Below are positions 1 through 32,000 of a stretch of DNA of 32,000 nucleotides, in pieces. How positions within the stretch are numbered: the first letter of the stretch is position 1; each line of letters starts with the position of its first letter. The DNA comes from an uncultured Candidatus Saccharimonas sp. Lineage in GTDB: Bacteria > Patescibacteriota > Saccharimonadia > Saccharimonadales > Saccharimonadaceae. The stretch is taken from NCBI GenBank assembly GCA_963528875.1, contig CAURWT010000003.1:1-32000 (forward strand), given 5' to 3'. The notes below the pieces were generated by a model. That model was not told the origin of the DNA and searched no databases. It worked only from the letters and a program-made list of their open reading frames with translations. The position numbers and the translations under genes were made by a program.

Positions 1-22
1 AATAGCACGGTGCCGAATTATA

Positions 23-52
23 AAAAACTCCTCCTAGTCGGTGGAGTTTTTT
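23..52 (+). terminator. Intrinsic-terminator-like hairpin with T-run, probably ending an upstream off-window gene
   Basis: aaaaactcc(23-31) pairs with ggagttttt(43-51); inner cc/gg pairs; followed by T-run. Confidence 0.5.
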
Positions 53-66
53 CGTATTGAGATTTG

Positions 67-96
67 TTGAAAAAATAATTGAGAGTATGATATAAT
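67..96 (+). promoter_or_regulatory. Sigma70-type promoter of dnaE with extended -10
   Basis: TTGAAA (67-72), 18-nt spacer, TGaTATAAT (88-96); the ATG at 105 is only 8 nt after the -10 and there is no SD. Confidence 0.6.
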
Positions 97-104
97 ATAA
101 ATAT

Positions 105-3100
105 ATGGAATTGGAGGAGAAAATAAAAACAACAAAAACTTTTGAAGAACTCGTTCCGAGTGATTTTGTGCATTTGCATACGCATACATATCACTCACTG
201 CTTGATGGCTTAACCAAAATTGATGATTTGGTTGATAATGTTAAAGCTAGTGGAATGGAGGCCGTAGCTATAACTGATCATGGAACAATGTCTGGTGCTA
301 TCGAATTCTTTAAAGAGGCAACTTCAAAAGGGGTTAAGCCTATTTTAGGAATTGAGGCTTATGTTGCAGCACGAACCAGATTTGATAGAGATCCAGCGCA
401 TGACAAGCCGCGTTATCACTTAGTCTTGTTGGCAAAAAACCAAATTGGTTGGCAGAATTTATGTTCGCTTACAACCAAGGCTTGGGTTGAAGGCCAATAC
501 TATAAGCCGAGGATTGATCATGATATTATGGCTGAGCATTCAGAAGGTGTTATTTGCTTGAGTGGTTGTGCTGGTTCTGAAATTTCGGAATCCATTCGGG
601 CTGGAGATTTCGAAAAAGCAAAAGAACTTGCTAACTGGTACAAATCGGTTTATGGTGAAGATTTTTATCTTGAATTACAAGACCATGGTCATCCAGAATG
701 TCCTAATCATTGGGAGGTTCAAAAAGAAATCAATGATGGTCTATTTAGGCTTCATGAAGAACTTGATATTCCAATGGTTGTAACTTGCGATTCACACTAT
801 TTAACCCATGAAAATCAAGATGCGCATGAAATCCTTCTTTGTGTTGGAACTGGCTCATATTTAAATGATGAAAAGCGAATGAGCCTAAAAGAATTTGATC
901 TTTTTGTTACTGACCCAAGAGATATTATCAAGCGATGGGGAAAAGTTGACCCTGAAATCATTTTGAATACCAAAAGAATTGCAGAAAAAGTTAATTTTGA
1001 GTTTGAATTTGGTAAGATTTTAATTCCAAAATTTCCACTTCCAGAAGGTGAAGAAAGTGAAAAAGGCTTTTTAGATAAGCTAGTTTTTCAAGGTTTAGGT
1101 GAAAGATATGCTGGAATTCCTGTTGATGAAGTGAAGAAGATGACGATTCCTGAAATTCGCGAGAAACTTTCGAAAGAAGTTATTGAACGAGTTGATATGG
1201 AACTTGGTGTTCTTGATGGAATGGGCTATAATGGTTATTTCTTGATTGTGCAAGATTTTATTAACTGGGGAAAATCTCAAGGAATTGTTTTTGGGCCAGG
1301 GCGGGGTTCAGCTGCTGGTTCAATTATCGCTTATGCCTTACATATTACTGATCTTGATCCACTTGAATATGACTTGCTTTTTGAAAGGTTTTTAAATCCT
1401 GATCGAATTTCGATGCCAGACATCGATGTTGATATTCAAGATACGCGTCGAAATGAGGTTATTCAATATTGTACTGATAAGTATGGTATTGATCGTGTGG
1501 CGAATATTGCGACTTTTGGTAAAATGATGGCGAAAAACGCCGTGCGAGATGTGGCGCGAGTTTTAGAGGTTCCTTATTCTGAAGCTGACCGTATGGCTAA
1601 ATTGGTTCCAGATCCAAACCAAGGAAGGCATATACCACTTCGAGTTTCGCTCGAAAATGACCAAGATTTAAAACATGAATATGAAACTAATCCAACTGCT
1701 AAAACTGTTTATGATTTTGCAATGCAGCTTGAAGGCACGATTCGAAACCACGGTGTTCATGCTTGTGGTGTTGTGATCGCGCCAGATGATTTAGTAAAAT
1801 ATCTGCCTCTTGAAATGGCACAAAAAGGTGTTGTGGCAACTCAAGTTCCGATGGGTCAGGTTGAAGATTTAGGTCTTTTAAAAATGGACTTTTTGGGCCT
1901 TAAAAACCTTTCAATTATTTCAACTGCACAAAAAATTGTCAAAAAAACATATGGTATCGATCTCGACCTTTCGAAACTTGGCCTTGATGATAAAAAGGCT
2001 TATGAATTATTAGCTCGTGGTGATTCGACTGGTGTTTTTCAGCTTGAATCCGCTGGAATGAAGCGATATCTGCGGGAGCTAAAACCTTCAAAGTTTGAAG
2101 ATATTATTGCCATGGTTGCGCTTTATCGACCTGGGCCAATGAGCGAAATTCCAAAATTCATTGCTCGAAAACACGGTGAAGAGCCAGTTACTTACTATGA
2201 AGATCATATGGAGAATGCTCTTAAAAATACTTATGGAATTTTGGTTTATCAGGAGCAGTTTATGCAGATTTCGAAGGAAGTTTGTGGATTTACTGGTGGT
2301 CAGGCGGATACACTTCGAAAGGCCGTGGGTAAAAAGAAAATCGACTTGATGAAGAAGATGAAGGGCGAGTTTATTGAGGGAGCGGTAAAACATTCTAATG
2401 CTGATCGAGGAAAGGTTGAAGCTTTCTGGGAACATTTGGAAGAATTTGCGAATTATTGTTTCAATAAGTCTCATGCGGCGTGTTATGCTTTAATTGCTTA
2501 TTGGACGGCCTATATTAAGGCGCATTACCCAGATGCTTTTATGGCGGCGCTAATGACGGCCGACTCTGATGACACCGACCGTTTGGCGATTGAGATTGCT
2601 GAATGCCGTTCTATGGGAATTGAGGTTCTTGGTCCAGATGTAAATGAATCATTTAAGGATTTTGCGATTGTGCCACACGAGAATAAAATTCGCTTTGGCC
2701 TTTTAGCGGTGAAAGCTGTTGGTGGAGGTGCGGTTGATGCAGTTTTGAATGCTCGAAAAGCTGGTGGAAAATTTACTTCAATTTTAGATTTTGCGAAACG
2801 TGTTAACGCTCGACAATTTAATAAAAAGGCCTGGGATTCATTAATTATGACTGGGGCTTTTGATCAATTCGGAACTCGCTCGGATTTGCTTTTTAATCTT
2901 GAAAGAATCCAGGAATATGGTTCGAAATCTCAAAAAGAGGCACTTTCAGGGCAGACGGATTTGTTTGGCTTTGCTGGTGCTGAAGATATGCGGGTTGAAT
3001 CATCGATTGAATTAATTAATGCACCGAAACAACACACCGATAAAGAGCGTCTAACTTGGGAGCGTGAACTTTTGGGTCTTTATGTCTCAGCACATCCACT

Positions 3101-3872
3101 CGACAGATATGTTAAATATTTTGAAGAGCAAACTCAACCACTTTCGCAGGTTCAACCGAATACTGATGGCCAAAAAGCAACTATTGGTGGAATCGTGATT
3201 GATGTTCGAACGATTATAACGAAATCTGGAACAAAAATGGCGTTTGTGAAGATGGAAGATAAAACTTCTGAAGGTGAGGTGATTATTTTCCCGAATCTTT
3301 ATTCTGAAATTAGCGAAAAGCTTAAAATTGATGCGGTTTTAAAAATTGAAGGAAAAATTTCCGCCCGCGACAGGGAAGGTAATTTGAAATCTGATGCTCA
3401 GATCATAGCGGAAACAGTTTCAATAATAACAGATGAGGAATTGGAAAATTATGAATCTACTGGCCGTAGGGCAGATGGCTTAAAGGCAAGAAAAGTTCCT
3501 CAAACGAAAACAGTTTCGCAAAAAGTTTCAAATACGCAGAAAAAGTCATTTACTCCTAAAAATAATAGTAGTGTGGTTTCGAATAGATCTTCAGAAAAGT
3601 CGACGTCAAATCCGTCAAAATCATCAGAAAACTATCAAGCCGAAAAAATACAAAGAGTCTTCGTTCATATTAAAAATCCAAGTGATCATGAATCATTACT
3701 TTCAGTAAAGAAAATCTGTGGAAAATTCCCAGGTATGAGTGAGATAATTTTGGTTCTTGGCGAGGTTGAGAAATCTGCAATTCGAATGCCATTTAAAGTT
3801 GACTCAAATTCAGATTTACCAAAAGAGCTAGTGAGATTACTAGGCGAAGATTGCGTTGTTCTTAAGGATTAA
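105..3872 (+). CDS. dnaE: DNA polymerase III alpha subunit (DnaE)
   Basis: 1255 aa. N-terminal PHP motif FVHLHTHTYHSLLDG, palm GPGRGSAAGS, fingers FNKSHAACYA, C-terminal OB-fold region. A Ser/Lys/Asn-rich low-complexity linker precedes the last ~70 aa. Confidence 0.97.
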   Translation: MELEEKIKTTKTFEELVPSDFVHLHTHTYHSLLDGLTKIDDLVDNVKASGMEAVAITDHGTMSGAIEFFKEATSKGVKPILGIEAYVAARTRFDRDPAHDKPRYHLVLLAKNQIGWQNLCSLTTKAWVEGQYYKPRIDHDIMAEHSEGVICLSGCAGSEISESIRAGDFEKAKELANWYKSVYGEDFYLELQDHGHPECPNHWEVQKEINDGLFRLHEELDIPMVVTCDSHYLTHENQDAHEILLCVGTGSYLNDEKRMSLKEFDLFVTDPRDIIKRWGKVDPEIILNTKRIAEKVNFEFEFGKILIPKFPLPEGEESEKGFLDKLVFQGLGERYAGIPVDEVKKMTIPEIREKLSKEVIERVDMELGVLDGMGYNGYFLIVQDFINWGKSQGIVFGPGRGSAAGSIIAYALHITDLDPLEYDLLFERFLNPDRISMPDIDVDIQDTRRNEVIQYCTDKYGIDRVANIATFGKMMAKNAVRDVARVLEVPYSEADRMAKLVPDPNQGRHIPLRVSLENDQDLKHEYETNPTAKTVYDFAMQLEGTIRNHGVHACGVVIAPDDLVKYLPLEMAQKGVVATQVPMGQVEDLGLLKMDFLGLKNLSIISTAQKIVKKTYGIDLDLSKLGLDDKKAYELLARGDSTGVFQLESAGMKRYLRELKPSKFEDIIAMVALYRPGPMSEIPKFIARKHGEEPVTYYEDHMENALKNTYGILVYQEQFMQISKEVCGFTGGQADTLRKAVGKKKIDLMKKMKGEFIEGAVKHSNADRGKVEAFWEHLEEFANYCFNKSHAACYALIAYWTAYIKAHYPDAFMAALMTADSDDTDRLAIEIAECRSMGIEVLGPDVNESFKDFAIVPHENKIRFGLLAVKAVGGGAVDAVLNARKAGGKFTSILDFAKRVNARQFNKKAWDSLIMTGAFDQFGTRSDLLFNLERIQEYGSKSQKEALSGQTDLFGFAGAEDMRVESSIELINAPKQHTDKERLTWERELLGLYVSAHPLDRYVKYFEEQTQPLSQVQPNTDGQKATIGGIVIDVRTIITKSGTKMAFVKMEDKTSEGEVIIFPNLYSEISEKLKIDAVLKIEGKISARDREGNLKSDAQIIAETVSIITDEELENYESTGRRADGLKARKVPQTKTVSQKVSNTQKKSFTPKNNSSVVSNRSSEKSTSNPSKSSENYQAEKIQRVFVHIKNPSDHESLLSVKKICGKFPGMSEIILVLGEVEKSAIRMPFKVDSNSDLPKELVRLLGEDCVVLKD

Positions 3873-3882
3873 AAGTAAAATG

Positions 3883-3911
3883 AAATCTCCAGTTAGATTC
3901 TGGAGATTTTT
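3883..3911. terminator. Bidirectional intrinsic terminator between convergent dnaE and eno
   Basis: aaatctccag(3883-3892)/ctggagattt(3900-3909), 7-nt loop, A-run upstream and T-run downstream. Confidence 0.7.
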
Positions 3912-3926
3912 AATTGTTCTGAATTA

Positions 3927-5204
3927 TTATTTTTCGAAAGGTTTTGCGAGTTCAAGTTCTGGGTGAGCTTCTGCAATTCGCATTAATTCATTATATTTTG
4001 CAATTCGATCAGTTCGTGAAAGTGAACCAGTTTTGATCTGTCCACAGCCCAATCCTACGGCTAAATGCGCAATTGTCACATCTTCAGTTTCACCTGAGCG
4101 GTGGCTCATAACAGTATTGTAGCCATTATTTTGTGCTAATTTTACAGCTTCGATTGTTTCTGTCAAAGATCCGATTTGATTTGGCTTAATAAGAATTGCG
4201 TTCGCAACACCTAAATCTATTGATTTTTGTAGAAGTTTTGAATTTGTAACCATTAGGTCGTCACCAACAAGCTGAATTTTTGAACCAAGTTTTTCGGTAA
4301 GAATCTTCCATCCATCCCAGTCATTTTCAGCTAAGCCATCTTCGATTGAAACAAAAGGATATTTCGAAGTTAGATTTTCGTAAAATTCGATCATTTCTCC
4401 GCTTGAAAGCACTGCATTGTTGGCTTTTAGATCATATTTTTCTTCTTTATAGAATTCACTTGAAGCTGGGTCTGAGGCAAAGGCGATATCTTTACCAAGT
4501 TCGTATCCAGCGTCTTTAATAGCTTCCGAAATCAATTTAAGTGGTTCTTCATTGCCGTTTTGAACTTTTGGAGCATAACCACCTTCGTCGCCAACAGTCG
4601 TTGGGTAATTTTTAGTCTTTAAAACTTTTGCTAAAGCGTGGAAAGTTTCTGCACCCATTTGAACTGCTTCGAAAATAGTTTTTGCACCAACTGGCATGAT
4701 CATGTATTCTTGAATATCAGTTGCCCAGCCGGCATGCGCACCGCCATTCATCACATTCATCATAGGAAGCGGAAGATTTGGCGCTGAATTTGTTTTTTCG
4801 GCGATATATTGCCAAAGTTCTAAGCCTTTCGCATTTGCAACAGCTTTTGCAGCAGCAAGTGAAACCGCTAAAATTGCATTTGCGCCAAGGTTTGATTTAT
4901 TTTCTGTGCCATCAAGTTCAATCATGATTTTATCGATTGCCTCTTGATCTTCGGCGTTCTTGCCGATTAGGGCTTCACGAATTTGATTATTTACAGCTGA
5001 AACAGCTTTTGTTACAGCTTTTCCGCCAAAAGCTGAACCACCGTCGCGAAGTTCAAGAGCTTCACCTGAACCTGTCGAGGCTCCACTTGGAACCGCTGCT
5101 CGGCCAAAAGCTCCGTTTTCTAAAATTACATCCGCCTCAACTGTTGGGTTACCGCGGGAGTCTAAAATTTGTCGTCCTTTAATGTCTTTAATTGTGTATT
5201 CCAT
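3927..5204 (-). CDS. eno: Enolase (phosphopyruvate hydratase)
   Basis: 425 aa. [15 protein letters not shown]-terminus, [11 protein letters not shown] and SHRSGETED signatures. Confidence 0.97.
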
Positions 5205-5210
5205 ATTTCC

Positions 5211-5239
5211 ATTTTAGCACCAAGAAAAGCCTTTCGCAA
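5211..5239 (-). promoter_or_regulatory. Promoter of eno (extended -10), apparently leaderless
   Basis: On the minus strand: TTGCGA (5239-5234), 17-nt spacer, TGcTAAAAT (5219-5211), then 6 nt to the ATG (5204). Confidence 0.6.
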
Positions 5240-5284
5240 GAGTTTTGTCTCAAAAAATATTATTTGCTAAAAATGACCAAACTA

Positions 5285-5293
5285 TGGTATAAT
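5285..5293 (+). promoter_or_regulatory. Extended -10 box TGgTATAAT upstream of the 5303 CDS
   Basis: TGgTATAAT at 5285-5293; ATG at 5303, 9 nt downstream; no SD. Confidence 0.55.
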
Positions 5294-5302
5294 TATTTTA
5301 AT

Positions 5303-6757
5303 ATGAAGATTTCTCGAAAGAAGGAAAATGCACTCGTCTTCTTTAAAAACCTTGCTATGACTACAACTGTTTTTGGTATTGTTTTAATTTTGGTTTTTTT
5401 AACGCAAGGCTGGCGGCTTGATGAAAAATTTGAAGTTCAACAAACTGGTTTAGTTCAATTTAATTCTTCAGTTTTGAATTCGATTTCCGAAATTGACAAA
5501 AAAAAATTGCCAGAAGGAACACCCACAAAAATACTCGCAAAACCAGGAAACCACGAATTTTCAATCTGGAAAGAAGGCTATAAAACTTGGTGGCGGCGTG
5601 CTGAAGTTAAAATTGACGAAATCTTGTGGCTAAATTATGCAAGATTAGTCCCTAAACAACTTAATGAAAAGAGCTTTTTAAATATTTTAAATTTAAAATC
5701 TGCCCAAGTTTCACCAGATAAAAAGAAGATCTTTGCAATTTCTGAAGACAATAATGGCGAAGCGGCTTTTTGGCTGATTGATATTTCTTTAAGTGATCCA
5801 AAAATCTCGAGAATTAATTTTAACTCGAATATTTTTGAGCGTGATTCGCAAAATAATAAAAGTATAAACCAAACCAATTTTTATAAAATTGCAGAAAATT
5901 TGCAATTTTCTAAAGCTTCAAATGATAATAAAAAAGCGCTCTTAAGTTTTAAAAATGGCAATAAACTTGAATGGCTTATTTTGAATTTTGAAAATCCAGA
6001 TGAATCTATTAATTTAACTCAAAAATTCCATATTGATTTTTTGAAAATTATACCTTCAAATGATGAATTAAATAAGCTTGTTGGAATTTCTGGATCGGAT
6101 TTACGAGAAATCAATCTTTCGAATAGTACAATTTCTGCGGCAATTTTGAGTAATGTTGTTGATTTTGAACTTTATGACAAAGAGAATATTGTTTATGTTG
6201 AGAAAAAAACAACGAGTAATGATTTTTCGGTCGGTCTTCGAAAAAATGATAAAAATATTGAGATTGCAAAAAATATAAAAAATCAACCAAAGGTTGCGAT
6301 TGGGCGATATTATCGAGAAAGTTACGTTTATATTGGGCAAGATTCAAAAATTGATATTTATAAATCTGCTAGCTGGACAGAAAAAATGCATTTAACCAAA
6401 ACGCTTAATTTGAAATTCTCGCCAGATTATTTAAAGCTAAATGGTGAATCTCGGATTCTGGTTGCGAAAAAGGGCAAAGATGTTTATTCTTTTGATATTG
6501 AAACGCGGAATAAATATCAGTTCTCGGTATCAGATGATGGTAAGATAAAATGGCTTGATGATTTTATCTTGGGTGATTTTGAAGGTGAAAGAATGGCAAT
6601 TTATGATTTTGATGGAATGAACAAACAGATTCTTTCGCGGGCAATTTCAAATCTTCCATTTACGCTTTCTAATGATAATAAATATATTTATAGTTTTATT
6701 CAGAATAATTCTGGCGGATATTCTTTAAACCGCTTAAAAATGACAATTGAAGAATAA
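5303..6757 (+). CDS. Membrane-anchored protein with a PEGA-like domain and a large beta-rich extracytoplasmic region
   Basis: Start chosen at MKISRKKE (the ORF track begins at 5192, inside the divergent promoter region). One N-terminal TM (TTTVFGIVLILVFL). PEGA-like stretch LPEGTPTKILAKPGNHEFSIWKEGYKTW. Confidence 0.7.
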   Translation: MKISRKKENALVFFKNLAMTTTVFGIVLILVFLTQGWRLDEKFEVQQTGLVQFNSSVLNSISEIDKKKLPEGTPTKILAKPGNHEFSIWKEGYKTWWRRAEVKIDEILWLNYARLVPKQLNEKSFLNILNLKSAQVSPDKKKIFAISEDNNGEAAFWLIDISLSDPKISRINFNSNIFERDSQNNKSINQTNFYKIAENLQFSKASNDNKKALLSFKNGNKLEWLILNFENPDESINLTQKFHIDFLKIIPSNDELNKLVGISGSDLREINLSNSTISAAILSNVVDFELYDKENIVYVEKKTTSNDFSVGLRKNDKNIEIAKNIKNQPKVAIGRYYRESYVYIGQDSKIDIYKSASWTEKMHLTKTLNLKFSPDYLKLNGESRILVAKKGKDVYSFDIETRNKYQFSVSDDGKIKWLDDFILGDFEGERMAIYDFDGMNKQILSRAISNLPFTLSNDNKYIYSFIQNNSGGYSLNRLKMTIEE

Positions 6758-6860
6758 AAATAATCTTTTTAGAATTTTATCTAAAAGCTGATGATAATAT
6801 TTATTTTTTGGTGTTTTTTTATTGATTTTTTACCGATTTTAATATAATATTTTAAATATT

Positions 6861-7646
6861 ATGAATAAAAAATCCTCTAGACTTTATTGCTTCTCGCCGA
6901 CCGTAATGCTAATTACTTTTATTTTCGAAAGTTTTTCAGCGGCATTTGCAATTTTTAAATATAAGCCAAGTAAAATTCGCACACTAATTATTTTACTCTT
7001 AATGAGTTTAGCGGGCTTTCAGGCGGCTGAATTTATGGTTTGCGGAACGGAACATTTTTCTGGAATGGATTGGGCTAGGTTTGGTTATCTTGCAATAACA
7101 CTTTTACCGCCACTTGGTTTACATTTAGCGCACGAAATTTCTGGTAAAAAAGCAGGTATTTTAGTAAAAACTTCTTATTTAACTTGTGTGCTTTTTTCGA
7201 TTTATTTTGTATTTGTAAGTAGAAGTGTTTTTACCGGAGAAAATACTTGTCGAGCGAACTATTCAGTTTTTAACACGCCAAATGGAGTTGCAACATTACT
7301 TTATACACTCTATTATTATGGATGGCTTTTTGTAGCGGTATTTTTCTGCTGGAGTCAGATTTTAAAAATGTCAAGAGAAAATAATCGTGGAATTTTGCGA
7401 ATATTTATTTCACATTCTAAGAAACTTAATGAAATTATAAATAGTGAAAACCTTCGAAAAATATCAGCTTTAAAATGGTTGATTAGTGGGTATATTGCAT
7501 TTATTTTACCAACAACAATTGTAAATATTGTAAACCCATCTACGATTGAGGGAATTCCATCAATTATGTGCGGCTTTGCAGTTTTGATGGCGATTTTTTT
7601 GATTGGATTTGTTACTCCAAGAACACTTGAACTAAAAAAGAAATAA
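6861..7646 (+). CDS. Polytopic integral membrane protein, function unknown
   Basis: 261 aa with about 6-7 hydrophobic segments. TATAAT at 6843-6848, 12 nt before the ATG, no SD. Confidence 0.7.
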   Translation: MNKKSSRLYCFSPTVMLITFIFESFSAAFAIFKYKPSKIRTLIILLLMSLAGFQAAEFMVCGTEHFSGMDWARFGYLAITLLPPLGLHLAHEISGKKAGILVKTSYLTCVLFSIYFVFVSRSVFTGENTCRANYSVFNTPNGVATLLYTLYYYGWLFVAVFFCWSQILKMSRENNRGILRIFISHSKKLNEIINSENLRKISALKWLISGYIAFILPTTIVNIVNPSTIEGIPSIMCGFAVLMAIFLIGFVTPRTLELKKK

Positions 7647-7674
7647 TCTTATATTTGTTGAAAAAACAAAAATA

Positions 7675-7683
7675 TGGTAAAAT
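7675..7683 (+). promoter_or_regulatory. Extended -10 box TGgTAAAAT upstream of the lipid kinase gene
   Basis: TGgTAAAAT at 7675-7683; ATG at 7693, 9 nt downstream; no SD. Confidence 0.55.
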
Positions 7684-7692
7684 AATACCAAT

Positions 7693-8637
7693 ATGAAGAA
7701 AAATCTTACACTTGTTGTAAATCCTCGTTCAAGCGGCTTCGAACTGATTCGAAAAAAGATTTTGCCTTTTTTAGATGAAACTCATTTCGAAAAAGGCAGT
7801 TTTAAAACTTTTGAAATTCAGCCAACTTCACCTATAGAAAACGCTCGCGAAATGGCAAAAGGTTTGGAAGATGATGATATTATTCTAGTTGCTGGTGGTG
7901 ATGGAACGGCGCATATTGCAGCAAATGCTGTGGCTATTTCTGGAAAAAAGAACATAAAAATTAAATTTACAGGATTCGGAAACTTCAACGATTATGCTCA
8001 TAGCTTTTCAAAAAATAGCGGAAAAGCGGCAATTCAGTCTTTCGAAACACTAAAGGTTCAAGCTAAAATTAGACCAATTGAATTGAGAATTAATGGTGAA
8101 TTTTTTAGATATGCACCACTTTATGCAACGGTTGGCTTGACTGCTGAAATGGCTGAAATTTTTGAAGGGGGAAGAATTCGAAAGGTTTTGAAAAAGGTTT
8201 ATAATCGAAATATACGGTTAATTCTTTCGCTTTCTGCTGCAACGCGATTTTATTTTAAACATTGCCGTAATCACATTTTAAATCTTTCGAAAATTAAAAT
8301 TAATGATGAAGATTTTTTAAATATTCCACAAAATCCAACTGATATTGTTTTTATGAATGGGCCAAGGATGGCGAGGATTATGCGAAGTTCAATTAATAAA
8401 AAATATAGCGATAATTTTGGATTTGAAGTCTTAAATTCAGCAGGACTTATACGGAATTCTCCATTTTTAATGAAAGGTTTTTTTGGTAAAATTCCGCTTA
8501 AAAGGGCTGATCGTGTAGAGATAGCTTTTCGAAAACCGCAAAATATTGTAATTCAAATTGAAGGCGAAGTTTGCAAAATTAAAAAAGTGCAAACTATTGA
8601 AGCGAAGATAAGCGATAAAATAATTGAGATTTTATAG
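7693..8637 (+). CDS. Diacylglycerol-kinase catalytic-domain family lipid kinase (YegS/BmrU-like)
   Basis: 314 aa; DAGK_cat signature ILVAGGDGTAHIAANAV near residue 65. Confidence 0.8.
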   Translation: MKKNLTLVVNPRSSGFELIRKKILPFLDETHFEKGSFKTFEIQPTSPIENAREMAKGLEDDDIILVAGGDGTAHIAANAVAISGKKNIKIKFTGFGNFNDYAHSFSKNSGKAAIQSFETLKVQAKIRPIELRINGEFFRYAPLYATVGLTAEMAEIFEGGRIRKVLKKVYNRNIRLILSLSAATRFYFKHCRNHILNLSKIKINDEDFLNIPQNPTDIVFMNGPRMARIMRSSINKKYSDNFGFEVLNSAGLIRNSPFLMKGFFGKIPLKRADRVEIAFRKPQNIVIQIEGEVCKIKKVQTIEAKISDKIIEIL

Positions 8638-8645
8638 AGGTTGAA

Positions 8646-9791
8646 ATGAACGAAATTGAGCTAACAAAAAAACTTATTGAAATCGAGAGCGTTTCTGGGA
8701 ATGAGACGGAGATTTTAGAATTTTTGGCAGATTTTTTGCGGGAGAATTCGACTGAAGTTTGGCAAAATAAAGATTTTGCGGCTGGTGTTTTAAAAATTAG
8801 AACAAATGGAAATGAGTTTTCAAAAAGTAGTCGAGCAATTATTTTGACGGGACACATTGATACAGTTTCGGCTGGTGATTTGCGAGCTTGGAAGAAATCA
8901 CCTTGGGAAGCGACTGAAATGAACGGAAAAATTATTGGCTTGGGCGCGAGTGATATGAAAGGTGGATTGGCGGCTCAATTTATTGCTGGTCTTGAATTTG
9001 CCAAAGAAAATAATTTCGAAAGTAATTTTGACCTTTGGCTAGTTGCAGTTTCGAATGAAGAAATTGATGGCCGTGGAAGTCGAAATTTTGTGAAATGGTT
9101 GAATGAACGAAAAGATTTTGATTATAGCGAATTTTTTGGAGTAATTGCTGAACCAACAAATTGTGAAAATATTGAAATTGGCCATCGTGGAAATCGTTTT
9201 GTTCGATTAAAATTTAAAGGCGAAAGTGGCCATGCTTCACAACAAGCGAATTTTCAGAAATCTGCACTTTCGAAAACTTCATCCTTTCTGTCACAAATTA
9301 ATGATATTTTTGAAAATTGGCAAGAAAGTTTTTCGAACGATTTTTTAGGTTCGCCAAGTTTAGTTCCAACTTCATTAAAAGCTGGTGAAGATAAAAGCCC
9401 AAATAAAACTGCACCTTCTGCCGAATTGATTCTAGATGTTCGAACCACGCCTGAACTCGACTCTGATTTTAAAAATGTCTTCGATTTATTGGCTGAAAAA
9501 TATGATTTTAAGTGGGAGTATCATAGTGAGCCGGTTCCTTCAAGCCTTGTTTCAAAAAAATCAAGGGTTATTGAAAATATTTTGAAGGTTTCAAAATTAA
9601 GTGAAAAATCGATTATGGTTAGTCCAGGAGCAACCGACCAGGGTGAATTTGTGAATGGGTTGGAAAATGCTCAAGTAGTTGTTTTTGGCCCTGGTGAATG
9701 GGATGAGGCTCATCACCAGAATGAATTTATATATATAGATAAGCTTTCGAAATATAAAACTTGGATTATTAATTTTTTGAAAGAATTTTAA
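8646..9791 (+). CDS. M20 family metallopeptidase (ArgE/DapE-like deacylase)
   Basis: 381 aa; LTGHIDTV, GASDMKGG, SNEEIDG, GHRG and HxxNEF motifs typical of M20 enzymes; SD gaggt 5 nt upstream (operon-internal gene). Confidence 0.85.
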   Translation: MNEIELTKKLIEIESVSGNETEILEFLADFLRENSTEVWQNKDFAAGVLKIRTNGNEFSKSSRAIILTGHIDTVSAGDLRAWKKSPWEATEMNGKIIGLGASDMKGGLAAQFIAGLEFAKENNFESNFDLWLVAVSNEEIDGRGSRNFVKWLNERKDFDYSEFFGVIAEPTNCENIEIGHRGNRFVRLKFKGESGHASQQANFQKSALSKTSSFLSQINDIFENWQESFSNDFLGSPSLVPTSLKAGEDKSPNKTAPSAELILDVRTTPELDSDFKNVFDLLAEKYDFKWEYHSEPVPSSLVSKKSRVIENILKVSKLSEKSIMVSPGATDQGEFVNGLENAQVVVFGPGEWDEAHHQNEFIYIDKLSKYKTWIINFLKEF

Positions 9792-9800
9792 TGGAAAGTG

Positions 9801-9829
9801 TTGACTTGAATAATGTTTTTTGGTAAAAT
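9801..9829 (+). promoter_or_regulatory. Promoter of tRNA-Gly
   Basis: TTGACT (9801-9806), 17-nt spacer, TGgTAAAAT (9821-9829); the tRNA starts at 9840. Confidence 0.7.
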
Positions 9830-9839
9830 TAAAACATAC

Positions 9840-9915
9840 GCGGGTTTAGCTCAGTTGTTAGAGCGCTTCCTTGCCATGGAAGAGGCCAGGAGTTAGAGTC
9901 TCCTAACCCGCACCA
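9840..9915 (+). tRNA. tRNA-Gly (anticodon GCC), CCA encoded
   Basis: 76-nt cloverleaf: acceptor gcgggtt/aacccgc, D stem gctc/gagc, anticodon stem cttcc/ggaag, loop ttGCCat, T stem aggag/ctcct. G1-C72, C2-G71, G3-C70 match Gly identity. Unusual U19/A56 and A73. Confidence 0.93.
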
Positions 9916-9930
9916 GAAATTGCTAATTAT

Positions 9931-9966
9931 ACTACTGTAAGGACTACCTTGCAGTAGTTTTTTTCT
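9931..9966 (+). terminator. Intrinsic terminator of tRNA-Gly
   Basis: 12-bp stem actactgtaagg(9931-9942)/ccttgcagtagt(9947-9958) with one G-U, 4-nt loop, then tttttttctttt. Confidence 0.75.
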
Positions 9967-9974
9967 TTTGTTTT

Positions 9975-10004
9975 AAGGGGCACCTACTGCAAGGGGTGCT
10001 CCTT
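9975..10004 (+). other. Second hairpin whose loop repeats the terminator arm sequence
   Basis: aaggggcacc(9975-9984)/ggtgctcctt(9995-10004); the loop contains ctactgcaagg, which is perfectly complementary to the 3' arm of the preceding terminator. Confidence 0.5.
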
Positions 10005-10205
10005 TTGTTATTTCAATTGAGGCGTTGCCCATATAGCAAAGTCTCATAGAGATAAGAAAAACTCTACTAATCAATTTAAACCTTAACAATTTGGTAAAAA
10101 GTATGAATATAAGATATAAATTTTCACTTTCACCGAACGAAAACCGCAAAAATAGTAAAGATTAAAGATTGTGAGCCAATAGTTTAATGAACAGTGAAAT
10201 AAGTT

Positions 10206-10268
10206 TTCATTAGCTCAGTCGGGCTGATAGGTGCCCACATCCACTATCGGCCTAGCTGAGCTAATGAA
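10206..10268 (+). promoter_or_regulatory. Long imperfect inverted repeat / RNA hairpin just upstream of the first phage ORF
   Basis: 13 perfect bp ttcattagctcag(10206-10218)/ctgagctaatgaa(10256-10268), continued by about 10 more pairs including 3 G-U, 13-nt loop; ends 11 nt before the ATG at 10280. Confidence 0.5.
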
Positions 10269-10279
10269 GAAAGATTTTT

Positions 10280-10564
10280 ATGAAAAATATCAATGAAACC
10301 GAGTTCGAAAAAGAGCTTGAGAAAATCAAGAACTCTAAAATTGAACTCAAACCAACAAAACAAAAACAAGGAGAAAATAAAATGAAAAATATTAAGAAAT
10401 TTAACTACAAGAAATTAATCGAAACTATTAAAACTTTAGTAATTTATACCGCCGTAGTTGCAGGTATTGCATTCTACGCCGGAACTAAAATTGGCGAAAA
10501 TAACGCCAAAGTTCAAAGCGACAAAATAGTTGATACTATTCGAAATTTAAACCAAAACAAGTAA
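10280..10564 (+). CDS. Small single-pass membrane protein (holin-like or membrane anchor)
   Basis: 94 aa; Lys-rich N-terminus, one TM (LVIYTAVVAGIAFYAGT), short C-tail; lies directly upstream of the lysozyme-like ORF. Confidence 0.7.
   Translation: MKNINETEFEKELEKIKNSKIELKPTKQKQGENKMKNIKKFNYKKLIETIKTLVIYTAVVAGIAFYAGTKIGENNAKVQSDKIVDTIRNLNQNK
10543..10549 (+). other. Candidate -1 ribosomal frameshift heptamer A_AAT_TTA
   Basis: X_XXY_YYZ heptamer in the zero frame of the 10280 ORF (cgA AAT TTA). The -1 frame is open from 10534 straight into the 10642 ORF. Confidence 0.3.
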
Positions 10565-10641
10565 GGTCGGAAAAACCTAAAGTTTCACGAATAAAGCCAA
10601 CTCTCGAAGCTGCGACTAAACAACCAAGCTCAGCTCGAACT

Positions 10642-10989
10642 GTGGAGGTTCAAGCTCAGCCCTCGCCCAAAATTGCGAGTTCACAGGTTGCTGGTCGGTG
10701 CGAAGAGTTTCGAGAGATGGTTAAAAAATACCCGTGGAACTCAAAAGTCATGCTGGCAATCGCTCGAGCGGAGAGTAATTGCAATCCAAGATCAGACAAT
10801 TCAGGATTAAACACTAATGGAACTTACGACTACGGATTATTCCAAATTAACAGCGTTCACGGCCACAGCCGAAGCATTCTAGCAAATCCGGCTAAAAACA
10901 CCGAGATTGCTTTCAAAATCTGGCAATCACAGGGCTACCGAGCGTGGGCAGCATATAACAACGGATCTTACTTGAAATTTATGAACTAA
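10642..10989 (+). CDS. Lysozyme-like / lytic-transglycosylase-fold muramidase
   Basis: ARAESNCNP...NGTYDYGLFQINS closely resembles the catalytic Glu/Asp region of lysozyme-like (GH22/GH23-type) domains. The annotated start is GTG with no SD, so the start is uncertain (see the frameshift finding). Confidence 0.75.
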   Translation: MEVQAQPSPKIASSQVAGRCEEFREMVKKYPWNSKVMLAIARAESNCNPRSDNSGLNTNGTYDYGLFQINSVHGHSRSILANPAKNTEIAFKIWQSQGYRAWAAYNNGSYLKFMN

Positions 10990-11007
10990 CCAACATAAGG
11001 AGAAAAT

Positions 11008-11235
11008 ATGAACGATAATCAATTAACCAACCAACAAATTAAAGAATTATTCTTTGAAATCGTTTTGAAAGAAAAAGCTTATATCAAAGATGTCGATTGC
11101 GACGGTAAAAGCTACGCTACAATCGCAGGTGATATATTCGATGAAGATTTTAATGAATATTTAGATAGTATTGGCTTTTGGGAAGAGTCACCAAGTGTTG
11201 AAGCTTGGCGAGAATATAACGAAGGAGGATTTTAA
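11008..11235 (+). CDS. Small acidic hypothetical phage protein
   Basis: 75 aa; strong SD aaggaga 6 nt upstream. Confidence 0.65.
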   Translation: MNDNQLTNQQIKELFFEIVLKEKAYIKDVDCDGKSYATIAGDIFDEDFNEYLDSIGFWEESPSVEAWREYNEGGF

Positions 11236-11236
11236 G

Positions 11237-11917
11237 ATGAATAGTTTAGTTAAATATGTAAATAATGAAGTTAGGATTGAAGAGATAAAAGATTCAGCCC
11301 GATTGAAAACTATCTTAAACAATCCTGTAAATACCAAGTGGCTTAAGACTCACCCTACAGTCAAAAACGTCAAATATCTGCCGATCGATAAAATTGAAAT
11401 TTTACTTGATATGATTTTTCAAGAATGGCGGATTGAGCTTTTGAGTGTTTCTCAGCTTGCACAAAGCGTTTGCGTAACGGTTCGGGTTCACTACAAAAAC
11501 CCAATCACTGGCGAGTGGAGTTTCCACGATGGTGTTGGCGCAAGCCCACTTCAAACTAATGCTGGAAAATCTGCTGCAGACCTTGCGAATATCAAGAATA
11601 ATGCAGTTCAATTGGCCGCACCTGCTGCTAAATCTTATGCAATTAAAGATGCAGTTGAACATCTTGGTAAAATGTTTGGTCGAGATCTTAATCGAAGTGA
11701 TACGGTCGGCTATAAATTTTTATATAAAGATGAGCAGGAGCAGCAAAAAGAAGTTAAAGATAATTCGCAAGAACTCATCGCTCAGCTTAAAGCTTCAAAA
11801 AGCCTTAAAGAACTTCAAGCTAATTTTGTAAAAGGAGTTAACCAATTCAAAGGTAATAACGAAGTAATCGCGGAATTAATTAAAATTAAGGACGAATTGA
11901 AAGGCAAATTGAAATAA
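11237..11917 (+). CDS. Single-strand annealing protein, Rad52/Sak-like
   Basis: Start moved to the ATG at 11237 (SD aaggagga; the track start 11171 overlaps the previous gene). HDGVGAS...AAKSYAIKDAVEHLGKMFGRDL resembles the Rad52-family G.G...K.A.TDA.KRA..FG core. Followed by an exonuclease. Confidence 0.7.
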   Translation: MNSLVKYVNNEVRIEEIKDSARLKTILNNPVNTKWLKTHPTVKNVKYLPIDKIEILLDMIFQEWRIELLSVSQLAQSVCVTVRVHYKNPITGEWSFHDGVGASPLQTNAGKSAADLANIKNNAVQLAAPAAKSYAIKDAVEHLGKMFGRDLNRSDTVGYKFLYKDEQEQQKEVKDNSQELIAQLKASKSLKELQANFVKGVNQFKGNNEVIAELIKIKDELKGKLK

Positions 11918-12720
11918 TGAAAATCTTAAATCTTGAACAACGATCAGATGAATGGCTACACTTCCGTGAAGGTAAAATCTCCGGAAGTAAAGCCAAGGAG
12001 TTCGGCACACCACGCACTGTTTTAAAATCTGAATGGTTAGAGCTTGCGGAAAAGTTAAAAGTTGAGATTCCTTTAAACCAAAAAGGTCAACCAAAAAACT
12101 TAACAATTCAAGAACTTAAAGACTTGATTGGTGAAGCTGAAGTTGAAAAGAAAGAGTGCGAAGTTGAACTTGGCGATGCGATTTATAAACTTATCGCTGA
12201 ACGAATTGCGAAACCAATCAACGAGAACGATTATGTAGATCGTTTAAATGGTCGCAAATATTCCGCTGCACTTCGTGGTGAAATTCTCGAAGAAGAATCC
12301 CGCGAAAAAGTCGCGCAAAAACTTCGCAAAGAAATTATCGAAGGTCGAGTATGGCAATCTGATATTAACGAAAACATTATTTGTTCACCAGATGGCGAGA
12401 TTGTAAATAAAAATGGCGAAATCACTGAAGCAGTTGAAATTAAATGTTTAGACAACTGGAAACAAGTACGAGCCTTTTATGAACAACAACCACCTAGCGA
12501 ATACAAACAGCAAATTATTCAATATTTTGCAGTTAACGAAAAACTCGAAAAGCTCTATTTTGCAATGTATTCAGACTCTTTCGCTCTTGCACCACAGCTT
12601 GAACTCTTAATTTTTGAGCTTAACCGCAAAGATTTCGAAAAAGAAATTCAGCGAGCGATTTATTTCGAACAATCTGCACTTGCGTTAGTAGAACAAGAAG
12701 TAGAAAAACTATTATTTTAA
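11917..12720 (+). CDS. YqaJ-like (lambda-Exo-type, PD-(D/E)XK) recombination exonuclease
   Basis: N-terminal QRSDEWLHFREGKISGSKA (YqaJ signature); SPDGEI...EAVEIKC D..E.K motif; translationally coupled (TAATG) to the annealase. Confidence 0.8.
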   Translation: MKILNLEQRSDEWLHFREGKISGSKAKEFGTPRTVLKSEWLELAEKLKVEIPLNQKGQPKNLTIQELKDLIGEAEVEKKECEVELGDAIYKLIAERIAKPINENDYVDRLNGRKYSAALRGEILEEESREKVAQKLRKEIIEGRVWQSDINENIICSPDGEIVNKNGEITEAVEIKCLDNWKQVRAFYEQQPPSEYKQQIIQYFAVNEKLEKLYFAMYSDSFALAPQLELLIFELNRKDFEKEIQRAIYFEQSALALVEQEVEKLLF

Positions 12721-12731
12721 GAAAGGATTTT

Positions 12732-13283
12732 ATGACTCAGGAAGAACTTAGAAACATTACAATCACACCAGAAGAAACTAGAGAAAGCGGCTATTTCGAA
12801 TTTGGTGTGCATGAAGTAAGAATTGCTAAAACCAAGATTGATAAGCATGACAATAAGCCTTACGCTGAAATCTTTGTTGAAAATGAATCAGCAGAAGATC
12901 GCGCGCGGCTTTGGTTGCACACTCCCGATACTCGCCGAATCTCAATTGATACTGTGCGGAGAATCTTAGTTCACAATCAGGAAGATGATAGCATTAAACA
13001 AAAGATTCGTGAGAAAATCCAGCAAATTAAAAACTTGGCAGATTTTGCAGCACTTCTTGAAAAAACAGTTGGCTGCACCGCTTGGTTCAAAGTTAGCGAA
13101 GATGAAGACCGAACTTATGAGAAGGACGGCAAGGTTAAAAAATCGATCAACCGCCGGATTTACGGCTATGAGCCAAAATCTGATACTCCAAAAACTCAGA
13201 CTGAAGCTAAATCTGAAACTCAAGAACCCGAAACACCTGATAACTTTGATGAACCAGTTGATTTAAGTGATATTCCTTTTTAA
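12732..13283 (+). CDS. Putative ssDNA-binding protein (non-canonical, DUF669-like) with an SSB-type acidic tip
   Basis: 183 aa; acidic C-terminal tail ending DEPVDLSDIPF, like the DDDIPF tip of SSBs; position within the recombination module. Confidence 0.6.
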   Translation: MTQEELRNITITPEETRESGYFEFGVHEVRIAKTKIDKHDNKPYAEIFVENESAEDRARLWLHTPDTRRISIDTVRRILVHNQEDDSIKQKIREKIQQIKNLADFAALLEKTVGCTAWFKVSEDEDRTYEKDGKVKKSINRRIYGYEPKSDTPKTQTEAKSETQEPETPDNFDEPVDLSDIPF

Positions 13284-13292
13284 GGAGTGGAA

Positions 13293-13700
13293 ATGATCAA
13301 GAAAGAAGAACTCTTACACCTTAAAGTTTGCGATTATCTGCGCAAGAACTACCCTGATGTGTTATTTCGCACAGATTTTAGCTCAGGTATGAAAATGAGC
13401 CCAGGCCAAGCCGCCAAGCACAAGAAATTTCAGAAAGGACGAGCTTGGCCGGATTTGTTCATTGCTGAAAGTAATAACTTCGCGAGCGGTCTATTTCTCG
13501 AAATTAAAGCTGAAAATGTTATTGTTTTTAAGAAGAATGGCGAAATTAGGCAGAATAAACATTTAATCGAGCAAGATAAAATGCTTAAAGAGCTAAGGAG
13601 TAAAGGTTATCGCGCAAGATTCGTGATTGGATATGATAAAGCAATTTTCGAAATTCAGCAATATCTTGGCGAACCAAAACCAAAGAAAGTCGAATTCTGA
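13293..13700 (+). CDS. VRR-NUC-type PD-(D/E)XK nuclease
   Basis: GRAWPDLFI...GLFLEIK...Q..ML..L...GY pattern. ATG at 13293 preferred over GTG at 13287 (SD aaggag at 13282-13287). Confidence 0.7.
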   Translation: MIKKEELLHLKVCDYLRKNYPDVLFRTDFSSGMKMSPGQAAKHKKFQKGRAWPDLFIAESNNFASGLFLEIKAENVIVFKKNGEIRQNKHLIEQDKMLKELRSKGYRARFVIGYDKAIFEIQQYLGEPKPKKVEF

Positions 13701-13762
13701 TGAGTAAAAAAGCATTGCGCAAGAAGCAACGAAGAAAGAGAAAGAAACTAATCAATGAATGA
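13700..13762 (+). CDS. Micro-ORF, 20-aa highly basic peptide (MSKKALRKKQRRKRKKLINE)
   Basis: TGATG stop/start overlap with the nuclease gene; it also overlaps the next ATG. Below the ORF-track size cut-off. Confidence 0.3.
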   Translation: MSKKALRKKQRRKRKKLINE

Positions 13763-13898
13763 TTTTACAGTTAGATGGAAAGACGAAAAAGGTGTCGAGC
13801 ACTCTAAAAACTATAAAAACATAAACGATGCAACATATGCTCGCAACTGGTTATTGAAACACGGCGCTAAACAAGTTGAAATATTTATCAATAAATAA
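13755..13898 (+). CDS. Small hypothetical phage protein (47 aa)
   Basis: Hand-translated: MNDFTVRWKDEKGVEHSKNYKNINDATYARNWLLKHGAKQVEIFINK; fills an otherwise empty gap. Confidence 0.45.
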   Translation: MNDFTVRWKDEKGVEHSKNYKNINDATYARNWLLKHGAKQVEIFINK

Positions 13899-13907
13899 AG
13901 GAGGAAT

Positions 13908-13979
13908 ATGAAAATTGAAGTTATCGATAAATCTACTAATAGACAGATGATATCAGTTGAGATAGTCCCTGCTCTATGA
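13908..13979 (+). CDS. Micro-ORF, 23 aa (MKIEVIDKSTNRQMISVEIVPAL)
   Basis: Strong SD aaggagga 4-5 nt upstream of the ATG; no homology inferable. Confidence 0.3.
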   Translation: MKIEVIDKSTNRQMISVEIVPAL

Positions 13980-14019
13980 AAGCGTTATATAGAAACTTAA
14001 ATATTAAAAGGAGAAAGAA

Positions 14020-14235
14020 ATGGCAGGGAACAGAACAGGTGGCTTAAAAACCGCCGCAAAAAATAAGGAAAAATTCGGCAAAGATTTTTACGCCCGAATC
14101 GGCAAAAAGGGTGGGCAAAACGGCAAAACTGGCGGATTTTATAATAATCCAGAGCTAGCTAGACGCGCTGGGCGAAAAGGTGGTATAACTAGTAAGCGTG
14201 GTATGGCAAGGAAGGACAGTTATGAGGCAGCCTGA
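14020..14235 (+). CDS. KGG-repeat stress-induced protein homologue (YciG/GsiB-like)
   Basis: IGKKGGQNGKTGGFYNNPELARRAGRKGG matches the KGG repeat pattern (..AG.KGGQ..GG.F..DPE.A..AG.KGG) of YciG-type proteins; SD aaaggaga. Confidence 0.75.
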   Translation: MAGNRTGGLKTAAKNKEKFGKDFYARIGKKGGQNGKTGGFYNNPELARRAGRKGGITSKRGMARKDSYEAA

Positions 14236-14431
14236 CATTAATCACCTAATTATGCAAGACTTGAAATTTAAAATGTCGGCTTGGCGAGCAATTGCGATCA
14301 TTACTCTAATACTCTTTTCGGGTGCGATTGGATTGTTTATCGGCTCAGAAGCTGAACTCAAAAGTACTAAAGCTAAGCTAAACGCCGTAGCCAATGGTTC
14401 GCAAGATTATTATTGCAAGGAGACCAAATAA
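14222..14431 (+). CDS. Small single-pass membrane protein
   Basis: Start at MRQPD (SD aaggaagga); TM segment AIAIITLILFSGAIGLFIG. Confidence 0.6.
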   Translation: MRQPDINHLIMQDLKFKMSAWRAIAIITLILFSGAIGLFIGSEAELKSTKAKLNAVANGSQDYYCKETK

Positions 14432-14694
14432 TGTTTTATGAAATTATAGAAGCTAAATATGACAGTAGTAAAAATCCAGACGAAGTAAGAACTACCGTTG
14501 GTAGATATCAGCTTTTTGAGAGAGCCACTGCTGATGCAAGAGAATTTTATAAAGAAAACAAGCCAGAAGATTATAAAACAATAGTTAGTGAAGACCTCTA
14601 TGCAAATTTCCTCCAAATAGCCGAAAAACTCGATGAAAATGGAAGAATCCAACAGTATATGGTTGAAGTTCAAGAAGTCCAATTTGATGACTAA
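14431..14694 (+). CDS. Small acidic hypothetical phage protein
   Basis: 87 aa from MFYEII; TAATG coupling to the previous ORF; SD aaggaga. Confidence 0.6.
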   Translation: MFYEIIEAKYDSSKNPDEVRTTVGRYQLFERATADAREFYKENKPEDYKTIVSEDLYANFLQIAEKLDENGRIQQYMVEVQEVQFDD

Positions 14695-14708
14695 CAAAGG
14701 AGTAAAAA

Positions 14709-15239
14709 ATGAAACAATATAAACTACTAAAAGATATGCCATTCGCAAAAGCTGGTGATATAGTGGAAATGTGGAGCGATGGGACTATGGCTTTTGCAGG
14801 CAAGCCCAATCTTCCACGATTTAATAAGGAAGATATACGAATGTTCCCACTATGGTTTGAAGAAGTTGAAGATTATTTCTATATCACCACAGATGGTTCT
14901 GTATGGTTATGTCCTAAAAATAAAGATAAGGAATTGGACAAGAACAGAAAAGCAATCGGCAACTATTTTGAAACAATCGAAGAAGCGGAAAAATACCTTG
15001 AATACCTAAAAGCTAAAACAATTATCAAACAAGATGCCAAAGGCTTTAGACCTGATTGGAATAATCATTTTGAAGATAGATACTATGCTCATTGGAATTT
15101 TGACCAAAATGAAAGCACCTGGGAGCGTGAAACCTCGTGCAAAAGTCAAGAGTTTTATTTCAAATCTCGTGAAGACCTAGAGGAAAGTTTTGAAAAACAC
15201 CCAGATGAGTGGAGAACTTATCTAACCTATGAGCAATAA
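14709..15239 (+). CDS. Hypothetical phage protein (176 aa)
   Basis: SD aaaggag 7 nt upstream; no recognisable motif. Confidence 0.65.
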   Translation: MKQYKLLKDMPFAKAGDIVEMWSDGTMAFAGKPNLPRFNKEDIRMFPLWFEEVEDYFYITTDGSVWLCPKNKDKELDKNRKAIGNYFETIEEAEKYLEYLKAKTIIKQDAKGFRPDWNNHFEDRYYAHWNFDQNESTWERETSCKSQEFYFKSREDLEESFEKHPDEWRTYLTYEQ

Positions 15240-15265
15240 AATCTCATAAAACCTTAACAATTCAA

Positions 15266-15702
15266 TTCCAGCCTTACAAGGGGCGAAAGCCCGAATGTTC
15301 TAAAATATTTACGCAAAGGGAGGATTAAACTTTTTAATCGTCCCTTGTAGGGCTGGAAACTGACTGTATTCTAGATAGGAGGAGACGCTGAGTCCCAGAA
15401 TGGGGTAAGCAATATGCCGAGCACTCTCAATGCTTTTGCCTTCCTTTCAGTTTTTCAGTCCTACGCCCTGCCATATGGCGTTAAACTGGGCGTCGCAAAA
15501 CCTAATTTTATCCGTTCGAAAAACGGTTGCTTATAAAATATAATATGTCATAAATTCATAATAGTGGCGAAAGAAATTTCGCCCCTCGAACCTGAACATA
15601 ACTAAAAAACTATAAATAATATTTAATAGAGGTAGTAAATATAGTAATAGGTTGAGCGTATTAGCGTCCGTATACGCAAAAAGTTATGTTCAGATTTGAG
15701 GG
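15266..15702 (+). ncRNA. Candidate large structured non-coding RNA, class unknown
   Basis: 534-bp gap with no + strand ORF of 60 aa or more. It contains:
- long-range helices 15266-15280/15344-15358 and 15584-15602/15683-15701;
- GAAA-tetraloop hairpins 15281-15292 and 15566-15583;
- further hairpins 15323-15339, 15512-15526 and 15656-15677.
The G-U pairs and GNRA loops only work on the + strand. Confidence 0.5.
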
Positions 15703-15773
15703 ACTAAGCAGAAACAAGCACCTTCAACACGATCATAAGCACATACCTCAATAATATTAAAGGAGAACAAAGA

Positions 15774-16001
15774 ATGGAAAATGAAGATAAATCAATAAAC
15801 ATATCAACTAACGGCGGTATAGGCTTTTTAGGAGTATTAACAATTCTGTTTATTGTTTTAAAACTAACTAATGTGATTGATTGGAGTTGGTGGTGGGTTC
15901 TCTCACCTATCTGGATACCAGTCGCAGTAGTTCTTGGAATTATTGCGATTGTAGCTATTGTGGCGTTGTTTGTAAAATTTATAGTAAACGAATTGAGGTA
16001 G
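15774..16001 (+). CDS. Small two-TM membrane protein
   Basis: 75 aa; two hydrophobic segments with a WSWWW motif between them; SD aaggaga. Confidence 0.65.
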   Translation: MENEDKSINISTNGGIGFLGVLTILFIVLKLTNVIDWSWWWVLSPIWIPVAVVLGIIAIVAIVALFVKFIVNELR

Positions 16002-16003
16002 AT

Positions 16004-16282
16004 ATGAAAAATACAGAATGGAATAAGCTTACCACAAGACCTCTTAATAATGAAGAAAAAGAGGTTTACGGAAATAGATTTGACTTTATGTGGGAAGGCA
16101 ATCAACCTGAAATAGGTGAAGAAGTTCTTGTTTATACACTTCGAAGCAAAGAAGTATATACAGATATTTGGACTGATGATTTTAATTATGGTCTCGGTTT
16201 TGAAAATACAGATGAAAAAGTCGTTTATTGGATGAGTTTCCCAGAACCACCAAGTATAGTTTCAATTCAGAAAAAAGGATAA
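16004..16282 (+). CDS. DUF551-like phage protein
   Basis: Start moved to the ATG at 16004 (SD gaggt; track start 15881 overlaps the previous gene). The ending VVYWMSFPEPP resembles the DUF551 C-terminal W.P.PepP motif. Confidence 0.55.
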   Translation: MKNTEWNKLTTRPLNNEEKEVYGNRFDFMWEGNQPEIGEEVLVYTLRSKEVYTDIWTDDFNYGLGFENTDEKVVYWMSFPEPPSIVSIQKKG

Positions 16283-16285
16283 GAA

Positions 16286-16537
16286 ATGAATAAAGCGGAA
16301 AAATGGAATTTCGAAAAACAAGAATACGAAGATTATGAATTGCCAGATAACTGTCCCCTAGTCTGCCACAATATGGAGAAAATAATAAATTGTGCAAATT
16401 GTAGAAAGAAATTCAAATTTGGAGATGGCTATTGTAGTAGAACAATTCACAATGAATATGGCTTCGGTTATCCAGTATGCGAAGAATGCTATAAAAAAGA
16501 ATTAGAAAATGAGAGGAAGTATAAAGAATATGTTTAA
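16286..16537 (+). CDS. Cys-rich zinc-ribbon-like small protein
   Basis: 83 aa with CPLVCH, CANC and CEEC pairs. Confidence 0.6.
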   Translation: MNKAEKWNFEKQEYEDYELPDNCPLVCHNMEKIINCANCRKKFKFGDGYCSRTIHNEYGFGYPVCEECYKKELENERKYKEYV

Positions 16538-16766
16538 AGATATAGATTGGTCAAAAGTATTTTTATCCTTAATGATTATGCTTTTAATAGGTTGGTTTAT
16601 TTTTCTAATTATATGGGGTATCCAAAATGAACCGCCACAACACAGTGCCGACACACTTCGAAAAATCAAAATCTGCCGAACTTATTCAAATGATTTTTGG
16701 CGGAACGATATAGATTTTATCGATGGTAAATGTTATTATAAAGGTAAAGAAGTTGAGATAAAGTAA
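16530..16766 (+). CDS. Small single-pass membrane protein
   Basis: MFKDIDWSKVFLSLMIMLLIGWFIFLIIWGI; start 16530 (SD gaggaag) preferred over 16509. Confidence 0.55.
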   Translation: MFKDIDWSKVFLSLMIMLLIGWFIFLIIWGIQNEPPQHSADTLRKIKICRTYSNDFWRNDIDFIDGKCYYKGKEVEIK

Positions 16767-16833
16767 ACCTATACTGTCGAGGGTTTTATCTTTAACTAGG
16801 GAAGAGGTGAAATAACTAGCTAAAGCTGTAATA

Positions 16834-16842
16834 TGATATAAT
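16834..16842 (+). promoter_or_regulatory. Extended -10 promoter TGaTATAAT for the 16893 gene
   Basis: tatgatataat is identical to the core of the host dnaE promoter; it sits in a 126-bp intergenic gap. Confidence 0.55.
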
Positions 16843-16892
16843 GTAAGTATGGGGGTGAGCTGTTAAATAAAAAATGAAAGGATAAGAAATTA

Positions 16893-17357
16893 ATGCCAAA
16901 ATTAACAGAAATTGCAAAACAAATCTTAGCGGTTCTATATGCTCAATATATGAAAACACCTAATATAGTATTACAACAAGTATACTTTTCAGCTCAAGAT
17001 GGTCTTGATATTGACGATGATGACAATGAAGATTTAATAGATGCTTTAAAAGATATTTCGGGTAGCGAAGCTATGTTGTCTGCTTGTTTAAAATATTTGC
17101 TCGAAAGTGGTTATATCTCTTGTCAAAGTTTTTCCGAAATGATGGATTATAGTATTCTGTTTGTTGGAATTTCTCTAACTGCTAAAGGTATTGATTACTC
17201 AGAAGGTTTAATTAGAGGCGATGCTGAAAATATCAAACAAGCCGGATTAGTTATTAACGGTGATGTTAATTTATCACCGAAACTAGAATCTCTTTTGAAA
17301 GTATCAGATTTAACTGGTTTTGGTGAACTCTTTAAAGCTTTTTCACCTAAAGAATAG
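16893..17357 (+). CDS. Hypothetical protein with its own promoter (possible winged-helix N-terminus; moron-like)
   Basis: 154 aa; SD aaagga; flanked by promoter-like elements on both sides; acidic DIDDDDNED insert. Confidence 0.6.
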   Translation: MPKLTEIAKQILAVLYAQYMKTPNIVLQQVYFSAQDGLDIDDDDNEDLIDALKDISGSEAMLSACLKYLLESGYISCQSFSEMMDYSILFVGISLTAKGIDYSEGLIRGDAENIKQAGLVINGDVNLSPKLESLLKVSDLTGFGELFKAFSPKE

Positions 17358-17378
17358 ATTTACTTTAGTCTCTATATA

Positions 17379-17387
17379 TGATATAAT
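17379..17387 (+). promoter_or_regulatory. Extended -10 promoter TGaTATAAT upstream of the terminase operon
   Basis: 17377-17391 (tatgatataatataa) is a 15-nt exact match to 86-100 upstream of host dnaE. Confidence 0.6.
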
Positions 17388-17404
17388 ATAACTAAGGGAA
17401 TAAT

Positions 17405-17452
17405 GGGCACACTATCAGTCAAAAGATTGTTTAGTGTGCTCATTTTATTTTT
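17405..17452 (+). terminator. Intrinsic-terminator-like hairpin immediately downstream of the 17379 promoter
   Basis: gggcacacta(17405-17414)/tagtgtgctc(17432-17441), 10 bp with one G-U, then attttattttt. Confidence 0.6.
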
Positions 17453-17469
17453 GGGCAGAAAGGCGAAAG

Positions 17470-17871
17470 ATGGCTAATCCTAATTTTAGTTCAAAAATAC
17501 TAATTCGTAAGCTAGAAGATGATTCAATAGTTGTTTTTTACGATAAGCATTCAATTTATATTAAGAGCCAAATGGGAATTTTAGTTTTTCATCGTTGGTT
17601 CGCTCCAAAAGGATATTACACTAAAAACTTCAAACCATTTTCTGAAATAGCTAAGCGCAAGAAACACTTAACAGTTAAATGCTTACTAGATGCTGGGTTA
17701 AAATATGGCGTAAGCTACGCTATGGGAACTAAAATACCAAAGCCAAAATCTGATAATCAAGAAATAAATTTTATTTCAGAAAAAGGAACTTGGACAAGAA
17801 GACTTACGGCGGACTATTATTCAGAAAAGGAAAAACAAGATATACTTAGAAAGATTGGTTATGGCGACTAA
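17470..17871 (+). CDS. Hypothetical phage protein, first gene of the packaging operon
   Basis: 133 aa from MANPNF (the GTG at 17434 lies inside the terminator hairpin, so it was rejected); overlaps the terS start. Confidence 0.6.
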   Translation: MANPNFSSKILIRKLEDDSIVVFYDKHSIYIKSQMGILVFHRWFAPKGYYTKNFKPFSEIAKRKKHLTVKCLLDAGLKYGVSYAMGTKIPKPKSDNQEINFISEKGTWTRRLTADYYSEKEKQDILRKIGYGD

Positions 17872-18283
17872 AAGAACAAAAGGTAAAGAGCGGATTTTTT
17901 CACCAAAGCAGATTAAATTTGGTATGTATTATTATTTGCCTGATTCTCCGACTTTTGGGAATGCGTTACAAAGTGCAATTCGTGCTGGTTTTTCTGAAAA
18001 ATACGCGAAGAATATTACGGTTAAGAATTTGGAATGGCTAGAAGATATTGTGGTGGAAATTGGTGGAAAAGGTGTTTCGAAAGATAAGCTTGTTCGTAAA
18101 GCTAAAAAAGTGCTAGATAAGAGCTTGGACAGTGAAGATGAAAAGATAGCGCAAGACACAGCTAAGTTTATTGCGAAGACTACAACAGAGTTTAGCGAAA
18201 AGCAAGATATAGTGTCGAACGGTGAAACGCTAACCGTTGCAACATTGGAGTTTGTGAATGGAGATAATCCGAAAGAAAGTTAA
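17861..18283 (+). CDS. Terminase small subunit
   Basis: FGNALQSAIRAGFSEKYAKN matches the GNateAAikAGYSektA HTH motif of Terminase_2-type small subunits; directly upstream of terL. Confidence 0.8.
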   Translation: MATKRTKGKERIFSPKQIKFGMYYYLPDSPTFGNALQSAIRAGFSEKYAKNITVKNLEWLEDIVVEIGGKGVSKDKLVRKAKKVLDKSLDSEDEKIAQDTAKFIAKTTTEFSEKQDIVSNGETLTVATLEFVNGDNPKES

Positions 18284-19523
18284 AGTTCCGATTGAATTTA
18301 AGCCACTGTTCGAAGAAAATAAATGGCGAAACCTTGTTTTTTATGGTGGGCGTTCGAGCGGAAAAAGCCACGACGTCGCACTCTCTCAGGTTTTAAGAGC
18401 GAGAGAAAAGAGATTGAAATTTTTAAACTGTCGAGAATTTCAGAACTCAATTAAAGACTCAACACACGCTTTAGTGAAAGCTATTATTTTTGAATACGGT
18501 TTTGAAACTGAATTTATAATTACTAATGATTCTATAAAACATAAAAGAACTGAAAGCGAATGGATTTTTAAAGGTTTGCATGACAACGTCGAAAGCTTGA
18601 AGTCTATACCGAATATTGATGAAGCTTGGGTTGAAGAGGCGAGCACCGTTACCAAGCGCTCTATTACGCTACTAAAAAACACTGTGCGTAAAGATAATTC
18701 GAGGCTTATTTTTACTTTTAACCGTGATACGGAACGTGATCCAGTCTATGTTGAATATGTGATGAAGAAGCCAGATAATACTTATGCAATTAAAGTAAAT
18801 TATGATGTGCTAGAAAAGAACGGGCTTTTCCCAGATGTGATGCGAATTGAGATGGAGAATGACAAGAAAAACAACCCTCAAGAGTTCGCTCATACTTGGT
18901 TAGGTGAGCCACTTTCGCAAATTGAAAATGCTATTTTGAGCCGTGATAGAGTGCTAAACGCTATGGATCGAGAGATAGAAGATGACGGCGAAATTCAAAT
19001 AGGCGTTGATGTGGCACGACTTGGTGATGACCGCTCTGTATTATGGAAGCGTAAAGGCTTAAAGACAATTGACTTTAAGGTTTACGAAAAACTCAGGACT
19101 AATGAGCTTGTGGAGAAAATAGAGCAGTTCGCCCAATTAGATAAGGAAGTGTTAATTAAAATCGATGACACGGGAGTTGGTGGTGGTGTTACTGATCAAT
19201 TATTAGCTAAAAATTACAATGTTCAAGGTATTAACTTTGCACAGAAAGCGGTGAATGATGACAAATACCCGAATTGGATCAGCGAAGCTTGGTTTCATCT
19301 TCAAAAAGTGATAGATGAAATACAACTGCCAAACAACACGGACTTGCTCCAAGAATTGACAACTAGAACTTGGAGTATGGATAAAAAAGGTAAGCGAGCG
19401 GTTGAAAGCAAGGGAGATTACAAGAAGCGGGGAAATAGAAGTCCTGACTTGGCTGATGCGTGCATCCTTTGTTATTATACGCCGCCAAAACCTAAACCTA
19501 TTGTTTATGCTGGCGTGAGATAA
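18258..19523 (+). CDS. Terminase large subunit (PBSX/Terminase_3-like)
   Basis: 421 aa; Walker A YGGRSSGKSH, Walker B-like IDEAWVEEAS, C-terminal RNase-H-like nuclease with IGVDVAR and DDTGVGGG. Confidence 0.92.
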   Translation: MEIIRKKVKVPIEFKPLFEENKWRNLVFYGGRSSGKSHDVALSQVLRAREKRLKFLNCREFQNSIKDSTHALVKAIIFEYGFETEFIITNDSIKHKRTESEWIFKGLHDNVESLKSIPNIDEAWVEEASTVTKRSITLLKNTVRKDNSRLIFTFNRDTERDPVYVEYVMKKPDNTYAIKVNYDVLEKNGLFPDVMRIEMENDKKNNPQEFAHTWLGEPLSQIENAILSRDRVLNAMDREIEDDGEIQIGVDVARLGDDRSVLWKRKGLKTIDFKVYEKLRTNELVEKIEQFAQLDKEVLIKIDDTGVGGGVTDQLLAKNYNVQGINFAQKAVNDDKYPNWISEAWFHLQKVIDEIQLPNNTDLLQELTTRTWSMDKKGKRAVESKGDYKKRGNRSPDLADACILCYYTPPKPKPIVYAGVR

Positions 19524-19532
19524 TGTAGCTCT

Positions 19533-19544
19533 GCTCGACTATTT
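19533..19544 (+). promoter_or_regulatory. Late-unit motif GCTCGACTATTT, copy 1 (upstream of portal)
   Basis: Exact 12-mer shared with 22226-22237 and 26537-26548; followed by the AT-rich -10-like TATATT (19550-19555), 6 nt before the ATG. Confidence 0.6.
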
Positions 19545-19561
19545 GAATTTATATTTTAAAT

Positions 19562-22099
19562 ATGTTTAGAGATTTTTTTAGCCGTTTGGTCGGCGGTAAT
19601 ATGAAAAAGAAGAGCGCCTCGCACTACGCTTTCAATCGGCCAAAATCAATGTTGGGTGCGCATACATTTTATAAAGGATTATCATATGATAATTCATATC
19701 CGTCTATTTCACGAATTGTAAATGAATTTATGACAATTAGGCCGTATGCGATAGATAATAACGGTAAAACAATTCAAGATTCGGTAGTGATGAATAAAAT
19801 ATATCATCCGAATCAACAGATGAGCGGTGCAACCTTCCGTGAAGCTTTAGCACTCCTAAGTTTGGTTTTTCCTAAAGTTTATGTTTTGGTTTGGAGCTAT
19901 AATGAACAGGGCGCTCCAACAACTGGACAAAATATTACTCCTGAAAATATAGCAGGGTTTACTATTCTTGAGGGAGTAACTGAATATTATGTTGGTGAAG
20001 AGAAGCGCTATCGAGTTGGTGCTAAAGAATACTCTGAAAATGAAATTATTGAACTGCGAAGTGGGGTTAATCCATATGATTTGAGCGGAGGATATAGCCC
20101 GACTGATGCTGCTCGAAAATGGGCATCGATTGATGATTATATCGCAAGTTATCAAGCTGGTTATTTTGAAAACGGCGCTGTGCCTGCTGGACAGTTTATT
20201 ATTACCGCTGGAAGTGTTGAAGAATATAATAATATTGTTGATGATCTGCAAGCACGACACCGTGGTAGTGGCAATAATAACAATGTGGTTTATGTTCATC
20301 GCCCAATTGAGAGTGCAACAGGTAAGCCAGTTAATGCTCAGATTGAGTGGGTACCATTTGCTGAGAGTAACAAGAATCTTGACTTAAAGAGTCTATTTGA
20401 CCAAGCTAACAAGAAAATTGACAGTATTTACGGCGTCCCTGCAAGTGTTCGAGGTGTGAATGATAATAACACTTATGCCAGTGTGCGAGTGGATGAGCAG
20501 ATTTTTATTAAATATACGATCAGGCCTTTTGCAACACGGATTTGGAGTGAATTTACACATCAACTGAACCGAATTACAGGCGGCTTAGGTTTTGCTATCA
20601 CTTTTGACCTTGATATTCCTGGTGTGGCCGAAGAAGAAAAGATTGAAGCTGAGCGTAAAGCAGCTGAATTAACTTTGATTAAGACTGGCTTAGAAATGGG
20701 CTATTCATTAGACAGTATAGTTGATGCATTTGAGCTCTCGAATGGCTATAAAACGCTTAAAATGGGTGAAACTCCACTAAAAATTGAGAATGATAAGCCT
20801 GAAGTTGATGACGGCGGCGAAGTTGAAGAATCGCCAGAAGATTTAAACGCAAAAAGCGCGCATATCTGTAATGAGTGCGGAGAACACCACTGTTTAAAAG
20901 CTGATAGGAAAACAAAAAACGAAAAGCAAAAAGATAAAGACCAGAATGCACTAGAAACTGTCTTTCGTGATATGACTAATGAGCAGATTGAGCGAGCTAT
21001 CGAGAGTGATTTTGAAGATTTTGACCTTGGCGATAAAGATCGTGAAAAATTCAAGCAAAGAATAAAGGTGATATTGCTGAGCGTGCTGGTAACCCGTGGT
21101 GTGGTGGCTTGGAGTGATTTTGTTTCAATATTAAAGCAAAACAACATATCGACTGATGACCTAACCGAATTTAAGCTTTCTGATAAGCTGAAAAAACATT
21201 ATGACAAAATGATAGCTGATTTTACTAAGAGTTTTAGTGAAGATACGGCCAAGTCGATTGCTAACAGAGTTGCTCAAGCAGAAATAGAAGACTGGAATAA
21301 GGAACAGTTAGCTCGTAGCTTGCGAGATATAACAAAAACCGAAGAATGGCGAATTCAGCGAATAGCTCGCACTGAAACACACCGAGCACACGGCCTGGCT
21401 GGCGTGGAGGCTGGTGTGCAAATTCAGAATGAATCTGGCGTGCAGATTTATAAAGAGTGGGTGGTCGTTTCGCACAATCCTTGCAAATATTGCCGTGGAA
21501 TGAACGGCAGACGAGTTAATGTAACTGAAAGTTATGTTAAAAAGGGTGGAATTTTGATTGGCAAATCGAAAATCCGAGTTAATGATTATGCTGATATCGA
21601 CACGGCTGGTGCTCACCCAAACTGTTCTTGTGTGGAGAAGTTTGGGATTGAAGAAAATAATAGTGAACCTTGGCGGAGCGTTGAAATTGAAGAGTTGCCA
21701 GCTGAGAAATTTAATGAGGTTTATGGTAAGGATTGGAAAGGCTTTAGTTTTGAAACTGAGCCACCATTAAACCAAAGAGAAAAAGAGATTGCACAAATCT
21801 TTTCAGCGCAAACAAAAAAGACACCTTTAGCGATTAGGCGAGTTGAAAAGCCGGATGGTATAAAAACTCCAGACTTATTAGTCGATGATAAGAAATTTGA
21901 GATTAAGAAAGTATCGAGCCCACGTTCGGTAGAAGATCAATTAAGGAAGGCACGTAAACAAGGAGCTTTTGGCGTAATTCTTGATATAGATGATGAAAAA
22001 TATAATTTTGAAGTTTTAGCTGCAGAGATAAAGAGAAGGCAAAAGCAGTTTAAGATTGAAGAAATATATAAGATATTGAATAACGAGATTATAGACTAA
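19562..22099 (+). CDS. Portal protein fused to a MuF/SPP1-gp7 head-morphogenesis domain and a C-terminal PD-(D/E)XK-like (putative nuclease/toxin) domain
   Basis: 845 aa.
- Residues 1 to ~430 are Phage_portal-like (FENGAVPAG, GVPASV, TIRPF).
- Residues ~560-691 are MuF-like (RIARTETHRAHG ... CKYCRGMNG ... AHPNCSCV).
- Residues ~700-845 carry TPDLLVDDKKFEIKK (PD-x8-ExK).
The start is uncertain (19562 has no SD; alternative is 19601). Confidence 0.85.
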   Translation: MFRDFFSRLVGGNMKKKSASHYAFNRPKSMLGAHTFYKGLSYDNSYPSISRIVNEFMTIRPYAIDNNGKTIQDSVVMNKIYHPNQQMSGATFREALALLSLVFPKVYVLVWSYNEQGAPTTGQNITPENIAGFTILEGVTEYYVGEEKRYRVGAKEYSENEIIELRSGVNPYDLSGGYSPTDAARKWASIDDYIASYQAGYFENGAVPAGQFIITAGSVEEYNNIVDDLQARHRGSGNNNNVVYVHRPIESATGKPVNAQIEWVPFAESNKNLDLKSLFDQANKKIDSIYGVPASVRGVNDNNTYASVRVDEQIFIKYTIRPFATRIWSEFTHQLNRITGGLGFAITFDLDIPGVAEEEKIEAERKAAELTLIKTGLEMGYSLDSIVDAFELSNGYKTLKMGETPLKIENDKPEVDDGGEVEESPEDLNAKSAHICNECGEHHCLKADRKTKNEKQKDKDQNALETVFRDMTNEQIERAIESDFEDFDLGDKDREKFKQRIKVILLSVLVTRGVVAWSDFVSILKQNNISTDDLTEFKLSDKLKKHYDKMIADFTKSFSEDTAKSIANRVAQAEIEDWNKEQLARSLRDITKTEEWRIQRIARTETHRAHGLAGVEAGVQIQNESGVQIYKEWVVVSHNPCKYCRGMNGRRVNVTESYVKKGGILIGKSKIRVNDYADIDTAGAHPNCSCVEKFGIEENNSEPWRSVEIEELPAEKFNEVYGKDWKGFSFETEPPLNQREKEIAQIFSAQTKKTPLAIRRVEKPDGIKTPDLLVDDKKFEIKKVSSPRSVEDQLRKARKQGAFGVILDIDDEKYNFEVLAAEIKRRQKQFKIEEIYKILNNEIID

Positions 22100-22156
22100 A
22101 AATAGACCAGCTCGCCGAGTCCTATGCAGGACACGACCGCTGGTCTATTTATTTTT
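22100..22156 (+). terminator. Strong intrinsic terminator after the portal fusion gene
   Basis: aaatagaccagc(22100-22111)/gctggtctattt(22139-22150) with an inner gtcct/aggac stem, followed by atttttg. Confidence 0.75.
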
Positions 22157-22225
22157 GTAAGCCTTACTATTTAAATATTATCATATTTAAGTAAAAAAGT
22201 CAATATTATCTAATTATTTTGTATA

Positions 22226-22237
22226 GCTCGACTATTT
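22226..22237 (+). promoter_or_regulatory. Late-unit motif GCTCGACTATTT, copy 2 (upstream of the protease-capsid gene)
   Basis: Exact 12-mer preceded by tGTAta; TAATATTAATT follows 5 nt downstream. Confidence 0.6.
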
Positions 22238-22279
22238 GCTAGTAATATTAATTTGTAATAGTAAATTTAAAGAGGAAAT

Positions 22280-23989
22280 ATGGCAGAAAAAGTTAAGAAA
22301 ACAGCACTGGAGCTGAAAACTGAAATTTCGAAGTCCGTGGGAGAAAATGAGGAGCGAAAAATTAGGTTTGTGGCATCGAGTGTAAACGAAGATCGCCATT
22401 ACGAGAAAGTGGACGTTGCGAGCCTTCGCCTACCTTTAAAGCAAGGTGGTGAGATCCGAGCTGGAGCAATTCCGACGGAAGGAGTGAATGATTTAGTGGA
22501 TATTCCACTAATTCTAAACCATTCTGGTGATGTTCGGGACACAATTGGCTCAGTGCGAAGTGCTTTCTATGAAAATGGTGAGCTGATTTTTGAAGCGGGT
22601 ATCTCAAAACGGGAAATAGCACAAGAAATGCTGCTACTTCTTGAAGAAGGACACCTATCAAATGCGTTCTCAATTACAATGTCAGATTTTGACTATAATT
22701 TTGAAAGCGAAACGATTAGTAACGCTGAGATTATTGAGGTGAGCTTGGTTTTCCGCGGAGCTAACAGAGAAGCAAGGCTTTTGGCCGTAAAATCTCTGAA
22801 AGGTGATGAAATGAGCCAAGAAAAAGAAACTCCAGAAGTTTTGAAAAAAGAGGCGACAACTACAGTTTATCCTGAGGTTGTAGCAGACGATGAACCTGAG
22901 GTTGAGCAGGCTGAAAATTCAACCGAAAATAATAATTATAACGAAGAGAAAGAGGAAGAAATGGATAAAGAAATTGCAAAAGATGCTATTTCAAAAGCAG
23001 CACCAAGCCAAGCTGTGAAGTCTTCAAGTAATTACCTTGAAACTCGTGAGGCGATGAATGACTATGCGAAAATTCTTGAGAAATTTGCTGGTGCTAACGC
23101 TAACGAAGTGAAGAAAGCTTGGGCTGATCATGTAGCACAAAAAGGTATTAGTAATGTTGATGTTCTACTACCAGGAGCAATGGTTTCAGCAATTAGCGAT
23201 GGAATCGAGAAATCTGGAACAATTTGGAACATTCTAAATAAGACTGGATTAACTGTTCGCCGAATTGATGCCGAAACAGCTGATGCTCGAGCACAAGGAC
23301 ATAAACGTGACACAACTAAAAAAGAAGCAACATTAACATTTACTGATCGTGTGATTCGTGCTGGTTTCATCTATGATTATCTAAAATTGAACAAAGAAGA
23401 TATTGTAGAAAACCGTGATACTGGTGCTTTGGTGAAATTCGTGCTTGAAACTTTGCCAAAACGAATTATTACTGAAATTGAACGAGCAGTAGTGATTGGT
23501 GATGGTCGAAGTGGTGAAGATGACAAAATCAATAGCTTTGTTTCAATCCTAGAAGATGCTAAGAATGGAGTTTTTGCCACTGAATATACACCCGCTAAAG
23601 ATGAGTCACTTTACAAGTCAATTGTTAAAGCAGCTACAAAAATTGTTCCAGAAGGTGATGTATATATTGTTATGAGCAAATCTGCGAAAGCTGAGCTAAA
23701 ACTTTCTGAAACTAAGAGCGGTGCGCTTGTGTTCCCACTTGGTGGTGATATTGCTGGAACTTTGGAAGTTAAAGAAATCTTTACTCCAAGCTGGTTTGCA
23801 CCAGAAGGCGTTCAGGCTGTAATGTTTGTAGGTGATGCTTACGAAACAGTTGGTGATAATTCAATTGAAGCTTACACAAACTTCTCACTAAGCCAGAATA
23901 AACAAGAGTATCTACAAGAAATTTACGCTGGTGGTGCTTTGGCGAAAGTTAAAGCTGGTGTAGTAATTAAAAATCCTGCTTCGGCTTAA
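22280..23989 (+). CDS. Prohead protease (HK97/S78-like) fused via an acidic linker to an HK97-fold major capsid protein
   Basis: 569 aa. N-terminus: FVASSVNEDRHYEKV, ILNHSGD..IGSV, LSNAFSI (protease His/Ser contexts). Residues ~180-240 are an acidic low-complexity linker. C-terminal ~300 aa are capsid-like (ERAVVIGDGRSG). Confidence 0.8.
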   Translation: MAEKVKKTALELKTEISKSVGENEERKIRFVASSVNEDRHYEKVDVASLRLPLKQGGEIRAGAIPTEGVNDLVDIPLILNHSGDVRDTIGSVRSAFYENGELIFEAGISKREIAQEMLLLLEEGHLSNAFSITMSDFDYNFESETISNAEIIEVSLVFRGANREARLLAVKSLKGDEMSQEKETPEVLKKEATTTVYPEVVADDEPEVEQAENSTENNNYNEEKEEEMDKEIAKDAISKAAPSQAVKSSSNYLETREAMNDYAKILEKFAGANANEVKKAWADHVAQKGISNVDVLLPGAMVSAISDGIEKSGTIWNILNKTGLTVRRIDAETADARAQGHKRDTTKKEATLTFTDRVIRAGFIYDYLKLNKEDIVENRDTGALVKFVLETLPKRIITEIERAVVIGDGRSGEDDKINSFVSILEDAKNGVFATEYTPAKDESLYKSIVKAATKIVPEGDVYIVMSKSAKAELKLSETKSGALVFPLGGDIAGTLEVKEIFTPSWFAPEGVQAVMFVGDAYETVGDNSIEAYTNFSLSQNKQEYLQEIYAGGALAKVKAGVVIKNPASA

Positions 23990-24008
23990 TTGAAAGGAGA
24001 GGGCTAAG

Positions 24009-24401
24009 ATGAAACAACCGATTTCAAAAGATGAGATTGTGGCGTTAATCGGACGCCCTCTCTCTTCTTATGAAGAACAGAACTTTACAATTTTGAATGA
24101 GTTAACTTCGGAACGCTTGAATAGACTGTTGAATGGTGGGTTTGATTCTACAACTGACTGGACATCGGGGCTGAAGATGTTGTATGCGCGATTGTTTAAT
24201 ATTAGTGAGTTAGAACGAAACCATGATGCGAGCATTTCAAGAAAAGCCGTAGATGGCTATAGTGTAGATTTTAAAGAAAATACCAATTATTACGCTCAAT
24301 TCTGCGAAGAAAACGCAGATTTAATAGCTAAATATAGAATTTCTAACGGTGGAATTCGACACGGAAAGACTATTTATGAGGATATTCGATACTTTTTCTG
24401 A
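24009..24401 (+). CDS. Head-tail connector (gp6-like DNA-packaging/adaptor protein)
   Basis: 130 aa; first gene after the capsid in a conserved siphovirus order. Assigned by synteny and size only. Confidence 0.55.
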   Translation: MKQPISKDEIVALIGRPLSSYEEQNFTILNELTSERLNRLLNGGFDSTTDWTSGLKMLYARLFNISELERNHDASISRKAVDGYSVDFKENTNYYAQFCEENADLIAKYRISNGGIRHGKTIYEDIRYFF

Positions 24402-24717
24402 AACGGAGTATTCATTTTTACGAGTTAATCGAGGGAATGTTTACGGCAACACGATTGAAGAAGAGTTGACGAACCGAAAAGGAGTGTTTCGTGAAAAATC
24501 TGGAATGAAACGAGGCGCAAACGGTGAAGAGTTTGCAGAAAATTCAACACTGTTCGTAAAACCTGAAGATATTCCAATAGATGCCGTTGGCAATGGTATT
24601 CGAATAAATCACAAGACTTATACCATTATTGCAATGCACGAAGGTAAAAACTTTGATACCAATGAAGTGGAACATTTGAAACTAACTTTGGAAAGGGCGA
24701 GCTATGGCGAAGGTTAA
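24376..24717 (+). CDS. Head closure / head-tail adaptor protein
   Basis: Synteny. ATG at 24376 preferred to GTG at 24349; the start is uncertain. Confidence 0.5.
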   Translation: MRIFDTFSETEYSFLRVNRGNVYGNTIEEELTNRKGVFREKSGMKRGANGEEFAENSTLFVKPEDIPIDAVGNGIRINHKTYTIIAMHEGKNFDTNEVEHLKLTLERASYGEG

Positions 24718-25036
24718 GGTGACGTTTAATAGCAAAATGAAAGCTTATTTGCAAGTTCAGCGATTGAATATGCAAAAAGAGCTTGAGGCTAAGGCGGAAA
24801 AAACGCTTGGTCGAGCTCGAATGCTTGCTCCTGTTCTATCTGGTGATCTAAAAATGAATGGTCGAGTGGAAAAAATACCAAATGGGGTTTCTGTGGTATT
24901 TGGTGATAGTCGGATTCCTTATGCTCGACGAAGGCACTTTGAAAACCGCAAAAATCCAGCAACGATAAACTATTTGGAACGAGCTGGTAATCAAACCAAG
25001 AAAGAAGGCTTTATAATTATGAAAGGAGATAAATGA
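24704..25036 (+). CDS. HK97 gp10-family tail-completion/neck protein
   Basis: 110 aa; ARMLAPVLSGDLKMNG resembles the gp10-family a.P..tG.Lr motif; synteny. Confidence 0.6.
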   Translation: MAKVKVTFNSKMKAYLQVQRLNMQKELEAKAEKTLGRARMLAPVLSGDLKMNGRVEKIPNGVSVVFGDSRIPYARRRHFENRKNPATINYLERAGNQTKKEGFIIMKGDK

Positions 25037-25416
25037 TTACGCTAAATTTGCTAAAACTCCTTGAAAATAACGGATTTGGTAAGATTGATAAAAACCTTTT
25101 CTGGCAGAAGCTTGGCCTTGGTAAAACTGGCTTGTATATCTCGAACATATCAGTGAATGGAGAGCGCGGCAAGCGAAGAGTTCAGCATTATGAGATTTTC
25201 AGTATTGGTGAAAACGATGTTGAGGGTTTAAAAAAACTTGAATCTGTCGCTGAATTCTTGCGAGAGAATTACGCAATTAATGAATTACCAGCCGTGGATG
25301 GAATTTGTGAAAAAGTTCGAAATGTGGCGATTATGCCACCCTCTACGATTTCGAATGTAGGAGAGAATGGCCAAGGAAGAGTGGTTTATTCAATAAGTGG
25401 AGAAATAATTTATTAA
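25033..25416 (+). CDS. Tail terminator / tail completion protein
   Basis: 127 aa; ATGA overlap with the previous gene; position just before the tail tube gene. Confidence 0.5.
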   Translation: MITLNLLKLLENNGFGKIDKNLFWQKLGLGKTGLYISNISVNGERGKRRVQHYEIFSIGENDVEGLKKLESVAEFLRENYAINELPAVDGICEKVRNVAIMPPSTISNVGENGQGRVVYSISGEIIY

Positions 25417-25428
25417 GAAAGGAAAAAT

Positions 25429-25974
25429 ATGGCAACGACATATGAAAAAACATTAAATGCTGGACTTTGGGAACTTGCTCTGGGTGATGTTCTAATTCCT
25501 GCTGAACTTTTGGGCGATATTAAAACTAAAATCGCTCTTAAAACAGTTGAAAAAGACACTCAAGCGGGAACTTCGAAACGCCGAACTAATGTAGTGGATA
25601 CTGCGGAGGCAACTTTTACGCTTTATGTTCCGAGTTTGGATTTCTTGGGTAAAATATTCCCTGAATATTACACAAGAAGCACTGCTGGCGGTGGAGCTGT
25701 AACCTTTGGCGGTAAGAATGTAAAAGTGGCTGAAATGCCAGTTAATATGCATCAAAAAGGCGCTGAAACTGATGAAAATGACGTGCATTTCTTTAAAGCA
25801 ACAGTCAATGTGGACTTTGAGCTATCGCAGACAACAAGCGATGATCCGAGCGTAGAAATTACATTGAATGCCCAACCAACTGACAAGGGCTATGTGCGAC
25901 TTGGAACTGGCGACCTAACTAAAAAGTCTATTTACGATGTTGCTACTCAGGCGACAAAAGCAGTAGCTGGGTAG
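25429..25974 (+). CDS. Major tail (tube) protein
   Basis: 181 aa; position between the neck genes and the chaperones/tape measure; no sheath gene is present, so siphovirus-type. Confidence 0.6.
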   Translation: MATTYEKTLNAGLWELALGDVLIPAELLGDIKTKIALKTVEKDTQAGTSKRRTNVVDTAEATFTLYVPSLDFLGKIFPEYYTRSTAGGGAVTFGGKNVKVAEMPVNMHQKGAETDENDVHFFKATVNVDFELSQTTSDDPSVEITLNAQPTDKGYVRLGTGDLTKKSIYDVATQATKAVAG

Positions 25975-25987
25975 GAAAATAGATATG

Positions 25988-26019
25988 AAAAACGCCCCTA
26001 TTCATTGGGGGCGTTTTTT
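25988..26019. terminator. Bidirectional intrinsic terminator between the tail tube gene and the antisense moron
   Basis: aaaaacgcccc(25988-25998)/ggggcgttttt(26008-26018), 9-nt loop; A-run and T-run on either side. Confidence 0.8.
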
Positions 26020-26035
26020 GATATTGAAAAATAGT

Positions 26036-26473
26036 TTAGTTGGCGTATTTTTTATGTAGTTTCAAGCAAGCATTAATTCGATTCTTAGCGCTGGTAGCGG
26101 CCATCAGTAAACCATCGTAAGTGTAAGCATTTGAGCCCATTTTACCACCTTTAGTGTATTCACCCCTTAATACTAGGGTTCCTTTTGTGGTGTAAAGCAT
26201 ATTTTCGAAAATATATTTAGTCTTTTTACCCGCAGAATCTTTAATTTGGCGATAATCGAAGCCTTTAATCTCGTCCCAAGAAAAAGTTTGCACAGTTTCA
26301 TATTTAAAAGCTGAACCATATGAAAATTGAAGCTCTACGCCACCATTATAAGTAATTTTGAGGCGAGCTTTAGCGACTATTTCTTCTATTCCTTCGAAGT
26401 CGCCGTCGTAGTTGCCTAAAACATACTGGCGCATATTTAGACTTTTAATTCTTAGTTTATCTATAAAATTCAT
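26036..26473 (-). CDS. Antisense moron: 145-aa beta-rich protein of unknown function
   Basis: The only minus-strand gene in the prophage. Own RBS (gaaagg) and an AT-rich promoter region at 26474-26530; own terminator. No recognisable motif. Confidence 0.7.
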   Translation of the reverse strand: MNFIDKLRIKSLNMRQYVLGNYDGDFEGIEEIVAKARLKITYNGGVELQFSYGSAFKYETVQTFSWDEIKGFDYRQIKDSAGKKTKYIFENMLYTTKGTLVLRGEYTKGGKMGSNAYTYDGLLMAATSAKNRINACLKLHKKYAN

Positions 26474-26536
26474 AATATAAATACCTTTCTTATATTTAGA
26501 TTTTATATCTTTTAACGCCTAAAATCAACTGTATTA

Positions 26537-26548
26537 GCTCGACTATTT
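26537..26548 (+). promoter_or_regulatory. Late-unit motif GCTCGACTATTT, copy 3 (upstream of the tail operon)
   Basis: Exact 12-mer preceded by tGTAtta; TAATATTATTT follows 5 nt downstream. Confidence 0.6.
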
Positions 26549-26595
26549 AGAATTAATATTATTTCATAAGATTAAAATGCTGAATGGAGGATTAT

Positions 26596-26967
26596 ATGAC
26601 AGCGATTAGTATTACAATTGAAGATTTAGGTGTAAAAAAACGTGACTTTGAAATTGAAGGCAAAGTCTTTACTTTTACGAAGCCAATGGCTGGGCATGAG
26701 CTGGAAAAAAGCCAAATTATGTCAAAAATTGTGCGTTTACAAAATGAGATGGTTAAGATGCGAAAACGGGGTGAAGAAAACCTTGATGAAACGAAAATTG
26801 AAGAAATATTAACTGAAATAGATAATTTGACAGAACGCTTGATAAATCACTCTGCAAAATTAGTAAGTGATGGAACGCCAGAAAATCTTGGTGGTAAAGA
26901 ATTTGTGTCTAAATATGGTGAAGATGGCATTAAATTATTGACTAAGCGACTATTTGGCGAGGAATAG
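26596..26967 (+). CDS. Tail assembly chaperone (gpG-like)
   Basis: Start at MTAIS (SD ggagga; the track start is 26584); position just upstream of the tape measure; acidic, helical. Confidence 0.6.
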   Translation: MTAISITIEDLGVKKRDFEIEGKVFTFTKPMAGHELEKSQIMSKIVRLQNEMVKMRKRGEENLDETKIEEILTEIDNLTERLINHSAKLVSDGTPENLGGKEFVSKYGEDGIKLLTKRLFGEE

Positions 26968-26971
26968 GTGA

Positions 26972-27343
26972 ATGACAAATGTTTTAGATCTATTAACAGA
27001 TGAAGAGAAAAAAGAGATTAAAACTCGATATCAAGAACGCATAAAACGACGTCAAAATTCTTCTAAGCCTAAAATAACGCCAGAGATATATTTAATAGCC
27101 AAGTTTGGAATTTATTTTGGATGGGAAGCAGTGCGAGATGTTTTAAATGACAAAATTAGCCTTGAGATGATGTTTGCACTGATCGAGGGGGCAGAAAAAG
27201 TGTATTATTCTCAGCTTTGTGAGAATACGAGAGGAACTTTTGTGGCGCAGACATCTTCTATGGCTAAAAATGGATTCGAGGCTCAAAAATCTTTTAATAC
27301 TGGAACTGAAGATTGGCGCAAACGAGCAAAAATGGAGGTGTAG
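26972..27343 (+). CDS. Second tail assembly protein (gpT-position)
   Basis: 123 aa with its own SD (gagga) and ATG; position between the chaperone and the tape measure. Confidence 0.5.
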   Translation: MTNVLDLLTDEEKKEIKTRYQERIKRRQNSSKPKITPEIYLIAKFGIYFGWEAVRDVLNDKISLEMMFALIEGAEKVYYSQLCENTRGTFVAQTSSMAKNGFEAQKSFNTGTEDWRKRAKMEV

Positions 27344-27346
27344 CTG

Positions 27347-29536
27347 ATGACTACAGTTGGAACAATTAACTATGATTTCACTGCTGATACTAAAGATTTA
27401 GACGAAAAACTGACCAGGTCTGAGAAGGAAGTCAAAAAGAAAGCCGAGGAGCAGAAAAACGCTTATCGTGACAGTTGGTCTTCGATAGGCGATTTTGCGA
27501 TTAAAGGTGCGGCAGTAGCTAGTGCTGCTGTTGGTGCCCTTGGTGCTGCTGCAGTTGGAGCATACTCAAGCTATGAACAGCTAACTGGTGGTGTGGAAAC
27601 GCTTTTTAAGAGTTCTTCAAATACAGTGATGAATTATGCTAACCAAGCCTATAAGACTGCTGGAATGAGTGCGAATAAATATATGGAAACCGTGACTAGT
27701 TTTTCAGCAAGTCTTCTCCAGGGCTTGGGTGGTGACACGGAAAAAGCAGCTAAATATGCAGACAAGGCTGTGGTGGCGATGAGTGATAACGCCAACAAGA
27801 TGGGAACATCGATGGAATTAATTCAATATGCCTATCAAGGGTTCGCAAAACAGAATTACACGATGCTTGACAACTTGAAGCTTGGCTATGGCGGAACTGC
27901 TAGCGAAATGGCTCGTTTGGTTAATGAATCTGGTGTAATGGGTAAGAGTTTTAAAGCAACGGCTAAGAATATCAATGAAGTTTCATTTGATAAGATTATT
28001 GAAGCGATTAGCGTTACTCAAGATAGACTAGGTATCACTGGAACGACTGCAAAAGAGGCTAGCTCAACAATTGAAGGTTCTTTTAATTCAATGAAGGGAG
28101 CTTGGGAGAACTTCATCACTGCGCTAGCTGGTGGTGGTGATTTGGAAACAACTTTCAATAATTTAGTTGAGTCGGTTAAGATCTGGCTGGGAAATTTAGT
28201 GCCTGTGGCTAAAAAAGCATTTGAGAGTATTGCTAAAGTAGCTTTTAAAGCTTTCGATGATGCGTTTAAAGATATGCCTGGTGGTGATATTATTAAATCT
28301 TTAGTTGTTGTAGTAGGAACTCTAACTGCCGCACTAACAACATTAGGCGTAGTTATGAAGATAGCAGCTGCAGCTCAAGCTCTGCTTAATTTCGTAATGG
28401 CGGCTAATCCTATTGTCTTGATAGTAATGGCTATTGCTGCTTTGGTGGCGGGATTAGTATATTTCTTTACTCAGACGGAAATGGGAAAGAAGATTTGGCA
28501 AGACTTCTGTAATTTTATAGGTGAAGTCTTTAAAAATATCGGCAAATGGTTAGGTGAAGTTGGTGCGAATATTGGTGCATTCTTTAAGGGAATCGGTGAC
28601 TTTTTCGTTGGAATATGGAACGGCATAACTAGCTTATTTAACGGGATTGTGGAATTCTTTAAACAATGGGGCTTAACTATTCTTGCGGTTATTTTTTGGC
28701 CTATATCCTTGCTAGTTGGTTTATTCTTTACCTTTAAAGATCAGATTATTGGGTTCTTCCAGTCGGCATGGAACGGAATAATGGCGATTTGGAATGGAGT
28801 AACAGCCTTTTTTGGTTTAGTTTGGAACGGAATTGTGGCGATATTTACACCAGTGATACAATTTTTTGGTGCAATATTTCAATCGGCATGGAATGGGATT
28901 ATGGCGATTTGGAACGGTGTAGTTTGGTATTATACGACTATTTGGAATGGAATTAAGGCAGTATTTGGTGTTGTAGCTGGATTCTTTATTGGTGTATTCA
29001 CTACAGCCTGGAATGGTATAAAAAATGTCTTTTCAGGTGTGTTTGGCTTTTTTGCTGGCGTTTGGAATGGAATAGTTGGCATATTTAAAGGTGTTGGGGA
29101 TGCAATTGGTGGTGCAATTAGCGGTGCGGTTAAATGGGCTATTAATGGCGTATTGGGCTTTGCTGTTGGTATGATTAATGGCTTTATTGATATGGTTAAT
29201 ATTGCTATTGGTATCATTAACGCTATCCCTGGGGTGCATATCGGAAAATTGGAAAAACTAAATGTGCCACGCTTTGAGACTGGTGGTATTGTCGGCCCTC
29301 AAGGTGGTGGAAGCTTGATTTGGGCTGGTGATGGTGGCGAGAATGAATGGATCGTGCCTGAAAGCAAGATGGCGAGCCTGATTGATAAAATCAACAGTCA
29401 AACTGGCGGAACTGGTGGTAATAACTATACTATTAACGTGAGCGGAACTTTTGCGACAAGCCCTGCCGAACAACGAAAAGTAGCTGAATTGATTCGTGAG
29501 CAGTTAGAACTAAACGATAAGAGGAGGTTTGCATAA
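27347..29536 (+). CDS. Tail tape measure protein
   Basis: 729 aa; N-terminal helical region, central hydrophobic segments with a WNG(I/V) repeat array, Gly-rich C-terminus; largest tail gene in the canonical position. Confidence 0.9.
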   Translation: MTTVGTINYDFTADTKDLDEKLTRSEKEVKKKAEEQKNAYRDSWSSIGDFAIKGAAVASAAVGALGAAAVGAYSSYEQLTGGVETLFKSSSNTVMNYANQAYKTAGMSANKYMETVTSFSASLLQGLGGDTEKAAKYADKAVVAMSDNANKMGTSMELIQYAYQGFAKQNYTMLDNLKLGYGGTASEMARLVNESGVMGKSFKATAKNINEVSFDKIIEAISVTQDRLGITGTTAKEASSTIEGSFNSMKGAWENFITALAGGGDLETTFNNLVESVKIWLGNLVPVAKKAFESIAKVAFKAFDDAFKDMPGGDIIKSLVVVVGTLTAALTTLGVVMKIAAAAQALLNFVMAANPIVLIVMAIAALVAGLVYFFTQTEMGKKIWQDFCNFIGEVFKNIGKWLGEVGANIGAFFKGIGDFFVGIWNGITSLFNGIVEFFKQWGLTILAVIFWPISLLVGLFFTFKDQIIGFFQSAWNGIMAIWNGVTAFFGLVWNGIVAIFTPVIQFFGAIFQSAWNGIMAIWNGVVWYYTTIWNGIKAVFGVVAGFFIGVFTTAWNGIKNVFSGVFGFFAGVWNGIVGIFKGVGDAIGGAISGAVKWAINGVLGFAVGMINGFIDMVNIAIGIINAIPGVHIGKLEKLNVPRFETGGIVGPQGGGSLIWAGDGGENEWIVPESKMASLIDKINSQTGGTGGNNYTINVSGTFATSPAEQRKVAELIREQLELNDKRRFA
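28757..28921 (+). repeat. Intragenic direct repeat in the tape measure gene (120-nt period)
   Basis: FQSAWNGIMAIWNGV is encoded twice (28757-28801 and 28877-28921) within about ten WNG(I/V) motifs spanning roughly 28.6-29.1 kb. Confidence 0.85.
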
Positions 29537-29901
29537 TGAAGATAATATTGAGCGATTCTACTAAAACTGCTGAATGGTCGATCGTTGAAGTGCCACTGCC
29601 AGAAACGACAGTGGATAATGTTAAAAAAGTTAAAACGCTTGATAATTCACTAACGACTTATGTTGTTGGTGCGAGAAAGCGAACTTGGGGGTATACTTGG
29701 AACTACCCAACCAAGGAAGAATTTGATGAGATTAAAGGCTTTTATGACCGGCAAATTCAAAACCAAGAGCCAGTGAGATTAACTATTGAAGGAATGGAAA
29801 ATGTGGTAAATGTTCCAGTCTATATGGAGCTTGGCAAGCGAGAAGTGATAAGCTTTGATGGAATGGTTAAGCAAGCTGAAGTGAGCTTTACGGAGATTTA
29901 A
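29536..29901 (+). CDS. Small tail protein just distal to the tape measure
   Basis: 121 aa; TAATG coupling to the tape measure gene; assigned by position only. Confidence 0.5.
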   Translation: MKIILSDSTKTAEWSIVEVPLPETTVDNVKKVKTLDNSLTTYVVGARKRTWGYTWNYPTKEEFDEIKGFYDRQIQNQEPVRLTIEGMENVVNVPVYMELGKREVISFDGMVKQAEVSFTEI

Positions 29902-29904
29902 TAA

Positions 29905-31449
29905 ATGCAGATTGTTAGTGAAAGGTTTAATAAGGCGTTTGCAGGCAGTATTGTGGCTTTGGATTGGCGAGCAAAGATGAGTTTTACTCGCAAAAAGAAT
30001 GAATCAACTAATTGGTTCATTCTTGGCAAATCTAAATTAAACGAAACTGATATGTTAGCCACGCCAGAAGGAAACCCAGCGCAAGTTTGGGATGCTTTTC
30101 AGTATGATGATATTTCTGATCGCTTATTGGAAATGAGCGTGGAGCGTTCGGTTAAATTTCCATATAATGTGCAGTCTGGAATAGCTGATATAAAGCTAAA
30201 TAATTATGATGATTATTTCTCATTTTTCGAAACAACAAAAAAGAGCCCGATTGCTGAATATATTCTGCCAAAACGACCTTTGAGGCTTTATTTAGGCGCA
30301 AAAAATGTAGGAACGGTTCCGGTTTTTGTTGGGAATACTGAAAAAATACCGACTTACAACAATGATAAAACGATTACTTGGTCTGCATTAGATTTTTTGA
30401 GTGATATTGCCGAGACAAAAGTTAATCGAACTGTTATGTTGAGGGATGTTTCAACCGATGCGCTCTTGAAAGAAATATTTAAACAATACGGAATGGATGA
30501 AAACCAATACCGTATAAGTAGGGGACAAAATATAATTCCATTTGTCTATTTTAAAAATGATGACAATGTTAGCACGATATTAAAGAATTTGGTTCAGGCC
30601 GAGAATGGTTTATTGTGGCTCGATGAGCAAGGGATAATTCGTTTTGAGAATCGCAGTGGTAATTTGGATAAAACGCCAGTAATGACATTTAACGCAAGCA
30701 ATATTATTGATATTGAAACAGAAAAAGCTAATGATGTGGTTAATTATGTTAGCATTAAAAGTGATGTGCGAGAAGTCCAGCCTTTGCAGCCAATTTTTAG
30801 TGCGGAAGGTAAAAATGAGTGGGTTATTCAGCCTAGAGCCAGCCTGTCTATATGGTTAACTCTTGATGACCCTGCTTGGAGTGTTCGCCCTATCTCGGTT
30901 GGCCAAAAAACTGGTGAAAGTTGGGTGGAATTTAAAAAAGGCGAGAAAATCGACAATTCAGGTATTCAATTGAAAGGTGAGCTTTTTGCTGATGCTTACA
31001 AATTGACAGTCAATAACCAAGGAGCAAGCCCTTCAAAAATATCAAAAATTGAACTATGGGGCGAGAGTGCAAAAGTCGTAGATACCATTAAATATGAGGC
31101 TTTTGACCGTGAAAGTATGGAGCGCTACGGTAAAAAAGCGATTGAAATTACCGACAATCCATATTTTGGCGATTATCGTAACTGCGACCTTTTTGCGACA
31201 GATATTTTAAAGAAATATGCTAGTTTTTCGCCCACAATTTCAATGAAAGTTAAAGGCAATCCAGCCCTACAATTGGGAGATGTTATTAGTGTAAATTATA
31301 AAGATAAAGGCGACTATTTGGTGACAGGTATTAAGCTGAACCTAAGCGATAACGGCTATGAAACAACTATAACTGGAAAACCACATATTGTTTCGAAATC
31401 ATTTATTTTGGATAAGTCTATTTTGGATGGAAAGGATCTATTGGCGTAA
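29905..31449 (+). CDS. Tail tip / baseplate hub protein (late-control-gene-D-like)
   Basis: 514 aa; C-terminal LGDVISVNYKDKGDYLVTGIKLNLSDNGYETTITGK resembles the gpD/hub family C-terminus; synteny. Confidence 0.55.
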   Translation: MQIVSERFNKAFAGSIVALDWRAKMSFTRKKNESTNWFILGKSKLNETDMLATPEGNPAQVWDAFQYDDISDRLLEMSVERSVKFPYNVQSGIADIKLNNYDDYFSFFETTKKSPIAEYILPKRPLRLYLGAKNVGTVPVFVGNTEKIPTYNNDKTITWSALDFLSDIAETKVNRTVMLRDVSTDALLKEIFKQYGMDENQYRISRGQNIIPFVYFKNDDNVSTILKNLVQAENGLLWLDEQGIIRFENRSGNLDKTPVMTFNASNIIDIETEKANDVVNYVSIKSDVREVQPLQPIFSAEGKNEWVIQPRASLSIWLTLDDPAWSVRPISVGQKTGESWVEFKKGEKIDNSGIQLKGELFADAYKLTVNNQGASPSKISKIELWGESAKVVDTIKYEAFDRESMERYGKKAIEITDNPYFGDYRNCDLFATDILKKYASFSPTISMKVKGNPALQLGDVISVNYKDKGDYLVTGIKLNLSDNGYETTITGKPHIVSKSFILDKSILDGKDLLA

Positions 31450-31718
31450 TGGCGATTGAAAAAAATATTGAATTTCAGGGCGACAGAGTGGTAAATTCGC
31501 TGGGTGGAAATATAAAACTAAACCAGACTACGGGTGAGCTGATTGTATCAAAAAATGGGGTGATTTTAACCAAAATTAATAAGGACGGCTTTGTTTATTC
31601 GGAAGAAAATGGCACTCGACGAATTTTAATTGGAAGGCATCCTAAAACTGGGGCTGTGGGTGAGTGGGTTAGCGTGGTTGGTGAAGATGTGATTGAGATT
31701 TTAGAGAATGAAACCTAA
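31449..31718 (+). CDS. Small tail/baseplate-associated protein
   Basis: 89 aa; TAATG coupling to the hub gene. Confidence 0.5.
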   Translation: MAIEKNIEFQGDRVVNSLGGNIKLNQTTGELIVSKNGVILTKINKDGFVYSEENGTRRILIGRHPKTGAVGEWVSVVGEDVIEILENET

Positions 31719-32000
31719 TAAATTTATTGATCGAAGTGAATTTATCAAGCCTGTTGTAGTTTTTGAATACAACGGTAGCTTTATGAGTAATATTAAAACT
31801 TTTGATATTGAGCATAACCTGCCGTTCGTGCCATTGATTATAGGCGAGTATAGTTTAAATAGCGATTTCTCGAATGCTCGAGATTTCCGTTTTTGGACAA
31901 GTGGAGATGAAAACTTTCTTGTTGGCGCGTTAGAGAAAACTATTCGGTTTGCTATTCGAGGGGTCGATCCACCGCGAAAAGTTTATGTGCGTTTAATTGG
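31708..32000 (+). CDS. Partial CDS (5' end) of the next tail/baseplate gene, running off the window
   Basis: Hand-translated MKPNKFIDRSEFIKPVVVFEYNGSF..., open to position 32000; overlaps the previous stop by 11 nt. Confidence 0.5.
   Translation, partial: MKPNKFIDRSEFIKPVVVFEYNGSFMSNIKTFDIEHNLPFVPLIIGEYSLNSDFSNARDFRFWTSGDENFLVGALEKTIRFAIRGVDPPRKVYVRLI

What the first reader, a model, noticed from the sequence alone, without database searches (positions are those of the whole stretch)
15266..15702. Roughly 440-nt helix-dense, ORF-free region with GAAA tetraloops inside the prophage: candidate large structured RNA
The 534-bp gap between the stop at 15239 and the SD of the 15774 gene has no + strand ORF of 60 aa or more, and by eye it is more GC-rich than its flanks.

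Helices seen:
- A 15-bp long-range helix, 15266-15280 with 15344-15358 (one G-U). It encloses a GGGC-GAAA-GCCC hairpin (15281-15292) and a GATTAAA/TTTAATC hairpin (15323-15339).
- A CCGTT/AACGG hairpin (15512-15526).
- A GGCGAAA-GAAA-TTTCGCC hairpin (15566-15583).
- A 19-position long-range helix, 15584-15602 with 15683-15701 (17 Watson-Crick pairs, 1 G-U, 1 mismatch). It encloses a GCGTAT/ATACGC hairpin (15656-15677).

The GNRA loops and G-U pairs exist only on the + strand, the same strand as the phage genes. Large ornate RNAs such as GOLLD and ROOL are known to be prophage-borne, but I cannot assign this element to any known class. It could be a new phage RNA, for example anti-defence, assembly or regulatory.
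Basis: partly seen in the sequence, partly recalled or inferred. Interest (0 to 1): 0.8.

Follow-up and report, generated by a model that had tools for sequence, protein, structure and literature searches.

The report
Two conserved phage RNA hairpin domains
The gene-free stretch in this Saccharibacteria (TM7) prophage is not one big ornate RNA. It holds two separate folded RNA elements, conserved in related oral phages and matching no known RNA family, that sit at the boundary between the early genes and the DNA-packaging genes.

Summary

The structure is concentrated in two domains:
- Element A (15266-15358) is a 93-nt three-way-junction hairpin, z -8.2.
- Element C (15566-15702) is a 5' hairpin plus a 20-bp imperfect helix that encloses an AU-rich core and an optional hairpin, z -7.0.

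The sequence between and after them is not unusually structured.

Both elements recur in more than 50 human-oral phage or prophage contigs whose host is Candidatus Saccharimonas. Nothing in Rfam 15 matches. Element C shows compensatory changes at 16 of 33 pairs. Element A shows them at 2-3 pairs, and its core stem is invariant in sequence. In both, one-sided changes are almost always G-U on the + strand, which points to a + strand RNA.

A and C are separable:
- The distance between them is 30-892 nt, sometimes with genes in between.
- Each occurs without the other.
- The GNRA loops are not conserved.

A single 440-nt GOLLD/ROOL-like RNA is therefore not supported.

My best guess (confidence about 0.4) is cis-acting intercistronic mRNA elements, acting as processing or stability sites or as a leader, at the early/late junction. 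This is a new RNA motif pair of moderate interest.

The parts
15266..15358 (+). Element A: a 93-nt three-way-junction hairpin. P1 is 15266-15279 with 15345-15358, P2 is 15281-15292, and P3 is 15318-15344. An alternative 19-bp extended P1 is also possible.
   Evidence: MFE -44.5 kcal/mol, z -8.18. The covariance model R1 scores 102.6 bits on + against 33.9 on -, and finds one copy in the window. The element is present in 44 distinct sequences. Covarying pairs are 3/91 (C-G 22, U-A 16, U-G 5) and a P3 pair (U-A 21, C-G 21).
15281..15292 (+). P2 hairpin of A (GGGC-GAAA-GCCC).
   Evidence: The stem is kept in 44 of 44 sequences while the loop varies. Pairs G16-C27, G17-C26 and G18-C25 are at least 93% G-C, and the rest are G-U.
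15318..15344 (+). P3 hairpin of A (GGGAGGATTAAA / TTTAATCGTCCC, with a conserved G.G mismatch).
   Evidence: Compensatory T-A to C-G change in 21 against 21 sequences. U-G intermediates occur in 9. A longer P3 variant is seen in L139/L189-type relatives.
15359..15463 (+). Module B: an optional spacer between A and C.
   Evidence: Present in only about 7 relatives. Not more stable than shuffles, z -0.30. Replaced by nothing, by other sequence or by ORFs elsewhere.
15464..15492 (+). B': a small hairpin (CGCC 15464-15467 / GGCG 15477-15480, loop CTGCCATAT) followed by TTAAACTGGGCG.
   Evidence: Conserved upstream of C in most variants. Compensatory variants CGAC/GTCG (L002, L004, L089) and CACC/GGTG (L139) are seen. 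It is absent where A abuts C directly.
15493..15544 (+). A subtype-specific insertion of about 34 nt carrying the CCGTT/AACGG hairpin (15512-15526). It creates a sigma-70-like promoter, TCGAAA (15516-15521), 17 nt, TATAAT (15539-15544).
   Evidence: The promoter scan gives 10 of 12 matches. The insertion is shared only with L012, L129, L133, L143 and L161, and partly with L152. No equivalent promoter is conserved in other variants.
15566..15583 (+). H1: the GC-rich hairpin immediately 5' of the long helix of element C.
   Evidence: 5 of 7 pairs show changes on both sides (GGCGAAA/TTTCGCC, GGAGGAG/CTCCTCC, GGCGGA/TCCGCC, AGCGAAA/TTTCGCT, GGACGAA/TTCGTCC).
15584..15603 (+). 5' arm of the 20-bp helix C2 of element C.
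   Evidence: Pairs with 15682-15701. 8 of 20 pairs have changes on both sides and 8 vary on one side only, and 94.1% of cells are paired. The mismatch position 15591/15694 is kept as C.A in 29 of 30 MAFFT-aligned sequences.
15604..15655 (+). AU-rich interior of C, including the most conserved core (window GGTAGTAAATATAGTAATAGG 15631-15651; relatives ATGTGGTAGTTATAATAATAGG).
   Evidence: The core is identical in variants whose helix arms have diverged strongly (L141, L139, L146). It occurs once in the window. It contains a TATAAT-like hexamer in relatives.
15656..15677 (+). H2: an optional hairpin inside C (GCGTAT / ATACGC).
   Evidence: 3 of 6 pairs are compensatory (GCGTG/CACGC, GCATG/CATGC, TGTGTAT/ATACACA). 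It is absent in the L002, L139, L146 and L141 types.
15682..15701 (+). 3' arm of helix C2.
   Evidence: As for the 5' arm.
15702..15773 (+). D: a conserved leader running to the Shine-Dalgarno (AAGGAG 15760-15765) and the ATG at 15774 of a 75-aa membrane protein. The window has lost the 3' half of a hairpin (GCAGAAACA...TGTTTCTGC) that most relatives carry.
   Evidence: Alignment. Unstructured in the window, z +1.02. The same leader precedes different genes in different phages.

Best explanation
The gap holds two independent cis-acting RNA structures, A and C. Both are carried on the phage's rightward polycistronic transcript, at the junction between the early recombination genes and the gene block that leads to the terminase.

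Each element presents a roughly 19-20-bp imperfect double-stranded helix with fixed wobble or mismatch positions. That is the geometry of an RNase III-type or other dsRNA-specific recognition site.

The proposed mechanism has three steps:
1. The helices are recognised.
2. The long transcript is cut or insulated there, so that early and late mRNA segments acquire separate fates.
3. The remaining hairpins protect the new 3' end (A) and 5' end (H1/C) from exonucleases.

In this window a subtype-specific insertion adds a plausible sigma-70 promoter just upstream of C, so here C would also be the 5' leader of the downstream operon.

Shown: the structures, their conservation, the strand, their modularity and their position.

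Inferred: transcription as one mRNA, recognition by a nuclease or protein, and the effect on mRNA stability or expression.
For: Structure:
- z -8.2 for A and -7.0 for C.
- In C, 16 of 33 pairs changed on both sides, against 7.8 +/- 1.4 in shuffles (0 of 500 reach it), and 93.7% of cells are paired.
- A has covarying pairs in P1 and P3.

Strand:
- In C2, polymorphic deviations are G-U at 10 positions against A-C at 1.
- In A, U-G or G-U intermediates total 21 cells against 2-3 A.C cells, and a U.G at 15274/15350 is fixed in 44 of 44.
- Both elements are on the same strand as all phage genes.

Stems against loops:
- In 15 sequences of A retrieved through neighbouring proteins, stems are 87-95% identical pairwise and loops 44-74%.
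- The P1 core is invariant even in loci retrieved through C's interior.

Intercistronic position:
- A starts about 27 nt after a stop codon. In some phages it ends 10-20 nt before the next Shine-Dalgarno.
- The flanking genes vary for both elements. They therefore behave as positional punctuation rather than as regulators of one gene.
- A and/or C always lie between the Rad52-like/exonuclease block and the block ending in terS/terL.

Other points:
- Helix lengths are 19 bp (extended P1) and 20 bp (C2).
- Neither element is followed by a U-tract, whereas host terminators are canonical.

From established knowledge: T7 and SP82 mRNAs are cut by RNase III at conserved intercistronic hairpins, and the cleavage products act as stabilisers.
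Against: - There are no transcript data, so the ends and any cleavage are unknown.
- The P1 core of A and the interior of C are conserved in primary sequence well beyond what pairing requires. This suggests a sequence-specific partner that I have not identified, or a DNA-level role.
- The z-score of C is as strong on the - strand.
- Each element is single-copy per genome. T7 has about ten RNase III sites.
- The relatives are a closely related population: the exonuclease is 94-99% identical. Some conservation is therefore simply recent ancestry.
- Many loci were retrieved with exact patterns in A's arms, which inflates the invariance of P1.
- Alignment A7 was fitted to the model, so its pair counts lean towards the structure.
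- I did not check whether the host encodes RNase III.
Confidence: 0.4

Rival explanations
1. Promoter plus regulatory leader. C (with B' and the AT-rich stretch) is the late-operon promoter region and its structured 5' leader. It would act in cis on RNA polymerase (processive antitermination of the put or lambda-Q-leader kind) or as the binding site of a late activator or antiterminator. A would close the early operon.
For: - C is followed at a fixed distance by a Shine-Dalgarno and then by whichever gene heads the block leading to terS/terL.
- The window has TCGAAA-17-TATAAT at 15516-15544.
- Most variants have at least a TATAAT-like -10 between A and C with a poor -35, as activator-dependent promoters do.
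- The most conserved part of C contains TATAAT.
- In the f2-A-f3 context, A is followed by a canonical terminator hairpin plus TTTT.
Against: - No promoter is conserved in position or sequence across variants. The L048, L099, L134, L164 and L165 types score at most 7 of 12, with A only 30-40 nt upstream.
- No terminator lies downstream of C for an antiterminator to overcome.
- Some phages have A but no C in front of the same late block (L151, L040, L158, L159).
- A promoter inside the C2 loop would exclude the 5' arm, yet pairing of that arm is under selection.
Confidence: 0.2
2. DNA-level or single-stranded-DNA element. The inverted repeats would mark a replication origin or lagging-strand (sso-like) priming signal, a packaging signal, or a protein-binding palindrome flanking an AT-rich unwinding region.
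For: - C has an AT-rich core flanked by 20-bp inverted repeats, and it folds equally well on both strands.
- No replication initiator, helicase or primase is visible in the early region. Only a Rad52-like protein, an exonuclease and a resolvase-like protein are found.
- The primary sequence of the P1 core and the C interior is invariant.
- TAGCGT at 15662-15667 in the H2 loop resembles, from my memory, the CS-6 motif of ssoA.
- G.T pairs are also tolerated in folded ssDNA.
Against: - There are no iterons or direct repeats.
- The wobble asymmetry (G.T yes, A.C no) rules out a purely double-stranded DNA palindrome.
- H1, H2 and P3 covary freely in sequence, as structural hairpins do.
- TAGCGT and H2 itself are absent from most relatives.
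- The elements lie about 2 kb from terS, not at the usual cos or pac position.
- The interior has the same orientation in 37 of 37 sequences, so it is not an invertible promoter.
Confidence: 0.12
3. One reading: one large (about 440 nt) ornate non-coding RNA comparable to GOLLD or ROOL.
For: - The whole gap folds with z -5.05.
- In 7 distinct contexts A and C are only 30-57 nt apart, so a contiguous RNA of about 300 nt is physically possible there.
- It is borne on a prophage.
Against: - A and C are separable and each occurs alone.
- ORFs lie between them in about a third of contexts.
- The intervening sequence is not structured.
- No helix between A and C is conserved. The 10-nt complementarity 15279-15288/15577-15586 is lost where H1 changes.
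- The loops are not conserved.
- There is no Rfam match.
Confidence: 0.05
4. Trans-acting small RNA(s), for example an anti-defence decoy or mimic such as a CRISPR-repeat-like RNA, or a base-pairing regulator.
For: - The invariant primary sequence of the P1 core and the C interior would suit recognition by a protein or pairing with a target.
- There is a weak cmscan resemblance of the - strand of A's 3' arm to CRISPR-DR2.
- Saccharibacteria carry type II-A, II-C1 and III-B CRISPR systems (PMC10746230).
Against: - The CRISPR-DR2 hit is at chance level (16.9 bits against a gathering score of 37, E 4.5), and it lies on the strand disfavoured by the wobble pattern.
- There is no dedicated promoter or terminator around A or C.
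- A can sit 10-20 nt from the next gene's Shine-Dalgarno.
- No complementary target is found in the window.
Confidence: 0.08

Closest known systems
RNase III processing sites of phage polycistronic mRNAs (T7 R0.3-R18.5; Bacillus phage SP82 early-mRNA sites)
   Same: - Conserved, imperfect helices of about two turns.
- Placed between genes on the coding strand of long phage transcripts.
- Independent of which genes flank them.
- The hairpins left after cutting can stabilise the mRNA.
(Established knowledge; the position and geometry here come.)
   Different: - No cleavage evidence here.
- One copy of each element per genome, not about ten.
- A is a three-way junction, and C encloses a 50-80-nt conserved AU-rich interior.
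- The sequences are unrelated.
- The host is a CPR bacterium.
Structured late-operon leaders and cis-acting antitermination RNAs (lambda PR'-qut-6S leader; HK022 putL/putR)
   Same: - A structured RNA at the head of the long late operon.
- Two stem-loop units (H1 plus C2).
- It acts wherever it is placed, not on one specific gene.
   Different: - No conserved promoter upstream.
- No terminator downstream.
- No sequence or Rfam similarity.
- Some relatives lack C in that position.
GOLLD, ROOL and other large ornate prophage-associated RNAs
   Same: Non-coding, structured, carried on a prophage, and of unknown function.
   Different: - No covariance-model match.
- Much smaller units (93 nt and about 140 nt).
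- Separable rather than one architecture.
- No conserved multi-helix junction core.
- Embedded between genes with no sign of being an autonomous gene.
PeSL (promoter-early stem-loop) cassettes of T4-type phages and boundary sequences of lambdoid phages
   Same: Conserved intergenic stem-loop (plus or minus promoter) cassettes that flank a hyperplastic zone of small shuffled genes. Here the small genes f3, f11 and f7/KGG and others are swapped in and out between A and C.
   Different: - Unrelated sequences.
- Here the structures show RNA-strand-specific covariation.
- A role in recombination is only a possible side effect.

Membership tests
Any Rfam 15 family (GOLLD, ROOL, HEARO, raiA, group I/II introns, ribozymes, tmRNA and others) | Match to the family covariance model at its gathering score | tested here: not met
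   Only tRNA is found in the window. In 15150-15850 the best hit is E 0.66 (MIR5649, 19 bits against a gathering score of 100). Six related loci give only a tRNA.
Large ornate RNA (single multi-domain RNA of 400 nt or more) | The domains co-occur as one contiguous conserved unit | tested here: not met
   The A-C distance is 30-892 nt, with ORFs in between. C occurs without A (L128, L131). A occurs without C (L151, L040, L158, L159).
Large ornate RNA | Conserved tertiary-contact motifs (GNRA tetraloops and receptors) | tested here: not met
   The P2 and H1 loops vary freely in sequence and length.
Intrinsic (Rho-independent) terminator | GC-rich hairpin followed directly by a U-tract | tested here: not met
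   A is followed by AACTGACTG and C2 by GACTAAGC. The scan flags only the weak CCGTT hairpin. Host terminators at 3882-3910, 9931-9958 and 9975-10004 are canonical.
RNase III-type intercistronic processing site | Imperfect dsRNA helix of about 20 bp (two turns) on the mRNA strand between genes | tested here: met
   Extended P1 is 19 bp with 99.6% of cells paired. C2 is 20 bp with 94.1% paired. The intercistronic placement is shown.
RNase III-type intercistronic processing site | Cleavage by RNase III, and a host that encodes rnc | not testable with these tools
   No transcript or enzymatic data are available, and the rest of the host genome is not in the window.
Riboswitch or ligand-binding aptamer | Conserved unpaired junction nucleotides and a constant regulated gene | tested here: not met
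   J2/3 of A is only 61% identical pairwise and varies in length. The downstream genes differ between phages.
Cis-acting processive antitermination RNA (put, EAR) | Lies just downstream of a promoter, with terminators further downstream | tested here: inconclusive
   A 10 of 12 promoter exists only in the window subtype, and none is conserved. No terminator-like site lies between 15702 and terL apart from weak matches at chance frequency.
CRISPR repeat mimic (RNA anti-CRISPR) | Significant similarity to a CRISPR repeat of the host | tested here: not met
   CRISPR-DR2 scores 16.9 bits against a gathering score of 37, E 4.5, on the - strand. Host arrays could not be searched.
tRNA or tmRNA-like element | Detected by ARAGORN or the Rfam tRNA model | tested here: not met
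   Only tRNA-Gly(GCC) at 9840-9915 is found.
Invertible promoter (inverton) | The segment between the inverted repeats is found in both orientations | tested here: not met
   The interior has the same orientation in all 37 distinct sequences. The segment is only 65-80 bp.
ssoA-type single-strand origin | Conserved CS-6 (TAGCGT) in the terminal loop (consensus recalled from memory) | tested here: not met
   TAGCGT at 15662-15667 occurs only in the window, L004, L089 and L155 subtype. H2 differs or is absent elsewhere.

The most novel reading that the evidence does not exclude
A and C are the RNA recognition modules of a dedicated regulatory switch in phages of CPR bacteria that has not been described. 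A phage- or host-encoded factor would bind the invariant P1 duplex of A (with its fixed U.G) and the invariant AU-rich core displayed on the C2 helix. That binding would time the early-to-late transition by programmed mRNA cleavage or by processive antitermination. This would be a new RNA-protein system, not an ordinary RNase III site.
Probability: 0.2. Interest if true: 0.6.

Novelty: new variant of a known kind. Interest (0 to 1): 0.4.

Why it matters
Phages of Saccharibacteria and other CPR bacteria are almost unstudied experimentally, and nothing is known about how they regulate their genes.

These are two well-supported RNA structure families that are not in Rfam. They lie exactly at the early/late junction of a widespread group of human-oral TM7 prophages, so they give concrete handles for study: sequences to map in metatranscriptomes, and baits for finding the binding factor.

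They also act as conserved linkers around a zone where small accessory genes are shuffled, which is relevant to how these phages become mosaic.

If they prove to be ordinary processing or stability hairpins, the finding is useful annotation rather than new biology.

Tried and rejected
- Rfam at gathering and permissive thresholds, on the window and on six related loci: nothing found.
- BLASTN against INPHARED phages: no match.
- ARAGORN: no tRNA or tmRNA-like gene in the region.
- Small ORFs in the gap. The 40- and 37-aa ORFs lie in optional sequence. The 22-aa ORFs at 15686-15754 (+) and 15531-15599 (-) are mirror artefacts of the palindrome, and indels disrupt their frame in relatives. Rejected as coding.
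- Intrinsic terminator: rejected because there is no U-tract.
- A conserved sigma-70 promoter upstream of H1: not found across variants.
- Long-range A-C pairing (15279-15288 with 15577-15586): not maintained where H1 covaries.
- Additional copies or complementary targets of the conserved cores in the window: none.
- Module B as a structured unit: z -0.3, only six sequences and no real covariation.
- An AU hairpin H3 inside C (ATTATAA/TTATAAT): mixed support, with some compensatory changes and some broken pairs, and lost in L141. Left open.
- Inverton, integron attC, cos/pac site and CRISPR-repeat mimic: each considered and set aside for the reasons given in the membership table.
- The genome and metagenome scans used exact patterns in A's arms, which biases P1 towards invariance. 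I corrected for this with loci anchored on proteins and on C's interior.

Full report
**Context**

The window is a low-GC bacterial chromosome. It carries DnaE at 105-3872, enolase at 3927-5204 (- strand) and tRNA-Gly at 9840-9915. A prophage follows. Its identified genes are:
- a Rad52-like annealing protein at 11171-11917;
- an exonuclease at 11917-12720;
- a resolvase-like protein at 13287-13700;
- terS at 17855-18283 and terL at 18258-19523;
- a portal-MuF fusion at 19562-22099;
- a protease-capsid fusion at 22280-23989.

A genome scan with a pattern from the element hit three MAGs. One is an uncultured Candidatus Saccharimonas whose locus L132 is 99% identical to the window across the element. 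The host is therefore a Saccharibacteria (TM7) bacterium. The related contigs come from human-oral samples.

**Observation**

There is no + strand ORF of 60 aa or more in 15240-15773.

The 534-nt gap folds to -147.9 kcal/mol against -111.9 +/- 7.1 for dinucleotide shuffles, z -5.05. The - strand gives z -4.11.

Folding the pieces separately shows that the signal comes from two domains:
- 15266-15358 (element A): z -8.18 on + and -4.71 on -.
- 15563-15703 (element C): z -7.00 on + and -8.03 on -.
- 15359-15466: z -0.30.
- 15464-15530: z -0.88.
- 15700-15773: z +1.02.

GC is raised only over 15200-15500.

**Known families**

Rfam 15 gives only the tRNA at gathering thresholds. In 15150-15850 nothing scores better than E 0.66, and six related loci also give nothing. 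Cultured-phage genomes have no similar DNA.

**Relatives**

I collected more than 50 distinct loci, using:
- the flanking 176-aa protein;
- DNA patterns;
- the exonuclease.

The exonuclease is 94-99% identical among them, so this is a closely related but highly mosaic phage population.

**Element A**

Forty-four distinct sequences align over 93-99 nt.

The minimum-free-energy fold is a three-way junction: P1 of 14 bp, P2 of 4-5 bp, and P3 of about 12 bp with a conserved G.G. A variable linker of 20-30 nt sits in it. A 19-bp extended P1 is an equally compatible alternative.

Covariation:
- Pair 3/91 is C-G in 22 sequences, U-A in 16 and U-G in 5.
- One P3 pair is U-A in 21 and C-G in 21.
- A neighbouring pair is U-A in 34, U-G in 9 and C-G in 1.
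- The U.G at 15274/15350 is fixed in 44 of 44.

One-sided changes are G-U on the + strand in 21 cells and A.C in 2-3 cells.

Many loci had been fetched with exact patterns in the arms, so I repeated the comparison on less biased sets. In 15 sequences anchored on proteins, stems are 87-95% identical pairwise, the P2 loop 74%, the linker 61% and the P3 loop 44%. In loci anchored on C's interior, the P1 core is still invariant while P3 and the linker differ.

The core of P1 is therefore constrained in sequence as well as in pairing. The window holds a single copy.

**Element C**

C consists of:
- H1 (15566-15583);
- the 20-bp helix C2 (15584-15603 with 15682-15701);
- an AU-rich interior;
- an optional hairpin H2 (15656-15677).

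On a MAFFT alignment of 30 sequences, C2 varies at ten pairs, and always between Watson-Crick and G-U on the + strand. There is one near-fixed C.A mismatch.

A covariance model then recovered diverged copies (L146, L083, L139, L026, L153, L156, L113, L141). On the 37 distinct sequences:
- 16 of 33 pairs have changes on both sides, against 7.8 +/- 1.4 in shuffles (0 of 500 reach it). By helix these are H1 5 of 7, C2 8 of 20 and H2 3 of 6.
- 93.7% of cells are paired, against 30-47% for slid partners.

This alignment was fitted to the model, so the counts lean towards the structure. The compensatory variants are nevertheless visible by eye. For example, L141 has CATAAAATCTAAACACAAAA paired with TTTTGTGTTTAGATTTTATG, a perfect 20-bp helix.

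The interior core ATGTGGTAGTTATAATAATAGG stays identical in variants whose arms have diverged.

**One RNA or two?**

The distance from A to H1 falls into three groups:
- 30-57 nt in 7 distinct contexts;
- 140-226 nt in 14, including the window at 208 nt;
- 460-892 nt in 13.

In the last group one to three small ORFs lie between them, including a KGG-repeat protein.

Further evidence for independence:
- L128 has C with no A in 8.4 kb upstream, and L131 likewise.
- L151, L040, L158 and L159 have A followed directly by a Shine-Dalgarno and a gene, with no C.
- L099 has two copies of A and L144 has two copies of C.
- The 10-nt A-to-H1 complementarity in the window is lost where H1 covaries.
- The P2 and H1 loops are not conserved as GNRA.

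These are two independent structured elements, not a single 440-nt RNA.

**Position**

A follows at least eight different gene families. C precedes at least nine.

A and/or C always lie between the recombination block and the block that ends in terS/terL.

In the f2-A-f3 arrangement, A is followed within about 8 nt by a canonical, covarying terminator hairpin plus TTTT and then a Shine-Dalgarno. Neither A nor C2 has a U-tract of its own, while the host's terminators are canonical.

A sigma-70-like promoter (TCGAAA-17-TATAAT, 15516-15544) exists in the window. It is created by an insertion of about 34 nt shared with only a few relatives. No promoter is conserved across variants.

**Interpretation**

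The wobble asymmetry, the covariation and the co-orientation with the genes all argue for folding of the + strand, most simply as mRNA.

The elements are independent of the flanking genes. Their helices are about 20 bp with fixed non-Watson-Crick positions, and they lie between cistrons. These features fit cis-acting punctuation of a polycistronic transcript: recognition by RNase III or another dsRNA-specific factor, with the hairpins protecting the new mRNA ends. Phage T7 and SP82 work this way (established knowledge). In the window subtype C may in addition be a true 5' leader. I give this explanation about 0.4.

The invariant P1 core and C interior imply a sequence-specific partner that I could not identify. 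This keeps three alternatives open: a promoter/antitermination reading (0.2), a DNA or ssDNA-level role (0.12) and a trans-acting RNA (0.08). The single-large-RNA reading is largely refuted (0.05).

**Novelty**

These are new RNA motifs, absent from Rfam and from the literature I could search. They belong to a known general kind, namely cis-acting structured elements in phage operons. Interest is moderate. It comes mainly from the host: a CPR bacterium whose phages are essentially uncharacterised (PMC10746230).

Noticed in passing
window 19562-22099 (+): The 845-aa portal protein is fused to a Mu-F-like domain and has a C-terminal CdiA_C toxin-like domain (Pfam E 7.8e-6, 26.4 bits, just under the 26.6-bit cut-off). 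It looks like a MuF-type polymorphic toxin carried by the virion.
   Followed up: no
window 9840-10270: tRNA-Gly(GCC) is followed by two strong canonical terminators (9931-9958, 9975-10004) and then phage genes. No integrase lies at this end, so this is the likely left prophage junction and the integrase is presumably beyond the window's right edge.
   Followed up: partly
window 10078-10091 and 15249-15262: An exact 14-nt repeat, AAACCTTAACAATT. One copy lies in the non-coding stretch near the left prophage end. The other lies immediately upstream of element A, where TAACAATT is conserved in about half of the relatives. This is borderline for chance, and its meaning is unknown.
   Followed up: partly
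L006 2250-2300, and the same place in L061, L099, L142, L144 and others: In phages where small genes follow A, a canonical terminator hairpin (ACCATATTGCTGA..TCAGCAAAATGGT plus TTTT; it covaries, for example GCCCA/TGGGC in L144) sits between A and the Shine-Dalgarno of a 47-aa gene, leaving no room for a promoter. This suggests attenuated read-through.
   Followed up: partly
L099 4677-4769 and 6462-6554; L144 7835-7973 and 8862-9000: One relative carries two diverged copies of element A and another carries two copies of element C, each pair separated by a few small genes. This is consistent with these elements acting as recombination linkers around a gene-shuffling zone.
   Followed up: partly
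window 15686-15754 (+) and 15531-15599 (-): Two 22-aa ORFs begin with the same peptide, MFRFEG, because each starts in one arm of the C2 inverted repeat. They are mirror artefacts. Indels break the frame in relatives.
   Followed up: yes
window 15774-16001 and 15881-16282: The listed 133-aa ORF overlaps the 75-aa membrane-protein gene (phrog_1374). Relatives indicate that the real second gene starts at the ATG at 16004 (MKNTEWNK..., 92 aa).
   Followed up: partly
window 22280-23989 (+): The 569-aa protein has a capsid domain of the Lactococcus-phage type at its C-terminus (Pfam E 1.1e-12) and a weak, sub-threshold prohead serine protease match at its N-terminus (Peptidase_S78, E 0.0073, 16.9 bits against a 21-bit cut-off). 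It may be a protease-capsid fusion.
   Followed up: no
window 15702-15773 compared with relatives (alignment A3, columns 164-248): Most relatives have a further hairpin, GCAGAAACA...TGTTTCTGC, in the leader between C and the Shine-Dalgarno. The window has lost its 3' half through a deletion of about 20-30 nt, so that hairpin is dispensable.
   Followed up: partly

What the first reader, a model, noticed from the sequence alone, without database searches (positions are those of the whole stretch)
19533..26548. Exact 12-mer GCTCGACTATTT marks the start of all three late transcription units
GCTCGACTATTT occurs at three positions, each time in an intergenic region on the + strand:
- 19533-19544, before the portal gene.
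- 22226-22237, after the portal terminator and before the protease-capsid gene.
- 26537-26548, after the bidirectional terminator and moron, before the tail genes.

Each copy is preceded by a GTA (2-8 nt upstream) and followed within 4-5 nt by an AT-rich -10-like block: TAATATTA(A/T)TT in copies 2 and 3, TTTATATTTT in copy 1.

An exact 12-mer is very unlikely to recur three times by chance in 32 kb. The conserved block lies where the spacer / -35 region of a promoter would be, and it does not look like the TGnTATAAT host-type promoters used elsewhere in the window.

This suggests a dedicated late-promoter element or the binding site of a phage-encoded late regulator. No such regulator is identifiable in the window.
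Basis: seen in the sequence. Interest (0 to 1): 0.65.

Follow-up and report, generated by a model that had tools for sequence, protein, structure and literature searches.

The report
Late-promoter box of a Saccharibacteria prophage
A 12-base sequence repeated in front of the portal, capsid and tail gene blocks of a prophage in an oral Saccharibacteria (TM7) bacterium is the conserved core of a special class of late promoters, most likely read by a phage-made factor; this gives a first testable handle on how viruses of these hard-to-culture bacteria time their genes.

Summary
GCTCGACTATTT occurs exactly three times, all on the + strand and all intergenic (19533, 22226, 26537).

It is not a bare 12-mer. 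Each copy sits 5 nt upstream of a TAnnnT -10 hexamer, and a vestigial 'TT' lies where a -35 hexamer would start with an 18-nt spacer. The box therefore fills positions -29 to -18 of a -35-poor promoter.

The host is Candidatus Saccharimonas (TM7, a candidate-phyla-radiation lineage). In related prophages the same box-N5-TAnnnT module recurs in at least six unrelated flank contexts, including one before the lysis genes. N5 and the flanks vary freely.

More distant relatives carry a different box in the same register at the same gene junctions: GCCAGACT or GCCACCCT, with G0, C1, C6 and T7 invariant. In five lineages the portal ATG lies 6-7 nt after the -10 with no ribosome-binding site. That predicts a leaderless mRNA and independently fixes the transcription start.

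Best reading: these are phage-specific late promoters that need a phage factor.

A candidate factor is ORF 17470-17871. It is a basic, 133-aa protein with a novel fold, sits just upstream of terS, and is found in every box-bearing lineage. The link is circumstantial.

Activator versus repressor is not settled. There are no experimental data.

The parts
19526..19555 (+). Late promoter P1 (portal). It comprises a vestigial -35 position (19526-19531), the box (19533-19544), N5 (19545-19549) and the -10 hexamer TATATT (19550-19555).
   Evidence: The same module is kept in relatives whose upstream flank is unrelated (L005, L134).
19562..22099 (+). Portal-MuF-CdiA_C fusion gene. Its ATG lies 6 nt after the -10 hexamer with no Shine-Dalgarno sequence, so a leaderless mRNA is predicted.
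   Evidence: Pfam and PHROG hits. The N-terminus MF.. is conserved. The ATG lies 6-7 nt after the -10 in the window type, L125, L224, L226 and L227.
22100..22150 (+). Intrinsic terminator that ends the portal unit.
   Evidence: dG -25.8 kcal/mol, z -4.6, followed by a U-run.
22161..22184 (+). Box-like element GCCTTACTATTT, then N6, then TATCAT. It may be a weak tandem promoter or a relic.
   Evidence: also present in L136. Its function was not tested.
22219..22248 (+). Late promoter P2 (protease-capsid and head-tail genes). It comprises TTGTAT at the -35 position, the box (22226-22237), N5, and the -10 hexamer TAATAT (22243-22248). SD AAGAGGA precedes the ATG at 22280.
   Evidence: L135 and L136 keep the box with an unrelated upstream flank.
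25987..26019 (.). Bidirectional terminator that ends the head/major-tail unit.
   Evidence: dG -21.7, z -6.0.
26530..26559 (+). Late promoter P3 (tail chaperones, tape measure, distal tail genes). It comprises the box (26537-26548), N5, and the -10 hexamer TAATAT (26554-26559). SD GGAGGA (26586-26591) precedes the ATG at 26596.
   Evidence: The tape measure protein at 27347-29536 is identified.
17470..17871 (+). Candidate box-reading factor: a 133-aa basic protein (pI 9.7) with a novel fold, encoded immediately upstream of terS.
   Evidence: The link to the box is circumstantial only.
17379..17443 (+). Host-type extended -10 promoter TGATATAAT (17379-17387), followed by a leader hairpin (17402-17443) and a U-run, ahead of the candidate gene and terS-terL.
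   Evidence: (dG -28.7, z -6.4).

Best explanation
The 12-mer is the specificity element of a phage late-promoter class in a roughly 29-kb temperate siphophage of Candidatus Saccharimonas.

Anatomy of each promoter:
- A TAnnnT -10 hexamer of the kind read by the primary sigma factor.
- An 18-nt spacer.
- Only a vestigial -35 (TTnnnn).
- No TGn extension.
- The upstream 12 nt of the spacer (-29 to -18) are the box.

Proposed mechanism (inferred):
- Host RNA polymerase alone initiates poorly at these promoters.
- A phage-encoded DNA-binding factor made from the preceding operon binds the box and supplies the missing upstream contact. The best candidate is the 133-aa basic protein encoded at 17470-17871.
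- This switches on, in parallel, several terminator-insulated late units: portal, capsid/connector/major tail, tail assembly, and (in relatives, beyond the window) further tail genes and lysis.
- The portal unit is transcribed as a leaderless mRNA that starts at its AUG.

Shown versus inferred:
- Shown: the anatomy, conservation, register, lineage-specific box variants and co-occurrence with the protein family.
- Inferred: that transcription starts there, that the factor activates, and which protein it is.
For: Statistical and sequence reality:
- Three exact copies, with 0 of 100 shuffles matching the count.

Fixed register to the -10:
- The box-N5-TAnnnT register holds in all 3 window copies and in 13 independent contexts from relatives.
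- Box positions 1-10 carry 1.6-2.6 bits each, as do the T, A and T of the hexamer. N5 and both flanks are near 0 bits. T at -7 is 13 of 13.

Retention across mosaic breakpoints:
- The box is kept where the flanks are replaced (L005, L134, L135, L136, L009, L131).
- It also precedes the holin/Amidase_5 lysis cassette (L020:7286).

Diverged relatives carry same-register variants before portal, capsid and tail genes:
- L225: GCCAGACTTTT.
- L137, L152 and L155: TGCCACCCTRTAT-N5-CATAAT.
- L224 and L227: TGCCACCC.
- Among L137, L138 and L139 the N5 differs while box and -10 are fixed.

Independent support for the transcription start:
- The portal ATG lies 6-7 nt after the -10, with no SD, in 5 lineages.
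- Host genes in the window show the same leaderless-like layout.

Other consistency checks:
- No RNA structure at the boxes (z about 0).
- The boxes are not picked up by a standard -35/-10 scan.
- Host-type promoters here are TGnTATAAT.

Evidence for the candidate protein:
- It is conserved upstream of terS in all close relatives.
- Profile hits occur in every box-bearing lineage (E 1e-28 to 1e-44).
- None occur in the box-less terL relatives L145, L150 and L151, each of which has 10 kb of upstream coverage.
- In L225 it is 30% identical while the adjacent terS and terL are 74-76% identical, and there the box core changes.
- pI is 9.4-10.4.
- The AF2 model is confident (pLDDT 84), with no PDB match and only uncharacterised viral proteins matching in BFVD.
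Against: - There are no transcript or binding data.
- The register also fits an operator that overlaps a promoter.
- In L225 the box sits between a perfect TTGACA and the -10. There the promoter might work unaided, and the box could be a repressor site.
- L226 encodes a homologue of the candidate, but its late promoters share CTTGCCW at the -35 position and have no spacer box.
- Co-variation of protein and box is confounded with overall phage divergence.
- The candidate has no recognisable DNA-binding domain.
- terS-terL, which are also late functions, lie outside the box regulon.
Confidence: 0.6

Rival explanations
1. The box is an operator for a phage repressor. In this reading the late promoters are intrinsically active, and a lineage-specific DNA-binding protein sitting between -35 and -10 keeps them silent in the lysogen. 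The box types would then define immunity groups, as for operators and stoperators of Cluster A mycobacteriophages.
For: - The spacer location is typical for repressors.
- L225 has TTGACA-N18-TAnnnT around the box.
- The site is asymmetric, co-oriented with transcription, and has lineage-specific variants, as with stoperators (PMC6550527).
Against: - In the window type and in the L137, L224 and L227 lineages there is no usable -35 and no TGn, so unaided activity should be low.
- Sites occur only at promoters in one fixed register. Most stoperators are not promoter-associated (PMC6550527).
- The candidate gene lies in the lytic-strand operon just upstream of terS, not in a lysogeny module next to the integrase.
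Confidence: 0.17
2. Box plus -10 is a composite promoter read directly by an alternative sigma factor, either host-encoded or phage-encoded elsewhere in the genome, rather than by an accessory DNA-binding protein.
For: Strongly conserved upstream element at fixed spacing to a -10 and no canonical -35. Phages are known to encode such sigmas (own knowledge: SPO1 gp28 and gp34, T4 gp55).
Against: - The -10 is the housekeeping TAnnnT type.
- The box ends 5 nt from the -10, so it lies well downstream of where sigma region 4 normally contacts DNA.
- No sigma-like domain was found in any early ORF of the window or in the tail-to-integrase segment of a complete relative.
- There are at least three box types among phages of one host group, which argues against a host sigma.
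Confidence: 0.1
3. The repeats are module-boundary sequences that persist because they act as short homologies for recombination between mosaic phages, or they are recent duplications of one intergenic segment with no regulatory role.
For: Mosaic breakpoints coincide with the box in several relatives. The phage encodes a Rad52-like annealase and a YqaJ exonuclease.
Against: - Only about 12 + 3 bases are conserved, and N5 varies freely. That pattern fits selection on a protein-DNA interface, not hitch-hiking.
- Strand and register relative to genes are strict.
- Diverged box variants occupy the same register.
- The leaderless portal start depends on the downstream hexamer.
Confidence: 0.05
4. 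The box is an RNA-level signal in read-through transcripts, such as a processing site, a translational operator or an antitermination site.
For: Copy 1 would be transcribed by read-through from terL. All copies share the strand of the genes.
Against: - No structure above shuffled controls (z -0.55, 0.04 and 0.43).
- Copies 2 and 3 lie downstream of strong terminators.
- Distance to the start codon varies from 6 to more than 40 nt, while distance to the -10 hexamer is fixed.
Confidence: 0.03

Closest known systems
T4 middle promoters (MotA box plus sigma-70 -10; MotA/AsiA sigma appropriation)
   Same: In both, a host-type -10 TAnnnT is kept, the -35 is replaced by a phage-specific box at fixed spacing, and many dispersed promoters form one temporal class (PMC2988021: the box is centred at -30 and sits 12 +/- 1 bp from the -10).
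   Different: - Here the box lies about 5 bp closer (-29 to -18) and ends 5 nt from the -10.
- A vestigial -35 'TT' remains.
- The sequence is unrelated.
- No MotA or AsiA homologue was found.
- The phage is a small temperate siphophage of a CPR bacterium.
P2 Ogr / P4 Delta and Mu C late activation (own knowledge)
   Same: In both, several separate late operons each carry the same activator site in front of a promoter with a poor -35, and all are switched on together by one small phage protein.
   Different: Those sites are dyad-symmetric and lie upstream of or over the -35 (about -55 for Ogr). Here the box is asymmetric and lies inside the spacer. No Ogr_Delta or Mor/C domain was detected.
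RinA / ArpU / LtrA-C late activators of Gram-positive siphophages (PMC3152322, PMC3753634)
   Same: A small phage protein encoded immediately upstream of terS is proposed to turn on morphogenesis and lysis genes. The candidate occupies the same genomic position.
   Different: Those systems act on a promoter region upstream of terS that controls the late operon (PMC3152322, abstract). Here terS-terL lack the box, and at least 4-5 internal, terminator-insulated promoters carry it. There is no sequence or fold similarity to those families.
Cluster A mycobacteriophage operators/stoperators (PMC6550527, PMC9283540)
   Same: Both are asymmetric sites, co-oriented with transcription, repeated through the genome, with lineage-specific variants that track a cognate protein.
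   Different: Most stoperators are not promoter-associated, and they are bound by the immunity repressor to block elongation. Here there are few sites, each in one exact register with a -10 hexamer.
MerR-type promoters (own knowledge)
   Same: The regulator site lies inside an over-long spacer between -35 and -10, and activation is possible from that position.
   Different: MerR sites are palindromes in 19-20 bp spacers flanked by good -35 and -10 elements. Here the box is non-palindromic, the spacer is 18 bp, the -35 is vestigial, and there is no MerR-family protein.

Membership tests
T4-type middle promoter / sigma appropriation | Phage box replacing the -35, at fixed spacing from a sigma-70-type -10 | tested here: met
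   Box-N5-TAnnnT in 13 independent contexts. The position differs, though: -29 to -18 here against centred at -30 in T4.
T4-type middle promoter / sigma appropriation | MotA-like activator and AsiA-like sigma-remodelling co-activator encoded by the phage | tested here: not met
   No Pfam, PHROG or NCBIfam hit of that kind in any early ORF. The candidate's model shows no PDB match, MotA structures included.
RinA/ArpU/Ltr late-activator systems | Activator belongs to the RinA, ArpU or LtrA-C protein families | tested here: not met
   No hit for 17470-17871 or 16893-17357 in Pfam, NCBIfam or PHROGs.
RinA/ArpU/Ltr late-activator systems | Target promoter lies upstream of terS and drives the late operon | tested here: not met
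   No box within 2 mismatches upstream of terS. That region has a TGATATAAT promoter instead. The boxes lie downstream of terL.
Cluster A-type stoperators | Sites mostly not promoter-associated, spread over early and late regions | tested here: not met
   Three sites in the window and 4-5 per relative, all late and all in register with a -10.
Cluster A-type stoperators | Bound by the immunity repressor | not testable with these tools
   No repressor was identified. This needs binding assays.
MerR-type spacer-operator promoters | Palindromic operator in a 19-20 bp spacer, with a MerR-family regulator | tested here: not met
   The box is not dyad-symmetric, the spacer is 18 nt, and there is no MerR domain.
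Start-associated sequences (Cluster K mycobacteriophages; own knowledge) | Fixed distance to the start codon | tested here: not met
   From the end of the -10 hexamer to the start codon is 6 nt (portal), 31 nt (capsid) and 36 nt (tail). The distance to the -10 hexamer is constant.
Sigma-54 (-24/-12) promoters | GG at -24 and GC at -12, ten bases apart | tested here: not met
   The box has no GG, and the downstream element is TAnnnT.
Bona fide promoter (any class) | Transcription start mapped 6-8 nt downstream of the -10 | not testable with these tools
   Only indirect support: the portal ATG lies 6-7 nt after the hexamer without an SD in 5 lineages.

The most novel reading that the evidence does not exclude
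The roughly 100-140-aa basic protein family represented by ORF 17470-17871 would be a previously unrecognised class of promoter-specificity factor.
- It has a novel fold, no Pfam family, and 93 cluster representatives in 1.8 billion proteins.
- It would bind an asymmetric box inside the promoter spacer (-29 to -18) and let host primary-sigma RNA polymerase initiate at promoters lacking a -35.
- Its specificity would be set by a 4-nt core (GC-NNNN-CT: TCGA, CAGA or CACC) that co-evolves with the protein.
- If so, this would be a compact late-gene switch, with a variable specificity core, used by phages of Saccharibacteria.
Probability: 0.35. Interest if true: 0.75.

Novelty: new variant of a known kind. 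Interest (0 to 1): 0.6.

Why it matters
Nothing is known experimentally about how phages of Saccharibacteria or other CPR bacteria schedule transcription. CPR promoters in general are barely characterised.

What this element provides:
- A precise, testable promoter model covering the box, register, predicted starts and a leaderless portal mRNA.
- A natural series of box variants for specificity studies.
- A short list of one plausible regulator with an unknown fold.

Now that TM7 strains can be grown on their hosts, induction RNA-seq, reporters and gel shifts could test it directly.

Practical uses:
- The box allows late-operon boundaries to be annotated in TM7 prophages.
- It could yield tightly regulated, orthogonal promoter/factor pairs for a group with almost no genetic tools.

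If the factor turns out to be an ordinary repressor, the finding is still a clean regulon map, but of modest general interest.

Tried and rejected
- **Near-identity search against 50,697 GenBank phages.** No match, so no annotated relative to lean on.
- **Exact-product look-up of terL.** Not on record.
- **Scan for the 14-mer TAGCTCGACTATTT in viral contigs.** Only the 20-base gapped pattern was informative.
- **Pfam, PHROGs and NCBIfam on all early ORFs.** No sigma, HTH, MotA/AsiA, Ogr/Mor or RinA/ArpU domain.
- **Fold search of the candidate.** Two AF2 models, searched against PDB and BFVD, matched only its own orthologue and one uncharacterised ~106-aa viral protein. A profile search of PDB sequences gave nothing meaningful.
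- **ORF 16893-17357 as regulator.** Rejected: it is acidic (pI 4.3) and present in only one relative.
- **ORF 13287-13700**, the only other non-structural protein shared with distant relatives. Set aside because it has a PD-(D/E)xK nuclease motif.
- **De novo 12-mer clustering with 10/12 matches.** Far too noisy. Replaced by intergenic-seeded searches.
- **terL relatives at 54-58% identity (L145-L151).** No repeated box seeded from the terL-portal spacer and no homologue of the candidate.
- **The P0010 contig (49% homologue).** It ends 13 nt after terL, so its box could not be read.
- **Rfam on the window.** Only the tRNA was found.
- **Literature search for the motif string.** Only unrelated primer matches.

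Full report
**Observation**

GCTCGACTATTT occurs exactly at 19533, 22226 and 26537, all on the + strand (read). At up to 2 mismatches the window holds 9 matches against 3.0 +/- 1.4 in shuffles, and 0 of 100 shuffles reach 9. The two 1-mismatch hits lie inside host genes and lack the downstream features, so they are chance.

**Setting**

- Bases 1 to about 9800 are host genes: dnaE, enolase, a PEGA protein and an M20 peptidase.
- A tRNA-Gly(GCC) lies at 9840-9915. A prophage follows and runs past the window's end.
- Prophage genes identified:
  - Rad52-like annealase and YqaJ exonuclease
  - terS at 17855 and terL at 18258-19523
  - a portal-MuF-CdiA_C fusion at 19562-22099
  - a protease-capsid fusion at 22280-23989
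  - a head-tail adaptor, a tape measure protein at 27347-29536, and distal tail proteins
- Genome-collection relatives are MAGs titled Candidatus Saccharimonas or Saccharibacteria, so the host is a TM7/CPR bacterium.
- There is no near match among deposited phage genomes.

**Anatomy**

- In all three copies a TAnnnT hexamer begins exactly 5 nt after the box: TATATT, TAATAT and TAATAT.
- Copy 2 follows a strong terminator (22100-22150). Copy 3 follows a bidirectional terminator (25987-26019) and a reverse-strand ORF. Copy 1 lies 10 nt after the terL stop.
- The box regions have no RNA structure beyond shuffled controls (z -0.55, 0.04 and 0.43).
- A standard -35/-10 scan does not flag them.
- The window's recognisable host-type promoters are extended -10 TGnTATAAT sites: at 88 and 5285 in the host, and at 16834 and 17379 in the phage.

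**Close relatives**

A gapped-pattern scan and protein-based searches brought in about 25 loci of the same phage type. The protein comparison covered a first set of these loci.

In them RCTCGACTATTT-N5-TAnnnT recurs before the portal, the capsid gene and three alternative tail modules. It also precedes a further tail unit and the lysis cassette of a 130-aa protein plus an Amidase_5 endolysin at L020:7286.

Several copies have completely unrelated upstream flanks (L005, L134, L135, L136). Across 13 independent contexts:

| Positions | Information content |
|---|---|
| Box positions 1-10 | 1.6-2.6 bits each |
| T, A and T of the hexamer | 1.6-1.7 bits each |
| N5 and both flanks | close to 0 bits |
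| T at -7 from the box start | invariant (13 of 13) |
| T at -6 from the box start | 11 of 13 |

With the hexamer placed at -12 to -7, the box occupies -29 to -18. The 'TT' sits where a -35 hexamer begins with an 18-nt spacer.

**Distant relatives**

Prophages whose capsid protein is 36-60% identical carry different boxes in the same register at the same junctions.

| Lineage | Box and promoter layout |
|---|---|
| L137-L139, L152-L155 | TGCCACCCTRTAT-N5-CATAAT before portal, capsid and tail genes; N5 differs among the three MAGs while box and -10 are fixed |
| L224, L227 | TGCCACCC-type boxes directly after terminators |
| L225 | TTGACA-C-GCCAGACTTTT-N6-TAnnnT before portal, capsid and tail genes |

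Aligned on the -10 hexamer:

| Lineage | Box |
|---|---|
| Window | GCTCGACTATTT |
| L225 | GCCAGACTTTTn |
| L137 | GCCACCCTRTAT |
| L224 | GCCACCCTCGTT / GCCACCCTTCAC |

G0, C1, C6 and T7 are invariant and the 4-nt core varies. This pattern is what a co-evolving protein-DNA interface would produce.

**Independent check on the transcription start**

- The portal ATG (N-terminus MF.. conserved) lies 6 nt after the hexamer in the window type, L224, L226 and L227, and 7 nt after it in L125. None has a Shine-Dalgarno sequence.
- Initiation 7 nt after the -10 would therefore give an mRNA that begins with AUG.
- The other two lineages (L137, L225) have a leader with an SD.
- Two host genes in the window have TGnTATAAT followed 8-9 nt later by an ATG without an SD. 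Leaderless or near-leaderless mRNAs therefore seem normal in this organism.

**Who reads the box?**

No early ORF has a sigma, HTH, MotA/AsiA, Ogr/Mor or RinA/ArpU domain.

Only two non-structural proteins are shared with the distant L137 lineage. One is a PD-(D/E)xK nuclease-like protein (13287-13700). The other is ORF 17470-17871.

Evidence bearing on ORF 17470-17871:
- It is 133 aa with pI 9.7.
- It sits immediately upstream of terS in all close relatives.
- It belongs to a small family: 93 cluster representatives, mostly about 100 aa.
- It folds confidently (pLDDT 84), with no PDB match and only uncharacterised viral proteins in BFVD.
- A family profile hits every box-bearing lineage at E 1e-28 to 1e-44. 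It hits none of the box-less terL relatives with adequate coverage.
- In L225 the protein is 30% identical while the adjacent terS and terL are 74-76% identical, and the box core changes. In L125 it is 57% identical and the box is unchanged.

Caveats:
- This is circumstantial, because the protein and the whole phage diverge together.
- L226 has a homologue, but its late promoters share CTTGCCW at the -35 position and have no spacer box.

**Interpretation**

The best-supported reading (about 0.6) is a late-promoter class in which a phage factor bound at -29 to -18 compensates for the missing -35. It would switch on several terminator-insulated late units together.

Rivals:
- *Repressor operator (about 0.17).* This cannot be excluded, and L225's perfect -35 favours it. 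Against it stand the lack of a -35 or TGn elsewhere, the strict register, and the candidate gene's position in the lytic operon.
- *Direct recognition by an alternative sigma (about 0.1).* Against it stand the housekeeping-type -10, the box's closeness to the -10, the absence of any sigma-like ORF, and multiple box types within one host group.
- *Recombination-boundary or RNA-level roles (0.05 or less each).* These fit the conservation pattern and the fold controls poorly.

**Comparison with known systems**

| System | How it compares |
|---|---|
| T4 middle promoters | Closest in architecture: MotA box centred at -30, 12 +/- 1 bp from a sigma-70 -10 (PMC2988021). Closest in logic are the multi-operon late regulons of P2 (Ogr) and Mu (C) (own knowledge). 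|
| RinA/ArpU/Ltr | The candidate's position matches, but those systems act at a promoter upstream of terS and belong to other protein families (PMC3152322, PMC3753634). |
| Stoperators | They share asymmetry, orientation and lineage-specific variants, but most are not promoter-associated (PMC6550527). |

Membership in each family fails on at least one defining feature, so I file this as a new variant of activator-dependent phage late promoters.

The motif string is absent from the searchable literature apart from unrelated primer matches. I did not open the Saccharibacteria-prophage papers that a title/abstract search returned, so I cannot say whether any of them treats promoters.

Noticed in passing
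window 19562-22099: The portal ORF is fused to a MuF domain and a C-terminal CdiA_C toxin-like domain (aa 768-836). L225 has the same fusion; L226 carries MuF+CdiA_C as a separate gene after the portal.
   Followed up: partly
window 26036-26473 (- strand): A 145-aa reverse-strand ORF with no family hit sits between the bidirectional terminator and box copy 3. It is kept at 94-97% identity in relatives, and a 33% variant occupies the same slot in L125. It looks like a moron.
   Followed up: partly
window 17379-17470: The candidate-regulator/terS/terL operon starts with TGATATAAT. A strong hairpin (17402-17443; dG -28.7, z -6.4) and a U-run follow, before the RBS. L221 has a hairpin and U-run of different sequence at the same place (z -3.7). 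This may be a leader terminator or attenuator that gates the late switch.
   Followed up: partly
window 15266-15530: A roughly 530-nt non-coding gap between early genes contains a strongly structured stretch (MFE -91 kcal/mol, z -3.4). It has no Rfam family. It may be a phage non-coding RNA.
   Followed up: partly
window 88-107 and 5285-5305: Host dnaE and the PEGA-domain gene each have TGnTATAAT followed 8-9 nt later by an ATG with no Shine-Dalgarno sequence. This suggests leaderless or near-leaderless host mRNAs in this Saccharimonas.
   Followed up: partly
window 22100-22150 and 22161-22184: The portal terminator stem contains GCTGGTCTATTT, 2 mismatches from the box. Directly after it lies the box-like GCCTTACTATTT-N6-TATCAT, also present in L136. 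This is either a second weak promoter or a relic.
   Followed up: partly
window 9840-9915: A tRNA-Gly(GCC) with a canonical TTGACT-N17-TAAAAT promoter lies at the left prophage boundary and is the likely integration site. In a relative (L020/L143) the integrase lies at the other end of the roughly 29-kb genome.
   Followed up: partly
L227:7495-7965: The terL-portal spacer of this relative holds three consecutive units, each a hairpin plus T-run followed by TGnTATAAT. These may be small transcripts of unknown role.
   Followed up: no
L226:9725-20260: This lineage encodes a homologue of the 133-aa protein. Its late promoters share CTTGCCW at the -35 position (N17-18 to TAnnnT) and have no spacer box. 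Two promoters also share a longer CTTGCTAC...AGGGTT motif.
   Followed up: no
window 14020-14235: This small ORF has KGG stress-protein repeats (Pfam, E 1.6e-9). It recurs in several related phages (L005, L011, L127, L223, L224).
   Followed up: no

Follow-up and report, generated by a model that had tools for sequence, protein, structure and literature searches.

A single gene on the forward strand of the window, a stretch of 32,000 nucleotides from an uncultured Saccharibacteria bacterium, encodes a polypeptide of 845 amino acids in which a phage portal domain, a MuF domain and a nuclease-like C-terminal domain follow one another. The Saccharibacteria, ultrasmall epibionts that abound in the oral and gut microbiome of humans, are hard to culture. 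Little is known of the biology of the phages that infect them, to which the locus contributes a concrete conflict module. The gene is located in a prophage, between the genes for the large terminase subunit and for a prohead protease/major capsid fusion. Host genes, encoding DnaE, enolase, DAG kinase and M20 peptidase, occupy positions 105-9791, to the left of the prophage. The features of the head module and of the left boundary are as follows.

9840..9915, + strand: tRNA-Gly(GCC), identified by ARAGORN; left prophage boundary, with host genes to the left and phage early genes to the right
18258..19523, + strand: large terminase subunit (TerL), directly upstream of the fusion gene; Pfam Terminase_3, E=4.8e-33
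19562..22099, + strand: portal-MuF-nuclease fusion gene, 845 aa, stop codon included; ORF call and three Pfam domains
19736..20614, + strand: portal domain (PF04860), residues 59-351; folded module about residues 50-400
20771..20908, + strand: linker 1, residues 404-449, predicted to be disordered; AF2 pLDDT <50
20909..21649, + strand: MuF/SPP1-gp7-type head domain (PF04233), folded module residues ~450-696; Pfam span 565-691
21659..22096, + strand: C-terminal nuclease module, residues 700-845; PD-(D/E)XK core from about residue 733
22280..23989, + strand: prohead protease/major capsid (MCP) fusion, directly downstream; L_lactis_ph-MCP, E=1e-12, residues 323-556

Domains and Motifs of the Fusion Protein

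The reading frame runs exactly from 19562 to 22099, and the Pfam domains bear out the original prediction of one polypeptide combining portal, MuF and a C-terminal domain of the restriction-endonuclease fold. Phage_portal (PF04860) is matched with E=2.1e-28 and 99.9 bits against a cut-off of 39.1, over profile positions 19-288 of 321, while portal_HK97 of NCBIfam is found under its cut-off (E=8e-11). Phage_Mu_F (PF04233) covers residues 565-691 with E=8.8e-9 and 36.5 bits against a gathering score of 29.6 (profile positions 2-110 of 112), and the NCBIfam model phageSPP1_gp7 matches the MuF domain with E=2e-6, its 28.1 bits being under the cut-off of 39.65. Every motif quoted earlier could be located in the protein, that is, FENGAVPAG (202-210), GVPASV (291-296) and TIRPF (319-323), then RIARTETHRAHG (600-611) and AHPNCSCV (684-691), and finally TPDLLVDDKKFEIKK (769-783), which holds D771-x8-E780-x-K782.

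According to the full-length AF2 model, the protein is composed of three folded modules and two flexible linkers, with a pLDDT of about 90 for the MuF module. In an alignment of 54 sequences, linker 1 contains a short motif of invariant or near-invariant columns, I408-x-N-D-K-P-x-V-D-x-G-x-E-V...P425. The Cys/His cluster HICNECGEHHC (residues 434-444, nt 20861-20893) also lies within this predicted disordered linker, and its final Cys, C444, is the sole near-invariant position of the cluster in that alignment. The MuF domain has its own Cys/His motifs, C-x2-C at 641-644 and H-P-x-C-x-C at 685-690, of which C641, C644, H685, P686 and C690 are invariant among the 54 sequences. A 'PEV' motif, a candidate protease site, is common to the portal and capsid linkers; it is present in close relatives and absent from L006 and L008. 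The protease part of the capsid fusion gives a weak Peptidase_S78 match at 71-174 (Pfam) and proheadase_HK97 with E=1e-3 (NCBIfam). The figure of twelve copies at the portal vertex, given in the original prediction, is taken from portal stoichiometry only.

Is such a fusion genuine, and is it rare? The first doubt, that an assembly error or frameshift had joined separate genes, was checked and finds no place in the data: a protein identical in sequence is present on other contigs, at least 12 genome assemblies of Saccharibacteria (TM7), obtained independently of one another, and several viral contigs contain the intact ORF, and intact orthologues of 82-98% identity are found in at least 12 MAG loci and in IMG/VR contigs, from differing samples and assemblers. 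A search of the portal/MuF junction for an internal start preceded by a ribosome-binding site gave none. On the second point, the view that portal and MuF are normally separate genes was overstated. Of 814 relatives, the best 120 include 104 with both domains, and a portal-MuF family exists as PHROG 2662, to which residues 69-697 align over profile positions 98-710 of 717 (E=1.8e-43). Fusions of portal, MuF and effector have already been described (PMC5512222), as has a MuF domain fused to the CdiA-CT(1026b) domain, listed as cd13442 among the MuF toxins (PMC5576092). The locus is a real but fairly ordinary instance of the known phage MuF-toxin/polyvalent-protein class, and what is unusual about it is mainly a nuclease without an accompanying immunity gene. 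The head module itself had no BLASTN match among 50,697 deposited phage genomes.

The C-Terminal Nuclease Domain

The C-terminal 146 residues match CdiA_C (PF18451) at residues 768-836 with 31.6 bits when scanned alone, above the gathering score of 26.6, and with 26.4 bits, slightly under it, when the whole protein is scanned. CdiA_C is also matched by 41 of 45 relatives (best E=3.9e-21). The predicted catalytic residues, taken from signature conservation, are

E740 at 21779-21781, D771 at 21872-21874, E780 at 21899-21901 and K782 at 21905-21907, + strand

Among the 45 diverse homologues, K782 is invariant, E740 and D771 are kept in at least 90%, and the E780 position is mostly E or D; K799-Q800 are also conserved. 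A PD-(D/E)XK-like domain with its acidic/Lys signature, as originally predicted, is therefore present and conserved. That purifying selection has fallen on just the catalytic positions speaks for activity, and the tail is probably a PD-(D/E)XK nuclease of the CdiA_C family, with RNase or tRNase activity predicted from its sequence relationships. The tail was modeled by AF2 with a pLDDT of 95.3, the elements being H39-52, E62-64, E73-75, E78-85, H88-100 and E105-110. At the level of solved structures, CdiA_C is represented by 4G6V, the Burkholderia 1026b CdiA-CT tRNase, to which the profile match has E=9e-4 via a sister subgroup and only E=0.09 using the whole family; Foldseek against the PDB gave no significant match, the tail searched as a single sequence against those of the PDB gave nothing meaningful, and an NCBIfam scan of the tail and the candidate neighbor genes was uninformative.

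CdiA_C is also the C-terminal domain of contact-dependent inhibition (CDI) toxins, so that the tail family is common to them, and the close subfamily was found only in MuF/portal proteins or standalone. No CdiA filamentous-haemagglutinin body, CdiB or CdiI was found in the fusion protein or the neighbor genes. The tail fold appears in other phage head proteins annotated as 'minor capsid protein', 'protease and MuF-like fusion', 'CDI toxin-like protein' and an 883-aa 'portal protein'. In MuF-only proteins the nuclease domain may be N-terminal, internal or present in two to three copies, beside zincin-like modules, and it also occurs as a separate gene two genes past a Mu-type portal gene. It should be noted that word-indexed homologue searches returned 2 proteins with the tail alone and 18 with its profile, an exhaustive search being more useful, and that a locus search with a tighter tail alignment than the broad 45-sequence one returned only three viral loci.

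An Exchangeable Cassette with its own Hairpin

Two further features were delimited around the tail.

21656..22193, + strand: exchangeable tail cassette, from BLASTN block maps against L005, L012, L014, L016 (type A') and L013, L015 (type B)
22100..22157, + strand: nested terminator-like hairpin (22100-22150) with U-rich tail (22151-22157), within the cassette

Homology breaks at 21655/21656 against B-type relatives and at 21798/21799 against A'-type relatives, and resumes at 22194 against both. Apart from the coding sequence of the tail and a terminator-like hairpin of its own, the cassette holds nothing. The nuclease is absent from most relatives, and about a fifth have an interchangeable tail, of which at least five were seen within the same superfamily; behind bodies that are 82-95% identical stand tails of types A, A', B, C or D, or no tail, with sharp breakpoints and with the demarcation HPNCSCVEKFGIEE conserved ahead of the polymorphic C-terminus. 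For example, L003 is tail-less, yet otherwise syntenic. The PHROG 2662 profile stops at the start of the nuclease tail, which indicates an add-on carried by a minority of members. The nuclease tail is optional and is swapped among closely related phages through recombination in the conserved flanks, and no other gene is exchanged along with it. Gene families confined to one tail type are confounded by phylogeny, and pairwise block maps were used instead.

The strong terminator announced after the gene is the nested hairpin followed by a U-run. It has a dG of -25.8 kcal/mol and z=-4.87, none of 200 shuffles being equally stable, and was missed by a simple terminator scanner because its loop is longer than the scanner limit. 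A hairpin of its own goes with every tail type, and relatives devoid of a tail are without one; the inner motif of the window hairpin recurs only within the same phage lineage. As a known RNA it had no match to any Rfam family.

Search for an Immunity Partner

A small immunity ORF lies directly downstream in 89% of MuF toxins (PMC5576092). Here, the gap of 180 nt between the fusion gene and the capsid gene at 22280 contains no ORF of 40 aa or more, in agreement with the predicted lack of an adjacent immunity gene, and in 12 of the 15 tail-bearing loci a gap of 160-190 nt holds no plausible ORF. Two more distant ORFs had been proposed as immunity genes.

26036..26473, - strand: 145-aa 'moron' ORF, no family match, distribution independent of tail type
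16893..17357, + strand: 154-aa early-region ORF, matching only PHROGs of unknown function

Neither follows the tail. The former is 96% identical in elements that carry the different tail A' but is missing from further A' and B elements, and tail-less elements have a homologue of 33% identity, while the latter is absent from A-type L001/L002 and present in A'-type L012 and B-type L015. Across the ~27-kb prophage, no gene co-varying with tail type was found. Between an A element and an A' element the left 10 kb are 95% identical, without a replaced block, and small right-end genes are common to A' (L043) and B (L046) elements.

Some loci carry inserts near the fusion gene. A pair consisting of Panacea (SocA) and a 146-aa ORF follows the B tail of L015, but it recurs as a 99% identical insert behind the A tail of L021 and the other B-type loci are without it, and it was rejected as an immunity module. 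A NYN gene occupies the same post-portal slot in L042. Between TerL and the portal gene, some loci have a 228-aa insert on the minus strand; it accompanies A, A' and B tails, is absent from others, and is thus not cognate. In relatives of types D and C the portal gene is followed by a small or additional gene: L008 has a 63-aa zinc-ribbon-like ORF there, and L007 a G5-domain protein.

Possible Roles of the Nuclease

Then, what could a nuclease on a portal protein be for? We give an even chance to the reading that the portal of this ~27-kb temperate, siphovirus-like Saccharibacteria prophage, with its MuF domain and accessory nuclease, is a virion-internal, injected effector that needs no immunity. 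The portal C-terminus would point into the capsid interior, where SPP1 gp7 binds the portal, and for these reasons the MuF-nuclease extension would lie at the portal vertex, packaged in the head. SPP1 gp7 binds both portal and DNA (PMC10083569), and MuF has been proposed as a capsid-targeting carrier of injected effectors, portal+MuF+effector fusions included (PMC5512222). At infection, the extension would exit together with the DNA, linker 1 possibly being cleaved beforehand, and the nuclease would cut a nucleic acid in the cell just entered. To judge from the homologous CdiA-CT tRNases of 1026b and E479, the substrate would most likely be tRNA or another RNA; a dsDNase activity would be a hazard for the co-packaged genome. 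We propose that the producer needs no immunity protein because the gene would be expressed only from the late operon, in a cell near lysis. The tails may have become polymorphic in an arms race, whether against competing phages or against targets or inhibitors of the host. The concept of a polyvalent protein, or injected early effector, fits better than that of a toxin-immunity module.

Some counterpoints belong here, among them the small or additional gene behind the portal gene in type D and type C relatives. A domain covalently bound to the portal must undergo proteolysis or unfolding to exit the capsid, and, as regards a tRNase substrate, the homology to 4G6V is distant. In addition, the studied MuF toxins Apk2 and Bxa are toxic to their producer and have adjacent immunity genes (PMC10083569, PMC11699363), which leaves room for an unlinked or host-encoded protector.

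The latter point leads to a classical MuF polymorphic toxin, with which virions of the lysogen would carry the nuclease into non-lysogenic relatives and the cognate immunity would be encoded elsewhere, on the host chromosome or in a prophage part that was not compared. We consider this unlikely. In its favor, the C-terminus is polymorphic past the conserved demarcation, like that of polymorphic toxins, the domain family is that of CDI toxins, MuF with cd13442 (the 1026b CdiA-CT domain) is among the MuF toxins (PMC5576092), and Apk2 and Bxa are toxins that immunity proteins neutralize. However, most tail-bearing loci (12/15) have no downstream immunity ORF, no gene of the element co-varies with tail type, and the post-gene inserts (the Panacea pair behind both B and A tails, NYN in L042) are tail-independent morons. 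Moreover, homologues with two to three domain copies per protein poorly match a logic of one toxin and one immunity protein.

A little less probable still, the nuclease may not be injected at all and may act in the producing cell or on the nucleic acids of the phage itself, for example by degrading host tRNA, RNA or DNA late in infection, or by processing DNA ends at the portal while the DNA is packaged or ejected. The gene is within the late packaging operon, between terminase and capsid genes, the nuclease is tethered covalently to the passage for all DNA, where SPP1 gp7 binds DNA (PMC10083569), and a doomed cell has no need of immunity. Yet most close relatives, including the syntenic L003, are without the tail, which is thus dispensable for packaging; the rapid exchange of cassettes, with at least five tail types, suggests conflict and not a housekeeping step, and the solved homologous enzymes are toxins acting on tRNA.

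It is very unlikely that the domain, catalytically dead, only decorates the portal/MuF complex in a structural or nucleic-acid-binding capacity. Such a domain would agree with the non-significant fold-level searches against solved structures and with the inactive effector domain noted in the classical Mu F protein (PMC5512222), but not with the invariant Lys of E-x-K, the helix Glu and PD Asp kept in at least 90% of the 45 diverse homologues and the E/D at the fourth position, nor with a domain that exceeds the CdiA_C gathering score when scanned alone. Finally, there is next to no chance that the fusion is an assembly or annotation artefact, with a stop or frameshift missed between separate portal, MuF and toxin genes, since nothing was found in its support (the truncated gene of L021 lies inside a visibly deleted prophage remnant) and the recurrence of the uninterrupted ORF in many independent assemblies, the curated portal-plus-MuF family and the junction without an internal start all speak against it.

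Returning to the injected effector, the role of MuF-fused phage toxins is still an explicit question in the Apk2 and Bxa papers (PMC10083569, PMC11699363). The covalent portal-MuF-nuclease fusion is natural 'Rosetta-stone' evidence for effectors at the portal inside the capsid, and the close prophages that differ almost only in the nuclease cassette, with no immunity-like gene swapped along, amount to a natural experiment, which favors an infection-stage effector over antagonism between bacteria that needs self-protection. Only tentatively would we extend this to the view that, in this phage lineage, an exchangeable nuclease 'warhead' free of immunity is borne by the portal itself, each warhead traveling as a minimal cassette that includes a structured 3' hairpin and acting at the infection stage. 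If true, MuF 'toxins', at least here, would target the newly entered cell and would not be weapons between strains; the warheads could shut off translation or defences, or hit resident competitors, and the purpose of MuF toxins would be settled by at least five cassette types all lacking an immunity partner.

Comparison with Known Systems

The MuF polymorphic toxins (Jamet et al., 2017; PMC5576092) likewise consist of a MuF head domain and a variable C-terminal toxin-type domain, nuclease tails being the commonest class, with CdiA-CT(1026b), cd13442, explicitly listed. Another of their traits, a C-terminus polymorphic among otherwise closely related proteins, was found here. However, their MuF is encoded downstream of the portal whereas that of the window is fused to it, a small immunity ORF accompanies 89% of them and all that were tested whereas none follows the window gene, and they employ many toxin classes whereas the tails seen here all belong to one nuclease superfamily. 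The window host also differs, being a Saccharibacteria (CPR) bacterium.

The polyvalent proteins (Iyer et al., 2017; PMC5512222) likewise have effectors fused to MuF and/or portal among late genes; the prediction for them is packaging in the head and injection along with the DNA, an immunity partner not being required. Relatives of the window tail are likewise found in MuF proteins of several domains, beside zincin-like and other modules. The window protein, with a single effector domain, has the 'simplest architecture', while polyvalent proteins have several distinct ones, and the portal+MuF fusions described in the part of that account considered here carry PBECR or 2H domains instead of a CdiA_C nuclease.

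The CdiA-CT toxins of B. pseudomallei 1026b (4G6V) and E479 (5J4A) have the PD-(D/E)XK core that is predicted for the window tail, with an acidic/acidic/acidic-or-Lys active site, and are both Mg2+-dependent tRNases, but are distant in sequence from that tail. The 1026b active site, E187/D214/D223/K242 (PMC9086364), would correspond to E740/D771/E780 and K782/K799; in 1026b the Lys is on the following helix, whereas the window domain keeps the canonical beta-strand Lys (E-x-K). CDI uses type V secretion, while for the window protein, in which the CdiA haemagglutinin region, CdiB and CdiI are absent, delivery would be by the virion.

As for SPP1 gp6-gp7, a MuF-type protein is also located at the portal inside the capsid. 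In SPP1, portal and gp7 are two genes, gp7 is present in few copies and has no enzymatic tail, while the obligatory fusion in the window implies up to 12 copies unless processed, and represents the covalent 'Rosetta-stone' version of the same arrangement.

The fusion gene and its modules

The fusion gene is, as claimed in the original prediction, a single ORF without interruption, and the motifs quoted for it are all found in the order given.

19562-22099, + strand: fusion gene, uninterrupted ORF, 845 aa
Residues 59-351: Phage_portal (Pfam, E=2.1e-28)
Residues 565-691: Phage_Mu_F (Pfam, E=8.8e-9)
Residues 768-836: CdiA_C (PF18451; Pfam, 31.6 bits for the last 146 aa alone; 26.4 bits in the whole-protein scan, the gathering score being 26.6)
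Residues ~50-400: portal module, AlphaFold model
Residues ~450-696: MuF module, AlphaFold model (pLDDT ~90)
Residues ~733-845: nuclease module, AlphaFold model
Residues 404-449 and 700-732: linkers, low confidence in the AlphaFold model
Residues 408-425 (window 20783-20836): invariant motif I408-x-NDKP-x-VD-x-G-x-EV...P425 in the predicted disordered portal-MuF linker (linker 1)

The curated PHROG 'portal protein' phrog_2662 aligns to residues 69-697, that is, to portal plus MuF. An assembly artefact, a possibility raised in the original prediction, is practically inconceivable, since other contigs carry an identical protein and intact orthologues (82-98% identity) occur in IMG/VR contigs and, across different studies, in a dozen MAG loci.

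The full-length AlphaFold model, built from 54 homologues, consists of three folded modules with two low-confidence linkers between them. At the junction, no in-frame start codon is preceded by a ribosome-binding site, and therefore one polypeptide is predicted. The product is a portal-MuF-nuclease protein of three modules in which the catalytic residues are conserved. The Cys/His cluster noticed earlier does lie in linker 1 (residues 434-444), with only its last Cys (C444) near-invariant. The linker motif upstream of it is kept in all 54 aligned homologues, down to 41% identity.

The prophage and its variable slots

105-9791: host housekeeping genes (DnaE, enolase, DAG kinase, M20 peptidase)
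9840-9915: tRNA-Gly(GCC), left prophage boundary
22280-23989: prohead-protease/major-capsid fusion, next gene after the fusion gene

On the + strand, early genes (Rad52-like, YqaJ) are followed by the small and large terminase, the fusion gene, and the head and tail genes. The right end, visible in relatives, comprises an Amidase_5 endolysin, a few small genes, an integrase and host genes, so the element is ~27 kb long. The window belongs to a Saccharibacteria (TM7) genome; the prophage is integrated beside tRNA-Gly(GCC), with the integrase at the far right end (window 1-9915 and whole element; L042-L047). In L047 the early genes directly follow the integrase, as would be the case in a phage genome that is circular or free. 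The lineage has two integrase types (306 aa and 288 aa), with different host flanks. All relatives in the genome collections are Candidatus Saccharimonas or Saccharibacteria MAGs, and deposited phage genomes gave no DNA-level match. Integrated Saccharibacteria prophages have been reported earlier (n=120; PMC10746230).

The next gene is a second head-gene fusion of the same small phage, in which an N-terminal HK97-type prohead protease (weak S78/proheadase matches, residues 71-174) is joined to the major capsid protein by an acidic linker. Three 'PEV' motifs occur there within 25 residues (residues 185-208, window 22832-22903); this motif is absent from the related loci L006 and L008. Together, the portal-MuF linker motif and the capsid 'PEV' motifs might represent a common signal for the maturation protease or for assembly.

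Several slots vary among relatives. Just upstream of the small terminase gene, a 400-aa SLFN_AlbA_2 (Schlafen/AlbA-like) gene of the closest A-type relative (L001 6604-7806) stands in place of window 16767-17344 and replaces the 154-aa ORF. Between terminase and portal, some relatives with A, A' and B tails carry an insert of ~690 bp with a 226-228-aa minus-strand gene (L015 7254-7940; L005 4139-4819; L010 1182-1875; L013 7347-7987), which is absent from the window (19523-19534). A second moron slot, flanked by the tail-tube gene on one side and the tail chaperone genes on the other (window 25975-26583), has the following occupants.

Window, minus strand: 145-aa ORF
L006 11755-12894: Fic protein
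L043 4120-5118: HNH endonuclease
L005/L044 (L005 11258-13073): 321-aa plus DUF4325 pair, and a 171-aa minus-strand ORF

In one MAG, a decayed copy of the same prophage occupies the same host site (L021 6531-8037); 1.5 kb has taken the place of ~9.6 kb, equivalent to window 11217-20819, and of the fusion gene only the 3' portion (MuF plus nuclease) remains.

The C-terminal nuclease

The PD-(D/E)XK-like nuclease proposed for the C-terminus is upheld, and the domain is predicted to be of the CdiA_C type. An exhaustive search of 1.8 billion representatives yielded 38 relatives, and Pfam CdiA_C is matched by 41 of the 45 members of the family alignment (best E=3.9e-21). In this alignment K782, the Lys of E-x-K, is invariant, E740 and D771 are kept in at least 90% of the sequences, position 780 (E in the window) is E or D in most, and a K-Q pair (799-800) lies on the helix that comes next. 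With such conservation on record, an inactive decoration appears very improbable.

The window subgroup matches its sister subgroup with an hhalign probability of 99.3% (E=1e-20), and iterated local profiles unite all tail types observed in portal fusions. The sister-subgroup profile reaches PDB 4G6V chain A, the Burkholderia pseudomallei 1026b CdiA-CT, with E=9e-4, and the whole-family profile with E=0.09. This toxin is a PD-(D/E)XK, Mg2+-dependent tRNase with the active site E187/D214/D223/K242 (PMC9086364); D214 aligns with D771 and D223 with E780, and K242 falls on the helix bearing K797-K799. Against predicted viral structures, the nuclease model matches (probability 1.0, TM-score 0.56-0.74) a 'minor capsid protein', a 'capsid maturation protease and MuF-like fusion protein', a 'CDI toxin-like protein' and an 883-aa 'portal protein'.

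Distribution of the architecture

The rarity of portal-MuF fusion that the original prediction implied is contradicted: 814 relatives were found, and both Pfam domains are present in 104 of the best 120. Most are 700-730 aa long and end just past the MuF motif HPNC-x-C. About a fifth bear a C-terminal tail (830-900 aa in total), of which at least five types (A, A', B, C, D) exist within a single nuclease superfamily. Other phages have this nuclease in MuF-only proteins, where it is N-terminal, internal or present in 2-3 copies and adjoins zincin-like (HEYGHG) and other modules; the proteins with 2-3 copies reach 1,091 aa (P0122-P0128). Among loci L039-L041 and L035-L038, which hold the separate-gene and standalone forms, the nuclease is also a 187-aa gene two genes past a Mu-type portal gene (865 aa) and, in other small genomes, a conserved 165-aa chromosomal gene adjoining prolyl-tRNA synthetase. 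A 121-aa ORF follows the latter.

An exchangeable cassette

The tail is optional and exchangeable by recombination. In BLASTN block maps, A' elements (L005, L012, L014, L016) are homologous up to window 21798 and B elements (L013, L015) up to 21655, just past HPNCSCVEKFGIEE, and homology resumes in both at 22194. With such sharp breakpoints, the cassette comprises only the tail codons and ~95 bp with a hairpin.

The 'strong terminator' described after the gene corresponds to a nested hairpin (22100-22150) followed by a U-run (dG -25.8 kcal/mol, z=-4.9, none of 200 shuffles as stable), which escaped a simple terminator scanner only because the scanner limits loop size. Every tail type comes with a nested hairpin of its own (-22 to -26 kcal/mol; a weak one in type C), and tail-less relatives lack it (-7 to -10).

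Hairpins: window 22100-22157; L005 7420-7480; L006 7700-7760; L008 12610-12670; L015 10500-10560

The form is an outer stem of 9-15 bp with an inner stem-loop of 5-6 bp. A compensatory C-G to G-C change separates the inner stems of A and A' (GUCCU/AGGAC vs GUGCU/AGCAC); an AUSC tetraloop is common to A, A' and type D, and B-type hairpins share the core CCCG-AACCAAUUC-CGGG. No Rfam family matches. The hairpin may serve as a terminator, stabilise the RNA or act as a landmark for recombination.

Search for an immunity gene

No immunity gene is linked to the fusion gene, and the original prediction is right that none adjoins it: the protease-capsid fusion begins at 22280, and 12 of the 15 loci with a tail have 160-190 nt and no plausible ORF between the fusion gene and the capsid gene. 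The region between hairpin and capsid gene (window 22158-22279) is a hot spot for moron insertions in relatives, and the exceptions are as follows.

L015 10497-12389 (B tail) and L021 9315-11512 (A tail), 99% identical: Panacea/SocA-type (antitoxin-type) gene with a 146-aa partner
L042 1-833: NYN-domain ribonuclease-like gene
L007 8454-9233 (type C): G5-domain protein
L008 (type D): 63-aa zinc-ribbon-like ORF

The first three were rejected as cognate partners, being tail-independent morons; alone among the inserts, the 63-aa ORF might be one.

Both immunity candidates put forward originally fail to co-occur with tail type. A' elements L014 and L016 carry the 145-aa ORF (26036-26473) at 96% identity; A' L012 and the B elements lack it, and tail-less L003 encodes a 33% homologue. 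Of the 154-aa ORF (16893-17357), A-type L001 and L002 have no copy, and copies do occur in A' L012 (100%) and B L015 (86%). Over the upstream 10 kb, the window (A) and L012 (A') are 95% identical with no block replaced, and at the right end the small genes by the integrase are common to A' (L043) and B (L046) at 85-95% identity.

Mode of action and known systems

The best reading, at about an even chance, is an injected effector following the polyvalent-protein logic set out in PMC5512222, rather than a toxin-immunity pair. The MuF-nuclease extension would lie inside the capsid at the portal, since the interior is the side to which the C-terminus of the portal points and where SPP1 gp7 binds both portal and DNA. 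On infection it would exit along with the DNA, possibly once the conserved linker has been cleaved, and would cut RNA in the cell that is entered. The likeliest substrate is tRNA, given the homology to the 1026b and E479 tRNases, and a dsDNase would put the genome packaged beside it at risk. Because the gene belongs to the late operon and the cell making the protein is close to lysis, the producer would need no protection. Of the rivals, a classical polymorphic toxin whose immunity is unlinked is rather unlikely, and nuclease action in the producer or on the ends of phage DNA is somewhat less probable still. As a whole, the original interpretation stands for fusion and nuclease, and falls for the implied rarity and the proposed immunity genes.

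All components, as well as the MuF plus CdiA-CT and portal plus MuF plus effector combinations, have been described previously. The list of MuF toxins includes MuF fused to the 1026b CdiA-CT domain, cd13442 (PMC5576092); the simplest polyvalent-protein architectures are, in PMC5512222, effector domains fused to 'MuF and portal domains'; and public viral protein sets contain similar proteins, some labelled 'CDI toxin-like'. New here are the portal-MuF-nuclease triple fusion in Saccharibacteria prophages, the minimal cassette of tail plus hairpin, and the evidence that no immunity gene co-varies with the tail. In the last respect the fusion differs from the experimentally studied Apk2 and Bxa, which have adjacent immunity genes whose proteins neutralise them.
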